DNA of 64,000 bases from assembly GCA_963715405.1 (NCBI GenBank), contig OY970239.1, forward strand, positions 430,481-494,480, read 5' to 3'. Source of the stretch: an uncultured bacterium. Lineage in GTDB: Bacteria; Actinomycetota; Thermoleophilia; Solirubrobacterales; 70-9. Positions 1 to 64,000 of this stretch are shown one piece after another; the stretch's first letter is position 1, and every line of letters starts with the position of its first letter. A program made the position numbers and the translations under genes. The notes beneath the pieces were generated by a model, which did not search any database, was not told where the DNA came from, and was given only the letters and a program-made list of their open reading frames with translations.

Positions 1-1491
<1,491 letters not shown>

Positions 1492-1532
1492 GGCGCGGCT
1501 GAGAGTAGAGGGGGGACTAGGATGGGCGCTCG

Positions 1533-2018
1533 ATGGACGGCAGGGTGAAGACGCTCCTCGGCGCGCTGGCGATTTTCGCGGTGATCATCGCCGCGGTTCT
1601 GATTGGCCAAGGCGGGGGAGACGACGATGGCTCAGAGACGGCCGATGACGGCGGCAAGCCGACGGTCGAAGTGCCCGAGGGCGATCCGCCCGAAGAGCTC
1701 GTCGTCGAGGATCTCGAGGAGGGCGAGGGCGCCGAGGCCCAGGCTGGGGATGAGCTCACGCTCGACTACGTCGGAGTCCTCTATGAGACCGGCGAGGAGT
1801 TCGACTCCTCTTACGACGCGGGCATGCCGCTCCCGGTGGTGCTCGGCGAGGGTGGAGTGATTCCGGGATTCGACCAGGGCCTCGAAGGCATGAAGGAGGG
1901 CGGGCGACGCCAGATCATCATCCCGCCCGACCTCGGCTACGGCAAGCAGGGCCAGCCGCCGGACATTCCGCCGGACTCCACGCTCATCTTCGTGATCGAC
2001 CTGATCTCGATCAACTAG
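1533..2018 (+). CDS. FKBP-type peptidyl-prolyl cis-trans isomerase with N-terminal membrane anchor
   Basis: 161-aa ORF. It has an N-terminal hydrophobic helix and an acidic linker, followed by a classic FKBP core ([20 protein letters not shown]...[30 protein letters not shown]). Confidence 0.85.
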
Positions 2019-2058
2019 CCGTTCTGAGGCGAGCCCCGAAAGGGGAAGCGAGCCCTAG

Positions 2059-2439
2059 CTACCCGTTGATGGAGAAGATGTTCCCGTCGGGGTCCTTGAA
2101 GAAGGCGACCTTGAAGCCGCCCGTGTCCATGATGCCTTCGTCGTCGGTCTTCAAGTCACCCTGTTCGTAGCGCTCAAACGTGACGCCGCGTTGCTTCAGC
2201 ATCTCGTGCATCGCGCCGAAGTCGCCGACCTCAAAGCCGGCGAGGGTCGCCTTGTTCGTTCCGGCGAACTCAGAGACATAGACGAAAAGGCCGGTCCCGC
2301 CGCCGCAGGGATATGAGGCCATCTCGTCCTCCATCTCCTCCTCGGCTTCGAGTCCCAGGGTTCCCTCGTAGAACTCCTTCGCGCGCGCCAGGTCCGATAC
2401 CGGCACTGCGGTTCCGACCTTGCAGTCCTTGAGACTCAT
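2059..2439 (-). CDS. VOC / glyoxalase-bleomycin resistance family protein
   Basis: 126-aa ORF with the typical VOC pattern (VPVSDLARAKEFYEGTLGL ... FFKDPDGNIF). Confidence 0.75.
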   Translation of the reverse strand: MSLKDCKVGTAVPVSDLARAKEFYEGTLGLEAEEEMEDEMASYPCGGGTGLFVYVSEFAGTNKATLAGFEVGDFGAMHEMLKQRGVTFERYEQGDLKTDDEGIMDTGGFKVAFFKDPDGNIFSING

Positions 2440-2504
2440 TTCGTCCTCCGTTCAGTGGCTTGCAGGAAGAGTCATATCACACTGATCCTAAAAACGAACT
2501 TCCG

Positions 2505-2533
2505 TTGACAACTTTAGGACTGTGAGGTATCAT
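2505..2533 (+). promoter_or_regulatory. Consensus sigma-70-type promoter for the HxlR gene
   Basis: TTGACA (2505-2510), a 17-nt spacer, then TATCAT (2528-2533). The ATG at 2543 lies about 10 nt downstream, so the mRNA would be leaderless or nearly so. Confidence 0.6.
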
Positions 2534-2542
2534 GATCGTGAA

Positions 2543-3223
2543 ATGGCCACGAAGAAACGCACCTACAAGGATCTCTGCGGGCTCTCTCATGCGCTCGAGC
2601 TGGTCGGCGAGCGCTGGGCCATCCTGATTCTGCGCGAGCTCACCTACGGGCCGAAGCGCTTCACCGACATCCGCGCGGGGCTTCCCGGCGCCAGCCCGAA
2701 CGTCCTCTCCCAGCGCCTTCGCGAGCTCGAGGCGCACGGGATCGTCGCCAGGCGCACCCTCGCGCCGCCTGCAGCGTCGAAGGTCTATGAGCTCACCGAA
2801 TGGGGCCGCGAACTCGAACCCACGCTCCGCACGCTTGGTGCCTGGGCGGCGCGCTCGCCCTACTTCCCCGACACTGGCCACTTCAGCCCCAGCTCGCTGG
2901 CGATGAATCTCGAGACGATGTTCCTGGCGGACGAGGCGGCGGGAGTCGATCTGACGATCGGCCTGCGGCTTGGGGATGAGTCGTTTTCCCTGCGGATCGC
3001 CGGCGGCTCGCTCGAGCTCGAGCGCGGCGAGCCCTCCGAGGCGGACGCCGTGATCGAGACCGACCCGATGACCTTCATCGGCGTGCTCTATCACGGCGCC
3101 GAGCTGGCCGCCGCCGAGAAAGCCGGCGCGCTTCAGATCGAAGGGGATCGCGACGCGATTCTCGCCCTGCCCCCGCTCTTCGAGCTGCCCGAGCCGGTGG
3201 AGCTGGAAGAGGCACCCGCATGA
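2543..3223 (+). CDS. HxlR-family winged-helix transcriptional regulator with C-terminal extension
   Basis: HxlR signature [57 protein letters not shown]. The ATG at 2543 is preferred over the GTG at 2522 because of the promoter position. Its stop overlaps the next start (ATGA). Confidence 0.8.
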
Positions 3224-4203
3224 CCGGTGCGCACGAGCTCGCGATCGAGGCAGAGGGCCTCGTAAAGGCCTTCGGCGAGACGCAGGCCGTCGACGGCGTT
3301 GATCTCTCCGTGCGCAAGGGCGCCGTGTACGGGATGCTCGGGCCGAACGGGGCGGGCAAGACGACGACGATCCGCATGCTCGCGACGCTCCTTCGCCCAG
3401 ACTCGGGCACGGCTCGTGTCCTTGGGCACGACATCGTCAAAGAGGCGGATTCGGTCAGGGCTTCCGTAAGCCTTACCGGCCAGCTGGCGTCTGTGGACGA
3501 GGATTTGACGGGCCGCGAGAACCTCATCCTGATCGGGCGCCTGCTCGGCCTCAAGCGTTTCGACGTCAAAGCTCGGGCGGACGAGCTCCTCGATGCATTC
3601 GGCCTCCTCGATGCGTCAAGCCGCCTCGTCAAGAACTACTCAGGCGGGATGCGCCGGCGGCTCGACCTGGCGGCGTCGATCGTGGTCACGCCCGAGCTGA
3701 TGTTCCTCGACGAGCCGACCACCGGTCTCGACCCGCGCTCCCGGAATCAGGTTTGGGGGATCATCCGGGCTCTGGCCGAAGAGGGTGCGACGATCCTTCT
3801 CTGCACGCAGTATTTGGATGAGGCAGACCAGCTCGCCGAGGGGATCGCCGTGATCGACCATGGAAAGGTGATCGCGGAAGGCACCCCCTCCCAGCTCAAG
3901 GCCTCGGTCGGTTCGGGCACGCTTCACGTCAGGCTGTTGGAGGCAGATCAGCGCTCCGAAGCGGCCAAGATCCTCGGGCGCGAGCTTTCAGCGGTCAAGC
4001 TCGAGTCCGATCCCGCCGCTCTTTCCGCCGCATGCGACGACGCGGATCGTGGCGCCGAAGCGGTGGCCGAGCTGGGTCGCCGGGGAATCGCGATCGCCGG
4101 CTTCTCGCTCGGGCAGCCCAGCCTGGACGAGGTGTTCCTGGCGCTGACCGGGCGGCCGGCCGAGGCGGACGAGCCGAGCGCGGAGGAGGTCGAAGCGGCA
4201 TGA
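3220..4203 (+). CDS. ABC transporter ATP-binding protein (DrrA/ABC-2 exporter type)
   Basis: Walker [11 protein letters not shown], signature YSGGMRRRL and Walker [13 protein letters not shown]. Start and stop both overlap the neighbouring genes. Confidence 0.9.
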
Positions 4204-5045
4204 GCGAGACTCAAAGCACATACCGGCCTGCCGACGGCCTCGAGGAGCAGGCGATCCGCAAGGCGCTCTCCTCAGCGCCCAGACCGGCTCGGCCCAGCCC
4301 GATCTCCGCGATCCTCACTTTCGGCTGGCGGGGGATCCTGAAGATCAAGCACGTGCCGGAGCAGCTGATCGACGCAACGATGACCCCGGTCCTCTTCACG
4401 CTCATGTTCACCTACATGTACGGCGGGGCGATCTCGGGCTCGACCGGCGAGTACCTCCAGTTCATCCTGCCCGGCATTCTCATGATGTCGGTCGTCTTCA
4501 CGACCGTTTACTCCGGCGTCGCCCTCAACACCGATCTCACAAAGGGCGTCGTCGACCGCTTCCGCTCGCTGCCGATCTGGCGGCCGGCACCGCTCGTGGG
4601 AGCCGTTCTCGGCGACAGCGTCCGCTACCTGGTGGCGGGCACCGTCGTGATCATCGTCGGTGCGATCCTCGGCTACAGGCCCGGCGGCGGGTGGGACGGC
4701 GTCCTGGCTGCGCTTGCGCTCACGATCACCTTTTCGTTCGCCCTCGCGTGGGTCTTTACGACACTCGGCTTGATCATGCGATCGCCGAACGCGGTCATGA
4801 ACACGGGCTTCATGGCTCTCTTTCCGCTCACGTTCCTCTCGAACGCGTTCGTTCCGCCCGAGACGCTGCCTGCCGGGCTCGAGGCGTTCGTCGAGGTCAA
4901 CCCGATCTCGTGGGTGGTGACCGCTAACCGTGGGCTCATGGGCGGAACGGCGGAGGCAGGCGACATCCTGCTCGTCCTCGCCTCTGCGGTCGTCCTCACG
5001 GCCGTCTTCGTGCCGCTCACCTCGCGGCTCTATCGGAAGAAGTAG
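4200..5045 (+). CDS. ABC-2 type transporter permease (DrrB-like)
   Basis: The ATG at 4200 overlaps the ATPase stop (ATGA). Multi-pass hydrophobic protein with an ABC-2 permease pattern. The upstream part of track ORF 4032..5045 is read-through over the ATPase gene. Confidence 0.8.
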
Positions 5046-5126
5046 TCCTCGCATTGCCCCGGCGCATAAAGCGGTGTCCGCGGGGCAGCAGCCTGTAGTA
5101 AGCCCGTTTTCGAAGAGGAGGACTCG

Positions 5127-5561
5127 ATGGGGTCTCGTGATACCACCGTGCCGGCCGACGCTCGGCAAGGCGACCAATCGCTCGCAGAGCTCATGCGAAA
5201 GCTCTCGGAACAGGGCTCGGAGCTGGCACGGCTCGAGGTCGAGCTCGCCAAGGCCGAGATGGCGCAGAAGGGCAAGCGCCTTGGCATCGGCGCTGGCGCT
5301 TTCGGCGCCGCGGGCGTGGTCGCGCTCTACGCCGTCGGCGCGCTGACCGCAACGCTCATCCTCGTCCTCGCGGAATTCCTCGACCCGTGGCTGGCAGCGC
5401 TGATCGTCACCGTCGCCTACCTGGCGATCGCGGGCGTTCTGGCGCTGACCGGAAAGAAGCAGGTCGACGAGGGAACGCCGCCTGTGCCCGAGCGGGCGAT
5501 CGAAAGCTCGAAGCAAGACGTTGACCAGATAAAGACAAGCGCGAAGGAGGGTCGCTCATGA
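5127..5561 (+). CDS. Holin-X-type (phage holin superfamily III-like) membrane protein
   Basis: An N-terminal amphipathic helix (LARLEVELAKAEMAQKGK) is followed by two TM helices. This is the pattern of the actinobacterial Holin-X family. The stop overlaps the next start. Confidence 0.6.
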   Translation: MGSRDTTVPADARQGDQSLAELMRKLSEQGSELARLEVELAKAEMAQKGKRLGIGAGAFGAAGVVALYAVGALTATLILVLAEFLDPWLAALIVTVAYLAIAGVLALTGKKQVDEGTPPVPERAIESSKQDVDQIKTSAKEGRS

Positions 5562-5929
5562 GCGAAACGCCGAAAGCTCCCAAGTCGTCGAAGGCTCCCA
5601 AGTCGTCGAAGGCCGCCAAGTCGTCGAAGGCCGCCAAGTCGCCAAAGGCCGCCAAGTCGAAGACTCCCGAACAGATCAAAGAGGAGATCGAAGAGGCGCG
5701 AGAGGAGCTGGCCGACACCGTTGAGGCGCTCGCCGAGAAGACGGACGTGAAGGCTCAGGCAAAGCAGAAGGTCGAAGACGTCAAGGCTCAGGCCTCACAC
5801 ACCGCCGAGGACGCCAAGGCGCGGGCGCAGGCTGCGGCGCAGAATCCGTCCGACGACCCGCAGCTCGCGGCCGCGGCGGGCGTGGCGATCTTCTTGTTGC
5901 TGCTCTTGATCTGGCTGCGACGGAGGTAG
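5558..5929 (+). CDS. DUF3618-like protein with Lys-rich tandem repeat and C-terminal TM helix
   Basis: TPEQIKEEIEEAREELADTVEALAEKTDVKAQAK matches the DUF3618 pattern. There is a C-terminal hydrophobic anchor, and the gene is translationally coupled to the holin-X gene (ATGA). Confidence 0.6.
   Translation: MSETPKAPKSSKAPKSSKAAKSSKAAKSPKAAKSKTPEQIKEEIEEAREELADTVEALAEKTDVKAQAKQKVEDVKAQASHTAEDAKARAQAAAQNPSDDPQLAAAAGVAIFLLLLLIWLRRR
5576..5662 (+). repeat. 18-bp in-frame tandem repeat (about 4.8 units) encoding (A/P)KSSKA
   Basis: The units are gctcccaagtcgtcgaag x2, gccgccaagtcgtcgaag, gccgccaagtcgccaaag and gccgccaagtcgaag, read directly from the sequence. Confidence 0.9.
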
Positions 5930-6186
5930 TCAGAGCCCCGAGACGAGCCGAAGGACGAGCAGACGACCTAGCGCCTAGCGCGCCCGGAACACTTTGCCCA
6001 TGATTGGCAGGACGAGACCGTGGGGTGCCCAGCGGTTCGCCAGCATGGTGGCGCGAAGCGGCAGTGGGCCGGGAACTATCACCCGCTTGTTGCGGTCGAG
6101 CGCCGCAAGCGAGTCGCGCGAGGGCGGCAGACTCAGGCGCTGGTGCCGGAGCGCCGCTCATCGCCCGCAGCCTAGAGAATGAAGGC

Positions 6187-7590
6187 ATGAGGGCCGAATC
6201 CTCTTACGAGCCGGGCGAGATTTGGGACGAAGGTCTCGAGCCGGGCGGCCGGCCTCGCGAGGGCTGGGCGGAGGTTCTGCGCAAGGTCGGGGACGATCCC
6301 CGCGCGGCCGCCTCCCTCGTGGAGCGCAAGATCCTCGAGCGGCGCGTCGAGTTCGGCAAGGGCGAGGCGAAGCAGCCATTCGTGCTCGACCCGATCCCAC
6401 GGATCATCGGCGCGGCGGAGTGGGCTGAGCTCGAACGCGGCCTCGCGCAGCGCGCCCGCGCGCTGAACGCGCTTCTCGCCGATGTCTACGGCGAGCGCAG
6501 GATTATCTCCGAGGGGGTGATCCCGGCCCCGGTCATCGAAGGCGCCGAGTACTTCGAGGCCGAGATGGAAGGGCTGATCGAAACTCGCGCCGCGACCATG
6601 GTCGGATTCGACCTCGTTCGCGACGAGGACGGGCGTTTTCTGGTCCTCGAGGACAACACGCGCACTCCGTCGGGTCTTGTCTACGCGGTCGCCGCGCGCA
6701 AGATGAGCGAAGACCTCTTCGGGGGAAGGGTGGACGACGCCGAGCCGCTCGATGGGATCTTCGGCTGGATCGGCGAAGCCCTGCGAGAGGCGGGGCCCGA
6801 GGGTGTCGATGAGCCGGTCGCGATCCTCGTCACGGACGGCCCGGACAACTCGGCCTGGTACGAGCACGTCGAGATCGCGAATCGGATCGGCATCCCCCTC
6901 GTCCAGCCCCGTGATCTGGAGGTTCGGGGTGACGAGCTTTGCTTTCGCGACGCCCAGGGATCGCTTCGCCGGGCCGACGTGGTCCTCCGGCGCACAGACG
7001 CCGACCGTGTGGCCGAGCCCGGCGCGGGGAGGACCTGGGTGGGAGAACTGCTCTACGCGCCCCTGCGAAGCGGGAACGTGCGGATGGTCAACACGTTCGG
7101 CTCCGGCCTTGCCGACGACAAGCTCGTCTACGCATACGTGCCCCACGCGATCCGCTTCTACATGGGCGAAGAGCCGCTCCTCGCTCAGATCCCGACGCTG
7201 GATTGCGCCGACCCGGAAATGCTCGCGGACGTGTGCAAGCGCCCGCAAGAGCTCGTCGTTAAGCCCCGCTCTGAGTCTGGTGGAATCGGCGTCGTGGTCG
7301 GCTCGCAGTCAACCGCAGAGGAACTTCGCGCCTGCGTCGAGCTGGCGCAGCAAAGCCCGCAGGACTACATCGCCCAGGAGATCGTGAGCTTCTCCACCTG
7401 TCCCACCGTCGCCGGGGATCAGATCGAGCCGCGCCACGTCGACCTGCGTGCGTTCGCCGTGTGCCTCGATCGCGGCGTCAAGCTGATGCCCGGCGGTCTC
7501 ACGCGCGTTGCGCTCGAGCGGGGATCGCTCATTGTCAACTCGAGCCAGGGCGGCGGTGGCAAGGACACCTGGGTTCTCAAGTTGACGTAA
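6187..7590 (+). CDS. Circularly permuted type-2 ATP-grasp protein
   Basis: The protein from MRAESSYEPGEIWDE onward has the family pattern (FVLDPIPRII...VLEDNTRTPSGLVY...NSSQGGGGKDTWVL). The ATG at 6187 is preferred, because the 61 codons upstream in the track ORF are Arg/Ala-rich read-through. Confidence 0.75.
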   Translation: MRAESSYEPGEIWDEGLEPGGRPREGWAEVLRKVGDDPRAAASLVERKILERRVEFGKGEAKQPFVLDPIPRIIGAAEWAELERGLAQRARALNALLADVYGERRIISEGVIPAPVIEGAEYFEAEMEGLIETRAATMVGFDLVRDEDGRFLVLEDNTRTPSGLVYAVAARKMSEDLFGGRVDDAEPLDGIFGWIGEALREAGPEGVDEPVAILVTDGPDNSAWYEHVEIANRIGIPLVQPRDLEVRGDELCFRDAQGSLRRADVVLRRTDADRVAEPGAGRTWVGELLYAPLRSGNVRMVNTFGSGLADDKLVYAYVPHAIRFYMGEEPLLAQIPTLDCADPEMLADVCKRPQELVVKPRSESGGIGVVVGSQSTAEELRACVELAQQSPQDYIAQEIVSFSTCPTVAGDQIEPRHVDLRAFAVCLDRGVKLMPGGLTRVALERGSLIVNSSQGGGGKDTWVLKLT

Positions 7591-7615
7591 GAGCTCGCTT
7601 CCCGCGTTCCCTGAG

Positions 7616-7631
7616 CGGCTTACAAAAGCCG
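7616..7631. terminator. Short hairpin between convergent genes (possible bidirectional terminator)
   Basis: CGGCTT-acaa-AAGCCG lies between the ATP-grasp stop (7590) and the MMPL stop (7666). The stem is only 6 bp and there is no clear U tract. Confidence 0.3.
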
Positions 7632-7665
7632 AAAACAGGGAAACACTCGGTATGCGAGTGAATTC

Positions 7666-9825
7666 CTACTCTCGGTGAGAGGGTTCCTCGGCGTGCTCGC
7701 TCAGGCCCGCGCCGCTCTGTGCGGTGGACGGCCACCAGATCTTGTCGCCGATCAGCTCGACTGCGGCCGGGACCATGATCGTGCGGACGATGAACGTGTC
7801 GAGGAGGATTCCGAGTGCGACCATTAGGCCGAGATCGAAGGTGAAGGTAACCGGGAGGGTCATCAGGACGGAGAAGGTGCCGGCGAGGATGATCCCGGCC
7901 GACGTGATCACGGGGCCCGTCGCCGAGATCGCGCGCAGCATCCCTTCCCGAGTCCCGTGAGTGCGCGCCTCCTCGCGGACGCGCGCCATTAGGAAGATCG
8001 TGTAGTCGATGCCGAGCGCTACGAGGAAGATGAACGCGAACGTCGGGATCGACGCGTCGAGGCCGGGATCGCCGACCACGTAGCGGATGATGAGCACGCT
8101 AAGGCCGAGGGTGCAGAGGAAGCTCAAGACGACGCTCGCGATGAGGACGAGGGGCGCCACGAGCGAGCGGAGCAGGATCGCGAGGATCACCGCGATCACC
8201 AGGAGCGCGATCGGTGCGATCAGGCGCAGGTCGGACTCGATCGCCTCGTCGAAGTCGTACTGGATGGCTGAGCCACCGCCGACGAGGACGATCAGACCGT
8301 CGAGGTCGCCGACGGTGTCGCGAATCTCCGGAACCAGGTTGAAGGCCGCCTTTGTGAACGGGTCGCCCTCTAGGACCACATCGACGGTCGTCTTCGATTG
8401 GTCGTCTGACGTCTGGCCCGTCGGGCGCGTCGTTGCCACGCCATCGACCTCCTCGACGGCGGCGCTCGCGGCGGCGACATCCTGCTCGCTGACCGAGCCG
8501 TCGGTGGCCTCGATGAGCAACGTGGTCGGGAAGAGGAGGCCGGCCGGGAACTCCTGCTCCAAGAGCTCGAAGCCCTCAACGGACTCGACGGACTTCTTGA
8601 AGAAGTTTGTAGTGGAGTAATCGACCTTGTAGGCGAGGATTCCGAGCGCTCCGCCAACAAAGACCAACGTGGTTAGCGCAAGCGCGAGGCCTGGGCGCTG
8701 GAGGACGCGATCGCCGACCCGCCGCCAGATGCCCTGGCGGCGCTCGAGAGCGTGCTCCGGGTCGTAGGCGACGAGGCGCTGACGCGGCCAGAAGCCCTTG
8801 CGCCCGAAGATCACTAGGAGTGCCGGCAAGAGCGTAAGGCCCGCCACCATGCCCGTCGCGACACCGATCGCTGCCACTGGACCAAGGGTCGAAGTGAGTT
8901 GCGCGTCGGCGAGCGTGAGGGTAAGCATCGCGAGCGACACGGTGAGGCCTGAGGCCAGGATGGTTGGCCCGGTCCGGCTTACGGCCCGCTGCATCGCGTC
9001 GTGCTTGTCCTCGATCTGATGGAGCTCCTCGCGGTAGCGCGAGACCAGGAGCAGGCAGTAGTCCGTTGTGATTCCGAACATCAAGACGATCAGAATCGAT
9101 GTGCCGTTCGAAGAGACAGTCGCTCCTGAATCGGCATAAAAGTAGACGAAGGCGCTTGCGACCGAGTACGCAAAGAAGACAACGACGAGCGGTGTGAGTG
9201 CAACAAGGACCGCGCGGTAGATCAGCCCCAGGAGCAGGAGGACTAGGACCGCCGAGGCGATCAAGAGCTTCAGGTCGAAGTCGCTGAACACCTCCTGGGC
9301 GTCCGTGGAGAAGCCGAGGTCGCCCGAGAGCAAAATCTCGAGATCCTCTTCGCCATCGCCCGTGGTTTCACGCACATTCGTGCCCCAGTCGGCCGCCTCC
9401 TCGAAGTTCGTCGGGACCGTGAGCAGGGTGTACGCGAGGTCGCCTTCGGGCGAGACGAGCTCCGGTGGTGCGTCGTCGCCCACCGGGACGATCGGCGGCG
9501 TCGTAAGGGGGAGCTCCTCCTCGGAAAGGGCGTCGAGCGCTTCCGCGTCGGCGAGGATCTTCTCCTCGTCGGCGGGCGTGAGGCCGCCTTCGCGGTGATA
9601 GATCAGGAGTCCCTGGGTGGTCTCGCCGGAGGAAAACTCCTCGTCAAGCACTTCCACGACCTCCGTCGACTCGGCCGACTCAGGCAGGAACGACGCCGTG
9701 TCGTCTTGCGTCTCCTCGGCCAGCTTCGAGCCCAGTGGCGCCAGCACCGCCAGCAGGACGACCCAGATGCCGAGCATGACCCACTTAGTGCGGCGGCCAG
9801 CGACGAATGAAGCGAGGAAAGACAT
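7666..9825 (-). CDS. MMPL family (RND superfamily) membrane transporter
   Basis: 719 aa with two 6-TM bundles and large extracytoplasmic loops. Typical MMPL motifs are present (GITTDYCLLLVSRYREE, GIDYTIFLMARVREE). Confidence 0.9.
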   Translation of the reverse strand: MSFLASFVAGRRTKWVMLGIWVVLLAVLAPLGSKLAEETQDDTASFLPESAESTEVVEVLDEEFSSGETTQGLLIYHREGGLTPADEEKILADAEALDALSEEELPLTTPPIVPVGDDAPPELVSPEGDLAYTLLTVPTNFEEAADWGTNVRETTGDGEEDLEILLSGDLGFSTDAQEVFSDFDLKLLIASAVLVLLLLGLIYRAVLVALTPLVVVFFAYSVASAFVYFYADSGATVSSNGTSILIVLMFGITTDYCLLLVSRYREELHQIEDKHDAMQRAVSRTGPTILASGLTVSLAMLTLTLADAQLTSTLGPVAAIGVATGMVAGLTLLPALLVIFGRKGFWPRQRLVAYDPEHALERRQGIWRRVGDRVLQRPGLALALTTLVFVGGALGILAYKVDYSTTNFFKKSVESVEGFELLEQEFPAGLLFPTTLLIEATDGSVSEQDVAAASAAVEEVDGVATTRPTGQTSDDQSKTTVDVVLEGDPFTKAAFNLVPEIRDTVGDLDGLIVLVGGGSAIQYDFDEAIESDLRLIAPIALLVIAVILAILLRSLVAPLVLIASVVLSFLCTLGLSVLIIRYVVGDPGLDASIPTFAFIFLVALGIDYTIFLMARVREEARTHGTREGMLRAISATGPVITSAGIILAGTFSVLMTLPVTFTFDLGLMVALGILLDTFIVRTIMVPAAVELIGDKIWWPSTAQSGAGLSEHAEEPSHRE

Positions 9826-9948
9826 GAGCGGTGCGCCAAATTAGCGGACCGCTTGACGAAACTTCAACGAATTGTGTGACCGCGAGCGTCCGAAAGAGCG
9901 TGGCTGTGCGGGTTAGAGTCGATCGGTCAGCGAACTGAGGGAGGCTCG

Positions 9949-10248
9949 GTGCGGAAGAACAAGCTGCACGAGAACGCCGCGAAGTACCTCGAGCCCGGGG
10001 AGAACATCTGCGAGAGCGGAATCGTCACCAACAAGATGCAGACACGCAACACGGCGCTCGTTGCGACAGACGAGACGCTCTACGCGTTTCGCCTCAAGTG
10101 GCCCGGGCGGTCGAACGTTGCCGAGCAGGTGATGGCGGTGCCTCTCGAGCCGTTGTGGTACTCCGCGCGCCAAAAGCCGCGTGGAAGCGGTTTCGTCATT
10201 CTCACTCGCGAGATGGCACCGGTGCCATATTTACGAGCCCACGCCTAG
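9949..10248 (+). CDS. Hypothetical protein
   Basis: 99-aa ORF with a GTG start preceded by GGGAGG at 5-nt spacing. Its stop overlaps the stop region of the convergent GT2 gene. No family was recognised. Confidence 0.5.
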   Translation: MRKNKLHENAAKYLEPGENICESGIVTNKMQTRNTALVATDETLYAFRLKWPGRSNVAEQVMAVPLEPLWYSARQKPRGSGFVILTREMAPVPYLRAHA

Positions 10249-11456
10249 CCTTCTCTCGGCTCCCAGCCAAGCGCGACGCAGATGCGCTTCCGCAGCCGCG
10301 CCGCCCCCGGGTAATTGGGGAGCGCCCGTTCGGCCCGTGCAACGAGCTCGAGGCCCTCGAAGGGGCGGCCGGCGACCAAGAGCTCCCTGGCTAGCGTGAG
10401 ACAGCTCTCCGGGGACACAGGGTCCGACGCCACCGCCTGCACCGCGTGGCTGAGTGCCCCTTCCCGGTTTTTTCGGGCAGCCAAGTCGCGAGACAGTGCA
10501 ACGTGGACTCTTGACGCAACGGTTTGCGCCAAAGGTGCGTCGAGACGCGCGAGCATCTGGAGCGACATCTCCGCCTTATTGATCTCGTCATCGGGCAGCG
10601 CCCGGCTGACCATCGCCTGGTAGCGCCGCATCATCGCAGCATCAAATGCGAGCCCGATGAGGCGGCGGTGTGAGTCGGGCAGAGACCACGCGTGCAGCGC
10701 ACTGGTCAGCGGCGAGCGCATGCGTTCCACGTGATTGGTCCATGCGAGCTCGAGCACAGCGCGGTCACGGTTTGCAATGCGCTCTCGGGAGGCCCTCACC
10801 GCGCCAGCCGGGCGGATGCGCTTGAAGTACAACGGACGGGGGACGTGGACGGCCGTGCCGGCGAGGATCAACGCCATGGCGTACTCGCATTCGACCGCAA
10901 AGCCCTGATGTCCGTCGACGGGAAAGCCGCCCACGGCCGCGAGGCACGATGTGCGGGTGACCCCGCGCCAAGGCATGCCCGGTGCCCCCTGGAGCAGGAA
11001 TGCCGTGACCTGATCGGCGATCGAGCCAGACGCGGGTAGTGGCATCGAATGCTGCGTAAGCTCGGTCGCTCCGAAACGGAACAGGTCACCGTAGGCGACC
11101 GAGGCCGCCGGGCGTGCCGCAAGCGCTTCAAGGAAGGCATCTACGTAGCGCGGGTCCCACACGTCGTCATGGGGCAGGATCGCGAAGTGGGAGGTGGCAA
11201 CGCGCTCGAGTTGAGCCCGAATGTTGGCGTCCCAGCCTAGCCGTGAGGGGTTGCGGTGGATAGCGATGCGCTGATCGGCCAAGAACGGCTCAAGCGCGGC
11301 GAGCGTGTCATCCGGCTCGCCGCTCCCGTCGCTCGGGTGAAGATCCACAGCGACCTCGACCTTGAGGTCACGATGTGTTTGGGCGAGGACCGACCGGACG
11401 GTCTCAGTCAGGAATGCCCCCGCCGCGTAGGCGGGGATACAGACGGTGACTGTCAA
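10245..11456 (-). CDS. Family-2 glycosyltransferase with C-terminal helical-repeat (TPR-like) region
   Basis: GT2 N-terminus LTVTVCIPAYAAGAFLTETVRSVLAQTHRDLKVEVAVD...ILPHDDVW. A TTG start at 11456 overlaps the upstream stop (TTGA). The longer track ORF start would run through the upstream gene. Confidence 0.75.
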   Translation of the reverse strand: MTVTVCIPAYAAGAFLTETVRSVLAQTHRDLKVEVAVDLHPSDGSGEPDDTLAALEPFLADQRIAIHRNPSRLGWDANIRAQLERVATSHFAILPHDDVWDPRYVDAFLEALAARPAASVAYGDLFRFGATELTQHSMPLPASGSIADQVTAFLLQGAPGMPWRGVTRTSCLAAVGGFPVDGHQGFAVECEYAMALILAGTAVHVPRPLYFKRIRPAGAVRASRERIANRDRAVLELAWTNHVERMRSPLTSALHAWSLPDSHRRLIGLAFDAAMMRRYQAMVSRALPDDEINKAEMSLQMLARLDAPLAQTVASRVHVALSRDLAARKNREGALSHAVQAVASDPVSPESCLTLARELLVAGRPFEGLELVARAERALPNYPGAARLRKRICVALGWEPREG

Positions 11457-12670
11457 GCCGATTCCTCCCGACCGAGAATGCGGGCAGCTGCGATCGAAGC
11501 GAAGTACGGGGCAAGCGTCAGCTTCCCGGTGTCGATCGAGTGATAACCACCGCGGCTGAACACGCCTACGGCGTGGCGCTCGTGGAGCTGGCTTCCCCGG
11601 TTCTCGATCCCACTCGCACCCCACGCGGCGATATAGCCCTGAGTCGGCCGCCAAGGCCGGGACGGATCGAGAGCCTCAGCGGCGCCGGGCATCAGTCGCC
11701 GTAGGGCGGTGAGAAACCCATCAAGGAGCCGTTCATAGTCGTGATCGCGGTCTTCGACGTCCCGGCTCGGAGCGAGGGCGAATTCCTGGCTGAGGAGGCC
11801 GGTCGGGTACCAGGAGATGTATGTTGCCTCGGGGTAGCGGACCGTGTCGCCGTACGGCCCGAGCATGAACGTCACCGAGGGAAATTCGGGCGCACCGCCC
11901 GGGTCGGCGGTTCGGAAGCCCAACTTGTACCGGTAGGCCATCGAATGCGATGTCTCCAGTCCCAGCGACGCGTCCACGGCCAGCCGGCCCTCCCACGTGG
12001 CGTTGACGACGGCGTCGTAACGCTCGTGGCGTTGGCATAACCCTCGACGCGGACGGACCTCGATTCCGCCCCCCCCGTGGTCTTCAACTCCGGTGATCTC
12101 CATGCCCATCCGCATTGTCACCCGAGTCGCTGCTCGCAGCGACTCGCGCAGGGCGTGACAGAGAGGCCCGGGGTCGATCGCTCGCTCACGGGTCGTGAAG
12201 GCCGCCTGCACGCGCCGGCGATCGAATATCTCGGCGTGAGCCCCAGGGTCCAACTGTCGCCACAGCGGTCCGGGTGGGCCGACGTAGCCGCCGCCGCCCG
12301 CTTCGGACCGATCAAGCATCGTCTCAACTCGTGAGAAATGCGCCCGGACCTGCTCAACGCTGAGCAAGCTGTCCGGCGGGACAGCGTAGATGAACGGGTC
12401 CGAGATCAGGTCCTGCCAGCGTGAGCTGCTGACCCAACGCTCCAGCAGCGGAACGAAGCTCAGGGCGCCATCAAGCATCAATTTCGCCGTACGACCAGTC
12501 GAGTCCAAACCGTAGACAAGACCGAGATGCAGTTTGCCCTCGCAGTTGAGGCTCGCCCCCGTCAGAGCCTCTGAAGCGCGATCGAACACCTCGACCTCGC
12601 AGCCCGCCTCGGCCAGCTCCAAGGCGACACAGGTGCCCGTGAGTCCGGCGCCGAGAACCGCAACTCTCAA
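11453..12670 (-). CDS. FAD-dependent oxidoreductase (DAO-like)
   Basis: Rossmann dinucleotide motif at the N-terminus ((M)RVAVLGAGLTGTCVALELAEAGCEVEVFD) with a TTG start at 12670. It is a paralogue of 14558..15769. Confidence 0.8.
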   Translation of the reverse strand: MRVAVLGAGLTGTCVALELAEAGCEVEVFDRASEALTGASLNCEGKLHLGLVYGLDSTGRTAKLMLDGALSFVPLLERWVSSSRWQDLISDPFIYAVPPDSLLSVEQVRAHFSRVETMLDRSEAGGGGYVGPPGPLWRQLDPGAHAEIFDRRRVQAAFTTRERAIDPGPLCHALRESLRAATRVTMRMGMEITGVEDHGGGGIEVRPRRGLCQRHERYDAVVNATWEGRLAVDASLGLETSHSMAYRYKLGFRTADPGGAPEFPSVTFMLGPYGDTVRYPEATYISWYPTGLLSQEFALAPSRDVEDRDHDYERLLDGFLTALRRLMPGAAEALDPSRPWRPTQGYIAAWGASGIENRGSQLHERHAVGVFSRGGYHSIDTGKLTLAPYFASIAAARILGREESA

Positions 12671-12965
12671 CGGTTGGACGGTTGTCGACGTTCACGACTC
12701 ACGGGCGGATCTTCGCATCGTAGGAACACAGGCCTCAGCTCCCTCGTGCCAGTGACCGTCGTGAACTCTTGCGGGTTCCACTCCGCGAGAGCTGGTAGAG
12801 CGGCGTCAGCCGCAGCGACCGACGCCCGCCCGGTAGCCCAAGGTCTGGCAGGACCGGGAGCAAATGCTTCCATGTGCGCTTCCATAGGCGCACAATCGCC
12901 GTCCATTGACCGAGCCCAGAACGAGAAAGTCTGTTGATAGCGGGGCTTTTCCCGATGGGCGCGGC

Positions 12966-13110
12966 GGGTTTCGAACCTTCGTCCTCTCGCGTGTGAAGCG
13001 GTGGCGCCTCAGGCACGGATAGGCGTGGTCCGGCGCCTCGGAGTGTGCGGGATGTGCGCGGATGCTTTCGGATATGGGCACCCGAACTCTGCCGGTGCCC
13101 AACGAGGCCG
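12966..13110 (-). repeat. tRNA-Val 3'-half-derived att-like repeat, copy A (full 145-bp form)
   Basis: On the minus strand it reads GGGCACC-11nt-GGTGCCC hairpin (13086-13110), then GGATG/GGATA repeats at 13060, 13070 and 13080 (+ coordinates), then CGCTTCACACGCGAGAGGACGAAGGTTCGAAACCCGCCGCGCCCA. That last part is an anticodon loop through acceptor end of a tRNA-Val. No 5' tRNA half is present. Confidence 0.85.
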
Positions 13111-13161
13111 CCGGCGTTGCCCTCCGGTCTCGACTCGGCTGTTATAGCGTCGTCGTCGCCG

Positions 13162-13569
13162 ATGCCAACCGCCGCCAGCCTTCGATCAGACGGGCCAATT
13201 CTGTTTCCGATCCCACGCAGCGAGGATGCGCGGGGGGCGTTATTGCCGATCGAGTTCTCAACGCTCCCCTTCCAGCCGCGCCGGACGTTCGTGGTCACGG
13301 ACGTCCCGCCGGGGACCACGCGCGGCGGCCACGCCCACGCACGAGGGCAGCAGCTCTTGGTCTGCGTCGCCGGCGCCGTCCGAGTTGAGCTTCGCAGCGG
13401 CACGGCTCCAGAGACGGTCACGCTCGATCGGGCCGATCGAGGGCTACTTCTCGAAGCGGGCGTCTGGGCGGCTCAAACCTATGAGGAGGCTGGAACCGTG
13501 CTGCTCGTCCTGGCGAGCGAACCCTTTGCTGACGTTTCCTACCTGAACGATCCGCCCGTCAGCGACTGA
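13162..13569 (+). CDS. Cupin, WxcM/FdtA-like sugar 3,4-ketoisomerase family
   Basis: LFPIPRSEDARGALLPIEF...FVVTDVPPGTTRGGHAHARGQQLLVCVAGAVRVEL...VWAAQTYEE matches the FdtA/WxcM-like domain pattern. The ATG at 13162 is chosen because the upstream part of the track ORF lies inside repeat A. Confidence 0.7.
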   Translation: MPTAASLRSDGPILFPIPRSEDARGALLPIEFSTLPFQPRRTFVVTDVPPGTTRGGHAHARGQQLLVCVAGAVRVELRSGTAPETVTLDRADRGLLLEAGVWAAQTYEEAGTVLLVLASEPFADVSYLNDPPVSD

Positions 13570-13580
13570 GCCCGCCCTCG

Positions 13581-14564
13581 GTGACCGAACCCGACGTGAC
13601 GATCTGTATTCCGGCCTGGCAGGCGGAGAGCTTCATCGACCGGACCCTCAGCTGCGCGCGGAGCCAGACGCACTCGAGGCTTCGCATTGTCGTCTCGGTA
13701 GATCAGAGCGACGACGCCACCGTCGCGATCTGCCGCGCGCACGCGGGCGAGGACTCGCGAATCGAGGTCTTCGCCCAGCCAGAGCGCCTCGGGTGGTCGG
13801 AGAACGCGAATTTCCTTCTCGACCGGGTTGAGACCGAGTTCTATTTTCTCTACTTCCACGACGACATCATTGAACCGACGTACACCGAACGGCTCCGCCG
13901 CGCCCTGATGGATCACCCGGAGGCCAAGTCGGCCCATTGCGATCTCCAGCACTTCGGCATGATGGACCATGTCGCTCCGGGCGCCACCTACTCCGGCTCG
14001 GCCGACCGGCGCATGGTCCAGTTCCTGGTCGCGCCCGTGAAGGGCGCTCCGCTGCGAAGCATGACGCGGACCGAGCTCGTTGGCCGTGGGCTCTGCTTTC
14101 CGGCGATTGGCGAAAACGGCCCCTGGCGCTGCTATCCGTTCGTCCTTCAGCTGTTCGGCGAGGGGAACGCCGTGGGTGTGCCGGAGATCCTCTATCGGCG
14201 CTGGATGCGCGAAGGCAGCATGACCAAGAGCTGGCAGCCGAGGGAGATGGCGACGCTGATTGAGGGCCAGCGCGAGAGCGCTCGACTTTGCCTGCAGATA
14301 CTCGAGCGCTACGGTGATCCGGCGGAGCGGGAGCTGACTCGATTTTGCGTCTACGTGTTCCACCTGACGCCCATCCGTACCCGGGAGCTGAACATGCCCC
14401 GCCAGCCACCGGTAGACCCGGCCGTGATCTCTCCGGCGTTCGCCGATTGCGCCGATTACGGCCTTCCCGATTCCCTCGTCGAGCAGCCTCCCGACTTCCA
14501 GGAATGGGTACGGGCCGCATACCGGGAGCTCCAGCGCCTCGAGCGCGCACAAGTGGCGTGCTGA
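13581..14564 (+). CDS. Family-2 glycosyltransferase
   Basis: VTICIPAWQAESFIDRTLSCARSQTHSRLRIVVSVDQSDD...YFHDDIIEP. It is a paralogue of the N-terminal domain of 10245..11456. GTG start. Confidence 0.8.
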   Translation: MTEPDVTICIPAWQAESFIDRTLSCARSQTHSRLRIVVSVDQSDDATVAICRAHAGEDSRIEVFAQPERLGWSENANFLLDRVETEFYFLYFHDDIIEPTYTERLRRALMDHPEAKSAHCDLQHFGMMDHVAPGATYSGSADRRMVQFLVAPVKGAPLRSMTRTELVGRGLCFPAIGENGPWRCYPFVLQLFGEGNAVGVPEILYRRWMREGSMTKSWQPREMATLIEGQRESARLCLQILERYGDPAERELTRFCVYVFHLTPIRTRELNMPRQPPVDPAVISPAFADCADYGLPDSLVEQPPDFQEWVRAAYRELQRLERAQVAC

Positions 14565-15769
14565 ACGTCGCAGTTCTCGGAGCCGGAATCATGGGCGGCT
14601 CGACCGCACTGTGCCTTGCTCGCCGGGGCGTCAAGGTAACGCTGTTCGACGCGGCCGAGCGCCCGTTCGAAGGTGCGAGCCGCTGGAATGAAGGAAAAAT
14701 CCATCTCGGTCATCTCTACGCGGCTGATCCATCGCTTGAGACGGCTCGGCGCCTGCTTCCGGGTGGCCTCGCCTTCAGGCGGATCACGGAGAGTTTGATC
14801 GGCTGCTCGCTCGACGGTCAGATCACGCCTGAGGACGACATCTATCTCGTGCATCGCCACTCGGTCCTCGGGGCTGACGAAACCGGTCGCTACCTACGCG
14901 CCGTGACGGCCCTTGTCCGCGATGACTCCGAGGCTCGTCACTACCTCGCCGACGCCAGCAGCGCTCGGGTTACGGCGTTGACTCGACGCGAGCTTTGCGC
15001 CGATTACGACTCGTCGACCGTGGTGGCGGGCTTCCGAGTACCTGAGCGATCGGTTTCAACAGCATGGGTGGCCGACCGATTCGTCGATGCCCTCAACTCC
15101 ACCCCAGGCATCGAGCTAGCGATGCGAACGCCGGTCCGGGGGGTTCGAAGGTGCGGCCTCGCGCCCGATGATCCGCTGCTGGTGGACACGGCGTCTGACC
15201 CTGCGGGCCCTTTCGCGTCTGTCGTCAACTGCCTCTGGGAAAACAGACTGCTGATCGATATTGGAATGGGGCTGCCCGTCCCCGCGGAGCGCACGCACCG
15301 CTTTCGCATGTCGGCATTCGTGCGCACCCGCGTGCCGGTGTCGCTGTCGAGCGCAGTGCTGGTCACCGGCCCGTTCGGTGACGTCAAGAACTACAACGGA
15401 CGGAACCTCTACCTGTCTTGGTATCCAGCCGGACTGGTTGCCGAGGGCGTAAATGTGGGGCCACCAAGGCTGCCCGCACTTACCCCGGGTGATAAGGGCC
15501 GGATCGCAGGCGAGACGATCGCCCGGCTCGGGGCGATGATCTCCGGGATTGCCGAGGTTGAAGACGCCGCCGAAGAAATCGATGTGCGAGGGGGTTGGGT
15601 CTATGCGTCCGGTCGCGGCGCATTGGCGCAGCGCAGCTCAACCCTGCACCGGCGCGACCGAATCGGGATTCGTCGCTCGGGGTCGTATATATCAGTCGAC
15701 ACGGGCAAGTACTCGATCGCGCCATGGCTGGCCGAGGAGATCGCCCGGTTCCTCCAGCGATCCGCTTGA
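14558..15769 (+). CDS. FAD-dependent oxidoreductase (DAO-like)
   Basis: VLNVAVLGAGIMGGSTALCLARRGVKVTLFD Rossmann motif. A GTG at 14558 overlaps the GT2 stop by 7 nt. It is a paralogue of 11453..12670. Confidence 0.8.
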   Translation: MLNVAVLGAGIMGGSTALCLARRGVKVTLFDAAERPFEGASRWNEGKIHLGHLYAADPSLETARRLLPGGLAFRRITESLIGCSLDGQITPEDDIYLVHRHSVLGADETGRYLRAVTALVRDDSEARHYLADASSARVTALTRRELCADYDSSTVVAGFRVPERSVSTAWVADRFVDALNSTPGIELAMRTPVRGVRRCGLAPDDPLLVDTASDPAGPFASVVNCLWENRLLIDIGMGLPVPAERTHRFRMSAFVRTRVPVSLSSAVLVTGPFGDVKNYNGRNLYLSWYPAGLVAEGVNVGPPRLPALTPGDKGRIAGETIARLGAMISGIAEVEDAAEEIDVRGGWVYASGRGALAQRSSTLHRRDRIGIRRSGSYISVDTGKYSIAPWLAEEIARFLQRSA

Positions 15770-15821
15770 ACGCCAGGAAGGCTTGCGATAATGGCCGCGC
15801 AGTATCTCGCAACGGCAGTGA

Positions 15822-15866
15822 TGGGCGCGGCGGGTTTCGAACCTGCGACCTCTCGCGTGTGAAGCG
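15822..15866 (-). repeat. tRNA-Val 3'-half-derived att-like repeat, copy B (core plus 3' half only)
   Basis: The minus strand reads CGCTTCACACGCGAGAGGTCGCAGGTTCGAAACCCGCCGCGCCCA. Similarity to copies A, C and D stops 3 nt past the anticodon loop, and the flank beyond that is unrelated. Confidence 0.85.
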
Positions 15867-15905
15867 TCGAGAGATCCCGCTAGGGCAGCCGATTCGTGAC
15901 TGGGA

Positions 15906-15949
15906 GGCCTAATCCGGTTCGGTTCGATTGGCCTCGATTAGGTTCGGTT
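15906..15949. repeat. Two imperfect direct repeats (GGCCT-N5/6-GGTTCGGTT) flanking copy B
   Basis: ggcctaatccggttcggtt (15906-15924) and ggcctcgattaggttcggtt (15930-15949). They also contain the inverted pair CCTAATC (15908-15914) / GATTAGG (15936-15942). Confidence 0.5.
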
Positions 15950-16278
15950 TGGGCAGACGAGGCATTGTCTGCCCGTTGGGGTGGCGCCATGGACAGAGAT
16001 GAAATGGTCAGGGGTACTCGAGGGCTGCGAGAGACGGTTGATGCCAACCGGCAAATCAAGGGACGGTCCCCGAGCTGCTCGGCCAATTCGGTGATTGCCG
16101 AGCTTCGCCCCGACGTCGCGACCTACCTTGAAACATCGCCAGCCCGTACCCGATTCGGCGGAAGCGAAGGCGCGGGGTCGGCTCGCAGCCAGCCTTCGCC
16201 GACCGAAAGTGATTGGGCACCAGCGGTGCCCCAGCTGCGCCCATCCGTTCTTGGCCTGTTCGAGGTCGTGTCCGAGCG

Positions 16279-16902
16279 TCACCCATCCATCACGGACTCG
16301 ACGAGAGTGCGGACCGCTTCGACCTCTTCGTCGCGAACGCGATGCTCACCGGGCCCCGCAATCAGGAGGTCCACCTCCGCGCCCGCCGCCCGCAGCGCCT
16401 GGGCGGCCACGCGGACGTCCTCGGGGTCGACCCAGCTATCCGCCTCGGCGCCGGTCAGGAGCGCGCGGACACCGGCGAGCGAGCCGCCGGAGGGAAACCG
16501 CACGTCGTCGGCGCCGATCAGGCAGCCGCAGAGCGAGACCACAGCGCCGAGCGGGCGCGGCGCTGTCGCGAGGAAGTCGAGGGCGATGCACGCGCCCTGC
16601 GAGAAGCCGCCGAGGATGATCCGCTCGGGCGGCACGCCCCGGGCGGCGAGGTCGTCGAGCGCGGAGCCGATCTGGCCGTGCGCGCGGCCAAGCCCCGGCT
16701 CGTTGACCGACCGCGGGTCGAAGTATCGCTGGGGGTACCACGAGTTCTTTGCGGCAGCCGGCGCGACGAGCGCGAGGCCGGGCAATCCCAGGCGTGCCGC
16801 GAGTCGCTCGGGCGCCTCGGGCCTCTCGCCGCGACCGTGCAAGAACACGAGCGTCGCCGCCGCCTCCTCGGGGCTGGTTGTCACCGGCGCATCGTACGGC
16901 AC
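16279..16902 (-). CDS. Alpha/beta hydrolase, phospholipase/carboxylesterase family
   Basis: TLVFLHGRGE...IILGGFSQGACIALDF (GxSxG nucleophile elbow)...GPGEHRV. The start is uncertain; a GTG at 16902 is proposed because the longer track ORF overlaps the divergent ATP-grasp gene. Confidence 0.7.
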   Translation of the reverse strand: MPYDAPVTTSPEEAAATLVFLHGRGERPEAPERLAARLGLPGLALVAPAAAKNSWYPQRYFDPRSVNEPGLGRAHGQIGSALDDLAARGVPPERIILGGFSQGACIALDFLATAPRPLGAVVSLCGCLIGADDVRFPSGGSLAGVRALLTGAEADSWVDPEDVRVAAQALRAAGAEVDLLIAGPGEHRVRDEEVEAVRTLVESVMDG

Positions 16903-16947
16903 CCGAAGCGGCCCCGGACCAAGTGTGGGAATGTGTCCCTTGAGGAA

Positions 16948-18156
16948 ATGCCCGTGACCAGCGACCGCCCACCGATTCCCGCCATCGTGTTCGGCGGCGA
17001 CGTCACGGGCCTCGCGGCCGTGCGGGCACTCGGGCGCGCCGGCGTGACGGTGCTCGTGCCGCAGCCCGCCCATCCGTTAGTCCGCGGGTCGCGCTGGCAC
17101 CGACCGCTCCACGGCGCACCGCCCGAGGGGAGCGCCGGCGGCGAGCTCGCGGCCTGGCTTGGCGGGCTCCCCTACGGACGCAGCGTCCTCTTCCCGTGCT
17201 CCGATTCGTGGGCGACGACGGTCGCCGCCCTGCCGGCCGCGGTCACTGCCGCCCACGTCCCGGTCGCGCCGCGGAACGCCGCGCTCGAGCGCCTCGTCGA
17301 CAAGGCGCGCTTCGCCGACGCCGTCGCGGAGCTCGGCGTCCCGGCCCCGCGGACCGTGCGAGCGCAAACGGCGGCGGACCTCGCCGCGCTCTCCGACGAG
17401 GAACTCAGCGGCTCGTTCCTGAAGCCCGTCGACTCACAGGCGTTCTCGGCGCGGCACGGCGTGAAGGGGCTTCGCCCTGCCGACCGGGCCGAGGCTGCCG
17501 CGCTGCTCGCCGCGCTAGCCGCCGAGGGGCTCGAGGTGGTCGTGCAGGAGCTCATCCCCGGCCCGCCGGACGCGCACCTCTTCGTCGACGGCTACGTCGA
17601 TCGCGCCGGTACCCTGCGCGCCTGCCTCGCGCGCCGGCGTCTGCGGATGTTCCCGCCGGGGCTCGGCAACAGCACCCTCTCGGAGACGATCATGCTCGAA
17701 GACGCCGCCGATGCGGTCGCCGCGGTCGAGCGGCTTTTCGCCGGGATCGGCTTCACTGGCCTCTTCGACGCGGAGTTCAAGCGGGACGAGCGGGACGGGG
17801 TCGCGAAGATCCTCGAGGTGAACGCGCGGCCGTGGTGGCAGCTCGGCCTCGCAGCCGCGGCCGGCCTAGACCTCGTGCTCCTCGCGTACCGCGACGCCGC
17901 AGGGGGCGAACCGCCACCCTCCGAGCGCTACCGGGTCGGGGTGCGCTGGGTCCACCCGGTTCCCGACGCGCGCGCGTGGTGGCGGTCGCGCGGTAGGGGC
18001 GGCAATCCCGGACTACCGGTCCGAGCGTGGCTCGGACCGGGCAACGCTGTCTGGAACCGGGACGACCCGCGGCCGCTGCTTGCGGAGCTCGCGAGGATGC
18101 TGAAGCGGCTCCGCAGGCATTACAGGCAGCGTGACTCGAATCCAGCTCCGCCCTGA
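16948..18156 (+). CDS. ATP-grasp domain protein (carboxylate-amine ligase type)
   Basis: From MPVTSDRPPIPAIVFGGDVTGLAAVRALGRAGVTVLV; ATP-grasp core ...FLKPVDSQ...VVQELIPG...FDAEFKRDERDGVAKILEVNARPW. The upstream 245 codons of the track ORF are antisense to the esterase gene. Confidence 0.75.
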   Translation: MPVTSDRPPIPAIVFGGDVTGLAAVRALGRAGVTVLVPQPAHPLVRGSRWHRPLHGAPPEGSAGGELAAWLGGLPYGRSVLFPCSDSWATTVAALPAAVTAAHVPVAPRNAALERLVDKARFADAVAELGVPAPRTVRAQTAADLAALSDEELSGSFLKPVDSQAFSARHGVKGLRPADRAEAAALLAALAAEGLEVVVQELIPGPPDAHLFVDGYVDRAGTLRACLARRRLRMFPPGLGNSTLSETIMLEDAADAVAAVERLFAGIGFTGLFDAEFKRDERDGVAKILEVNARPWWQLGLAAAAGLDLVLLAYRDAAGGEPPPSERYRVGVRWVHPVPDARAWWRSRGRGGNPGLPVRAWLGPGNAVWNRDDPRPLLAELARMLKRLRRHYRQRDSNPAPP

Positions 18157-18440
18157 CGCCGTCGCAGATCAAGCGGGCTATTTGGCGTTTCGATGTATCC
18201 GGAAGCGAACTTGCCGTCTTGCCAGAGCCGCTCCAAGCATGCCGCGAGGATCGTTATCCCAGTCGGGCTACAGAAGACCGTCGAAGTCATGTCGAGGTGG
18301 AGACGTAGTTCGCGTGCCTCCGATCCGGCTTTCATCACGGGTTCAAGTTGGTCGAGAACCTTGCCTACATGAGCAAACGTGAGCCTGTTCGGCGCCTTGC
18401 AAACCATCGTTTCCATGGTCTCTGGGTCGCGCTTAGCCAT
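18120..18440 (-). CDS. Hypothetical protein (weak STAS-like pattern)
   Basis: 106-aa ORF. LHLDMTSTVFCSPTGITILAACLERL resembles the STAS / anti-sigma-antagonist core. Its 3' end overlaps the ATP-grasp 3' end by 37 nt. Confidence 0.35.
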   Translation of the reverse strand: MAKRDPETMETMVCKAPNRLTFAHVGKVLDQLEPVMKAGSEARELRLHLDMTSTVFCSPTGITILAACLERLWQDGKFASGYIETPNSPLDLRRRQGGAGFESRCL

Positions 18441-18540
18441 TCAGTGGCACGGTTGCGGCTGGGCAAACACGGGCAGACTCCGCCTGAGGCCATGCCCTGA
18501 ACTCACGCTAATCCTCCTCGAGACCGCTTACCTAAGCCAT

Positions 18541-18685
18541 GGGGCGCGGCGGGTTTCGAACCTGCGGCCTCTCGCGTGTGAAGCGGTGGTGCCTCAGGCA
18601 CGGATAGGCGTCGATGGGGCCATCGGATGCATGCGGATGTACGCGGATGCCCTTGGATGCGGGCACCAGAATGGCGCGGGTGCCC
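18541..18685 (-). repeat. tRNA-Val 3'-half-derived att-like repeat, copy C (full 145-bp form)
   Basis: tRNA 3' half at 18541-18590. GGATG at 18625, 18635, 18645 and 18655 (exact 10-bp phasing), plus GGATA at 18602. Hairpin GGGCACC (18661-18667) / GGTGCCC (18679-18685) with an 11-nt loop. Confidence 0.85.
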
Positions 18686-18824
18686 GATCGCCGAGACGGC
18701 TGTAACTGCCCCGACTGTCGGAGGATTCCAGGGCCTTTCCCGATGCTGGTCGTCAATTCAGCAGGAACGAAGGCAAGGACACCTGGAGTCCCTGGAATGA
18801 GCTGATCGTTGCCGATCAGGAGGG

Positions 18825-19712
18825 CTACGCGCCGCGGGTGATGGCGGCGATCGTGCGAGCAGCTGCCATCATGTCGCTCTCCAGCATCACGGCGCCTAGC
18901 CGGGCTGCGATGTCTGCGCTGGCGCCGGCACCGGCGATCGTAAGGAGGGTTTCGGTGCCCAGCGGGCGGAGCGCCTCAACGGCGTCTTCGAACGGGCCGG
19001 GTGCCAGCGCGGCGAGCACCAGGACGTCTGGTTGGGTTGCGGACACTGTGCTGGGCAGTTCGTTCGCGGGTGTGTCCTGCCCGACGTAGACGATGCGCCA
19101 GCCCTGACGCCAGAGGATCAGGCCGAAGCAGATGAGACCGATGTCGTGCTGTTCGCCCGACGGACACGCCAGGACGGCGGTGCGCCCCGACCCTGACGAC
19201 CAGCCGCGAGCAAGCGCCAACAGTCTGGCCCGGAGGAGGGTCGAGGCAAAATGCTCCTGGGCGACGCTGATCTCTCCTCGCTCCCAGTCGTGGCCGATCT
19301 CTCGAAGACAGGGCAAGATGGTGCGTGTCAAGACCTCCTCTAGCGAGTTGAGAGCGAAGGCGCGGTCAAGGGTTTCGTGGACCGCGCCCTCGTCGAACAG
19401 GGCCAGCTGATCCCTTAGCTCCAACGCCGCTCCGTCTGCGCCGGCCCTTCCGGAGGCTCGACCGACCTGCATCGGCGTTTCCTCGGCGAGTGCCAACTGT
19501 GCGGCTTCGGCAGCGGCAAGGCCGCGGGCAAGGTGGCCCTTCATGGCCCAAACGCGAGCGACGTCCGCCAGCGAATAGAGCCGGAAGTTTCCTTCCGACC
19601 GACGCGGCTTGAGGAGGCCGTAGCGCTTCTCCCAGGCGCGGAGGAGCGCGGGCTCTACGTCCACGCGGCGGCTCAGTTCGCCGATCCGAAGCTGGGGGTT
19701 GGTCTCGGGCAT
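18825..19712 (-). CDS. carH: CarH/LitR-type MerR-family regulator with B12-binding domain (putative AdoCbl photoreceptor)
   Basis: MerR HTH (LRIGELSRRVDVEPALLRAWEKRYGLLKPRRSEGNFRLYS). Wx9EH motif (WERGEISVAQEH). ExHxxG B12 lower-ligand motif (GEQHDIG) within a Rossmann-like C-terminal domain. Confidence 0.85.
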   Translation of the reverse strand: MPETNPQLRIGELSRRVDVEPALLRAWEKRYGLLKPRRSEGNFRLYSLADVARVWAMKGHLARGLAAAEAAQLALAEETPMQVGRASGRAGADGAALELRDQLALFDEGAVHETLDRAFALNSLEEVLTRTILPCLREIGHDWERGEISVAQEHFASTLLRARLLALARGWSSGSGRTAVLACPSGEQHDIGLICFGLILWRQGWRIVYVGQDTPANELPSTVSATQPDVLVLAALAPGPFEDAVEALRPLGTETLLTIAGAGASADIAARLGAVMLESDMMAAARTIAAITRGA

Positions 19713-19783
19713 AAACAGAATGTAGACAGTCTCTGCTGCGTTGTTGCCTCCCCCCGTCGTTACGCGGGTTATTCCACTCTGCT

Positions 19784-19816
19784 AATCTCGACAAAAGCTA
19801 GACAGAACCTAGACAA
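19784..19816 (+). promoter_or_regulatory. Three tandem 11-bp direct repeats, candidate CarH operator
   Basis: aatctcgacaa / aagctagacag / aacctagacaa. Each fits nAnnTnnACAn. They lie in the 120-bp divergent carH/sigma intergenic region and end 16 nt before the sigma ATG. Confidence 0.6.
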
Positions 19817-19832
19817 GTATGGAGATATCGGG

Positions 19833-20393
19833 ATGGATTCCAAGCAGGTTGGACTTCGCTGCACCGAGTCGAGCGACGAGGCCCTCTGGGCAGCGGTGCA
19901 GGAAGGCAACGAGGTTGCCTTCGAACACTTCGTCACGCGGCACCGGCCTCTCGCCCTTCGGATCGCCGGCAGAGTCTGCGGAGCCCATGCAGAGGACGCG
20001 GTGCAAGCCGCATTCCTCGCGGCTTGGCGTGGCCGCATGGCGTTCAATCCCGCCAAGGGGAGTCCCAAGGCATGGGTGATGACCGTGGTGCGCAACCGCG
20101 CCGTGGACGTCTTTCGATCGGTCTGCCGTCGTCCCGAGAGGCTCGAGGCCGACGTCGCCGACCACCAAGAGGGTTCCGTGAGGACAGACGAGCTGGTGGA
20201 ACAGCGCGAAACCGCGAGGAATCTCCGGGCGGCGATGGCGAATCTCCCCGAAAGCCAGCGCACGGTCTTGGCGTTGGGCTACTTCTCCGAGCTCAGTCAG
20301 TCGGAGATTGCGGGCACACTCGGACTACCCCTAGGGACGGTCAAGGGGCGGACCCGGCTGGGCCTCGAGAAGCTGGCCGGCGCCGCACTGTGA
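19833..20393 (+). CDS. ECF-type sigma-70 family RNA polymerase sigma factor (LitS-like position)
   Basis: From MDSKQVGLRC...; region 2 (FEHFVTRHRPLALRIA...AFLAAWR) and region 4 (QRTVLALGYFSELSQSEIAGTLGLPLGTVKGRTRLGLEKL). The upstream part of the track ORF overlaps carH in antisense. Confidence 0.85.
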   Translation: MDSKQVGLRCTESSDEALWAAVQEGNEVAFEHFVTRHRPLALRIAGRVCGAHAEDAVQAAFLAAWRGRMAFNPAKGSPKAWVMTVVRNRAVDVFRSVCRRPERLEADVADHQEGSVRTDELVEQRETARNLRAAMANLPESQRTVLALGYFSELSQSEIAGTLGLPLGTVKGRTRLGLEKLAGAAL

Positions 20394-20394
20394 C

Positions 20395-20438
20395 CGTGTG
20401 AAGCGGTACCGCGCCAGGCACGGTAAGCGTCATTCAGC
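20395..20438 (-). repeat. Partial att-like repeat, copy E (arm-proximal part only, no tRNA 3' half)
   Basis: cgtgtgaagcggtaccgcgccaggcacggtaagcgtc aligns with the anticodon-loop-to-arm part of copies A, C and D (cgtgtgaagcggtgNNNcctcaggcacggatRggcgt). Similarity begins exactly at the anticodon-loop position, right after the sigma stop codon. Confidence 0.6.
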
Positions 20439-20645
20439 GCGTTGAATGTGACCTACCCAGCGTGGGCCGGACGCTGCCCAGCGGTCGACCGCTGCGAGTT
20501 CGTCGCTCAAGTGCTCGAGCGAATCGAGGGCCGCCACGTTCTGCTCGAGCTGATGGACGCTCGAAGCCCCGATCAGCGTCGAGGTTACGCGCGGGTCGCG
20601 AAGCGTCCACGCCAGCGCCAGCTGGGCCAGGAGTGGAACTGCCGA
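20430..20645 (-). pseudogene. C-terminal remnant of an aldo/keto reductase
   Basis: The minus strand translates to LAQLALAWTLRDPRVTSTLIGASSVHQLEQNVAALDSLEHLSDELAAVDRW..., a typical AKR C-terminus. No N-terminal 250 aa and no start codon were found, and it is not in the ORF track. Confidence 0.55.
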
Positions 20646-20717
20646 GCAGGGCGGCTGGGTACGGCCGCCGGAGCTGCCCGCTAGGGGGCTGGTTATAGCA
20701 CCCGGTATGGTCGCGGA

Positions 20718-20897
20718 ATGCCGAAGACCAACACCGAGAAAGCTCGGGTCCTGATACTGATTGCGGCGTTCGTGTCGTTCCTCCTCTCCGTAAGCCTCTT
20801 CTTCCTGACCGACGACAAGACCGAGGGCATCTTCGTAGGTCTATGGGTCCCCTCGATCCTGGCTCTCGGCGCTCTGATCATTCCCCCGCGAAGGTAA
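20718..20897 (+). CDS. Small membrane protein (59 aa, below ORF-track cutoff)
   Basis: ATG..TAA frame giving MPKTNTEKARVLILIAAFVSFLLSVSLFFLTDDKTEGIFVGLWVPSILALGALIIPPRR. It has two hydrophobic helices and G/C-biased third codon positions. Confidence 0.45.
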   Translation: MPKTNTEKARVLILIAAFVSFLLSVSLFFLTDDKTEGIFVGLWVPSILALGALIIPPRR

Positions 20898-20901
20898 TGC
20901 C

Positions 20902-21063
20902 GTGACCGTTGCGATTTTCGTGTTCGGCGTCGTCGTAACCCTCTTCGTCGCGGCCGCGTGTGCGTTGATCGTCGAGGGGATCCGAATCGACAAGCAGGGG
21001 CGTGAGCAGGACGAGGCGTTGCAGAGTGCCGAGCGCGCCCCGGCGGCCCGACCAGAAATCTAG
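20902..21063 (+). CDS. Small membrane protein (53 aa, below ORF-track cutoff)
   Basis: A GTG start 5 nt after the previous stop gives VTVAIFVFGVVVTLFVAAACALIVEGIRIDKQGREQDEALQSAERAPAARPEI. One TM helix and a charged tail. Confidence 0.4.
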   Translation: MTVAIFVFGVVVTLFVAAACALIVEGIRIDKQGREQDEALQSAERAPAARPEI

Positions 21064-21103
21064 CCGGCTCGTTCAGGCTGGCTACTGGTGCCCCGCGGCG
21101 GCA

Positions 21104-21248
21104 TGGGCGCGGCGGGTTTCGAACCTGCGACCTCTCGCGTGTGAAGCGGTGCTCCCTCAGGCACGGATGGGCGTGGATTGGACAGGGCGGATGCCCTTGG
21201 ATGCCTGCGGATGCCCGTGGATGTGGCACCAGAACCGCGCGGGTGCCC
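21104..21248 (-). repeat. tRNA-Val 3'-half-derived att-like repeat, copy D (full 145-bp form)
   Basis: tRNA 3' half at 21104-21150. GGATG at 21189, 21199, 21209 and 21219 (10-bp phasing), plus GGATG at 21165 and GGATT at 21175. Hairpin GGCACC (21225-21230) / GGTGCC (21242-21247) with an 11-nt loop. Confidence 0.85.
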
Positions 21249-21278
21249 AACCACGTTGCCGCGGGGTACGATCGACGA

Positions 21279-21731
21279 ATGACCGCGCCATCGGCCGAGC
21301 TCACGCTCGAGATGCAGCGGGTTCTCGCCGGGGCCCCCTCGGCCGTGTTCGGTGCTTTCAGTGATTCGAGCATGTTGATGAGGTGGTGGGGACCTGAGGG
21401 ATTCACCACCCCGAGCCTGGAGTTCGAGCCGCGCGTCGGAGGGGGCTACCGGATCGAGATGCAGCCACCGGAGGCCGATCCGTTCTATCTGACCGGGGAG
21501 TTCCGTGAAGTCGACCCACCTGCGCGCCTCGCATACACGTTCGTGTGGGAGGATCCCGACCCCGACGACGTCGAGACCCTGGTCACCTTGTCGTTCCGGA
21601 ACCTCGGTGAGTCGACCGAGGTGGCGCTTACGCAAAGCCCGTTCAAGACCGAGGCGCGTCGTGCGCTGCACCGTGACGGTTGGACGGACAGCTTCGACAA
21701 GCTCGAGAGGCTCATCACAGGACAGGCATAG
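21279..21731 (+). CDS. SRPBCC superfamily protein (AHSA1/Aha1-like domain)
   Basis: MTAPSAELTLEMQRVLAGAPSAVFGAFSD...MRWWGPEGFTTP...GGGYRIEMQPP...LTGEFREVDPPARLAYTFVWE...GWTDSFDKLE. A TACGAT box sits 6 nt before the ATG, suggesting a leaderless mRNA. The upstream part of the track ORF lies in repeat D. Confidence 0.8.
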   Translation: MTAPSAELTLEMQRVLAGAPSAVFGAFSDSSMLMRWWGPEGFTTPSLEFEPRVGGGYRIEMQPPEADPFYLTGEFREVDPPARLAYTFVWEDPDPDDVETLVTLSFRNLGESTEVALTQSPFKTEARRALHRDGWTDSFDKLERLITGQA

Positions 21732-21777
21732 CCAGCCCGCGGGACGCGGTTCGCGGGGCGTCCCAGTTGCCGAGCCA

Positions 21778-21849
21778 TGGACGCGGCTGGTTTCGAACCA
21801 GCGACCTCTCGCGTGTGAAGCGAGCGCTCTCCCACTGAGCTACGCGTCC
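21778..21849 (-). tRNA. tRNA-Val (anticodon CAC)
   Basis: Full cloverleaf read by hand. Acceptor GGACGCG/CGCGTCC; D arm GCTC-AGTGGGA-GAGC; anticodon arm CTCGC-TTCACAC-GCGAG; variable AGGTC; T arm GCTGG-TTCGAAA-CCAGC; discriminator A. No CCA is encoded. Confidence 0.9.
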
Positions 21850-22284
21850 GGCGAAGGCGATGATATGGCAGTCCTATGCGGGTTCCCCCGATCTGCGTCT
21901 TGCCACACGGGGCCTTGAGCCGCAGGAAATGCAGGAGTTCACTGCCCATATACATCAGAAGCCGGCGAAGCTGGTGGAGGCGAGCCTCGAAGGACTCTCC
22001 GAAGTGAGATGTCGTGTGAGGTCCCTCTGAGTACTTGACGTCAATGCGAACATGTGTTCGTGGGAGGTCGACGGAAGCCCCTCGGACCCGTTCGCCCCTT
22101 CTGCACCCGCTGCGGCGGAAGCGGGAAGGCGCGATTGGCGGAGACTGACGGGCGACCTGGGCGTTGTCCTCGCTGCCGTGGGACGGGGTACGAGCCGAAG
22201 GCTCCTCCTGTGGGTTGACAAGTGCCGGCGGCTTTGGCACGATTTTCTCGTCCGGGGGGAGAATCGATCAGGAGGGGACTTACC

Positions 22285-22944
22285 TTGCTTGCGAAGCTCC
22301 GTGGTCAGCTCACATACGCGAACGTCATGGCCTCGGTCGCCGTGTTCCTGGCTCTAGGTGGAGGCGCTTACGCGCTCACCCAGATCGATCCCGATAGCGT
22401 CAAGTCGAAGCACATCGCCGCCGGCCAGGTGAAGCAGGCCGATCTGGCAAGGCCCCAGGATTGGATCGAGTTCGCAAACGAGGACTTCCTTGGGGCCGAC
22501 TCTGTCACGTGCCGCACTCCAGGCGGAGACCTCGTGATTTATGAGAATGATTGGGCGAACGACGACCCTCAGACCTTCAACACGGCGGGCTACTACCGCG
22601 ACCCTTACGGCTCGGTCCACCTGAAGGGCCGCGTGACGAGGGGCGATTGTCCTGATCCACCAGCAGTCGCGTTTGCGCAGGCGGGGTCCAGCGGCCAAGC
22701 CGCAGACGGAGACTCGATCGCCACCCTCCCGCCGGGGTACCGGCCAGCTAAGGAAAACGTGTTCGGAAAATCCATTGACGAGCGCCCGCCTGGCGGCGCG
22801 AGTACGCGGGTCAACGAGCGTGGCGATGTGCACGTCACCCCGGAAGGCGTGATCGAGGCGACCACGCCTAGCGACCGGGCTTGGGTCTCGCTCGACGGGA
22901 TTACCTTCCGCTGTGCCCCCTCGAGCCAGAACGGGTGCCCCTAA
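22285..22944 (+). CDS. Secreted or membrane-anchored hypothetical protein
   Basis: TTG start 7 nt after GGAGGGG. The N-terminus (L)LAKLRGQLTYANVMASVAVFLALGGGAYA looks like a signal/anchor. The C-terminal Cys pair suggests an extracytoplasmic location. Confidence 0.6.
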   Translation: MLAKLRGQLTYANVMASVAVFLALGGGAYALTQIDPDSVKSKHIAAGQVKQADLARPQDWIEFANEDFLGADSVTCRTPGGDLVIYENDWANDDPQTFNTAGYYRDPYGSVHLKGRVTRGDCPDPPAVAFAQAGSSGQAADGDSIATLPPGYRPAKENVFGKSIDERPPGGASTRVNERGDVHVTPEGVIEATTPSDRAWVSLDGITFRCAPSSQNGCP

Positions 22945-23046
22945 CAAAGCGAGCGCCCCAGCGATCAGACCGGGCGCTCTTCCCGGCTGAGAAGGCCGGG
23001 ATGGGTTCGCGCAAGGTAGCGCGATCCGCGAGATACTGCGCAGGCG

Positions 23047-23445
23047 ATGCCGCAGGAGAACGCAGAACTGGCCAAGCGCTTCTACGAAGCCTTCAATCGG
23101 GAAGGACTTGATGCGATCAGCGACGAGCACTTCCACGATTACGTTGTGGTCGTCGAGCCGCCAGAGATGCCGGACGCCGCCACCACGCAAGGGTTGGAAG
23201 CGGCTCGCGCCGGTCTCGCCAGGTTCGTTGACCTTTTCGAGTACGTGGGGGTAACGATTGACGGGGTTGTGGCGAAGGGCGACCGAACGTTCACCACGAT
23301 CGATGTCTTCGCTACCGGCAAGAGCGGCGTGGAAACCGAGTCCACCCGATTCGACATCGCGACCTGGCGTGACGGGCGAATGACCCGGCTGGACTTGTTC
23401 TTCACCCGCGAATTCGCGGATGCGGCGTTCGCAGATCCGGAGTAG
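23047..23445 (+). CDS. NTF2-like (SnoaL-like) family protein, copy 1
   Basis: 132 aa. MPQENAELAKRFYEAFN... is a typical SnoaL-like N-terminus. It is the first of three tandem paralogues. Confidence 0.7.
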   Translation: MPQENAELAKRFYEAFNREGLDAISDEHFHDYVVVVEPPEMPDAATTQGLEAARAGLARFVDLFEYVGVTIDGVVAKGDRTFTTIDVFATGKSGVETESTRFDIATWRDGRMTRLDLFFTREFADAAFADPE

Positions 23446-23448
23446 GCG

Positions 23449-23850
23449 ATGTCGCAGGAGAACGTGGAAGTGATGCAGACGCTTTTCGAGCGCCTCAACC
23501 GGGACGGCGTTCAACCCGAAGAGCTTTGGCACCCCGATGGGACGCTCACCAACTTTCGTGAGTCTCCGATTCCAGGCCCCTACCACGGCTACGAGGGACT
23601 TCGGAGGTGGCGCGAAGACCTCTTTGAGGTGCTCAAAGAGGGCCGATTTGACGTCGAATCCCTTACCGACGCCGATGAAACGAATGCTGTCGTCGCGAAA
23701 GTCCATCTGCGCGGACGCGCGAGGCACACCGACATTGAGGTGGACGCGCCATTTTCCATCGTTGCTTGGCTTCGGGACGGGCGTCTCTCCCGCTCTGAGT
23801 CCTTCACTGACCATGCCGAGGCCCTCGAAGCCGCTGGGCTGTCGGAGTAG
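23449..23850 (+). CDS. NTF2-like (SnoaL-like) family protein, copy 2
   Basis: 133 aa, MSQENVEVMQTLFERLN ... EALEAAGLSE. It starts 3 nt after the previous stop. Confidence 0.7.
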   Translation: MSQENVEVMQTLFERLNRDGVQPEELWHPDGTLTNFRESPIPGPYHGYEGLRRWREDLFEVLKEGRFDVESLTDADETNAVVAKVHLRGRARHTDIEVDAPFSIVAWLRDGRLSRSESFTDHAEALEAAGLSE

Positions 23851-23853
23851 GCG

Positions 23854-24261
23854 ATGTCGCAGGAGAATGTGGAGATCCTGAGCGGGGGCTTTGACGCGTT
23901 CGCCCGTGGAGACATCGACTCCGTGCTCGACCGCTTGGACCCGGACGTGGCCTGGAGCGCGGCGATCGCTCCGATGCTCGGTGTGGAGACGGTGCATGGG
24001 CGGGAAGCCATGCGCCGATTCCTGACCCACGATCTGTTCGACGGCTTCGACCAGTTCGGGGCCGAACCGCTCTCCATCGAAGACCTCGGCGGGGAATACG
24101 TCCTGGTGATGGTCCGCTATACGGGCAGGGGGCAAAGCAGCGGGATCGAGATGGATATGACGTCTGCATCGCTCTATCGGTTGCGTGATGGCAAGACCGT
24201 GACCATGCGGGACTACCCCACGAAGGCAGAAGCCCTCGAAGCCGCCGGGCTCTCGGAGTAG
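23854..24261 (+). CDS. NTF2-like (SnoaL-like) family protein, copy 3
   Basis: 135 aa, MSQENVEILSGGFDAFARGD ... EALEAAGLSE. It has the same junction sequence as copy 2. Confidence 0.7.
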   Translation: MSQENVEILSGGFDAFARGDIDSVLDRLDPDVAWSAAIAPMLGVETVHGREAMRRFLTHDLFDGFDQFGAEPLSIEDLGGEYVLVMVRYTGRGQSSGIEMDMTSASLYRLRDGKTVTMRDYPTKAEALEAAGLSE

Positions 24262-24270
24262 GTTCCTGCG

Positions 24271-24807
24271 ATGAGCACTCTCAAGCGGTTGCGATGGGCA
24301 CTCATTGTGAGCTGGTTCGGGATCGGGACACCCGGCGCACTCGCACAAGACTTGACCTTCCCCGAAGGTTCCGTTGATCCAACGACGGAGCAGTTCACGG
24401 TGCCAGTCGCCGACGAGGCACAGGCCGACGAGCTCTGTAAGGCGATTCAATCGAACCCTGAGCCCTACCCGGGCGAGGACACCGTGATCTTCGAGATTCC
24501 CAACGACACCAATTCCGATGACGTGACCTGCCATCGACTCGTCGACGACGAAGGGAACCCGGTCGCAGACGGCGGGGACGACGACGAGCTCGACCCGGCG
24601 GTCATCGTCGCGGCGGTTGGCGGGCTGGTACTTCTCGGTGCTGCTTGGGTTGCAGCGCGAGACGGGTCAAGAACCACTAAGAAGAAGAAGGTTCCTCAAA
24701 CGCCTCAAACTCCGGCCGGTTGGTATCCCGACCCTCACCAGGCAGGCAGCCAGCGCTACTGGGACGGCAGTGCTTGGACAGAGCACCGCCACTCAGCAGG
24801 ACAATGA
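24271..24807 (+). CDS. DUF2510 domain-containing membrane protein
   Basis: Signal-like N-terminus, an acidic region and a TM helix (VIVAAVGGLVLLGAAWVAA). The C-terminal GWYPDPHQAGSQRYWDGSAWTEH is the DUF2510 motif. Confidence 0.7.
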   Translation: MSTLKRLRWALIVSWFGIGTPGALAQDLTFPEGSVDPTTEQFTVPVADEAQADELCKAIQSNPEPYPGEDTVIFEIPNDTNSDDVTCHRLVDDEGNPVADGGDDDELDPAVIVAAVGGLVLLGAAWVAARDGSRTTKKKKVPQTPQTPAGWYPDPHQAGSQRYWDGSAWTEHRHSAGQ

Positions 24808-24910
24808 ATAGCTCTTGAGGTCTCTAAGCCATGAGCTTGCTCGTCGGCGTACAGTTTGAACCCCAAGCTCGACCGAGGGGGAGAGCACCCTGTCAGTTGC
24901 GCGAAAGTCA

Positions 24911-25213
24911 ATGGCTCTGGCGACGATCAGTGCGTTTGCCGGCTGGGACCGGTTTTCCGGTGACGTATCTCCCTTCCATCCGTGCGAGGCGGGCCGGACC
25001 GTGCGGCTCTACCGGGCCGGTCCACCGTCGATGGTCTTCTTCACCACGGCCGGCCCGAACGGCGTCTGGCGCTATTACCACGAGGATCCGCCGAACGGCA
25101 CCTATCAAGCAAGGGCTCGTCGCCGGGTTATCGCGGCCGGATCGGCAGAGGCAGATATTCGGCCAGATGCGCCGGTCCGCGGTTTGGCCGTCCGTCGTTC
25201 GGGTCATCCTTGA
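24911..25213 (+). CDS. Hypothetical protein (weak call)
   Basis: 100-aa ORF, the best of several overlapping frames judged by G/C third-position bias. No family was recognised. Confidence 0.3.
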   Translation: MALATISAFAGWDRFSGDVSPFHPCEAGRTVRLYRAGPPSMVFFTTAGPNGVWRYYHEDPPNGTYQARARRRVIAAGSAEADIRPDAPVRGLAVRRSGHP

Positions 25214-25216
25214 GAC

Positions 25217-25435
25217 ATGACTATTGGCACTTCGCTCTTTCTCATCGCCGTCGGCGCAATCCTCAGGTTCGCCGTGGCGGACTCGATCGACGAGGTCGAT
25301 CTCTCAACGGTCGGCCTGATCCTGATCATCGTCGGCGTCATCGGCCTGGTGCTTGGGCTTTTCCTGATGAACCGCCCGGCGCGCGGGGAGACCGTCATCA
25401 CGCGCGAGCGCGACCCGCGCGATCCACGCCTGTAA
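25217..25435 (+). CDS. Small two-TM membrane protein (DUF6458-like)
   Basis: MTIGTSLFLIAVGAILRFAV...LSTVGLILIIVGVIGLVLGLFLM followed by a charged tail. This pattern is common in small actinobacterial membrane proteins. Confidence 0.6.
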   Translation: MTIGTSLFLIAVGAILRFAVADSIDEVDLSTVGLILIIVGVIGLVLGLFLMNRPARGETVITRERDPRDPRL

Positions 25436-25461
25436 CTAGTCAAGTCAAGTAATCTTCCTGT

Positions 25462-25739
25462 CGGACCGTGCTAGGTGGGGTGCTAGCGGTGCCTTGTCAC
25501 CCGCAATCCGCTCTAGCGGGGCTGAACGCCCGCCCGAGGACCGTTGGTTCTACGGGGTCAGTACGTCGAGGGCGGCGTTGATGGTCAGGTCCCGCGCGAT
25601 GCGCGCCCGTGAAACAGGTCAGGTCCGGAAGGAAGCAGCCTTAAGCGGTAGCGAGCAAGCGACGCGGACAGGCCTGACCGGAGCCAGCCTTCAGCGAAAA
25701 CGCCCGGGAGCCGCCTTCGAAGGCGGGCCCGCACGGTCC
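25462..25739 (+). ncRNA. ffs: Signal recognition particle RNA, long (Alu-domain-containing) form
   Basis: Universal domain IV motif GGTCAGGTCCGGAAGGAAGCAGCC at 25617-25640. Terminal helix CGGACCGTGC (25462-25471) / GCACGGTCC (25731-25739). Nested pairings GCCCGCC/GGCGGGC and GGTCAGG/CCTGACC. It occupies the conserved position upstream of dnaX-ybaB-recR. Confidence 0.85.
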
Positions 25740-25759
25740 ATGCCTCTTTGAGGTTTCGC

Positions 25760-26479
25760 CTAGAGCCCGATGCCGTCAGTTTCGGGCGTGACCGGCTCGA
25801 GGTCGAGCGGGGGCACACCGCGGTACGAGAGGTCGTCCCGGTCGCGGACGTCTTCGTCACCCGTGTTTCCGTCAACCGCGGGCGCGCTTCGTGTGCCGAT
25901 GCCGCCGCCGCTGTCGCCACCGCCACCGCCGTCCCCGCCCCCGCCGTCGGATCCCCCGTCCCCGCGCTTCTCCGGGCAGCGCATCGAGTACATCTCGCGG
26001 ACTGGCTCTCCGAACTTGGACGCGCCGTGGCTGTAGGAGAGGTGGAGGTGGTGGCCGCGGCCGTGGCCCGAGTCGCCGTCATACCCGACCCAGCGGAAAG
26101 GGGCCCGGGGCGCATTCTGCCGCCGTTCGGCCCACTCCGCAAGTCGGTCGATGTCGTTCCAGTCGCCGCCCTTCGCGAAGTTCGGGACGATGTCAAGCGC
26201 AAGCCCGAGCGGATGCTCGCCGTTTGCCGAATGCACCGGGTCGGTCGAGAAGCCGTCGGTGATGAAGATCTTGTACTTGCGCTTGAGGACCTCGATGTCC
26301 CTGAGGAGACGCTTGTCGATCTTCTCGCCGGGGAAGCCGGGGATGTCCTTGAACTTGCCGCCGCCCGTCGTGTGGCAGACATTCCGGCTGAGCTCCTCGC
26401 TCCGCATCTGCGCCAGGGCCACCGGCACGGTGATGAGCAGCGCAAGTGCTGCGATGACGATGGAAGCTCTCCCCTTCAC
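25760..26479 (-). CDS. M15/LAS-family zinc metallopeptidase (VanY / D-Ala-D-Ala carboxypeptidase-like) with Gly/Asp-rich tail
   Basis: Signal peptide (V)KGRASIVIAALALLITVPVALA. HSANGEHPLGLALD (HxxxxxxD-type zinc site) and GHHLHLSY (HxH). The C-terminus is low complexity (GDGGSDGGGGDGGGGGDSGGG). The start (GTG at 26479) is uncertain. Confidence 0.7.
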   Translation of the reverse strand: MKGRASIVIAALALLITVPVALAQMRSEELSRNVCHTTGGGKFKDIPGFPGEKIDKRLLRDIEVLKRKYKIFITDGFSTDPVHSANGEHPLGLALDIVPNFAKGGDWNDIDRLAEWAERRQNAPRAPFRWVGYDGDSGHGRGHHLHLSYSHGASKFGEPVREMYSMRCPEKRGDGGSDGGGGDGGGGGDSGGGIGTRSAPAVDGNTGDEDVRDRDDLSYRGVPPLDLEPVTPETDGIGL

Positions 26480-26669
26480 ACGTCGAACATCGGAAGGAAA
26501 CTCCTTCAGCTGAAACGGTCCAGCGGGAGCGTGCAGAAGATCTTGCAGTGGCCCCCGGCCTTTCGGGACGGAATGACCAACCATGCCTCGCCGGCTACGG
26601 CGAGAGCCGGTCAGCCGCCGCGGCGGGCCTCCGCGGGTCGTTCCGGGACCTTGAATAGACTCGATCGAA

Positions 26670-28463
26670 GTGCCTTCGGAGTCCTCTCAGACGTCTCTTT
26701 ACCGCCGCCACCGGCCCCAGAGCTTCGCTCAGGTGGTTGGCCAGGAGCCGGTCGTGAGGACGCTTTCCAACGCGATCGAGCGCGACCGGGTGCACCACGC
26801 ATACCTCTTCGTGGGCTCGCGCGGCACCGGCAAGACCTCGATCGCAAAGATCCTCGCGCGCTCCCTCAACTGCGTCAACGGGCCCACTCTCGAGCCCTGT
26901 GGAACATGCGAGGCATGCGTATCCATCGCGGCGGGCACGTCACTCGACGTGATCGAGATGGACGCAGCGTCCAACCGCTCGGTCGACGACATCCGCGAGC
27001 TTCGCGACCGGGTCGGGTATGCGCCGGCGGCGGGCAAGTGGAAGGTCTACATCCTCGACGAGGCGCACATGCTCACGCGCGAGGCGTGGAACGCCTTCCT
27101 CAAGACGCTCGAAGAGCCGCCGCCCTCGACCGTGTTCGTACTCGCGACCACCGAGCCTCACAAGGTGATGCCGACGATCGTCGATCGCTGCCAGCGCTTC
27201 GACTTCGCTCGGCCCGCTCCGGCGCAGATCGCCGAGGTCATCCGGCGAGTCGCTCAAGCGGAGGAGATCGAGATCGACGATGGCGCGATCGCGGCGGTGG
27301 CTCGCTCTGCCACGGGAAGTTTCCGCGACGCGCTCGGCACCCTTGACCAGCTCGTCGCCTACGGGGGCAAGCGCATCCAGACCGATGACGTCCTCGCGGT
27401 TCTCGGCGTAGCCGATTCGGCCCTGATCCTGGCCGCCGCCGATGCGATTGCCGAAGGAAACGGGCGCGCGACCTTGGAGGCAAGCGAGGGGCTCGCCCGT
27501 TCGGGCCGTGACGTCGCCCAGTTCGGGCGAGACCTGCTCGCACACCTGCGCCAGCTCCTAATTATCCGCGCTGCGGGGGAGGAATTCGGCGATGGGCTCC
27601 AGGCCGCCGAGCCCGTCCGCATGCAGGCGCAGGCGGACTCGTTCACCGATCTGGGCCTGACCCGTGCGATCGACTCAATCTCGGCCGCGCTCACGGCGAT
27701 CCGCGAGGGCGACGAGCCGCGCATGACTATGGAGCTCGCGCTCCTTCGCGCCGCGCGCCCTCAGCTCGACCCTGGCCGCGAGGCGTTCGCGCAGCGCCTC
27801 GAGCGAGTCGAGCGGGCGCTTGAGGGGGGCGCGGGGTCAGACGCGCCCGCGGGGGCCGTGGGGTCAGAGCCTGAGGCCTCTGTGGGGTCAGACCCCTCGC
27901 CCGCGCCAGGAGAAGCTGACACCTCTGGAGTAGAGGGGTCAGACCCCGGCCCAGGCGCCGCGGGGTCAGACACTGGCCTCCGGGACCCGCAAGCGCTTGA
28001 GGCTCAAGCGCTTGATCTTGAGCGCTTGGTCGGTCTCTGGCCCGCCGTGATGGACCATGTCAAGTCTGGCTCGGAGCTACTTTCCCATGCCCTCTCCGTC
28101 GCCCGCCCGATTGCGGTGGATGTCGAGCAGGCGGTGGTGCAGGTCGGATTTCCGGTCGGAGCGGGCTTCAACAAGCGAAAGGCCGAGGCGGCGGAGGCGC
28201 GCGACAAGCTCGCCGACGCGGTCAAGACCATCGCCGGCGAGCGCCTCCGTCCCGTCTATGTTCTGATCGAGGGCTCCGACGCCGAGCCGGCGGCCCCCGA
28301 GGAGCCCGAGATGAGCGCGGACGAGGTCTTCGAGCACATAAAGGACGCGTTCGATGGCGTCGAGTACGACGTCACGTCTGCCGAGGGCGGCGACGCAGGG
28401 GCGCCAGGGATGGACGCCGGGCTCGATGCGAGCCCGGGAATCGACACCGGAGAGGCAGCGTAA
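26670..28463 (+). CDS. dnaX: DNA polymerase III subunit gamma/tau
   Basis: LYRRHRPQSFAQVVGQEPVV...HAYLFVGSRGTGKTSIAKILARSLNC (Walker A and zinc module CxxC), YILDEAHML. GTG start. Confidence 0.9.
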   Translation: MPSESSQTSLYRRHRPQSFAQVVGQEPVVRTLSNAIERDRVHHAYLFVGSRGTGKTSIAKILARSLNCVNGPTLEPCGTCEACVSIAAGTSLDVIEMDAASNRSVDDIRELRDRVGYAPAAGKWKVYILDEAHMLTREAWNAFLKTLEEPPPSTVFVLATTEPHKVMPTIVDRCQRFDFARPAPAQIAEVIRRVAQAEEIEIDDGAIAAVARSATGSFRDALGTLDQLVAYGGKRIQTDDVLAVLGVADSALILAAADAIAEGNGRATLEASEGLARSGRDVAQFGRDLLAHLRQLLIIRAAGEEFGDGLQAAEPVRMQAQADSFTDLGLTRAIDSISAALTAIREGDEPRMTMELALLRAARPQLDPGREAFAQRLERVERALEGGAGSDAPAGAVGSEPEASVGSDPSPAPGEADTSGVEGSDPGPGAAGSDTGLRDPQALEAQALDLERLVGLWPAVMDHVKSGSELLSHALSVARPIAVDVEQAVVQVGFPVGAGFNKRKAEAAEARDKLADAVKTIAGERLRPVYVLIEGSDAEPAAPEEPEMSADEVFEHIKDAFDGVEYDVTSAEGGDAGAPGMDAGLDASPGIDTGEAA

Positions 28464-28469
28464 ACACAC

Positions 28470-28835
28470 ATGGCTAGACCACAAGGCGGGCCCGGCGGGC
28501 TCGATCTGAACGCGATGATGAAGCAGGTCCAGCAGATGCAGACCGAGATGACCGAAGCGCAGGAGCAGCTGAAGTCCGAAGAGGTCGAGGCGAGCGCCGG
28601 CGGGGGCATGGTGAAGGTAAAGGTCTCAGGCGACATGCGGCTCCTCTCGGTCACAATCGACCCGGAGGCGATCGACCCCGAAGACCCGGAGCTCCTTCAG
28701 GACATGATCCTCGCCGCTGTGAACGAAGGCATCCGGGCGGCGCAAGAGCTCGCCTCCACCAGGCTCGGCGGCATCGCAGGCGGCGTAGGCGGGCCCGGCG
28801 GCGGGCTCGGCGGGCTCGGTCTGCCGGGGATGTAG
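28470..28835 (+). CDS. ybaB: YbaB/EbfC family nucleoid-associated protein
   Basis: MMKQVQQMQTEMTEAQEQLKSEEVEASAGGGMVKVKVSGDMRLLSVTIDPEAIDPEDPELLQDMILAAVNEG, at the conserved position between dnaX and recR. Confidence 0.9.
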   Translation: MARPQGGPGGLDLNAMMKQVQQMQTEMTEAQEQLKSEEVEASAGGGMVKVKVSGDMRLLSVTIDPEAIDPEDPELLQDMILAAVNEGIRAAQELASTRLGGIAGGVGGPGGGLGGLGLPGM

Positions 28836-28851
28836 GCAAAGCGAGCGAGGC

Positions 28852-29445
28852 TTGTACGCCCAGCCGATTCAGCGGCTGATCGCTGAGATGGCGAAGCTGC
28901 CCGGCATCGGGCAGCGGACCGCCCAGCGACTCGCCTTCCACGTCCTGCGCGCGACGGACGACGACGCGCTTGCGCTGGCGGACGCGATCCGGGAAGTGAA
29001 GGCAAAGGTCGGCTTGTGCGAGGTCTGCTTCAACCTCTCAGAGGGCCCGCGCTGCAACATTTGCGAGGACGCTCGGCGCGACGCCGAGGTGATCTGCGTC
29101 GTCGAGGAGCCGCAGGACGTGATCCCGATCGAGCGGACGCACGAGTTCCGCGGTCTCTACCACGTTCTCGGGGGAGCGCTTTCGCCGATCGACGGGATCG
29201 ACCCGGAAGACCTCAAGATCTCAGAGCTCGTGCGCCGCATCGAAGCCGGCGGAGTCTCGGAGGTCGTCCTCGCCACCAACCCGACGACGACCGGCGAGGC
29301 GACGGCGATCCACATCGCTGAGCTTCTGCGCGACAAGGCTCAGGTGACCCGCCTTGCCAGCGGCCTCCCCGTCGGAGCCGATCTCGAGCACGCGGACGAG
29401 GTGACGCTGGGCCGCGCCTTCGTGGGCCGGCGCTCGCTCGACTGA
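28852..29445 (+). CDS. recR: Recombination protein RecR
   Basis: LIAEMAKLPGIGQRTAQRLAFHVL (HhH), zinc finger CEVCFNLSEGPRCNIC, and a Toprim domain. TTG start. Confidence 0.9.
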   Translation: MYAQPIQRLIAEMAKLPGIGQRTAQRLAFHVLRATDDDALALADAIREVKAKVGLCEVCFNLSEGPRCNICEDARRDAEVICVVEEPQDVIPIERTHEFRGLYHVLGGALSPIDGIDPEDLKISELVRRIEAGGVSEVVLATNPTTTGEATAIHIAELLRDKAQVTRLASGLPVGADLEHADEVTLGRAFVGRRSLD

Positions 29446-29484
29446 ACCCAGCTCGCCTAATCTTCTCCGCGAGCGTCCCACACT

Positions 29485-29500
29485 GGGCGCTATAGCGCCC
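29485..29500. terminator. GC hairpin between convergent recR and ester-cyclase genes
   Basis: GGGCGC-TATA-GCGCCC is a perfect palindrome, 40 nt after the recR stop. There is no obvious U tract. Confidence 0.35.
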
Positions 29501-29518
29501 CATGCGGGACGTCCGCCG

Positions 29519-29944
29519 CTAGAGCAGGCCGACCTGGCGCAGGATGGACACCGAGTCGGAATAGACGTCCTTGCGCTCGATCAAGCCGTCTTGGGAGAAC
29601 GGGATCACGTCGAGGCCCTTCCACTCAATGCGCTGGTTCGTCGGTTCGGCAACCAGGTCGCCTCGCCGCATCGGGGCCGTATGGGTTCCGCTCGCCGTCC
29701 ACTCCTGGACGACTAAGCCGTCTCGCACGTAGAGCCTCCGCGTGGTGAAGGCCAGGTCGGGCCAGCTCTCGAAGATCGAGGCGATGTGGCCGCGGACCGC
29801 GTCGCCTTGTGCCATCTCGCCTGCCGTGTGGTTCTCGAAGACCATGTCGGGTGCATGCAGCGCCATGATCGCGTCCAGGTCATGGGAGTTCCACGCCTCG
29901 TTGTAGCGCCCGATCGTCTCCTCCAGCGATCCGGTCACGCCCAC
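29519..29944 (-). CDS. SnoaL-like ester cyclase / NTF2 superfamily protein
   Basis: 141 aa; IGRYNEAWNSHDLDAIMALHAPDMVFENH...WTASGTHTAPM...IEWKGLDVIPF. Confidence 0.7.
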   Translation of the reverse strand: MGVTGSLEETIGRYNEAWNSHDLDAIMALHAPDMVFENHTAGEMAQGDAVRGHIASIFESWPDLAFTTRRLYVRDGLVVQEWTASGTHTAPMRRGDLVAEPTNQRIEWKGLDVIPFSQDGLIERKDVYSDSVSILRQVGLL

Positions 29945-30300
29945 TCCATCGGCTCGTAGCCGCTCGAGCGCGGAGCCGAGGCGATCAGGACCTTGACGGG
30001 GCCGGCGCCGTCGTTTCGTACCGTCCGTTTGGGTTCCGGGTCGAGCCTGGCAAACGTGCCCGTGGGCAGGGGGTGATCGTTGCCGTCGATCACTAGCGTC
30101 GCATCGCCTTCGATGACGAAGAAGAGCTCCTCCTGGTCGCGATCGGTCTCGTCGTGCTCCGGAATCTGTTCTCCGGGTGCGATCTCAACCACGTTCACGC
30201 CGAACGAGTTGAGCCCTAGCGTCCGGCGAGCGAGCGACCAGTTCCCGGTCCGCTCCAGATCATTCAGGTGCGCGATCTTGAAGGCATCGTCCGCGCTCAT
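29935..30300 (-). CDS. Cupin domain protein
   Basis: 121 aa; VVEIAPGEQIPEHDETDRDQEELFFVIEGDATLVIDGNDHPLPTGTF is a two-motif cupin pattern. It overlaps the downstream gene by 10 nt. Confidence 0.7.
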   Translation of the reverse strand: MSADDAFKIAHLNDLERTGNWSLARRTLGLNSFGVNVVEIAPGEQIPEHDETDRDQEELFFVIEGDATLVIDGNDHPLPTGTFARLDPEPKRTVRNDGAGPVKVLIASAPRSSGYEPMEWA

Positions 30301-30334
30301 TACAGCCGGACGGTACAGCGACGAGGCGGGAACT

Positions 30335-32437
30335 TCAACCTTCGCTAAAACCGAAGCGGGCGTGAAGGCGGCGGAGCGGAGCCGGCGCCCACCAGTTCCA
30401 GCGACCGAGCAGTTCCATCAGGGACGGGACGAGCAGGGCGCGGATGATCGTCGCGTCGATCAAGACGGCGAGCGCGGTCCCCAACCCGACCTGCTTGATG
30501 AAGATGATCTCCGACGTCACGAACGAGCCGATCGCGATGCAGAAGAGAAGCGCCGCCGCCGTGACGATGCGGCCCGTTCGCTCGAGGCCGATCGCCACCG
30601 ACTCGGAATCCGAGGCGCCGCCGTCGCGCGCCTCCTTGATGCGGGAGAGAAGAAAGACCCCGTAGTCGGTCGAGAGGCCGAAGGCCACGGCGAAAAGCAG
30701 CAGGGGCTGAGTCGATTCGAGTCCCCCGTCACTCTCGTAGCCGAGGAGGCCCTCGAAGCGACCGTCCTGAAAGATCAGGACGAGGATCCCGAAGACCGCG
30801 CTCAGCCCGAGGAGGTTCATGACGAGCTGCTTCACCGGCAGGACGACCGAGCCCGTCATGAGGAAGAGAACGACGAGCGTCACCATCCCCACGATCGCCA
30901 GCACCAGTGGCAGGTGCTCGCCGAGGCTCTCCTGGAGGTCCACGAAGTTGGCCGTGACGCCCGTAACGAGGACGCCGTCGATCTCGCGCAGGGAAGCGAC
31001 GAGGTCCAGGCTTCGCTCGTCAAGCGGCGCCCTGGCCGAAACGACCTCGATCACCCACACTCCGTTGTCGAGCTCGACCTCGGGCAGGACCTCGGCGACG
31101 CCGTCGAGCCTTCTGGCCTCGGCGGCAACCGCCTCTGCTTCTGCTTCCCGCCCGGAGCCCTCGAAATAGAGCTGCGATGGAGAATCGCGAAACGGGGGGA
31201 ACTCAGCGCGAAGCTCGTTGTCGACCATCCGAGCGGACGTGTCTTCGGGCAGGGTCTGTGCGTCAACCGAGGTGAAGTTGATGCCGAAGAAGGGGATGCC
31301 GAGGGCGATCAGGAAGGCCGCGCTGGCGAGCGCGATCCGGCCCGGGACTCGCATAACCGTGCGGGAGAGCCGGTACCAAAAGCCCTCGGTGGCCGGCCGC
31401 GAGTCCGCCTCGGCACGGCGCTGGAGGAACTTGGGGGAGAGCGAGTTAACGCGCTCGCCGAGCAGCGCGAGCAATGCGGGCAGGACGGTCAGCGAGATCA
31501 CGGCCGCGGCAAGCGCGACGAGGGCGCCGCCGATGCCCATCGAGTAGAGGAAGCGCTGCGGAAACACGGCGAGCGCGGCGAGTGCGCCGGCGACCGTGAT
31601 CGACGAGTATGCGACGGTGCGCCCCGCCGTCGCCATCGTGCGTCTGAGCGCCGCCATCCCCGCTCCCGTCCTCGCAATCTCCTCGCGGTAGCGCGAGACG
31701 ACGAAGAGGCTGTAGTCGATCGCGAGGCCAAGGCCGAGGCCCGTGACCAGGTTGAGAGCGAAGATCGAGATGGATCCCAGTTCGCTCGCGACGGTCAAGA
31801 GCAGGAAGGTCGAGACGATCGCAAGGCCGCCTATCAGGAGCGGCAGAGCCGCTGCGACCAGGCTGCGGAAGAAGAGGAGCGAGAGCAGGAAGAGGATGGG
31901 GAAGGCGAAGAGCTCCGCTCGCTGGAGGTCCGATTCGACGTTCTCGTTGATCTGCTGCTGGGCGACGGCGTTGCCGCCGACGAGGACACCTTCCTCTTCT
32001 TCGAGCTCCGAGACGAGCTGCTCTCCCGCCTCCTGGGTCTCGTCATCCTCAGTCGCGTCGAGCTGGACCGAGAGGTAGGTGGACTTCCCGTCATCGGAGA
32101 CAAAGGCTCGCGACTCGGTATTGAGAAAGCCGGTGGTCCTGCGTACGCCTTCGATGGCGGCGACCTGGTCCGAGACCTCGGCTACACGCTCAGCTCCCTC
32201 CTCGGTCTTTAGGTCGACGTCAGAGATGAGGACGACCGCCTGCGGTTCGCGGTAGCCCGCCGCCTCTAGCTTCGTCTTCGCGATGAACGACTCCTTGTCC
32301 GGATCGTCGGCCCCGTAGGGATCAAGCCTGTCCGCGACCCCGGACCCAAGCACGCCGGCGAGGACGAAGAAGACGCCGGCGAAGATGAGCACGCGCTTGG
32401 GGTGGCCGCCTGCGAGGTTTGCGAGCCGGTCGAGCAT
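30335..32437 (-). CDS. MMPL family (RND superfamily) membrane transporter
   Basis: From MLDRLANLAGGHPKRVLIFAGVFFVLAGV; MMPL motifs GLAIDYSLFVVSRYREE and GLSTDYGVFLLSRIKEA. The ATG at 32437 overlaps the PadR stop (ATGA). Confidence 0.9.
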   Translation of the reverse strand: MLDRLANLAGGHPKRVLIFAGVFFVLAGVLGSGVADRLDPYGADDPDKESFIAKTKLEAAGYREPQAVVLISDVDLKTEEGAERVAEVSDQVAAIEGVRRTTGFLNTESRAFVSDDGKSTYLSVQLDATEDDETQEAGEQLVSELEEEEGVLVGGNAVAQQQINENVESDLQRAELFAFPILFLLSLLFFRSLVAAALPLLIGGLAIVSTFLLLTVASELGSISIFALNLVTGLGLGLAIDYSLFVVSRYREEIARTGAGMAALRRTMATAGRTVAYSSITVAGALAALAVFPQRFLYSMGIGGALVALAAAVISLTVLPALLALLGERVNSLSPKFLQRRAEADSRPATEGFWYRLSRTVMRVPGRIALASAAFLIALGIPFFGINFTSVDAQTLPEDTSARMVDNELRAEFPPFRDSPSQLYFEGSGREAEAEAVAAEARRLDGVAEVLPEVELDNGVWVIEVVSARAPLDERSLDLVASLREIDGVLVTGVTANFVDLQESLGEHLPLVLAIVGMVTLVVLFLMTGSVVLPVKQLVMNLLGLSAVFGILVLIFQDGRFEGLLGYESDGGLESTQPLLLFAVAFGLSTDYGVFLLSRIKEARDGGASDSESVAIGLERTGRIVTAAALLFCIAIGSFVTSEIIFIKQVGLGTALAVLIDATIIRALLVPSLMELLGRWNWWAPAPLRRLHARFGFSEG

Positions 32438-32973
32438 CAGCTTGCGTCCTTTCGTTCGTCCAGCTCTTTGAGGGCTCCCTCGCACCAATCGGCCGCGAAC
32501 TCGTTGTAGGCCATGCCGTAGCGCAGGACCATGAGCGGCCCGAATTCGTCGGAGGCGGCGGCGAGCGGCTCGATCTCGCGGAATCGCTTCTGCGCGTCTT
32601 GGTGCGATTCGCGCTTGGCCTCAAGCACCTCGACGAGCTCCTTCACCGACGCCTGGCCCGAGAAGAAGAGCTTCAGAAGGGCTTCGTCGCGGAGCTCGTG
32701 GGTCAACTCGCCCGTGGCCATCCAATCGCTGAGGGCTTTTCGGCCGGCGGAGGTGATCGAGTACACGGTGCGAGGGCGGTCACCCTGCGATTCGTCAGAG
32801 CCCTCGATAAGGCCCCGCTCGGCGAGGCGCTTCAGCTCCGGATAGATCTGCCCGTAGCTGGCGGCCCAGAAGAACCGGGTCGACTTGTCAACCATCGCCT
32901 TGATGTCGTAGCCCGATCGTGGCTCGCTGGCGATAAACCCGAGGATGACCCGTCCTGTCGCCGAAAGCTCCAT
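32437..32973 (-). CDS. PadR family transcriptional regulator
   Basis: LGFIASEPRSGYDIKAMVDKSTRFFWAASYGQIYPELKRLAERGLIEG is the PadR wHTH signature. It is translationally coupled to the MMPL gene. Confidence 0.85.
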   Translation of the reverse strand: MELSATGRVILGFIASEPRSGYDIKAMVDKSTRFFWAASYGQIYPELKRLAERGLIEGSDESQGDRPRTVYSITSAGRKALSDWMATGELTHELRDEALLKLFFSGQASVKELVEVLEAKRESHQDAQKRFREIEPLAAASDEFGPLMVLRYGMAYNEFAADWCEGALKELDERKDAS

Positions 32974-33072
32974 CTATCGACAAGATGTATCACATAGATA
33001 TATACGGCAGTGTGATTGCGCTCACAGAGCGATCTGAGGCAATCAGGGCCCAAGGGGTGGTCCCGAATTGCC

Positions 33073-34214
33073 TCAGTTCGCGTCGTCCACCAGCCCGAGC
33101 TCTCGCTTGAGCTCGATCACGCGCTCGGCGGCTTCGGCAAGTCGCTCGGGTTCGACCTGCCGCGTCATCACGGCTTCGGTGAGAGCCTTCGCGACTCCGT
33201 CCGCTTCTGAGGGCGAGGAGATCTGGATCAGGTCGATCCCCGCCTCGAGCGCGGCGACAGCCGCATCGGGCGTGGAGTAGTTGGCCTGGACGGCGCCCGC
33301 GGCGAGATCGTCCGAGATCGCGACACCCTTGAATCCGACGTCGTCGCGAAGGAGGCCAGTGGCGACTCCAGGCGTGAGGGCTCCGGGGACGACAGCGTCG
33401 AAGTCCGGATACAGGGCGAGCGAGATGACCATGGCGGGCGCCGCTTTTGCCGCTCCGAACGGCGTGAGATCATGCGAGACCAGCGTTGCGAGATCGGTGA
33501 CGACCGTCGCCGGCCCTACTGCCGTGTCCTGCGAGGCCGAGCCGAGGCCGGGGAAGTGAGCGGGTGCACAGGCAAGCTCGGCGGCCTCGCAGCCCTCGAG
33601 CGCCTCGGCGGTCAGCTCGAGCACCACCGCCGGGTCGTCTGAGAAGGCGCGCCCCGCAAGCGGGCTGTTGAGGTTCGCGACGTCCGCCACCGGAAAGAGG
33701 TTGAGGTGAAAGCCGGCATCGCGAAGCACCACGGAGGCGCCCTTCGCCCAGGCCTCGGCGGCACCGGTCTCGTCCTTGCGAGCGACGTCGAGCGCGCGAT
33801 CCGCGGGCGGCAGGTCTTCGATCGAGCGGTACGGCCCCCCCTCCTGCGAGACCGCGACAAGCGGCGGGATCTCGCTGTCCGCGCCGAGCTCCGCGAGCAG
33901 TTTCTTGCCGGCATCCGTGCCAGTCCAGTTCTCGCTCCGGACGAGGAGCGCGCCCGGTGCCTCCTGGGCGAGCTCTTTGACTTCAGGGTCATTGGGCGCC
34001 GCGCCCTCGAAGCCCAGCATCAAGATCTGCGAGACCTGCTCTTCGGTCGAGAGATCGCGCACGAGCGGGTCGTCAGATATCGGTTTCTCCCGCTTCTCCT
34101 CTTCCGCCGGTTCGGCGCCCCCTCGGAGCCACCGTCCTCGTTCGTGTCGCGGATGAACAAGAACCATGCTCCGGCCGCGAGCGCCAGGACGAGCACCAGG
34201 GCGGCGATCCTCAT
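33073..34214 (-). pseudogene. Glycoside hydrolase family 3 (NagZ-like) protein, frame interrupted between signal anchor and catalytic domain
   Basis: The GH3 N-terminal domain is in frame 33073..34167 (QILMLGFEG..., KHFPGLG-type AHFPGLGSASQDT). A strong signal/TM N-terminus ([21 protein letters not shown]) sits in the adjacent frame. The two frames meet at a C5 run at 34118-34122. Confidence 0.7.
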
Positions 34215-34294
34215 CGCTCGTGATCTCAGGCTGGGGAGGGGCATGGCCTGATTATCCTCGGGCGAGTGAGACTTGTCGCCACCCAGGTGTTCGC

Positions 34295-35566
34295 ATGAGC
34301 GAGATCGTGGTCATGAAGTTCGGTGGCACGTCGGTTGCCGGGCCCGAGGACCTGAGGCGCGCCGCCGCGCGGATCGTGGCCGCTCGCGAGGCTGGAAGCC
34401 GCGTTGTCGCCGTCCTCTCGGCGCGCGGGAAGACGACGGACGAGCTGGTCGAGATGGCGCACGAGATCTCACCGCGCCCGTACGAGCGTGAGATGGACAT
34501 GCTGCTCTCGGTCGGCGAGCGCATCTCGTGCGCGCTTTGTGCGATGGCCATTCATGACATGGGCCACGACGCCGTCTCGCTGACGGGCTCTCAGGCAGGG
34601 ATCGTCACCGACTCGTCCCACACGAAGGCGCGCATCCTCGAAGTGCGCGCCGACCGTATCCGCGCCGCGCTCGAGGAAGACCGGATCGTCCTCGTGGCCG
34701 GCTTTCAAGGCGTCTCGGGCGACTCGCGCGACGTCACGACCTTGGGCCGCGGAGGCTCCGACACGACTGCCGTAGCCCTTGCCGCCGCCCTGGGAGCGAC
34801 GGTCTGCGAGATCAACACGGACGTAGCGGGCGTCTTTACCGCCGATCCGCGGATCTGCCCCGATGCGACCAAGCTCAGCCTCGTCTCCTTCGATGAGATG
34901 CTCGAGATGGCAGCGTCGGGCGCCGGCGTCCTTCAGCTTCGCTCAGTCGAATACGCGCGAAACCACGGAGTTCGCATCCACTGCCGAAGCTCTTTCGAGG
35001 AGGGCCGGGGTACCCTCGTCGTCTCAGAGGACGAGACGATGGAACGCCCGATGGTCACAGCCGTAACGCACACCTCGTCCGAGGGCCGGGTGACTGTCTC
35101 GGGCGTCTCCGACGAGCCGGGCGTCGCGGGCCGCATCTTCAACGCGCTCGCGGCTGCGAACGTGAACGTCGACATGATCATCCAGAACGAGCCGGTTACC
35201 GACGACCAGAAGGCAGACCTTTCGTTCACGGTCGGGCGCGACGAGCTCAGCGCCGCTACCGAGGCGATCGAAGCCCTCGGCGTCGGCGAGCGCGTCCTGG
35301 CGGACGATCGGATCGGAAAGGTTTCGATTGTCGGTGCCGGCATGCGCAGCCACCCCGGCGTCGCGGCGAAAGTCTTCGAGACCCTCGGCGAGCAGGGGAT
35401 CAACATCGAAATGATCTCGACCTCGCCGATCAAGATCTCTTGCGTGATCTCCGCCGATCAGGTATCCGATGCGGTGCGCGCTCTTCACACCACGTTCGAC
35501 CTCGGCGACGGCGGCATCCAGCCCGAGGACCCCACTGGAGTCCACCGGCCCACCGTCGCGTCGTGA
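34295..35566 (+). CDS. lysC: Aspartate kinase
   Basis: [24 protein letters not shown]...; two C-terminal ACT domains. The upstream part of the track ORF is read-through. Confidence 0.9.
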
Positions 35567-36612
35567 GCTACCGGGTCGGCGTCTTGGGCGCGACGGGCGC
35601 CGTCGGCTCGACGATCCTCCAAGTGATCGCCGAGCGGGAGTTTCCGGTCTCAGAGCTCGTACCACTCGCCTCGAGCCGCTCGGCTGGGCGCCGCGTCAAG
35701 TTCGGGATGGAGCAAGTCGTGGTAGTCGAGGTGGCCGATGAGTCGATCCAGGGGCTCGACCTCGTCCTGAGCTCGGCGGGCGGGGCGGTTTCGGCCGAGT
35801 GGGCGCCGAAGATGGTCGAGGCGGGAGCGGTCGTGGTGGACAACACGAGCTACTGGCGGATGCATCCCGACGTCCCGCTCGTCGTATCCGAGGTGAACCC
35901 CGACGCGGTTTCAGACCACTCGGGCCTGATCGCGAATCCGAACTGCACGACGATGCAGATGATGGTCGCGCTCGCGCCGATCCAGCGCGAGATCGGAATC
36001 GAGAGGCTTGTTGTCTCGACTTACCAATCGGTCTCGGGCACGGGGCAGAAGGCGGTCGACGAGCTCTTGGAGCAATCACGGGCCGTCCTTAACGGCGAGA
36101 CGCCCGAGGCTCACGTCTATCCGCACCCGATCGCGTTCAACGTGGTCCCTCAGGTCGAATCCTTCAAGGACGGGGACGACTACACGACCGAGGAGCGGAA
36201 GGTGATGGCGGAGACCTCGAAGATCCTCGGCGTCGGCCCGGACAAGCTTCGCGTGTCAGCGACCTGCGCGCGCGTGCCCGTCGTCACGGGCCACTCGGTC
36301 TCGGCGAACGTCCAGACCGCCAAGGACTTCAGCCCCGAGGAGTGCCGCGAGCTCCTCGCGGGCGCACCCGGCGTCGTAGTCATGGACTCGCCCGAAGCGG
36401 GCGTCTATCCCCTGGCGACCGATGTCGCCGGGCAGGACGAGGTGCTGGTCGGGCGGATCCGGCGTGATCCCTCGCACGATCGGTGCCTCAACATGTGGAT
36501 CGTCGGCGACAACCTTCGCAAGGGCGCCGCGACCAACGCGGTGCAGGTCGCCGAGCTCCTCGCCGAGCGCGACCTGGTGCGCGTCCCGGCGGGCGCCGCG
36601 GCCCTCAGCTGA
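35563..36612 (+). CDS. asd: Aspartate-semialdehyde dehydrogenase
   Basis: GTG at 35563 overlaps the lysC stop (GTGA). [24 protein letters not shown]..., active-site [13 protein letters not shown]. Confidence 0.9.
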
Positions 36613-36691
36613 GCCCCACTGGTCGACGTTATCGGCGCAGGGGACGCCTTACGTCGACCACTTCGCCTTGCCCGGCGCATAGCCTTGCCTG

Positions 36692-37897
36692 ATGGACCTC
36701 GGCTTTGGCGAAGGGCTGCTCCTTTTCGGCCTCCTGCTCTCGGTGGCGGCCGGGCTCTCAGGCGTGATGCGCGGGACCGTGCTCTCGGTCTCCGTTCTGT
36801 CGGTGGGCCTGGGCGTGATCCTTGCTCTCGCCGACGTAGTCACCGTCGACGTCTCGGATCCGAACGTGATCCACCTCGTCGAGCTGGCGCTGATCCTCAC
36901 CCTGTTCGCCGACGGGCTGGTGGTCGAGCGCGAGCTGCTTCGCATGCATTGGGGCCCTGCCGCCCGCGCAATCGTGATCGCGATGCCGCTGACGCTGGGG
37001 CTCCTCGCCGTGATCGGTTTGGTGCTCTTCCCAGAGCTTGCCGTCGCCGAGGCGTTCCTCCTTGCGGCAGTCCTGACGCCGACGGACCCAGTCGTCACGT
37101 CGTCCGTCGTCACCTCCCGGCGCGTGCCCGAGCGGGTCCGCCACACCCTCAATCTCGAATCCGGCCTGAACGACGGCCTCGCGCTCCCATTCGTCCTCTT
37201 CTTCCTGGTCCTGGCGACGCCCGGTGGAGATCCCGGATCGGAGGCTGCGAAGCTCCTTGGCGAGGCGGGGATCGGAGCGTTGATCGGCGTCGCCTTCGGC
37301 ATCATCGGCGGCCGAGTCCACCGGCTCGCCCCGTCGGGCGGGATCACTGCACGCTACGAAGGGATCTTCGCGATCGGCCTCGGACTAGCCGCCTACGGGC
37401 TTGCGGATGCGACGTTCGGCAATGGCCTGATCGCGGCGTTCGTGGCGGGTATCGCGCTGGGCGCGACCGAGCACGAGATCCCCGACCGCTTCATCGACTT
37501 CGCCGAGAACGTCTCGTCGATCTTCCAGGTCCTGACCTTCTTCGTCTTCGGAGCACTGATCGTCGCGACCGGATACGACGCCTCGATTCCGGCGCTCGTC
37601 GCGTTCATCGTCCTCGCACTGCTGGTCGCGCGGCCTGTTGCGCTTTTCATCTCGCTTGCCGGCACCGACTTCGAGCGATCGGAGCGCTCGTTCATGGCCT
37701 GGTTCGGCCCGAAGGGGGTCGCGTCGATGCTCTTCGCGCTGTTCGTGCTCGAGTCAGACGTGGACGACGGCGCCCTCATCTTCAAGATCGCGGCCTTCGT
37801 GATCCTCGCCTCGATCCTTGCCCACGGCCTGACCGACACGGTCGGCGGCAAATGGGTCGAGCGGCGGCTAGGTCGGACCGAGGCGAGCTCGCCCTAG
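36692..37897 (+). CDS. Cation:proton antiporter (CPA1, Na+/H+ exchanger family)
   Basis: 401 aa with about 11 TM segments; LAAVLTPTDPVVTSSV and ESGLNDGLALPFV are conserved Na_H_exchanger motifs. Confidence 0.85.
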   Translation: MDLGFGEGLLLFGLLLSVAAGLSGVMRGTVLSVSVLSVGLGVILALADVVTVDVSDPNVIHLVELALILTLFADGLVVERELLRMHWGPAARAIVIAMPLTLGLLAVIGLVLFPELAVAEAFLLAAVLTPTDPVVTSSVVTSRRVPERVRHTLNLESGLNDGLALPFVLFFLVLATPGGDPGSEAAKLLGEAGIGALIGVAFGIIGGRVHRLAPSGGITARYEGIFAIGLGLAAYGLADATFGNGLIAAFVAGIALGATEHEIPDRFIDFAENVSSIFQVLTFFVFGALIVATGYDASIPALVAFIVLALLVARPVALFISLAGTDFERSERSFMAWFGPKGVASMLFALFVLESDVDDGALIFKIAAFVILASILAHGLTDTVGGKWVERRLGRTEASSP

Positions 37898-38049
37898 GAG
37901 GCAGCGAGGTCCTCGATTACCTCGCGGGCCGTGTCTTCATCGACCTCGGCCTGCTTGGCGTAGAGGTTGATCGCCTCGTCGAGGCGCCCGAACAGGACGA
38001 GCTGCTCGATCTCAGCAGATGGCTTGAGCAGGCCCGAGTCATCGCTCAT
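37894..38049 (-). CDS. Small acidic helical protein coupled to the sdh operon (51 aa, below ORF-track cutoff)
   Basis: The ATG at 38049 overlaps the upstream stop (ATGA). MSDDSGLLKPSAEIEQLVLFGRLDEAINLYAKQAEVDEDTAREVIEDLAAS. It is hidden inside a longer spurious track ORF (37894..38685). Confidence 0.45.
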   Translation of the reverse strand: MSDDSGLLKPSAEIEQLVLFGRLDEAINLYAKQAEVDEDTAREVIEDLAAS

Positions 38050-38942
38050 GCCGCAGCTCCTTCGAGCCGCGCCTCGACCGTATCGGTGGAAGCGATGTGA
38101 CGCGGCATGCCGAGCTCGGCGGGCTCGAAGCCCATGGCGAGGCCTACGAGCTGAGGCAGGTGAAGGACGGCGAGGCCGAGGTCGCGGTTGACCATCTTCG
38201 CCGCCTCGGGCTGCTGGAGGTCCAGGTTCAGGTGGCAGAGCGGGCAGGGCGTGACGAGGCAGTCGGCGCCCTGGTCGATCGCGTCGCCGATGTGCGTTCC
38301 CGCCTGGGTGAGCGACGTCTCCCGGTTCATCGTGATGATCGGGAAACCGCAGCACTTGCGCGAGCCGTCGTAGTCGACGACCGTGCCGCCGAGCGCCTCG
38401 ATCACCTTCTCGAGGTAAAGATCGCGCTCGGGGTAGTCCTCGTAGCCGAGGCGATCCTTCGGGCGCAGGACGTAGCAGCCGTAGAACGGGCCGACGCGAA
38501 GGCCCTCGAGCGGGCGCTTCACCTTGTCGCGAAGCTTGTCGAGGCCGACGTCCTCGACGAGGAGCCAGAGGAAGTTCTTGTTGGTGAAGCCGTCCTTGCC
38601 CGCGACGTACTCGAGGCCCTCGCCCGAGAGCGCCTCGTTGATGTGCTTGCGGTACTCGGCGTTTGCGTCCAGGCGCTCCTGGCACTCGGACTGCGCGCCC
38701 TGGCAGGTCGAGCAGATGTTCATCATCGCGAGGCCCGTCTCCTGGGCGAGCGCGAAGGTGCGCGCGTTCAGCGTGTCGGCGAGCTCCTGGTTGTGCTCGG
38801 CGATGACGCCGGCGCCGCAGCAGTTGGCGCGGTCGAGCGTCACGAGCTCAATCCCGAGCCCCTCGGCGACAAGCGCCATCGAGCCGTGAAGCTCGGTCGT
38901 AAAGCCGCGCGATACGCAGCCTGGCCAATACGCAAGCTTCAT
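38046..38942 (-). CDS. CCG-domain (HdrB/GlpC-like) subunit of a non-classical succinate dehydrogenase/fumarate reductase
   Basis: MKLAYWPGCVSRGF...; two Cys-rich CCG motifs (ANCCGAG and RKCCGFP). It overlaps the sdhB stop by 4 nt. Confidence 0.8.
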   Translation of the reverse strand: MKLAYWPGCVSRGFTTELHGSMALVAEGLGIELVTLDRANCCGAGVIAEHNQELADTLNARTFALAQETGLAMMNICSTCQGAQSECQERLDANAEYRKHINEALSGEGLEYVAGKDGFTNKNFLWLLVEDVGLDKLRDKVKRPLEGLRVGPFYGCYVLRPKDRLGYEDYPERDLYLEKVIEALGGTVVDYDGSRKCCGFPIITMNRETSLTQAGTHIGDAIDQGADCLVTPCPLCHLNLDLQQPEAAKMVNRDLGLAVLHLPQLVGLAMGFEPAELGMPRHIASTDTVEARLEGAAA

Positions 38943-40123
38943 GCCTTCGCCTCCTCGGTGTCTTGTTCAGGTGCCTCTTCGGCCTCGGTCGAATCCTCGT
39001 CGCGCCCGGTGATGTACAGGTTGAGCTGCCACTTCGATTCCTCGGCCCGCTCGTAGATCTTCTCGACGTTTTCTTGCGCATCGCCCGGAAGCTTCGGGTG
39101 GACGCCCGGGATCAGCTTCTTGAGCGAGCGCATCTTGCCGGTCTTGATCCCGCGGATCGCGGTGGGAAGCGACTCGAGCAGGCCCACCACCCCGGCGGGC
39201 TTCATCTTGCCCTTGATTCCGGGGGCCAATGACTCCTGGAGGAGCAGCGACTCGTCGAGCGTCCCCTTCTTCTCGATGATCTTCGTAAAGGCGGCTTCGT
39301 GGTTGTGCCCGTTGTTTCGGTCGACGATCTCTGCCTCGCCGGCGGCGCGCCGGAGTCGCATGATCTGGTTCATCGGATCGACGCCCTTGGGGCAGGCCGT
39401 GATGCAGCTGAAGCAGTGGGTGCAGTCGTAGATGCCGTGCGGGTCCTGGGCGAGGTCGTAGAGCCGCTCATTTGTCTCGACGTCGCGCGGGTCGCCAACG
39501 AAGCGGTATGCCTTGGCGAGCGCGGCGGGCCCGATGAAGTCGGGATCGGCCTCCATGGAAAGGCAGGCTGAGACGCAGGCGCCGCACTGGATGCACGAGA
39601 TCGTCTGCGTGATGTCGACCATGTTCTCGTGGGGCACGATTCGCTCGCGCTCGGGTGGATCGCCGTCGTCAAGGAGCCACGGAGTGACGCGGCGGATCTT
39701 CTCCCAGTGCGTCGCCTCCATGTCGGTGACGAGATCCTTGATCACGGGCATGTTCCCCATGGGCTCGACGACGATCGGGTTCGAAGCGCCATTGGAGGTC
39801 GCTCCCACCTCGGCGCCGCCCCCGTCGCGCGCGCGGCTTTCACTGCGCCGGTTGGCCGCCTCGTCTGCCTCTCCGAGCTGGGTCTTGCAGGCGAGCGCGG
39901 ACTGGCCGTTCACCTTGACGCCGCACGAGCCGCAGATCGCCGCGCGGCATGAGCAGCGCACCGCCAGCGAGCCGTCCTGGCGGTCCTTGGCCTGAAGCAG
40001 GCCGTCGAGGACGGACAGGGTCGGGTCGAGGTCGACCTCGAAGTCCTCCCAGTAGGGACCGGCGGGACCGCGCTCGTCTGTCTCCGGCTTCTGCCTGCGG
40101 ACCCGAAGGGTGTACTCGGCCAT
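38939..40123 (-). CDS. sdhB: Succinate dehydrogenase/fumarate reductase iron-sulfur subunit with long C-terminal extension
   Basis: 2Fe-2S motif CSCRAAICGSCGVKVNG. 4Fe-4S/3Fe-4S motifs CIQCGACVSAC and CTHCFSCITACPKG. At 394 aa it is about 140 aa longer than usual. Confidence 0.85.
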   Translation of the reverse strand: MAEYTLRVRRQKPETDERGPAGPYWEDFEVDLDPTLSVLDGLLQAKDRQDGSLAVRCSCRAAICGSCGVKVNGQSALACKTQLGEADEAANRRSESRARDGGGAEVGATSNGASNPIVVEPMGNMPVIKDLVTDMEATHWEKIRRVTPWLLDDGDPPERERIVPHENMVDITQTISCIQCGACVSACLSMEADPDFIGPAALAKAYRFVGDPRDVETNERLYDLAQDPHGIYDCTHCFSCITACPKGVDPMNQIMRLRRAAGEAEIVDRNNGHNHEAAFTKIIEKKGTLDESLLLQESLAPGIKGKMKPAGVVGLLESLPTAIRGIKTGKMRSLKKLIPGVHPKLPGDAQENVEKIYERAEESKWQLNLYITGRDEDSTEAEEAPEQDTEEAKA

Positions 40124-41811
40124 CAGTAAGTCCTCTCCTGCGGTTGCCAGTCGGTGATCGTGACATCGGAGTACGAGATCTGAGGTTCGTCACCGTTCAT
40201 GGTCAGGTCGATGTGCTTGAGCCACTCGCCGTCGTTCCGCTCGGGGAAGTCGGTGCGGAACTGGGCGCCGCGGCTTTCCTCGCGGTGAAGCGCGCCTAGG
40301 CACGTGCACTCGGCGGAATCGAGCATGAACCCGAGCTCGATTGCCCCCAAGACGTCCTGGTTGAAGATCGTGCCGCGGTCGTCGATGTAGGCGAACTTCG
40401 CCTCCTCCTTGAGGCGCTTCACGACCTCGAGCGCGACCTCGATCGATTCCTTCTCGCGAAAGACGGCCACGTGCTTGTCCATCGTCTGCCCCAGCTCGAG
40501 CTTGATCTCGGAGATGCGCCGGCCCTTGCCGCGCTCGCGGCCCACGATGTCGGCGACCTGCTTCTCCTCGTCGGCGAGGACGGAGCGGGAAGCGACGCCG
40601 TAGTCGATCCGCTTCGCGCGGTTCGCGGCGTGCTCGCCGGCGCGGCGGCCGAAGATGAGCGTGTCGAGGAGGGAGTTGGCGCCGAGGCGGTTGCCGCCGT
40701 GGACGGAGACGCAGGCGCATTCGCCCGCGGCGTAAAGGCCGGCGACGTTGGTGGCGCCGTGGATGTCGGTCTTGACGCCACCCATCGTGTAGTGGTTTCC
40801 GGGCTTGATGTGGATGGGCTCCTGGGTGATGTCCACCCCTGCGAAGTCACGGCCGACGAGGACGATCTCGCGCAGCGCCTCGTGGACGCGCTTCTTCGGA
40901 ACGACCGTGACGTCGAGCGCCACCGTGCCGTCGGGGAATCCGCGCCCCTCGTTGATCTCGGTCTGCTCGGCGCGGGAGACGACGTCTCGCGAGGCAAGCT
41001 CCATCTTGTTCGGCGCGTAACGCTCCATGAAGCGCTCACCCTTGGCGTTAAGGAGATGGGCGCCCTCGCCGCGGGCGCCCTCGGTGATGAGGAAGCCCTT
41101 GCCCGCGAGCGTTGTCGGGTGGTACTGGATCATCTCCATGTCCATGAGGGGCGCGCCGACCCGGTAGGACATCGCGATCCCGTCGCCGGTGCAGATGAGG
41201 GCGTTCGTCGTCGGGCGCCAGATCTGCCCGTTGCCGCCGGTCGCGAGGATCACGTTCTTCGCCTGGAAGAGCTCCATCGAGCCGTCGCGAACGTTTCGTG
41301 TCACGGCGCCGACGCACTCGCCGTCCGAGCCGATCGCGAGCGCGGTGGTGAAGAACTCCTCGTAGCGGTCAACTGTCTCGGAGTGCTTCATGAGCTGCTC
41401 GTAGAGGACGTGCATGATCGCCTGGCCCGTGATGTCAGCTACGTAGTAGGTCCGCGCGGCCGAGGCGCCGCCAAAGGCGCGCGTGCCGAGGTTCCCTTCG
41501 TCGTCGCGGTGGAAGGGCACGCCGAGGTGCTCGAGATGGATGATCTCCTCGGGAGCCTCGCGGCACATGATCTCGATCGCGTCTTGGTCGCCGAGGTAGT
41601 CAGAGCCCTTGATCGTGTCGAACGCGTGCGATTCCCACGAGTCGTCGGGGTTGAGCGCCGCGTTGATCCCGCCCTGCGCGGCGTTCGAATGCGAGCGCAC
41701 GGGGTGGACCTTCGAGATGATCCCCACCGAGACGCCCGCCTGGGCAGCCGCGAGCGCCGCCCGCTGCCCGGCCAACCCTGCTCCTATGACGAGTACGTCG
41801 TGACGAGGCAT
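40123..41811 (-). CDS. sdhA: Succinate dehydrogenase/fumarate reductase flavoprotein subunit
   Basis: [20 protein letters not shown]..., FAD-attachment [18 protein letters not shown] and [10 protein letters not shown] motifs. Confidence 0.9.
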
Positions 41812-41977
41812 GCGCGGCGCGTGACTTTATTCGACGCGCGAGGCGCCAAATCCGACGCTTGCGCTGGGAATCGACAATCTCCATACGTCGCTTGACGCCC
41901 TCAGCGTCCGCTCCGCAGATACTGAGGGCGGCGACGGCGAATCATCGCTCCCCAGTACTCGCAGTTGAGCCCGCCTC

Positions 41978-43165
41978 TTACGTGGCGGGAGGCGGCTCGG
42001 CGAGGGCGTCGCGGAGGGCGCGGCCAACCTGATCGGCCGTGACTATCCCGCGCAGGCGGCCGTCGGAATCTACCGCCGCCAGAGCGCCGAGCCGCCTGAG
42101 AGCGTCGTTCCCCAGCAAGGAGTCGAGCGGCGCGTCGGCTTGGACCTGAAGGCCCGCGTCCGAATCTGCCTCGAGCACGTCGCTGACGAGCCGGGTCGCT
42201 CGGTCCGAATCGGGCACCGCGTCCGCCGCCTCGCGCACGATCAGGCCGAGGAAGCGCTGGGCCGCGTCGGTCACGGGAAACCAGGGCCAGCGATAGCGCA
42301 AGAAGAACTCGTCGAGCGCCCGCTCCACCGTCTCGTCAGCGGCGATCGACACAGGTTCGGAATCCATGACGTCGGCGACGCTTAGGCCTTCGATCCTGCT
42401 CTCGAACTCGGTCCGGCGGACCGTGCCGCGCGCCGCGGAGGCGAGGAGGAAGCCGGTCAGGGCAAGCCAGATTCCAAGCACCACCTCCCCTGCCAGGAGC
42501 AGGAGGATGCCGACCGCGATGAAGAGGTAGGAGAAGCCCTGGCCCGTCGTAGCAGCGAAGCGCGTCGCCTTGTTGCGATCGCCGGTCACCTTCCAGGCCG
42601 CCGCCCTGAGGATGCGGCCCCCGTCGAGCGGAAAGGCGGGGATGAGGTTGAAGACGAGGACGATCACGTTGAGGCTCGCGAGCCACGCGATGACGGCGAG
42701 GATGCCCGAGACGTCAGCGCCGTCCGACACCTGCATCGCCTCGAAGAACTCGCGCTCGGAGCCGGCGAACGCGATCCCGCCGCTGATCGCGGCGACCACG
42801 ATCGCGAGCGTCACCGCCGGGCCTGCCGCGGCGACCCTGAACTCCACGCCGGCCGACTGCGAATCGCGCTGGAGGTGCGCCAGCCCGCCGAAGAGCCAGA
42901 GGGTGATCTCGGAGATGCCGATGCCGTTCCGGACGGCGATGAGCGCATGCCCCAGCTCGTGGAGGACGATCGAGCCGAAGAACGCGAAAGCGCTGAGCAC
43001 CGCCAACCCGTACGGCTCGACAGAGCCGTCGGGCGCCCCCGTGACTTCCGCATAGAAACCCGAGAGCGAGTAGATGATCAGAAAGAGGACGAAGAACCAC
43101 GAGTAGTCGACGGCGATCCGGATCCCGCGGACGCGAAAGAGGGTCAGCGCTCCGCTAGAGGGCAC
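41978..43165 (-). CDS. Site-2 protease (M50) family metalloprotease with C-terminal CBS pair
   Basis: HELGHALIAVRNG zinc motif, NLIPAFPLDGGRIL, and multiple TM helices. A C-terminal CBS-like domain is present (VADVMDSEPVSIAADETVERALDEF). Confidence 0.85.
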   Translation of the reverse strand: MPSSGALTLFRVRGIRIAVDYSWFFVLFLIIYSLSGFYAEVTGAPDGSVEPYGLAVLSAFAFFGSIVLHELGHALIAVRNGIGISEITLWLFGGLAHLQRDSQSAGVEFRVAAAGPAVTLAIVVAAISGGIAFAGSEREFFEAMQVSDGADVSGILAVIAWLASLNVIVLVFNLIPAFPLDGGRILRAAAWKVTGDRNKATRFAATTGQGFSYLFIAVGILLLLAGEVVLGIWLALTGFLLASAARGTVRRTEFESRIEGLSVADVMDSEPVSIAADETVERALDEFFLRYRWPWFPVTDAAQRFLGLIVREAADAVPDSDRATRLVSDVLEADSDAGLQVQADAPLDSLLGNDALRRLGALAAVDSDGRLRGIVTADQVGRALRDALAEPPPAT

Positions 43166-43177
43166 CGCCGGGCTCGC

Positions 43178-44119
43178 TCAGCCGCAGTCGTAGAACGGCT
43201 TGCCGTCCTCGTCAGTCCAGATGAAGACAAGGGTCGCGGGGGCGTTGGCGAGGCCATTGCCCTCGTCCTCGCGTCCTTTGAGCTCGATCTCCAGCGTGTC
43301 GTCCTGTTCGGTGATCGAGGTCACGTCGAAGCCGATGCTCTCGGCCTCCGCTTCGATGGGCGCAAGGTTCTTTTGGTCCGCGTTCGGGATGGCAACCGAG
43401 ATCGAGGCGGTCCCGTCGATGGGATCTTCATAAGTGATCGACTCGACGCAGTCCAAGTTTTCTCCCGACGGAATATCTGCGAAGACCGCAGGCGCATCGA
43501 GGTTGGCGAGGAGCTCGAGCTCTCCGGTCTCGGAGGGCGGCGCGTCACCCGACGCAACGGCACTGACCACTTCGGGGTCGTAGCCCAGGACGATAAAGCC
43601 CTCGCCCGGCGCGATCGCCGTGTATGTGACCTCCTCCGGGTCCCCGTCCGAGGAAAGGACGTCTCCATCGCGCTCCCAGCCGTCCTCCTCAAGCGCCGCA
43701 GCGATCTCCTCGTAAGGCTGGGGGGTCGAAACCAGCGTCACCGCGTTATCCGCCGGATACGGACGCCCGGCGTAAGCCGTAATGAGCGCGTTGTCGAAGG
43801 CGTCTCTGACCGGGTTTGCGACCCGCGCCGACAGGCTGCGCAAGCCGAAGTAGGCGGAAACCCCTAGTCGGTACTCCTGAGGCTCGAGGCCAAGCTCGAG
43901 CGGGTTAGCGTCCGCGGGCTGCCCTGCGGCTTTCTTGGCAGCTGACACGTCGACGGCGGCCGCCTGGGCGAACTTTGCCTCCGGAAGCTTTGCGGCCAGC
44001 TCCTTGGCGCTCAGATCGCCATTCGTGTCAGGGGTGTCGCCGCCGTCGTCGCCGCCACAACCCGCCATCGCGACGAGCGCGATCAGCACGCAAAAAGCGG
44101 ATTTCGTTCGCCTGCCCAC
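43178..44119 (-). CDS. Lipoprotein, function unknown
   Basis: Lipobox MGRRTKSAFCVLIALVAMAGC followed by GGDDGG. The C-terminus is ...FYDCG. It is a paralogue of the disrupted gene at 44958..45947. Confidence 0.6.
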   Translation of the reverse strand: MGRRTKSAFCVLIALVAMAGCGGDDGGDTPDTNGDLSAKELAAKLPEAKFAQAAAVDVSAAKKAAGQPADANPLELGLEPQEYRLGVSAYFGLRSLSARVANPVRDAFDNALITAYAGRPYPADNAVTLVSTPQPYEEIAAALEEDGWERDGDVLSSDGDPEEVTYTAIAPGEGFIVLGYDPEVVSAVASGDAPPSETGELELLANLDAPAVFADIPSGENLDCVESITYEDPIDGTASISVAIPNADQKNLAPIEAEAESIGFDVTSITEQDDTLEIELKGREDEGNGLANAPATLVFIWTDEDGKPFYDCG

Positions 44120-44149
44120 GACTTCAGACGCTAGCGAACTAGATGAGCC

Positions 44150-44947
44150 TCACTCCGGATCCGCGTACTGTGCCTGTTCCTTGGTCATCGCCGCCGTTAC
44201 CGCGGCGATCTGGTTCGGGCTGCCGATCAGGGCACGCTGTAGATCCGCCTCTAGCTTGAGCGCGTTTTCGCTCCGGCTCGTATAGGCGGAGTTGAGGAGC
44301 CGCTTTCCCGAGCGAATCGCGTGCGGGGACTTCGTCGCGATCTCGGCGGCGAGCGCAAGGGCATCGTCGCGCGGGTCTTCGGCGAGCCGTGTGACGAGTC
44401 CAAGCTCGAGCGCCTCGTCCGCGCCGACGGTGCGCCCGGTGAAAACGACCTCCTTCGCCACGTCGAGCGGGACAAGGGTGGGCAGCGCCTGGCTGATGCC
44501 CATGTCCGGAATCAGCCCGTAGTGGATCTCCATCACGCACAGCTTGAGGTCAGGTGCCGAAATGCGGATGTCGGCGCCAAGCGCGATCTGTGCGCCGCCG
44601 CCGAGGCAGTTGCCGTGGATCGCCGCGACCACGGGCATCGGCAGCCGCTGCCAGTCGTACGCGACGCGCTGCGCGATGTTCGCGACCTCGCCGGGGACGT
44701 CCGCGATCATCTCGTCGACTCCGACGTCGCCGGCCATGAAGCTCGGAAAGTCGAGCCCCGAGCAGAAGCTAGGCCCGTCACCGGAGAGCACGACCGCTCG
44801 CACGTCGTTTCGGCTTGCCAGCTCGTCCGTGGCGGCGTCGAGCGCCTGGAACATCGGCCAGTCGAGGGCGTTGTGCTTCGCACTGCGGACGAGCCGCACG
44901 TCGGCGATGCCATCCGAGACGTCGATCGCTACGCGGTCTTCGGGCAC
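44150..44947 (-). CDS. Enoyl-CoA hydratase/isomerase (crotonase) family protein
   Basis: From (V)PEDRVAIDVSDGIADVRLVRSAKHNALD...VVLSGDGPSFCSGLD...AAIHGNCLGGGAQIALGADIRI. GTG at 44947 with AGGA 8 nt upstream. The rest of the 560-aa track ORF is read-through. Confidence 0.8.
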   Translation of the reverse strand: MPEDRVAIDVSDGIADVRLVRSAKHNALDWPMFQALDAATDELASRNDVRAVVLSGDGPSFCSGLDFPSFMAGDVGVDEMIADVPGEVANIAQRVAYDWQRLPMPVVAAIHGNCLGGGAQIALGADIRISAPDLKLCVMEIHYGLIPDMGISQALPTLVPLDVAKEVVFTGRTVGADEALELGLVTRLAEDPRDDALALAAEIATKSPHAIRSGKRLLNSAYTSRSENALKLEADLQRALIGSPNQIAAVTAAMTKEQAQYADPE

Positions 44948-44957
44948 GCCGGCGATC

Positions 44958-45947
44958 CTATTCGGGGCAGTCGTAAGCGCCGGCCGGGCTGGGCAGAGGG
45001 CCGTCAGGATCTGGATGCCCAGGCCCGACCTCGATGACCCGGGAATAGCTGAACAGCTCGTCAATGGGCTCGGGCGCGGCCCCCACGGGCCTCTTGACGT
45101 TGAACGGGACAAGAAGCGCATCGACGAGGACCGAGGTGGTGCCGGTGTCGAGTCCTTTGAGCCGACGTGGGTTGAACCGGTCGGGATCCGGCTTCTCGCC
45201 GGAGACGATGAGGGCCATGATGGCCCCCTTTCCCGTCGCCGACTGCGCCGCAGCGATCGCCTCGATGCATCGTGACTTGCCGAAAGTCGTCGCGACCCGC
45301 ACCGACCCGTTGACCGCGTGAAGGGCTTCCGCGGCGGGCCCAGGCTCCGCGCTCTGCGTGATCCGGCGCAGCGTCTGGATAGCGAGCCGTTTGATCTGGC
45401 GAAGACGACTCGCCCGCCCGCTCCGTCGGCGACTATCTCGGATGCAGCGTTCGGAGTGTTCGGTCCCGCGACGTAGAGCCCATCCTCACGGGAGTATCCG
45501 GTTCGCTCGAGCTTGTCACTATTTCGTTGAAAGGCTCCGCGGTGGAGACGATCGTGAGATCGTCGCTGTTGCTCGTCGCCGCTTGGATCAGCGTGGCGTC
45601 GAGTGGGGACGCGCCTCGAACCCTGAGCTCGGCAGCGTAGAAATCTCGGACGATCGGGAACGCGCGCGAAGCAAGGCCGAACAGCTTCGACTGGGCGCTC
45701 TCCGCGTCGCGAAGAGAAGCGTCGTCCAGCGGGATGGCATCGGCGTCCTCGGGGAGCCCGAGCTCTCTGCGGGCTTCGGCCACATCGACCGTATTGATCA
45801 GTTCCGTGTCTCGCGGGGAGGAAACCGCGCAAGCTCGGCAGGCTCGGTCGCGGCGTTGTCGATTACGAAGTCGTCGCTGCAGGAAGCGAGCGCCGTGACC
45901 GTCAGGGCAAGCCCGAGCGCCATCGAGGCATACCGGGCTCGCCCCAT
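44958..45947 (-). pseudogene. Lipoprotein paralogue of 43178..44119, interrupted by about 3 frameshifts
   Basis: The lipobox MGRARYASMALGLALTVTALASC is in one frame. The continuation (…DTELINTVDVAEARREL…TIVSTAEPFNEIV / …GYSREDGLYVAGPNTPNAASEIVADG… / …GAIMALIVSGEKP…AYDCPE) uses the other frames, with shifts near 45810, 45505 and 45398. Confidence 0.55.
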
Positions 45948-45951
45948 TCGC

Positions 45952-47641
45952 CTAAGCAGCGGCGTGCCGGGTGATGATCCGGGCGAAGTCAGTCCCGGCC
46001 GGAAGCGTGCCGAACGCGAGATGAGAGTCACCGCTGAGGCGCGAGGCGCAGAAAGCGTCGGCGACGGCCTCGTCGCCAAAGCGAATGAGTAGAGAGGCTT
46101 GGAGCGCCAGGGCCATTCGCTCGACGACTCGGCGGGCACGCGACTCGATCGCCTCGATGTCGCCGAGCTCGGCCTGGAGCTCCGCAACAGCCTCGTCCAG
46201 CCGATCATCGGAGCCGGCGGCCTCCGAGACCTCAGCCAAGAACGCTTCGAGGGACGACGGGATTCTTCGCCATGCCACGCAGGACGTCCAGGCACTGCAC
46301 GTTGCCCGATCCTTCCCAAATGCCATTCAGCGGGGACTCGCGATAGAGCCGGGGCATGCCGGACTCCTCGACGTAGCCGTTACCACCGAAGCACTCCAGC
46401 GCCTCGGCGGCGTGAGCGGGCGCTCGTTTGTTGACCCAGTACTTGAGGACGGCGTTCGCGAGGCGCCTGAACTCAATCGCACCTTGGTCGCCGGCCGCTG
46501 CCTCGTCGTACGAGCGAGCGAGGCGCATCATGCCGATCGTCGCGGCTTCCGATTCGACCGCGAGGTCAGCGAGGACGTTCTGCATCAGCGGCTGCTCGAT
46601 CAAAAGCTTGCCGAACGCTGCGCGCTGCGATGTGTGGTGGATGGCGGCGGCGACCGCCTCGCGCATGCCCCCGGCGCCGCCGATCACGCAGTCGAGGCGG
46701 GTGTGGTTGACCATCTCGATGATCGTCGGCACGCCGCGGCCTTCCTCGCCGACCATCTGCGCCCAGGCCCCGCGGAACTCGACCTCGGATGATGCATTCG
46801 AGCGGTTGCCCAGCTTGTCCTTGAGCCGCTGGATGTGGATTCGATTGCGCTCGCCATCAGGGGTGAAACGGGGCATGAGAAAGCAGGAGAGCCCTCCGTC
46901 TGCCTGCGCGAGGACCAGGAACGCGTCGCACATCGGCGCCGACATGAACCACTTGTGGCCGGTCAATTCGTACTCCGCCGCGGCGCCGCCGCCGTTGAGC
47001 GGAACCGCCACCGTCGAGTTGGTGCGAACGTCGGAGCCTCCCTGCTTCTCGGTCATGCCCATTCCGCACAGCGCGCCGGCCTTGTCGGGGGCGGGACGAA
47101 GGCGCTCGCCGTCGTACGAAGTGGAGAGGAAGCGCCCTTCCCACTCGGCAGCGACCTCGGGCTGCGCGCGGATCGCGGGGATCGCCGAGTAGGTCATCGA
47201 GATCGGGCACCCCACACCCGCGTCGGCCGTAAAGGACATGAACATCGCGGCGCGGGCGACATGGGAACCGGGCTGGGGGTCGGTCCACGGCAACGAGTGC
47301 ACGCCGAAGCCGATGCCCGCCCGCATCAGCTCGTGCCAGGCAGGATGGAACTCGACCTCGTCGACGCGGTGGCCGTAGCGGTCGTGGGTGACGAGCCTGG
47401 GCCCGCTCTCGTTTGCCTCGCGGCCCCAGCGCTTCGCCTGCTCGGAGCCCGAGAACGCGCCCACCTCGGAAACCCGGTCCTCCGCCCACTCGCCGCCCTC
47501 GCGGCGAAGCGCTTCGACCAAAATCCGGTTCGACTCGAAGACGTTGTAGTTCTCAAGCGGCGAGGCCTGGTTTACGACCTCGTGGGTTGTATGAGCGGAG
47601 CGCGGCTCGACGGTCGCCATCGCACGTGATGGTACGCCCAA
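45952..47641 (-). pseudogene. AidB-like acyl-CoA dehydrogenase, one frame interruption near the C-terminal domain
   Basis: ACAD core in 46232..47641 (…GMTEKQGGSDVRTN…). The C-terminal AidB-type helical domain (SLEAFLAEV…MALALQASLLIR…AFGTLP) continues in frame 45952..46326. The junction is at about 46256-46263, with one extra base. Confidence 0.75.
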
Positions 47642-47718
47642 TCAGGCCGGAATCTCAAACATGCCCTGAAGCCGAGCCGCTAAGAAGAGATCACCTGAGA
47701 TCCGGACCCGGCCGTCCT

Positions 47719-48759
47719 CTACCGGCGAAGCTCCTGCACGCCATAGGTGCTCGCGGAGCGCACAGCCTCGCCACCCGCTCGCTTCGCCTCGTACATCGCT
47801 TCGTCGGCGGCCTTCCACAGCGTCTCGAAGGTCTCGACGCGAGAGCTCATCTCGGCGACGCCGACGCTGAGCGTGATGTTCAGGCCGGTTGCGGCATCCG
47901 TCTTCAGGCTTCCCACCAGGCGCCCCGCGACCATGGCGGCGTCTTCGCCGGTAGCGCCCGGGAGCAGGGCTGCGAACTCGTCACCCCCGAGCCGGGCCAC
48001 CGCATCGACCTCGCGCGTCTCCCGCCGGAGCGAGCTTGCGATCGTTCTCAGGACCTCGTCCCCGACGGGGTGACCGCGGCTGTCGTTGAGCGCCTTGAAA
48101 CGATCGATGTCGAGGACGATCAGGCTGAGCGGGCTCTCGTGGCGTCGCGCCCGAGTCAACTCGAGCGAGGCGCGCTCCTCGAGCGCAACCCGGTTGAGCA
48201 GGCCGGTCAGCGCGTCGTTGCGCGCCCGCTCCGACAGCTCCGCCACAACCTGCGCTCGGCTCGAGCGCAGGTTGTAGACGAGAAGTCCGGCAACCAGGAG
48301 GCTCGAAAGCGAGATGACCCAGCGGGTGAGCGCCTCGTCGAGCGGCTCGCCATTGAGAAGCAGGCCGTAGCAGAGGCCCACCAGAGCGAGCTGTGCCAGG
48401 GCGTGCGGGAAGGAGAGGTAGTTGAACGCAAGGAGGCAGATCCAGATGTAGAGCATCACGTTGTCGACCGTCCCCGTGCCGACCCGCCCGCCCTCGTGCG
48501 TCGCGATCGTGATCATCACGGTGCCGGCCGCTGCGGCGAATCCCAGCAGCCAATCGGGCGCTGGCGTGCGGAGCAGGAGGAGCGCCGCGCCAATTGCGCC
48601 GCAGACGGCGCCAAGCCCAAGGACGACCGCGTCGGAGCCCATCGCCGCCGGCGGGAGCGCGACCGAGAACGCGGCGAGCGCGGCTCCGGCGACCATCATG
48701 AAGCCCGCCACACGGGCGGCTTCGTGGCGGTGCTCTGCGGAATCCCCTCGCGTGCTCAT
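47719..48759 (-). CDS. Membrane-bound diguanylate cyclase (GGDEF domain)
   Basis: About six N-terminal TM helices, then NDALTGLLNRVALE...RLGGDEFAALLPG (GGDEF motif). Confidence 0.85.
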   Translation of the reverse strand: MSTRGDSAEHRHEAARVAGFMMVAGAALAAFSVALPPAAMGSDAVVLGLGAVCGAIGAALLLLRTPAPDWLLGFAAAAGTVMITIATHEGGRVGTGTVDNVMLYIWICLLAFNYLSFPHALAQLALVGLCYGLLLNGEPLDEALTRWVISLSSLLVAGLLVYNLRSSRAQVVAELSERARNDALTGLLNRVALEERASLELTRARRHESPLSLIVLDIDRFKALNDSRGHPVGDEVLRTIASSLRRETREVDAVARLGGDEFAALLPGATGEDAAMVAGRLVGSLKTDAATGLNITLSVGVAEMSSRVETFETLWKAADEAMYEAKRAGGEAVRSASTYGVQELRR

Positions 48760-48823
48760 CGCACTTCTCTACATCGGCTTTCCGGGCGTCTCGGCTTAGG
48801 CCCCTTAGTAGGGTGCCGAGCGC

Positions 48824-51406
<2,583 letters not shown>

Positions 51407-51502
51407 GCGGAGGGTTCCTTCCGTGGAGCGTAAGTGTGAGTCAGGTAGGACTCACCGTGTACTCATACGGTACCGAATGTGTGACTGTACGAAAGCCTGA
51501 GC

Positions 51503-52123
51503 TCAGGTTCGCTTGCGCGGAAGGGTCCCGAAGACGGCGTCCCAGATCGGCGACGAGACGCCGAAGCCGAACCGGTGGTCCTGGAAATGGTGGCGCATAT
51601 GTTGCTCTCGCAACCGTTTGCCGAGCTCGGTCTTCGGGACGGCATGGTGAAGGTAATAGTGGGTGTAGTCGTAAACGAGATACCCGACCAAAAAGCCTGC
51701 GAAAAGCGGGAACGCGGTCGGCTGACCGAAGACGAGCCAGAAGAGCCCATAGAAGAGGAGCGCCAGCGGGATGCTCGCTCCGGGGGGCATGACCAGGCGC
51801 ATCTTGTCGTTCGGGTGATCGTGATGGACGCCGTGGATGATGAAGTGAAGCCGTGATCCGATCGGGTGATCGGGCTCCCAGTGAAACACCTTGCGGTGAA
51901 GCCAGTACTCGGAGAGGGTCCAGATCGCAAGGCCTGCGAGCGTCAGCAGCGCGATCTCTGCGCCGCCCATGTTGTCGTTGGCAGCCAGGACGAGGAGGCC
52001 CGCGATGACGGGCACGTAGATCAGCGCGGGAACGACCGGATGTACCCGCGAGAAGAAGTCGAGAAAGCGGGAGCGAAAGAGCGGCGGCGAGGCGCTGAGG
52101 CGCTCTGTGCGCGGGGTGGACAT
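51503..52123 (-). CDS. Fatty acid hydroxylase / sterol desaturase family membrane protein
   Basis: Histidine boxes HRKVFH, HGVHHDHP and HYYLHH…HMRHH. The ATG at 52123 (MSTPRTERL) is preferred over the longer track ORF. Confidence 0.75.
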   Translation of the reverse strand: MSTPRTERLSASPPLFRSRFLDFFSRVHPVVPALIYVPVIAGLLVLAANDNMGGAEIALLTLAGLAIWTLSEYWLHRKVFHWEPDHPIGSRLHFIIHGVHHDHPNDKMRLVMPPGASIPLALLFYGLFWLVFGQPTAFPLFAGFLVGYLVYDYTHYYLHHAVPKTELGKRLREQHMRHHFQDHRFGFGVSSPIWDAVFGTLPRKRT

Positions 52124-52163
52124 CGACGCATGATTGTAGGCGAGGGGTCCGCCGCCGCCCAGT

Positions 52164-52230
52164 TTTTTGCGCGGTTTGCGTAAACGCGACCGGATGGGCC
52201 CGAGACGTTTTTGCGCGGTTTGCGTAAACG
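52164..52230. repeat. Perfect 23-bp direct repeat x2 in a divergent promoter region
   Basis: tttttgcgcggtttgcgtaaacg at 52164-52186 and 52208-52230 (44-bp period). It is comparatively AT-rich for this sequence. Confidence 0.9.
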
Positions 52231-52270
52231 GTCCCGGTGCGCCGCTCGCCGGGCTGGCATAGTCGCCGAC

Positions 52271-52504
52271 GTGGTCAGAGCAGAGGACACGATCGAGGAG
52301 TGGGTGCGAGCCGTCGGACTGACGCGCCGGGGCCTCAAGCCGGGGCGTAAGGGCAAGCCCACCTGCGCGGATTGCTTTTTTCACCGCAACCAGCTTTGCG
52401 CGCTCGACCTCGAGTCACCGTGCTCGACGTTTCGGCCGGACACCTCCGCGGGCCTCGTTCCGCCGCGCCAGCCGGCGCTTCTCCTGCGCCAGGGCGCCGG
52501 CTGA
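52271..52504 (+). CDS. Small Cys-containing hypothetical protein
   Basis: (V)VRAEDTIEEWVRAVGLTRRGLKPGRKGKPTCADCFFHRNQLCALDLESPCSTFRPD. The start is uncertain; GTG at 52271 is chosen because the track start at 52211 lies inside the 23-bp repeat. Confidence 0.45.
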   Translation: MVRAEDTIEEWVRAVGLTRRGLKPGRKGKPTCADCFFHRNQLCALDLESPCSTFRPDTSAGLVPPRQPALLLRQGAG

Positions 52505-52562
52505 CCAAGCCCAGGATCGCTTGGGGCTCAATGGGCTGAGCCTTGAGAGCCGATGAGGAAAT

Positions 52563-54253
52563 GTGATGCGGGGATTCCGACAGACGCTTGCCGACCACGG
52601 TGCCTGGGAGTACGAGCCGGCGACCGGCAATACGCGCTGGTCCAACGGCCTTTATGACATCCACGGCGTGACCCGCGGTGACTTCGTGCCGACGGCTGAG
52701 AGCGCCAGTCTCCTCGTTCACCCCGACGACCGCGAGACCTACGCGGCGATCGTCCGAGACGCGATCTTGACGAAGACCCCGTTCGCCTGCCAGCACCGGG
52801 TCGTCCGGCCGGATGGCGAGGTCCGCATCCTGACCGTCCGGGGCTCCTTCGTCGAGGGGGTCGACGAGGCGGAAGACCGCCTGATCGGCACGACCCAGGA
52901 CGTGACGGAGCGTGACGGTGAGGAGGACACGCTCGCCCACCTCGCAAGCCGCGACACCGTCTCCGGCCTTTACAACCGAACCCGCTTCATGGAGGAGCTC
53001 ACGCGAGAGATTGCGGCAGGCCGGCGCAACGGGATGGAGGGAGCGGTGCTCGTGCTCGACCTCGACCGCTTCTCGGCCCTCAACGCCGAGCTCGGCCACA
53101 TGGCCGGCGACGCGCTCCTCTCAAAGGTCGCATCGGTCTTGTCCCGGCGGCTCCGGGACACGGACATGCTCGCGCGAATCGGCGGCGATCAGTTCGCCAT
53201 GATCCTCCCAGGGTGCGAGGCCGATGCCGCCGAGGGCGTCGCCACCCAACTGATCGAGGCCGTCGCAAGTGGGGCAACGATCAGCGCGGGCGATGCGGAG
53301 CGCCACGCCGCGGGCTCGATCGGCATCGCCTCGTTCGGCCCCATCGAACGGCGGGCCGGCGATGAGGTCCTCATGGAGGCAGAGCTGGCGATGCATCGCG
53401 CGAAAGCCGACGGCCGTGGCCACGCCGAAGCGTTCAGCGATGAGATGCGCGTGGAGCAGACGGTCAGAGGCTCCACCGAGGACGAACTGCGCGGAGCGAT
53501 CGGCGATCAGGAGCTTCGCGTTCAGTATCAGCCGATCGTCTCCCTGAGCGACGGCACCACGGTGGGGTTCGAGGCGCTGCTTCGATGGGAGCATCCGATC
53601 CGCGGCACGGTCGCCCCGAAGGACTTCGTCTCCGTCGCCGAGGAGTCGGGCCTGATCTCGAAGATCGGCCGTTTCGTCCTCGAGCAGGCTTGCCGGCAAG
53701 CAGCGGAGTGGCGAACCTCCGGCCCCGACATCCTTGTATCAGTCAACATCTCGCCGCGCCAGCTCACCCGCGCCGACCTCGCAGAAGACGTCTCCCGCGC
53801 GCTGGAGGCGAGCGGCCTGCCGCCGAAGCTCCTCTGCCTGGAGGTCACCGAGACCTCGCTCCTTCGCGATCCGGGCAGGATCGTCGAGAGCCTTCGCAGG
53901 CTCAAGGCCCTGGGCGTCCAGCCTCGCCATCGACGACTTTGGAGCAGGGGCCTCATCCTTCGGCGTCCTTCGCATCCTTCCGGTCGACCAGATCAAGATC
54001 GATCACATCTTCACTCAGGGGCTCGGGGAGACGACCTCGCGACCGGGCGGTGGTGGCCGCGGTGGTCTCCCTCGCCAAGGAGCTCGGCCTTTCGGTAGTC
54101 GCAGAAGGGGTTGAGACCGTGCGCCAGCAGGCAGAGCTTCAGGACCTCGGTGCCGACCTCGCGCAGGGCTACCTCTACGCGCCGGCTCGCTATCCGGACG
54201 AGCTCGAGCTTGGCGGTTTCCGCGAGCTGGTCGCACCGAGCGTCCCCCACTAG
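52563..54253 (+). pseudogene. PAS-GGDEF-EAL signalling protein, frame interrupted twice in the EAL domain
   Basis: PAS (WSNGLYDIHG…HPDD…RVVRPDGEV), degenerate GGDEF (RIGGDQFAMILPG) and EAL (FEALLRWEHP). The protein continues as LAIDDFGAGASSF… and then …DRAVVAAVVSLAKELGLSVVAEGVET… in the other two frames. Extra bases lie at about 53922 and 54040. Confidence 0.8.
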
Positions 54254-54301
54254 GGACCAGGTACCTCACGTAGCGCTCATATTCGCGGCTACAGTCAACC
54301 C

Positions 54302-54770
54302 GTGACGCGAAAGAGCGACCTCTTTTTGAACTTCGAGCGCATGTGGCGCGAGATGGACGAGCTCATGGGTGAGCCATGGCCGGAGCGAGCGCGAGGAGGG
54401 ACGCCCCGTATCGGCTCGGGCTTCTCTCCGAAGGTGGACGTCTTCTATGCGGGCCGCGAGAAGCCGGTCGCCATCGTGCTGGTCGAGATGGCCGGGATCG
54501 ACTCCGAATCGCTCAACCTCGAAGTCTCGGGGCGCGACCTGGTCGATCTCCGGCGAGCGGATCGTGCAGCAGATGGAGGGACGCGTCTATCAGCAGGTGG
54601 AAATCGAGACCGGCAACTTCCGCCGCGTGATCGAACTGGGCGCGGACGTCGACGCCGAGCGCGCGGAGGCGAGCTACGACGACGGCATCCTTCGCATCGA
54701 GCTGCCGCTCCAGGGGACGATCTCGAGGCGAGTTCCCATCGAACGGAAGAACCCCGAGCATGCCGATTGA
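54302..54770 (+). pseudogene. Hsp20/alpha-crystallin family small heat-shock protein, one frame interruption
   Basis: …SPKVDVFYAGREKPVAIVLVEMAGIDSESLNLEVSGRDLV continues as ISGERIVQQ…YQQVEIETGNFRRVIELGADVDAERAEASYDDGILRIELP in the next frame. There is one extra G at about 54545. Confidence 0.75.
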
Positions 54771-57154
54771 GGTCGCCCGCACTGGCGACCTGGAGGAGGC
54801 GATCGCAGCAGAGGCGCCCCGGCCGGACGCGCTCCCGGTGCTCCCTTTGCGTGACCTCGTCGCCTACCCGGACACGCTGACGCCGCTCGCGATCGGGCAG
54901 GAGCGCTCGATGCGGCTGATCAACGACATCATGTCCGGGGAGCGCCAGCTCGTGCTCGTTGCCGCCCGGGATCCCGAGGCCGAGGAGCCCGGGCCGGACG
55001 GCCTTCACACCGTGGGCGTTGCGGGTTTCGTCGCGCGGATGCTTCGCGTCCCGGACGGCACGATCCGCGTGGTGGTCCAGGCGAGCGAGCGGATCCGCAT
55101 CACGGACTGGGTAGCGGAAGAGCCCTACCTCGTCGCCCGCATCGAGTCGCTTCGAGGACGAGGTCTCGGAGAGTCAGGAGCTGGAGGCGCTCACGCGCAA
55201 CGTCCAGCGCTCGTTCACGGAGATCATCGAGGAGATCCCGTACCTGCCCGAGGAGCTCGCGCTCGCGGTCACGAACATCGATGACCCGTCGGCGCTCTCG
55301 CACCTGATCGCCGGAGCTCTTCGCATCGCCACGGCCGAGAAGCAGGAGCTCCTGGAGGAGGTCGACGTCACCAAGCGGCTGCGCCGGCTCTCGGAGATCC
55401 TCGCCCGCGAGGCCGAGGTGATCCAGCTCGGCTCGAAGATCCAGTCCCAGGTCCAGTCCGGAGATCGACAAGGGCCAGCGCGAGTATCGTCCTGCGCGAG
55501 CAGATGAAGGCGATCCAGCAGGAGCTCGGCGAGGAGAACCCCGATCAGGCCGAGGTCGCCGAGCTTCGCGAGCGGATCGAAGCGGCGGGCCTGCCCGAGC
55601 ATGCGGCCAAGGCGGCCGAGCGCGAGCTCTCGCGCCTCGAGCGCCTGCCGGCTGCCGCCGCCGAGTACGGCGTCATTCGCACCTATCTCGAATGGATGGT
55701 CGAATTGCCGTGGTCGAAGTCAGACGGAGGACAACCTCGACATCGCCCACGCCCGCGAAGTCCTCGACGAGGATCACTACGACCTCGAAAAGGTGAAGGA
55801 ACGGATCCTGGAGTATCTGGCGGTGCGCTCTCTGAACCCCGAGTCGCACGGGCCGATCCTCTGCTTCGTCGGGCCGCCCGGGAGTGGGCAAGACCAGCCT
55901 CGGCCACTCGATCGCCCGCGCGCTCGGGCGCGAGTTCGAGCGCATCTCGGTGGGCGGTGTCCGCGACGAGGCGGAGATCCGGGGCCACCGGCGCACGTAC
56001 ATCGGCGCGATGCCCGGCACGATCATCCGCGCTCTGCGCGACGCGGGCTCGCTCAATCCCGTGTTCATGATCGACGAGATCGACAAGATGGGCTCGGACT
56101 TCCGCGGCGATCCCTCGAGCGCGATGCTGGAGGTGCTGGACCCGGCGCAGAACTCTTTCTTCCGCGATCACTACCTCGACCTCGGCTTCGACCTCTCGAA
56201 GCGTCCTGTTCATCGCCACGGCGAACACGCTCGACACGATCCCGGGTCCGCTGCGCGACCGGATGGAGGTGATCCAGCTCTCGGGCTACACGCTCGAGGA
56301 GAAGGTGCATATCGCCAAGCGCTACCTCGTGCCGCGGCAGATCGCCGAGAACGGGCTCAAGGCCTCGCAGATCGCGATTCGCGGATCCCGCGCTTCGCGC
56401 GATTGCCGAGGAGTACACGCGCGAGGCGGGCGTGCGAAACCTCGAGCGCGAAATCGGAACCGTCTGCCGGAAAGTCGCGCGTGAGGTGGCGGAGCGCAAG
56501 GTGTGCGCAAGACGAGGCTGGGAAGGCGAGCGTCTCCGCGAAGCGGGCGCGCGAACTGCTCGGGCGGCGGCGCTACTTCGCCGAGATCCGCCGGCGCACC
56601 TCCGATGCGGGCGTCGCGACGGGATTCGCCTGGACGCCGGTGGGCGGCGACGTCCTCTTCATCGAGGCGACGGCGATGCCGGGCTCGGGGAAGCTCACGA
56701 TCACCGGGCCAGCTCGGCGACGTCATGCGTGAGTCGGCACAAGCCGCCCTGTCCTTCGTCCGCGGCCATGCGGAGCGAACTCGCGCCGGGCCTCGCCGAC
56801 GACTGGTTTGCCGTGACACGACATCCACGTGCATGTTCCGGCCGGGGCGGTGCCGAAGGACGGCCCGTCCGCAGGCGTCGCGATGACCGTCGCACTCGAC
56901 CTCGCTCGTCACCGGCGAAGGCCGTGGCCGCCGATGTCGCGATGACGGGCGAGGTGACGCTCACCGGTCAGGTTCTGCCGGTCGGCGGGCTCAAGGAGAA
57001 GTCGCTCGCGGCTCAGCGCGCCGGGATCAAGCGCGTGATCGTGCCCGCGCGCAACGAGGGCGAGATCGCCGAGATTCCGGAGCACGAGCTGGGCGAGCTC
57101 GAGTTCGTCTACGTCGACCGGATCGAAGAAGCGCTGGAAGCGGCGATTCCCTGA
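54760..57154 (+). pseudogene. lon: ATP-dependent Lon protease, reading frame interrupted about 13 times as sequenced
   Basis: All Lon modules are present but spread over three frames. These are the LON N-domain (LPVLPLRDLVAYPDT…), AAA+ ([11 protein letters not shown][V]GKTSLG…[10 protein letters not shown]…) and the protease domain (…[23 protein letters not shown]…[22 protein letters not shown]). Shifts lie near 55153, 55460, 55488, 55723, 55883, 56202, 56380, 56500, 56708, 56779, 56815, 56888 and 56921. Confidence 0.85.
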
Positions 57155-57221
57155 ACCTCCGGTTAGGGTATATGTTCGCGGCAGCCCGCGACCTTCGCAC
57201 TTAATCAGAGGAGAGAAACAC

Positions 57222-57658
57222 ATGGCAAGCACGAAGACTCAGAAGGCGCGCGACGCGGCTTCGACCGTCAGCTCGAACGAGTACGTGCGCCGTCTCATCG
57301 AAGATGAGGAGCTTCGTGACTCGATCCGCGAGGCGTACGACGCCTCGCAGCGCCGCGTACGGCCGCATCCAGAAGCAGAAGCATCCGGCCAAGGCGGTGA
57401 TGGACGACAAGAAGACGCAGCGCGAGATTCGCGAGGCCGCCGAGTCGCTCCGCGAGGCGTCCGATCGCCTGCGCGGCAAGAAGCAGAAGAGCGGTTCGGT
57501 CGCTCGGCAAGCTGATCGTGATCGCGATCGTCGGCGCCGTCGCGGCTCTCGTCCTCTCCGAGGACATCCGCAAGGCGGTGCTCGACCGCCTCTTCGGAGC
57601 CGAGGAGGAGTTCGAGTACACCTCGACGAGCGCCCCGTCGAACGGCGGGGCCGCCTAG
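57222..57658 (+). pseudogene. Conserved hypothetical protein with C-terminal TM helix, two frame interruptions
   Basis: MASTKTQKARDAASTVSSNEYVRRLIEDEELRDSIREAYDASQ / …AYGRIQKQKHPAKAVMDDKKTQREIREAAESLREASDRLRGKK… / …LGKLIVIAIVGAVAALVLSEDIRKAVLDRLFG… lie in three successive frames. Shifts are near 57349 and 57497. Confidence 0.5.
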
Positions 57659-57684
57659 TCCCTCAAACGGCCGCGATCGCAACC

Positions 57685-58296
57685 ATGGAGGCGACAGTCG
57701 CGCGTCAGCGTGCCCTGTCGTCGGACAAGGCGCGGCGCATCGTCGAAGCCATGCGCGAGAGCGTGGGCGAAGTTGGCATCGCCGGCTCGACCTTCGAGCG
57801 CGTCTCTCAGAAGGCCGGGGTGAGCCGCGGCCTCCTTCACTACTACTTCGGCTCGAAGGAGAAGCTTCTGGTCGAGGTCATCCGGCGAGACACTGAGATC
57901 AGGATCGAGGAGCTGGGGGCCGCGCTCGAGGCCGCCACCTCGATCGACGAGCTGATCGGCGCGTTCTTCGGGATGTTCGAGCGCACGATGTCCGAGGGGC
58001 GCGGATACGTCTACATGGTGTCCGAGCTCTTCGTGGCGGGCCGCCACTCCGCCGAGCTCACCCGCGAGCTCGGCGAGCTCTATCGGACTGCGCGCGAGGC
58101 GTTTGCGGAGATCCTCAACCGAAAGCAAGCCGAGGGAGTGATCGAGCTTCGCTTCGGCGCGGACGCGGTGCTCGCGTATCTGTTCGCGGCCGGCGACGGG
58201 GCGTCGGTCCAGATGCTGAGCGACCCGAGCTACGACCTCGAGGCGGCTAGCGGGATCTCCTATGGCGTCGCCAGGTACCTCCTGACTTCGGACTGA
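57685..58296 (+). CDS. TetR/AcrR family transcriptional regulator
   Basis: From MEATVARQR…; HTH GIAGSTFERVSQKAGVSRGLLHYYFGSKEKLLVEV. The upstream part of the track ORF is read-through. Confidence 0.85.
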   Translation: MEATVARQRALSSDKARRIVEAMRESVGEVGIAGSTFERVSQKAGVSRGLLHYYFGSKEKLLVEVIRRDTEIRIEELGAALEAATSIDELIGAFFGMFERTMSEGRGYVYMVSELFVAGRHSAELTRELGELYRTAREAFAEILNRKQAEGVIELRFGADAVLAYLFAAGDGASVQMLSDPSYDLEAASGISYGVARYLLTSD

Positions 58297-58301
58297 CGCG
58301 C

Positions 58302-59597
58302 TCAGGCCGTTGGGCTGCGCCTGCGCGGGAAGGTCTGCGTGAAGCGGTAGAGGTCGCGAATCGAGCCGTGGAACTTGAGATCGCGCTTGAGGATCGCGCG
58401 CTTCGGATCGACTGTCCCCTTCGAGAGCCCGATCCACTCGCCCCACGTGGTCTCCCAGGTGAGGTCGGGGTCCGGTGCGACGCCGTGCTCGGCGCGGGTG
58501 GAGCCGTTGTTGATGACCACGTGCCAGGGCTCCGCGTCCTCGAAGCGCCACTGGATCGTGAAGGGCTTGCCGTTCTGACTCGAGGTCCTGGCCGAGCGGG
58601 CGACGAGGTCGAAGAAGAGCTCCTGGACCTCGGGCGAGGAGTCGGGGTCGGGGTGAGGCTCGCCGATGATCCGTGCCTCGAGCAGCCTGATCTGGCGCTT
58701 CGCGAGCTCGGAGTGCTCGAGCGAGTAGTCGACGGGGAAGACCCCCGGCATGTCCTCGAGCGGCCAGCCGATCGCGCGCCACTTCGTGAGGACCGAGCGC
58801 ATGCCGAACTCGAAGATGTCCTCCATCTCGAAGCCGTAGCAACGGGTGTACTCGCGGTCGAAGCCGGGCGGGTTGAAGACGGCGGCGACGTAGGGCATGA
58901 CGTCCAGGAGAAGCTCGTGGACGGCTGCCTTGCACTCGTCCGACTCCTCGAAGAGCTCACTCAAGACCTTGACGCCGAAGCCGATGTGGCGCTGCTCGTC
59001 TCGCGAGACGTTCCCCATGCCCTCGATGAAACCGGGCATCGTGCCTTCCTTGGCGAAGTAGTCCTCGATGAAATGCTGACCGGGCTGGGCCATCGAGGCC
59101 TCGACGACCATGTGGTAGAGCGCGATCGCCTGAGCGAACTTCGGGAGCGAGCGGTCGCGGCGAAGCTCCTCGGCCATCCGGTCCAGCCGGTTGAAGACGT
59201 TTCGGTAGCCCCAGTTGAGCTCGGGCTCGGTGGAGGCCAGCGTCGCCTGGATCGTTTCTCCCGCGCCGATGACCTCCTTGAAGAAGCGGTGGAAGAAGAC
59301 GGCGTGGCGCACCTCGTCGACCTGCTGGGTTGCAAGGAAGTACTTCTGCTCCTCCCGCGGCGCGGCGTCGATGTAGGGCGAGAGATTCTCGGCGACACTG
59401 TTCTCTCCGTAGAAGAACATCGAGTAGATCCAGAGCCCCGACTTCTTCTGGATGTCGGTAAGCGCCGCCCAGCCCTCTTTGTCCTGGGTGAGATCGATCG
59501 CGGTGGCGCTCCAGTTCGAAGTCTCCCAGCGGCGATAGAGGTCGTCGTAGGAGATGGCGTTCGCCGCCTTGATCCCGTCGTTCTGCGCAACGCTCAT
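58302..59597 (-). CDS. R2-like (ribonucleotide reductase beta-like) di-metal oxidase fused to a C-terminal SCP2 sterol-binding-like domain
   Basis: Ferritin-like metal motifs (…QQVDEVRHAVFF… and …VSRDEQRHIGFG…). The C-terminal approx 110 aa (…FTIQWRFEDAEPWHVVINNGSTRAEHG…AILKRDLKFHGSIRDL) has an SCP2-like pattern. Confidence 0.7.
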   Translation of the reverse strand: MSVAQNDGIKAANAISYDDLYRRWETSNWSATAIDLTQDKEGWAALTDIQKKSGLWIYSMFFYGENSVAENLSPYIDAAPREEQKYFLATQQVDEVRHAVFFHRFFKEVIGAGETIQATLASTEPELNWGYRNVFNRLDRMAEELRRDRSLPKFAQAIALYHMVVEASMAQPGQHFIEDYFAKEGTMPGFIEGMGNVSRDEQRHIGFGVKVLSELFEESDECKAAVHELLLDVMPYVAAVFNPPGFDREYTRCYGFEMEDIFEFGMRSVLTKWRAIGWPLEDMPGVFPVDYSLEHSELAKRQIRLLEARIIGEPHPDPDSSPEVQELFFDLVARSARTSSQNGKPFTIQWRFEDAEPWHVVINNGSTRAEHGVAPDPDLTWETTWGEWIGLSKGTVDPKRAILKRDLKFHGSIRDLYRFTQTFPRRRSPTA

Positions 59598-59672
59598 GTC
59601 TCCATCCTCCGTGAGTTAGTGCTCGCCTCCCGGTCGGGGGCTCGCCCGAATAACCACTTACCTTGATCCGCA

Positions 59673-59700
59673 TACTAACTGACTGAGCGGTCAGTTAGTA
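59673..59700. promoter_or_regulatory. Perfect 11-bp inverted repeat, candidate TetR operator
   Basis: TACTAACTGAC-tgagcg-GTCAGTTAGTA lies between the divergent R2-like oxidase gene (start 59597) and the TetR gene (start 59712). Confidence 0.55.
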
Positions 59701-59711
59701 GCCTGAGTTCC

Positions 59712-60348
59712 GTGGAGGGAGCACCTGCAACCAGGCGGCGATTGTCTGCCGCTGACCGGCGTACGGCGATCCTCGAGGCGGCGCTCGAGGTGTTCTCCGA
59801 ACGCGGGTTCGCTGAGGCCTCGCTCGACGATGTCGCGACGCGCGGTGGAATCTCAAAGGCCCTCATCTACGAGCATTTCGGATCCAAGCGCGAGCTCCAG
59901 GTGGTCCTGCTCGACACCTACATGCACGACCTGATCGAGGCCGTCGTGAGCTCGATCGCCGAGGTCGACACGGACGAGGAACGGCTGCGAGCCGGGATCG
60001 AGAGCTTCCTCGTTTTCGCCGCGGAGCGCCCCGCCGTACTCCGCCTGCTGACCCGGAACGTCTCGGACCCCGTCGCGGGCGAGACGATCGACCGGCTCCG
60101 CGAAGAGGCGGCCGGCGCGATCGCCTCGATCATGGCGTTGAATCCGCCGGCACTTCGCTCCGGCGACCCCGATCTTGAGACCACCGTGGCGATCAGTCGC
60201 CCACCTCATGGTGGGCGGAATCCAGTTCCTCGCCAGCTGGTGGATCGACCACCCAGAGGTCCCGCGCGAGAGCATCGTCGAGCTCGCGATGGGCGTGAGC
60301 TGGATCGGTCTGGAGCGCCTGGGCCAGGGCGAGCGCTGGTCGGGGTAG
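59712..60348 (+). pseudogene. TetR/AcrR family transcriptional regulator, one frame interruption
   Basis: HTH ILEAALEVFSERGFAEASLDDVATRGGISKALIYEHFGSKRELQ. The C-terminus continues as VAHLMVGGIQFLASWWIDHPEVPRESIVELAMGVSWIGLERL… in the next frame, after an extra A at about 60195, and stops at 60346-60348. Confidence 0.75.
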
Positions 60349-60534
60349 CGGCCCTCGCGGCGCTGTTGGCGTCGTCTGGGCAGCGGCTCTCGCGGCGCCG
60401 TTGGTGTCGGCTGCGCAGCGGACGTACTCCGAAATGCCTGAGGGGCGATAAAGGGGGGGAAGAAGAATTGACGCCTAGACCGGCGCGATCGGGCTGCGAA
60501 GCGCTGACGTGGGCAACAAGGGGGCATCGCAAAC

Positions 60535-60577
60535 GTTTGCGGGGTTGTACCGGCTATGGCGGCAGGGACCCGCAAAC
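60535..60577 (+). repeat. 43-nt hairpin repeat, left copy (overlaps the DUF559 start codon)
   Basis: GTTTGCGG-27nt-CCGCAAAC. It matches the right copy at 33 of 43 positions, with identical 8-bp arms and identical length. Confidence 0.8.
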
Positions 60578-61479
60578 GATCTGCCGACGCCGTCATCCTG
60601 GCACTTGCGTCGCGGGCGCACGGCATCGTCAGCCGATCGCAGCTCTTAGAGGCCGGCGTCACCCGTCATCAGATTGAGCTTCGGCTTAGCGACGGCCGGC
60701 TCACGCCGCTTCACCGTGGCGTTTATCTGGTCGGCGCGGTCGCCTCCGAGCACGCTTACGCGCAAGCCGCTCTGCTCGCGTGCGGTTCCGGCACGGCCCT
60801 TAGCCACCGAAGCGCGGCCTCCCTGTGGGGGCTTTGGCCGTATCCGTCCCGCGCGTTTCCGTGGGTGACGGTCGGGCAGGAGATCAAGCGGCCACGGATC
60901 GTCGTTCGCAGAGCCAATCTCGCAACGCGCGACTCGCGCCGAAAGCACGGCATGCGTGTCGTCTCGCCGCCACGCGCCGTTCTTGACTGCGCCTCCATCT
61001 TTGACGATCCGTATGAGCTGGAGGCGCTCGTCGCCGAGGCGCACTTCAGGCGCATGGCGCGCGAGCCCGAGCTACGCGATCAGATCGCGCGCAATAAGGG
61101 AAGGCCGGGCGTCACGCTCCTTCGTTCGATCCTCGATATCGAAGGCGGGCCTCAGCGCACACGCTCAGGCGGCGAGCGGTGGTTCCTGCGGCTCCTCCGC
61201 GAGCATGGTGTGAAGGGCTTTGAGGCGAACGAGAAGGTTTATGGCTGGGAGGTGGACTTTCTGTGGCGTGAGCTCGGGTTCTGCATCGAGCTCGATGGGT
61301 GGGACGGACATTCGTCGCGGCCGGCGTTCGAGAAGGACCGGCGGAAGTGGGCGGAGCTGAGCGTGGCTGGCCTCACGGTGATGCCCTTGGCGACGCGGAC
61401 CGCGAAGATCAATAAACAGAAAACGGTGCGGTGGGTGGGCGAGATGCTCAGGCAGGCCGCGGCCCACAAAGCGGCCTGA
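60556..61479 (+). CDS. DUF559 endonuclease-like domain protein with N-terminal AbiEi-type wHTH
   Basis: N-terminus …HGIVSRSQLLEAGVTRHQIELRLSDGRLTPLHRGVYLVG… and C-terminus …GWEVDFLWRELGFCIELDGWDGHSSRPAFEKDRRKWAELSVAGLTVMPL… (Vsr-like/DUF559 pattern). Confidence 0.8.
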   Translation: MAAGTRKRSADAVILALASRAHGIVSRSQLLEAGVTRHQIELRLSDGRLTPLHRGVYLVGAVASEHAYAQAALLACGSGTALSHRSAASLWGLWPYPSRAFPWVTVGQEIKRPRIVVRRANLATRDSRRKHGMRVVSPPRAVLDCASIFDDPYELEALVAEAHFRRMAREPELRDQIARNKGRPGVTLLRSILDIEGGPQRTRSGGERWFLRLLREHGVKGFEANEKVYGWEVDFLWRELGFCIELDGWDGHSSRPAFEKDRRKWAELSVAGLTVMPLATRTAKINKQKTVRWVGEMLRQAAAHKAA

Positions 61480-61506
61480 AGGGCACCGCGACCGCTATCG
61501 CCAATC

Positions 61507-61549
61507 GTTTGCGGGCTTCGACCGGCTCAAGCGGCAAAAAGCCGCAAAC
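61507..61549 (+). repeat. 43-nt hairpin repeat, right copy (28 nt after the DUF559 stop)
   Basis: GTTTGCGG-27nt-CCGCAAAC, in direct orientation relative to the left copy. Confidence 0.8.
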
Positions 61550-61652
61550 GTTCTAGATCTTGGCCGACCCCTACCCCTGGTTGCCAACAAAGCCCTTCGC
61601 GATCCGCGAGCGCTGACGTAAGAACGCCGGCATTGCGCGGCACGTTGCCTAT

Positions 61653-62996
61653 CTACCCCAGCTTCGGGCTCTGCCAGGGCTCCGCGAGGCGGGCCGCCAA
61701 TAGCGCCGGTAAGTCGTCCCCCGCGACGCGTTCCTGTGTCAGCGAGTCGCGCTCTCTTAGGGTGACCGTGCCGTCCTCGAGCGTCTGTCCGTCGACCGTC
61801 ACGGCCCACGGCGTGCCAATCTCGTCGTGGCGGCGGTAGCGCTTGCCGATCGCGCCCCCGGAGTCGTATTCCGCCTGGACCGAAGAGCGGACCGCCTCGA
61901 AGATCTCCCGCGCGCGCTCGGGCATGCCCTCCTTGTTGACCAGCGGCAGCACCGCGACCTTCACCGGGGAGAGCCGCGGGTGGAGTCTTAGAACGGTTCG
62001 CTTCGTGCCGTCCTCGAGCTCCTCGACCTCGTATGCATCCACGAGAAACGCCAGCGTCGCGCGGTCGGCGCCCGCAGCGGGCTCGATCACGTGGGGAACG
62101 TAACGCTCGCCTGAGCCCTGGTCGAAGTACTCGAGCTTCTCGCCGGAGAACTCGGCGTGCTGGGTCAGGTCGAAGTCGCCGCGGTTGGCGATGCCCTCGA
62201 GCTCCGACCAGCCGATGGGGAAGAGGTACTCGACGTCAGACGTCCCCGACGAATAGTGCGAGAGCTCGTCGGCGTCGTGGGGGCGCAGGCGCAGCATGTC
62301 CGGCCGGATGCCGAGCCGCGTGTACCACTCGAAGCGAGCTTGGCACCAGTGCTCGAACCACTTCGGCGCCTCGGCGGGCGGCACGAAGTACTCCATCTCC
62401 ATCTGCTCGAACTCACGCGTGCGAAAGATGAAGTTGCCCGGCGTGATCTCGTTCCGGAACGACTTGCCGACCTGGGCGATTCCGAACGGCGGCTTTTGCC
62501 GCGCAAATCCGATCACGTTCTTGAAGTTGATGAAGATGCCCTGCGCCGTCTCGGGGCGAAGGTATGCCTGAGAGCCCGTGTCCTTGACGGGGCCCACGGT
62601 CGTCTCGAACATCAGGTTGAACTGGCGGACCTCGGTCAGGTCATGGGTCCGATCCTCCGTCTTCGGCAGGTTCGCCTTCGCCGGACACATCTCGGCCCGG
62701 TCGAGATGGTCGGCGCGGAAGCGCTTCTTGCAAGCGCGGCAATCGACGAGGGGATCGGTGAATCCCGCGAGGTGACCCGACGCCTCCCAGACCCGCGGGT
62801 GCTGAAGGATCGCCGAGTCGAGCGCGACGATGTCGTCGCGCTCGGAGAGCATCGAGCGCCACCACTCGTTCTTCACGTTGGTCTTCAGCAAGACCCCGTA
62901 GTGGCCGTAGTCGTAGGTCGAGCCGAGGCCGCCGTAGATCTCCGACGAGGGGAATACGAAGCCGCGCCGCTTGCAGAGCGACACGATCTCGTCCAT
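61653..62996 (-). CDS. glyQS: Glycine--tRNA ligase (dimeric class II type)
   Basis: MDEIVSLCKRRGFVFPSSEIYGGLGSTYDYGHYGVLLKTNVKNEWW…FRNEITPGNFIFRTREFEQMEMEYF…. The start is uncertain: ATG at 62996, or GTG at 63029, or the track start at 63113. Confidence 0.9.
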   Translation of the reverse strand: MDEIVSLCKRRGFVFPSSEIYGGLGSTYDYGHYGVLLKTNVKNEWWRSMLSERDDIVALDSAILQHPRVWEASGHLAGFTDPLVDCRACKKRFRADHLDRAEMCPAKANLPKTEDRTHDLTEVRQFNLMFETTVGPVKDTGSQAYLRPETAQGIFINFKNVIGFARQKPPFGIAQVGKSFRNEITPGNFIFRTREFEQMEMEYFVPPAEAPKWFEHWCQARFEWYTRLGIRPDMLRLRPHDADELSHYSSGTSDVEYLFPIGWSELEGIANRGDFDLTQHAEFSGEKLEYFDQGSGERYVPHVIEPAAGADRATLAFLVDAYEVEELEDGTKRTVLRLHPRLSPVKVAVLPLVNKEGMPERAREIFEAVRSSVQAEYDSGGAIGKRYRRHDEIGTPWAVTVDGQTLEDGTVTLRERDSLTQERVAGDDLPALLAARLAEPWQSPKLG

Positions 62997-63070
62997 CGTC
63001 ACGCCGGTCGAGCCGGTTTCGTCTGCCACGCGATCGCAGGCTAGCGCCGGAGGCCGACTGTGAGCGAATC

Positions 63071-63082
63071 GCCAGGTACCTG
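63071..63082. promoter_or_regulatory. Perfect 12-bp palindrome in the divergent glyQS/zinc-ribbon intergenic region
   Basis: CCAGGTACCTGG read directly from the sequence. Its function is unknown. Confidence 0.3.
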
Positions 63083-63111
63083 GTTCCGGGCCGCTGCGAT
63101 ACTCCTCCGCC

Positions 63112-63459
63112 ATGCCGATCTACGAGTACCGCTGCGAAAAAGGCCACGACTTCGAGGCCTTTCAGTCGATGTCGGAGGATCCGATCTCCGAATGTCTCGA
63201 GTGCGGCGCTCCGGCCGAGCGCGTCCTCAGTGCTCCCGCGGTTCACTTCAAGGGATCCGGCTTCTATACGACCGATTACGCCCGCAAGGGCATGAAGCCA
63301 TCCGACTCAGGGTCGTCCTCTGAGAGCTCCGGGAGCGATTCCGATTCGAAGAGCTCTGACTCCAAGAGTTCGGACTCCAAGAGCTCGGACTCGAAGAGCT
63401 CAGACGCTAAGAGCTCCGACTCCTCGAAGAAGAGCTCCGCCTCCCCTTCGTCCGACTAG
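63112..63459 (+). CDS. FmdB-family zinc-ribbon protein with Ser/Lys-rich repetitive tail
   Basis: MPIYEYRCEKGHDFEAFQSMSEDPISECLECGAPAERV (CxxxH…CxxC zinc ribbon) and …FKGSGFYTTDY. The tail is SDSKSSDSKSSDSKSSDSKSSDAKSSD. Confidence 0.8.
   Translation: MPIYEYRCEKGHDFEAFQSMSEDPISECLECGAPAERVLSAPAVHFKGSGFYTTDYARKGMKPSDSGSSSESSGSDSDSKSSDSKSSDSKSSDSKSSDAKSSDSSKKSSASPSSD
63337..63426 (+). repeat. 15-bp in-frame tandem repeat (6 units) encoding SDSKS
   Basis: The units are gattccgattcgaag, agctctgactccaag, agttcggactccaag, agctcggactcgaag, agctcagacgctaag and agctccgactcctcg. Confidence 0.9.
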
Positions 63460-64000
63460 CCGACGGGGCTGCAGAGCGGGTCGTTCTCGGGATCCTCGCC
63501 CGTCAGCTTTCTGACCGCGCTCACGCACTCCTCAACCGGGACGATGAGGTTGCCGCCGTCGGACCCCGTCGGCTCGAGGACGAGCTCATCGGAGCTGCCG
63601 CCGATGGCGGCCGCGAAGACGAACTGCGGCATCGTCAGCGCCCCCATGTCGGAGACGAACGCCTTCGGGCGCGTTCCAGCCGATGAGGGGTCCCTTGAGG
63701 AAGTTGTAGGGGATGCGGAGGGGATCGGTGAGGCGGTCCTTCATCCCCTGGATGATCTGCTGCTGGAAGCGCGCACGATCGGTGTCGTCGATGGAGGTGT
63801 CGCCGCAGGATGAGCTTCGGGTTCGCGCAAGGGCGAGCGCCTTCTCGCCGGACAGCGTCTCCTTGCCGGGACCGAGATCGATCTTGAACGCGCCCCCTGA
63901 GATCTCGTTGCAAACCTGCTCCTCGAGCTCCACTTCGACACCGCCGATCGAGTCGATCAGGTCGCTGAACCCGTTGAAGTCCACGATCGCGACGTGGTTG
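63456..64000 (-). pseudogene. LytR-CpsA-Psr (LCP) family protein, partial at the window edge, one frame interruption
   Basis: …VDFNGFSDLIDSIGGVEVELEE…LSGEKALALARTR…DDTDRARFQQQIIQGMKDRL…LIGWNAP continues as …KAFVSDMGALTMPQFVFAAAIGG… in the next frame, with the shift at about 63670. The N-terminus lies beyond 64000. Confidence 0.7.

Follow-up and report, generated by a model that had tools for sequence, protein, structure and literature searches.

Tandem accretion of genetic elements at tRNA genes is known from the CIMEs of the ICESt1/ICESt3 type, att-flanked modules that lack recombination genes and can be served in trans, and among actinomycetes pSAM2 and SLP1 are integrative elements. CALINs are clusters of attC sites lacking an integron-integrase, and the pdif modules of Acinetobacter plasmids, like other elements that exploit Xer recombination, use XerC/D sites of the dif type. 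The ssrA-linked islands of Dehalococcoides encode site-specific recombinases of their own and are of much larger size. These islands are described as arranged in tandem at one small-RNA gene whose 3' end recurs as a direct repeat behind every island (PMC3146451). The tycheposon islands of Prochlorococcus grow at their tRNA-proximal end by repeated site-specific integration, with partial tRNA copies separating the elements and scattered through the island, and with adaptive cargo common to several genomes; each tycheposon has its own integrase and often replication genes, and active tycheposons account for only a few percent of the island DNA (bioRxiv 10.1101/2020.12.28.424599).

The array described here, located in a 64-kb window (the whole stretch of DNA that was analysed) from an uncultured actinobacterium of soil, is best read as a variant of these tRNA-accretion elements, composed of integrase-less cassettes that would be served in trans. 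With CIMEs, pSAM2 and SLP1 it shares an identity block that spans the tRNA from its anticodon loop to its 3' end, and an insertion that would regenerate the tRNA while displacing the old 3' half; it differs from them in comprising dozens of mostly one-gene cassettes (median 1.3 kb), all integrase-less, across 21 MAG assemblies, in the conserved composite arm of palindrome and phased iterons on these cassettes, and in having no helper element inside the array. Tycheposon islands likewise show tRNA-proximal growth, partial tRNA copies between elements and cargo shared between genomes, whereas no element of the array has an integrase and nearly every cassette retains a well-conserved att unit. 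The Dehalococcoides islands resemble it as tandem modules at one small-RNA gene with 3'-end direct repeats, but the cassettes lack recombinase genes and are far smaller. Small gene modules bounded by recombinase sites, with the enzyme encoded elsewhere, are also shared with pdif modules; here, however, the breakpoints lie in the tRNA loop and not in the palindrome, and the palindrome, GGGCACCAG-N7-CTGGTGCCC, is unlike dif when judged by eye. Finally, integrons and CALINs have in common with the array a single fixed insertion point, small and mostly one-gene cassettes with a recombination site each, very diverse cargo, and the occurrence of arrays without an adjacent integrase. The preliminary description had spoken of integron-like logic, and the likeness holds for this logic only: IntI, an attI/Pc platform and a folded site of the attC type are all absent, the genes have no common orientation (57 sense, 66 antisense), the insertion point is a tRNA anticodon loop, and the site carries arm-type repeats like those of a phage attP.

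The array is headed by an intact tRNA-Val(CAC) at 21778-21849 on the minus strand, an attB/attL-type site and the only tRNA that ARAGORN detected in the window (Rfam tRNA score, 70.6 bits). A 42-nt probe covering the anticodon loop to the CCA end, with up to three mismatches allowed, matched the minus strand five times in register, at 12956-12997, 15822-15863, 18541-18582, 21104-21145 and in the tRNA itself, against none in 100 shuffles. The intact gene and the four same-orientation copies of its 3' half reported in the preliminary description are thus confirmed, except that the last copy, placed there at 12966 with a spacing of 2856 bp, starts at 12956, which gives 2866 bp. The copies have the T stem GCAGG/CCCGC and the acceptor strand CGCGCCC, and the resident tRNA has GCTGG/CCAGC and CGCGTCC; these previously listed differences stand, with the correction that the GAAGG variant belongs to the 12956 copy. 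The proposal that the copies stem from a source other than the resident gene is retained in an amended form, as they represent a variant 3' half in circulation within the lineage, which is the resident half in at least one relative (L075). In addition, the window tRNA carries a compensated A3:T70 pair instead of the G3:C70 of the lineage, so that an incoming half with C70 would mismatch, an observation that counts against the accretion model.

The composite unit of ~150-175 nt consists, in order, of a 9-bp palindrome with a 7-nt spacer, three to four phased 10-bp CATCC iterons, a conserved junction, and the tRNA part from the anticodon loop to the 3' end. It is complete at only three copies (21101-21278, 18535-18711 and 12950-13110), so that the ~145-nt unit recognised earlier applies to these three and not to the 15822 copy, which shares the tRNA part only. 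Homology between the window and L081 begins at CGC-TTCACAC within the tRNA gene, and on this alignment the tRNA 3' half from the anticodon loop onward is part of cassette 1. The cargo of this cassette is a 150-aa AHSA1/SRPBCC protein (21279-21731, plus strand; Pfam AHSA1, E = 1.6e-24), whose gene is convergent with the tRNA. In unit A (21101-21278, minus strand; nhmmer, 145 bits), the family-1 arm, with its palindrome at about 21238-21262 followed by CATCC iterons, is assigned to cassette 1, and the 3' half copy at 21104-21148 starts cassette 2; the arm is ~99% identical to those of L081 and L014 as far as CCTGAGG. On sequence reading, the body of cassette 2 (20450-21100) holds small membrane-protein-like ORFs and a C-terminal aldo/keto reductase (AKR) fragment, with 20481-20631 being 89-93% identical to full-length AKR cassette genes of L019, L023 and L081.

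A truncated fifth unit follows (20395-20449, minus strand; nhmmer, 27 bits), which retains the arm end and TTCACACG and then diverges directly against the stop codon of an ECF sigma factor gene; at the equivalent place L072 has a unit with a complete 3' half, before the same pair of ECF sigma and CarH-like genes. In the window this pair comprises the sigma factor (about 19833-20393, plus strand, its start placed by comparison with the L072 ortholog of 186 aa) and a CarH-like MerR-B12 regulator (18825-19712, minus strand), both identified by Pfam. Unit B (18535-18711, minus strand; nhmmer, 155 bits) joins a family-1 arm to a half with the variant GCAGG/CCCGC stem and a terminal CCCC. The next cassette body (15867-18534, plus strand) encodes an ATP-grasp protein (Pfam ATPgrasp_Ter, within ORF 16213-18156) and contains an inverted, degenerate arm remnant (16201-16253, plus strand), followed by copy C (15819-15866, minus strand; nhmmer, 51 bits), a 3' half without the family-1 arm. 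The body at 13111-15818 carries, all on the plus strand and all by Pfam, an FdtA/WxcM-like cupin (within ORF 13045-13569), a GT2 glycosyltransferase (13581-14564) and a DAO-type FAD oxidoreductase (within ORF 14345-15769). Pfam thereby bears out the cargo reported earlier, apart from a supposed esterase, ORF 15896-16957, which has no Pfam match. Unit D (12950-13110, minus strand; nhmmer, 145 bits), composed of a family-1 arm and the GAAGG half, is the final recognisable unit. Past it lie another FAD oxidoreductase and GT2 (10245-12670, minus strand; Pfam), distant paralogs of the pair across unit D (29-33% identity, blastp), whose GC3 is 0.75-0.76, compared with 0.81-0.92 for core genes. These genes have no recognisable att site, and the window has ~13 kb of extra DNA beyond unit D relative to L014 and L072; the two genes are probably still part of the island.

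Beyond the window, the unit was found in 36 tiles from 21 Solirubrobacterales/Thermoleophilia MAG assemblies and on 34 soil metagenome contigs, in both cases as arrays behind tRNA-Val(CAC). The array head is always an intact tRNA-Val, and nearly all copies lie downstream in the same orientation, with few exceptions such as one inverted half in L021. Among the 87 cassettes measured, the median length was 1325 bp and 46 held a single gene, and 109 cassette proteins fell into 82 Pfam families. Because gene orientation is unbiased, we infer that cassette genes carry their own promoters.

A profile built from 96 distinct full units shows that the family-1 palindrome is followed by three to four 10-bp CATCC iterons and then by GACGCCCATCCGTGCCTGAGG. 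Both palindrome arms are conserved, most paired positions being the consensus pair in at least 90% of the 96 units; the spacer measures 7 nt in 93 of them, and the ATCC motifs are spaced by exactly 10 nt in 163 cases. Distances between palindrome and loop fall into two modes, at 78-79 and 88-89 nt, which lie one helical turn apart. The about 180 profile hits in ~452 kb of array DNA are bimodal as well, with 98 full units, ~35 half-only copies and few intermediates, in addition to ~12 intact tRNAs and fragments. The half-only copies begin at the anticodon stem-loop and have other conserved arm families, and what all families have in common starts at TTCACAC. Where arms are near-identical, they go with the upstream body in four to six independent cases and with the downstream body in a single one. 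These comparisons delimit the cassette as a stretch of tRNA reaching from the anticodon loop to the 3' end, a body of one to three genes and a P-type arm of ~110 nt.

The clearest evidence that cassettes are exchanged comes from the AHSA1 cassette. The block at 21100-21822 is 98.2% identical to L081 9890-10613, and 21103-21849 is 97.5% identical to L014, although the core genes of the window are only 74-86% identical to those of these two genomes. The cassette occupies the first array position in the window and in L014 and the second in L081, and its homology starts exactly at the anticodon loop (CGC-TTCACAC); the sequence upstream of this point is the tRNA 5' half in the first two genomes and a family-1 arm in the third. 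This junction, together with the start at the loop of the homology common to all arm families, bears out the earlier view that the repeats are att cores, reaching from the anticodon loop to the 3' end, around integrase-less modules. The ATP-grasp segment (16274-18166) is 96.3% identical to L022, versus 76.5% between the flank and L020, which belongs to the same contig as L022. A comparison of modules across relatives yielded many other cassettes that are 92-98% identical between genomes, in differing order and with differing neighbours.

Taken together, we consider it quite probable that these are integrase-less cassettes, served in trans, that accreted by recombination at the anticodon loop of tRNA-Val(CAC). 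A tyrosine integrase would recombine the cassette site with an anticodon-loop region, which may lie in the resident tRNA or in any unit already present in the array; the arriving 3' half would complete the tRNA, and the earlier half would be displaced downstream, behind the arm of the new cassette. The integrase and/or an accessory protein is predicted to bind the palindrome and the phased iterons, and the moving enzyme would be encoded outside the array.

As reported earlier, the 64 kb contain no recombinase detectable by phmmer, with XerD, lambda Int and gamma-delta resolvase as queries, or by motif regexes; none was found in the ~452 kb of array DNA or among the Pfam-scanned proteins, and the top 120 integrase homologs include none on a contig of the same length as the source contig of the window (2,561,778 bp). 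In other relatives, a family of 445-470-aa tyrosine integrases occurs at tRNA-Val(CAC). At four such loci (L077-L080) the integrases adjoin the tRNA, beside dnaX, and three of the elements have an attR copy 6.7-9 kb away. The palindrome (ATT)GGGCAC-NN-GTGCCC(AAT) is present in both att arms of two integrase elements and in the single arm seen of a third; the att arms share GGGCAC/GTGCCC and other motifs with cassette arms, and the P arms align with cassette arms of families 2 and 3. This family, on elements of 6.7-9 kb, is accordingly suggested by the arm motifs as the best candidate enzyme. Neither it nor any other integrase was seen in the window or at the array-bearing loci, and no family-1 array occurs at the integrase-bearing loci, so that helper and cassettes were never found together.

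The array could instead be an inert fossil, the scars of successive integrase-bearing integrations at tRNA-Val whose integrases and most genes have been lost, with no present movement. Relatives do have integrase-bearing elements at this site, and the truncated unit, the arm-less copy C and the inverted arm remnant show that the window's own array is partly decayed; L023 likewise has fused blocks with only 14 nt of one unit left. Moreover, the ECF sigma/CarH-like module matches L072 14164-15736 at 81.5% identity, equal to core-gene divergence, and appears to be old and vertically inherited, so part of the array would be old and fixed. However, not one integrase fragment occurs in the array DNA, neutral scars would lose the motifs and helical phasing that are conserved in 96 units from 21 MAG assemblies, and cassettes including their non-coding arms are 96-98% identical at differing array positions despite the divergence of core genes. 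We therefore regard a pure fossil as unlikely, and of the two readings offered in the preliminary description the trans-served array is favoured.

It is very unlikely that homologous recombination alone moves the cassettes, with units made originally by an integrase and now acting as portable homology patches for RecA-dependent exchange after DNA uptake. Such patches are available, as units are 75-97% identical across ~150 nt with nearly identical 3' halves, and no recombinase is present in cis. The hybrid T stems of L027 and the 7-8 nt immediately 5' of the loop, which vary among arms otherwise ~99% identical, resemble gene-conversion mosaics and are not predicted by a simple anticodon-loop crossover. 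Nevertheless, palindrome selection, iteron phasing and the fixed 7-nt spacer would be left unexplained, the end point is the same nucleotide even in arm families of unrelated sequence, and a RecA crossover cannot be placed at the AHSA1 junction because the tRNA 5' half (window, L014) and the arm (L081) share no homology left of the loop. Scarcely any weight can be given to the unit acting mainly in regulation or as RNA on behalf of the genes next to it (for instance as promoter/operator, terminator/insulator or 3' end of a tRNA-like RNA) and being no recombination site: conserved palindromes and phased repeats are also typical of operators, and several cassette genes begin ~20-100 nt from a unit, but genes prefer neither an orientation nor a position with respect to it, it has no Rfam match, its palindrome is conserved in sequence and not by covariation, the acceptor strand would have to pair with variable positions 5' of the loop, and both the restriction to sites behind tRNA-Val and the homology breaks at the loop would remain unexplained.

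On the reading of trans-served cassettes accreting at tRNA-Val(CAC), the cassettes circulate among soil Solirubrobacterales genomes; cassettes of one kind are shared and reshuffled between related genomes, although none of the arrays encodes the enzyme required to move them.

The sole tRNA called by ARAGORN in the window is a tRNA-Val(CAC) at 21778-21849 on the minus strand. A 42-nt probe running from its anticodon loop to the CCA end returned five minus-strand matches with at most three mismatches, where none is expected by chance: the tRNA itself and displaced copies at 21104, 18541, 15822 and 12956. The preliminary description had located all of these correctly except the last, which it placed at 12966; the corrected start gives a final spacing of 2866 bp in place of its value. 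About 100 further nucleotides on the 5' side are common to the copies at 21104, 18541 and 12956, each of which thus belongs to a longer repeat, here called the unit, composed of an arm followed by the tRNA-Val 3' half; the copy at 15822 consists of the tRNA part only. A profile search also detected a truncated unit at 20395-20449, in which the end of the arm and TTCACACG are followed by a break, and an inverted, degenerate arm remnant at 16201-16253. Of the cargo assigned earlier, Pfam recovered the FdtA cupin, GT2, DAO, ATP-grasp, CarH-like MerR-B12, ECF sigma and AHSA1 genes, and the 'esterase' was not sustained. GC3 is 0.69-0.82 for the genes between 10 and 25 kb and 0.81-0.92 for most other genes of the window.

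The 5' flank of the tRNA encodes SnoaL-like, DUF2510 and DUF6458 proteins and no recombinase, followed by a bacterial large SRP RNA (25466-25736, plus strand; Rfam, 145.7 bits) and dnaX-ybaB-recR (26670-29445), which are core chromosome. The conserved SRP RNA/dnaX/ybaB/recR block anchors the tRNA-Val locus in each of the relatives examined, which are MAGs labelled Solirubrobacterales, Thermoleophilia or Actinomycetes. The 3.4 kb or so directly 5' of the tRNA (21850-25216) include three tandem SnoaL-like paralogs (23047-24261), the DUF2510 protein and a 240-aa ORF resembling a cassette gene of the related locus L035, while the matching stretch of L072 and L073 holds an Inhibitor_I36 gene alone. 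SnoaL is the most frequent cassette cargo, yet on this side of the window tRNA it occurs without any att unit. GT2 and FAD-oxidoreductase pairs flank the unit at 12956 in opposite orientations (10245-12670 and 13581-15769); they share only 29-33% identity, as distant paralogs, and may represent alternative sugar-modification modules. Directly upstream of several cassette-gene start codons we observed the motif GCGAGATACTGCGC(N3-5)GATG (window 23028-23049 and, on the minus strand, 15784-15810; also L010, L011, L023 and L039), which lies 15-25 nt past some 3'-half copies as well. The GCGAGATACTGCGC motif looks like a -10 box (GATACT) that could serve short-leader or leaderless transcripts.

The anatomy of the unit was derived from 96 distinct full units. 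The unit has a palindrome, (T)GGGCACCAG-N7-CTGGTGCCC(G), whose arms are conserved in sequence with almost no covariation; the consensus pair occurs in at least 90% of units at most paired positions, and 93 of the 96 have a 7-nt spacer. Next come 10-bp iterons, (C)ACATCCGCG, in three or four tandem copies. Consecutive ATCC motifs are spaced by exactly 10 nt in 163 cases, and the distance from palindrome to loop is bimodal (78-79 or 88-89 nt), the two modes lying one iteron, or a single turn of the helix, apart. A conserved GACGCCCATCCGTGCCTGAGG-nnn-CACCGC comes after the iterons, and last is the tRNA part, which starts at CGC-TTCACAC and runs to the 3' end. Conserved motifs in helical phase are the signature of a protein-DNA assembly site, which we predict the unit to be; neutral scars would not keep them. 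A tRNA-like fold is contradicted by the would-be acceptor-strand pairing positions, which are the most variable ones, and a known RNA family is not indicated, since Rfam at E <= 1 over 12000-27000 returned the tRNA and the SRP RNA alone. What ARAGORN called a 'tRNA-Ala(TGC)' at L025 4773-4857 is in fact a unit with the arm type of the window (family 1) and a tRNA-Val 3' half, an error that annotation pipelines can be expected to repeat.

When one genome per species was scanned for the unit junction pattern, 36 eight-kb tiles from 21 MAG assemblies matched, with several hits on many of the contigs, and a metagenome scan added 34 soil contigs carrying the unit. Wherever present (eight genome tiles and every later context locus), an intact tRNA-Val(CAC) heads the array, with the displaced copies downstream in the same orientation in all but a few cases, such as one inverted half in L021. 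The 87 cassettes measured from one unit to the next have a median length of 1325 bp (range 354-7041 bp); 46 of them contain a single gene, and gene orientation is unbiased (57 sense, 66 antisense). The cargo is very varied, with 82 Pfam families among 109 cassette proteins, SnoaL-like proteins being the commonest (15), followed by beta-propellers, methyltransferases, hydrolases and SRPBCC proteins. One repeat-rich cassette gene recurs at 85-90% identity in five loci (L001 1372-3711, L030 1-1425, L024 7083-8000, L036 2281-3735 and L041 3063-3747); it has many internal tandem repeats, visible as staggered BLAST self-matches at offsets of roughly 165 nt, and its ORF in L036 carries Pfam DUF5122 beta-propeller repeats.

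The junctions indicate the probable position of the crossover. Profile matches form two classes with few intermediates, 98 full units and about 35 half-only copies (intact tRNAs excluded). The half-only copies start at the anticodon stem-loop and have arms of their own, which belong to three or more further conserved families; what all arm families have in common begins at TTCACAC. The most informative case is the AHSA1 cassette, the first of the window. Over 724 bp, the block at 21100-21822, made up of tRNA 3' half, AHSA1 body and first unit, matches L081 9890-10613 at 98.2% identity, whereas core genes of these two genomes are only 74-86% identical (dnaX 85.6%, MMPL 77.4%). In the window and in L014 this cassette comes first, fused directly to the tRNA 5' half; in L081 it comes second, behind a DUF6790 cassette, and is joined at the same nucleotide to a family-1 arm. 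Its homology begins at CGC-TTCACAC in all three genomes, and this shared start is, as read from the alignments, the footprint of site-specific insertion or excision at the anticodon loop. The preliminary description had interpreted the segment from anticodon loop to tRNA 3' end as an att identity block, which the convergence of all arm families at TTCACAC and the AHSA1 junction support. The 7-8 nt directly 5' of CGC-TTCACAC form a hypervariable stretch adjoining the presumed crossover and differ among the otherwise about 99% identical arms of the same three genomes (GAGCACC at window 21149-21160, GACCAAG at L081 9930-9945, CGCCACC at L014 6240-6255).

From the L081 comparison, a cassette consists of the 3' half, then the body, then the arm. 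Comparison of L001, L034 and L024 had suggested instead that the arm is owned by the downstream gene. Near-identical arms, however, are linked to the upstream body in four to six independent cases and to the downstream body in one, so that upstream linkage is the rule, and the arm subfamily of the L001, L034 and L024 comparison (90-97% identical) stands beside many unrelated bodies. Crossover within the palindrome does not fit, because cassette homology starts at the anticodon loop and the other arm families converge there.

Whether such arrays are still served by an enzyme acting in trans or are the fossil of repeated integrations had been left open, and there are signs of both age and movement. 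The array of the window is itself partly decayed. Its ECF sigma/CarH-like module is 81.5% identical to that of L072, which is core-level divergence, and in L072 a unit whose 3' half is complete stands in front of the module, so that the truncated unit of the window is a decayed old site. Unit decay is seen also in L023, where cassette blocks are fused with only 14 nt of unit remaining. The position of this ECF sigma/CarH-like pair also differs: it is 3' of the tRNA in the window (18825-20393) and in L072 but between the tRNA and dnaX in L079 (14295-15837), which suggests that the surroundings of the tRNA have been inverted or otherwise rearranged. On the side of movement, the ATP-grasp cassette (window 16274-18166) is 96.3% identical to L022, and the flank is 76.5% identical to L020, on the same contig as L022. 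Many other cassettes are common to MAGs at 92-98%, in varied orders and with varied neighbours. The same cassette at different array positions in diverged genomes points, indirectly, to cassettes being moved by a helper, and the trans-served reading is favoured over a pure fossil.

The 3' halves themselves vary. The displaced copies of the window share a T stem GCAGG/CCCGC, with an A-C mismatch, and C70, a variant found also in L020, L027, L032 and L035, and the window tRNA has a compensated A3:T70 pair, T70 halves occurring as displaced copies in L013 and L015. In L075 the mismatched GCAGG/CCCGC T stem belongs to the resident tRNA-Val(CAC) (17858-17929); the variant half is thus a circulating allele and not a dead end, and the mismatch seems to be tolerated in a working gene. 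Two halves in L027 (2921-2962 and 7261-7302) are hybrids, with GCAGG as the 5' strand and CCAGC as the 3' strand of the T stem, which implies that an exchange or a gene conversion took place between tRNA positions 51 and 63.

Recombinases were sought by phmmer on six-frame ORFs, with approximate sequences of XerD, lambda Int and gamma-delta resolvase as queries, and by motif regexes. Across the window, the tiles and the metagenome contigs, which together make up about 452 kb, neither search found a tyrosine or serine recombinase, nor did any Pfam scan, in keeping with the initial impression that the window has no integrase. Candidate integrases came to light when a conserved flank gene was followed into further relatives. 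In four genomes (L077-L080), integrases of 445-470 aa with the Pfam architecture PF14659 + PF22022 + PF00589 adjoin the tRNA-Val(CAC) beside dnaX, and three of the four elements have an attR copy at a distance of 6.7-9 kb. The palindrome (ATT)GGGCAC-NN-GTGCCC(AAT) occurs on both sides of the core in L078 and L079 and in the P' arm of L077, whose P arm falls outside the locus; in L080 no exact match was seen. The GGGCAC/GTGCCC half-sites of L077-L079 are those of the unit palindrome, and the P arms of the integrase elements align with two other cassette arm types, families 2 and 3. The palindromes of these families share the geometry of family 1 and differ by a symmetric change, GGGCAGA-N11-TCTGCCC vs GGGCACC-N11-GGTGCCC. 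Given this resemblance between att arms and cassette arms, we infer that the L077-L080 family is the best candidate for the trans-acting enzyme. Among the loci compared, an integrase and a family-1 array were never seen together. The integrase elements also carry a group II intron reverse transcriptase (RVT_1 + GIIM) and IS transposases (L080 7542-8942 and 3967-5328; L077 14916-18104), and the cassette arrays carry none of these.

In mechanism, the arrays agree with what is known of classical integration at tRNA genes and of tandem accretion involving cis-mobilizable elements (CIMEs). As in tyrosine-integrase elements that use the anticodon-loop sublocation, the identity block runs from the anticodon loop or stem to the tRNA 3' end, the intact gene and a displaced 3' fragment marking the two ends; unlike in those elements, an integrase beside the att end is absent from the roughly 452 kb searched and present only in L077-L080. 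The likeness to CIMEs lies in att-flanked modules without recombination or transfer genes, in the alignment of family 2 and 3 arms with the P arms of integrase elements, and in the GGGCAC palindrome that family 1 shares with them. The picture of island growth resembles that of the tycheposon islands of Prochlorococcus (10.1101/2020.12.28.424599). Each tycheposon, however, has a tycheposon-type integrase and usually replication or packaging genes, and none of these appeared among the 109 cassette proteins or in the phmmer scans. Xer-dependent modules bounded by dif-like XerC/XerD sites (pdif, IMEX) come to mind because the unit palindrome has an Xer-like geometry (9-bp arms and a 7-nt spacer); homology here breaks at the tRNA loop and not at the palindrome, whose sequence does not appear to resemble the dif consensus. 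A phage or plasmid origin of the unit found little support: two unit patterns had no match in the IMG/VR contigs, blastn gave no match in phage or plasmid collections, and the one viral contig matching the canonical 3' half (L071) has an unrelated arm and eight ORFs without a Pfam match. Integrons combine an IntI-type tyrosine recombinase beside attI and Pc with promoterless, co-oriented cassettes and structure-conserved, imperfectly palindromic attC sites; here there is no IntI, attC or co-orientation, and the unit, unlike attC, is conserved in sequence with almost no covariation and contains direct iterons and a tRNA fragment. The present arrays differ from known systems in scale and form, being long, integrase-less and mostly single-gene, with a conserved composite site for each cassette, and lineage-wide; the literature searched contained no description of such arrays in this lineage.

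We tentatively propose, as a possibility that falls somewhat short of an even chance, that uncultured soil Solirubrobacterales with small genomes (about 2.2-2.9 Mb) run a tRNA-anchored cassette platform with an actively exchanged pool, an independent, attP-style counterpart of the integron. Such a platform would comprise hundreds of different self-expressed, mostly one-gene cassettes, each with the composite site of palindrome, phased iterons and tRNA-Val 3' half. Their insertion, excision and reordering at the tRNA-Val(CAC) anticodon loop would fall to a dedicated integrase whose gene resides elsewhere, either in the chromosome or in a transient helper, and the outcome would be a communal gene pool in active exchange between species.

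Integrase-dependent island finders would be expected to miss these arrays entirely, and the unit of about 150 nt together with the candidate L077-L080 integrase family offers a concrete pair of site and enzyme. If the cassettes are moved in trans, they would represent a second route, besides integrons, to single-gene cassette arrays at one chromosomal site, with a phage-type att site and a tRNA gene as its components. If true, this would explain how abundant, uncultured, small-genome soil Actinomycetota exchange accessory genes, including those for SnoaL-like, SRPBCC, methyltransferase, hydrolase and glycosyltransferase proteins.
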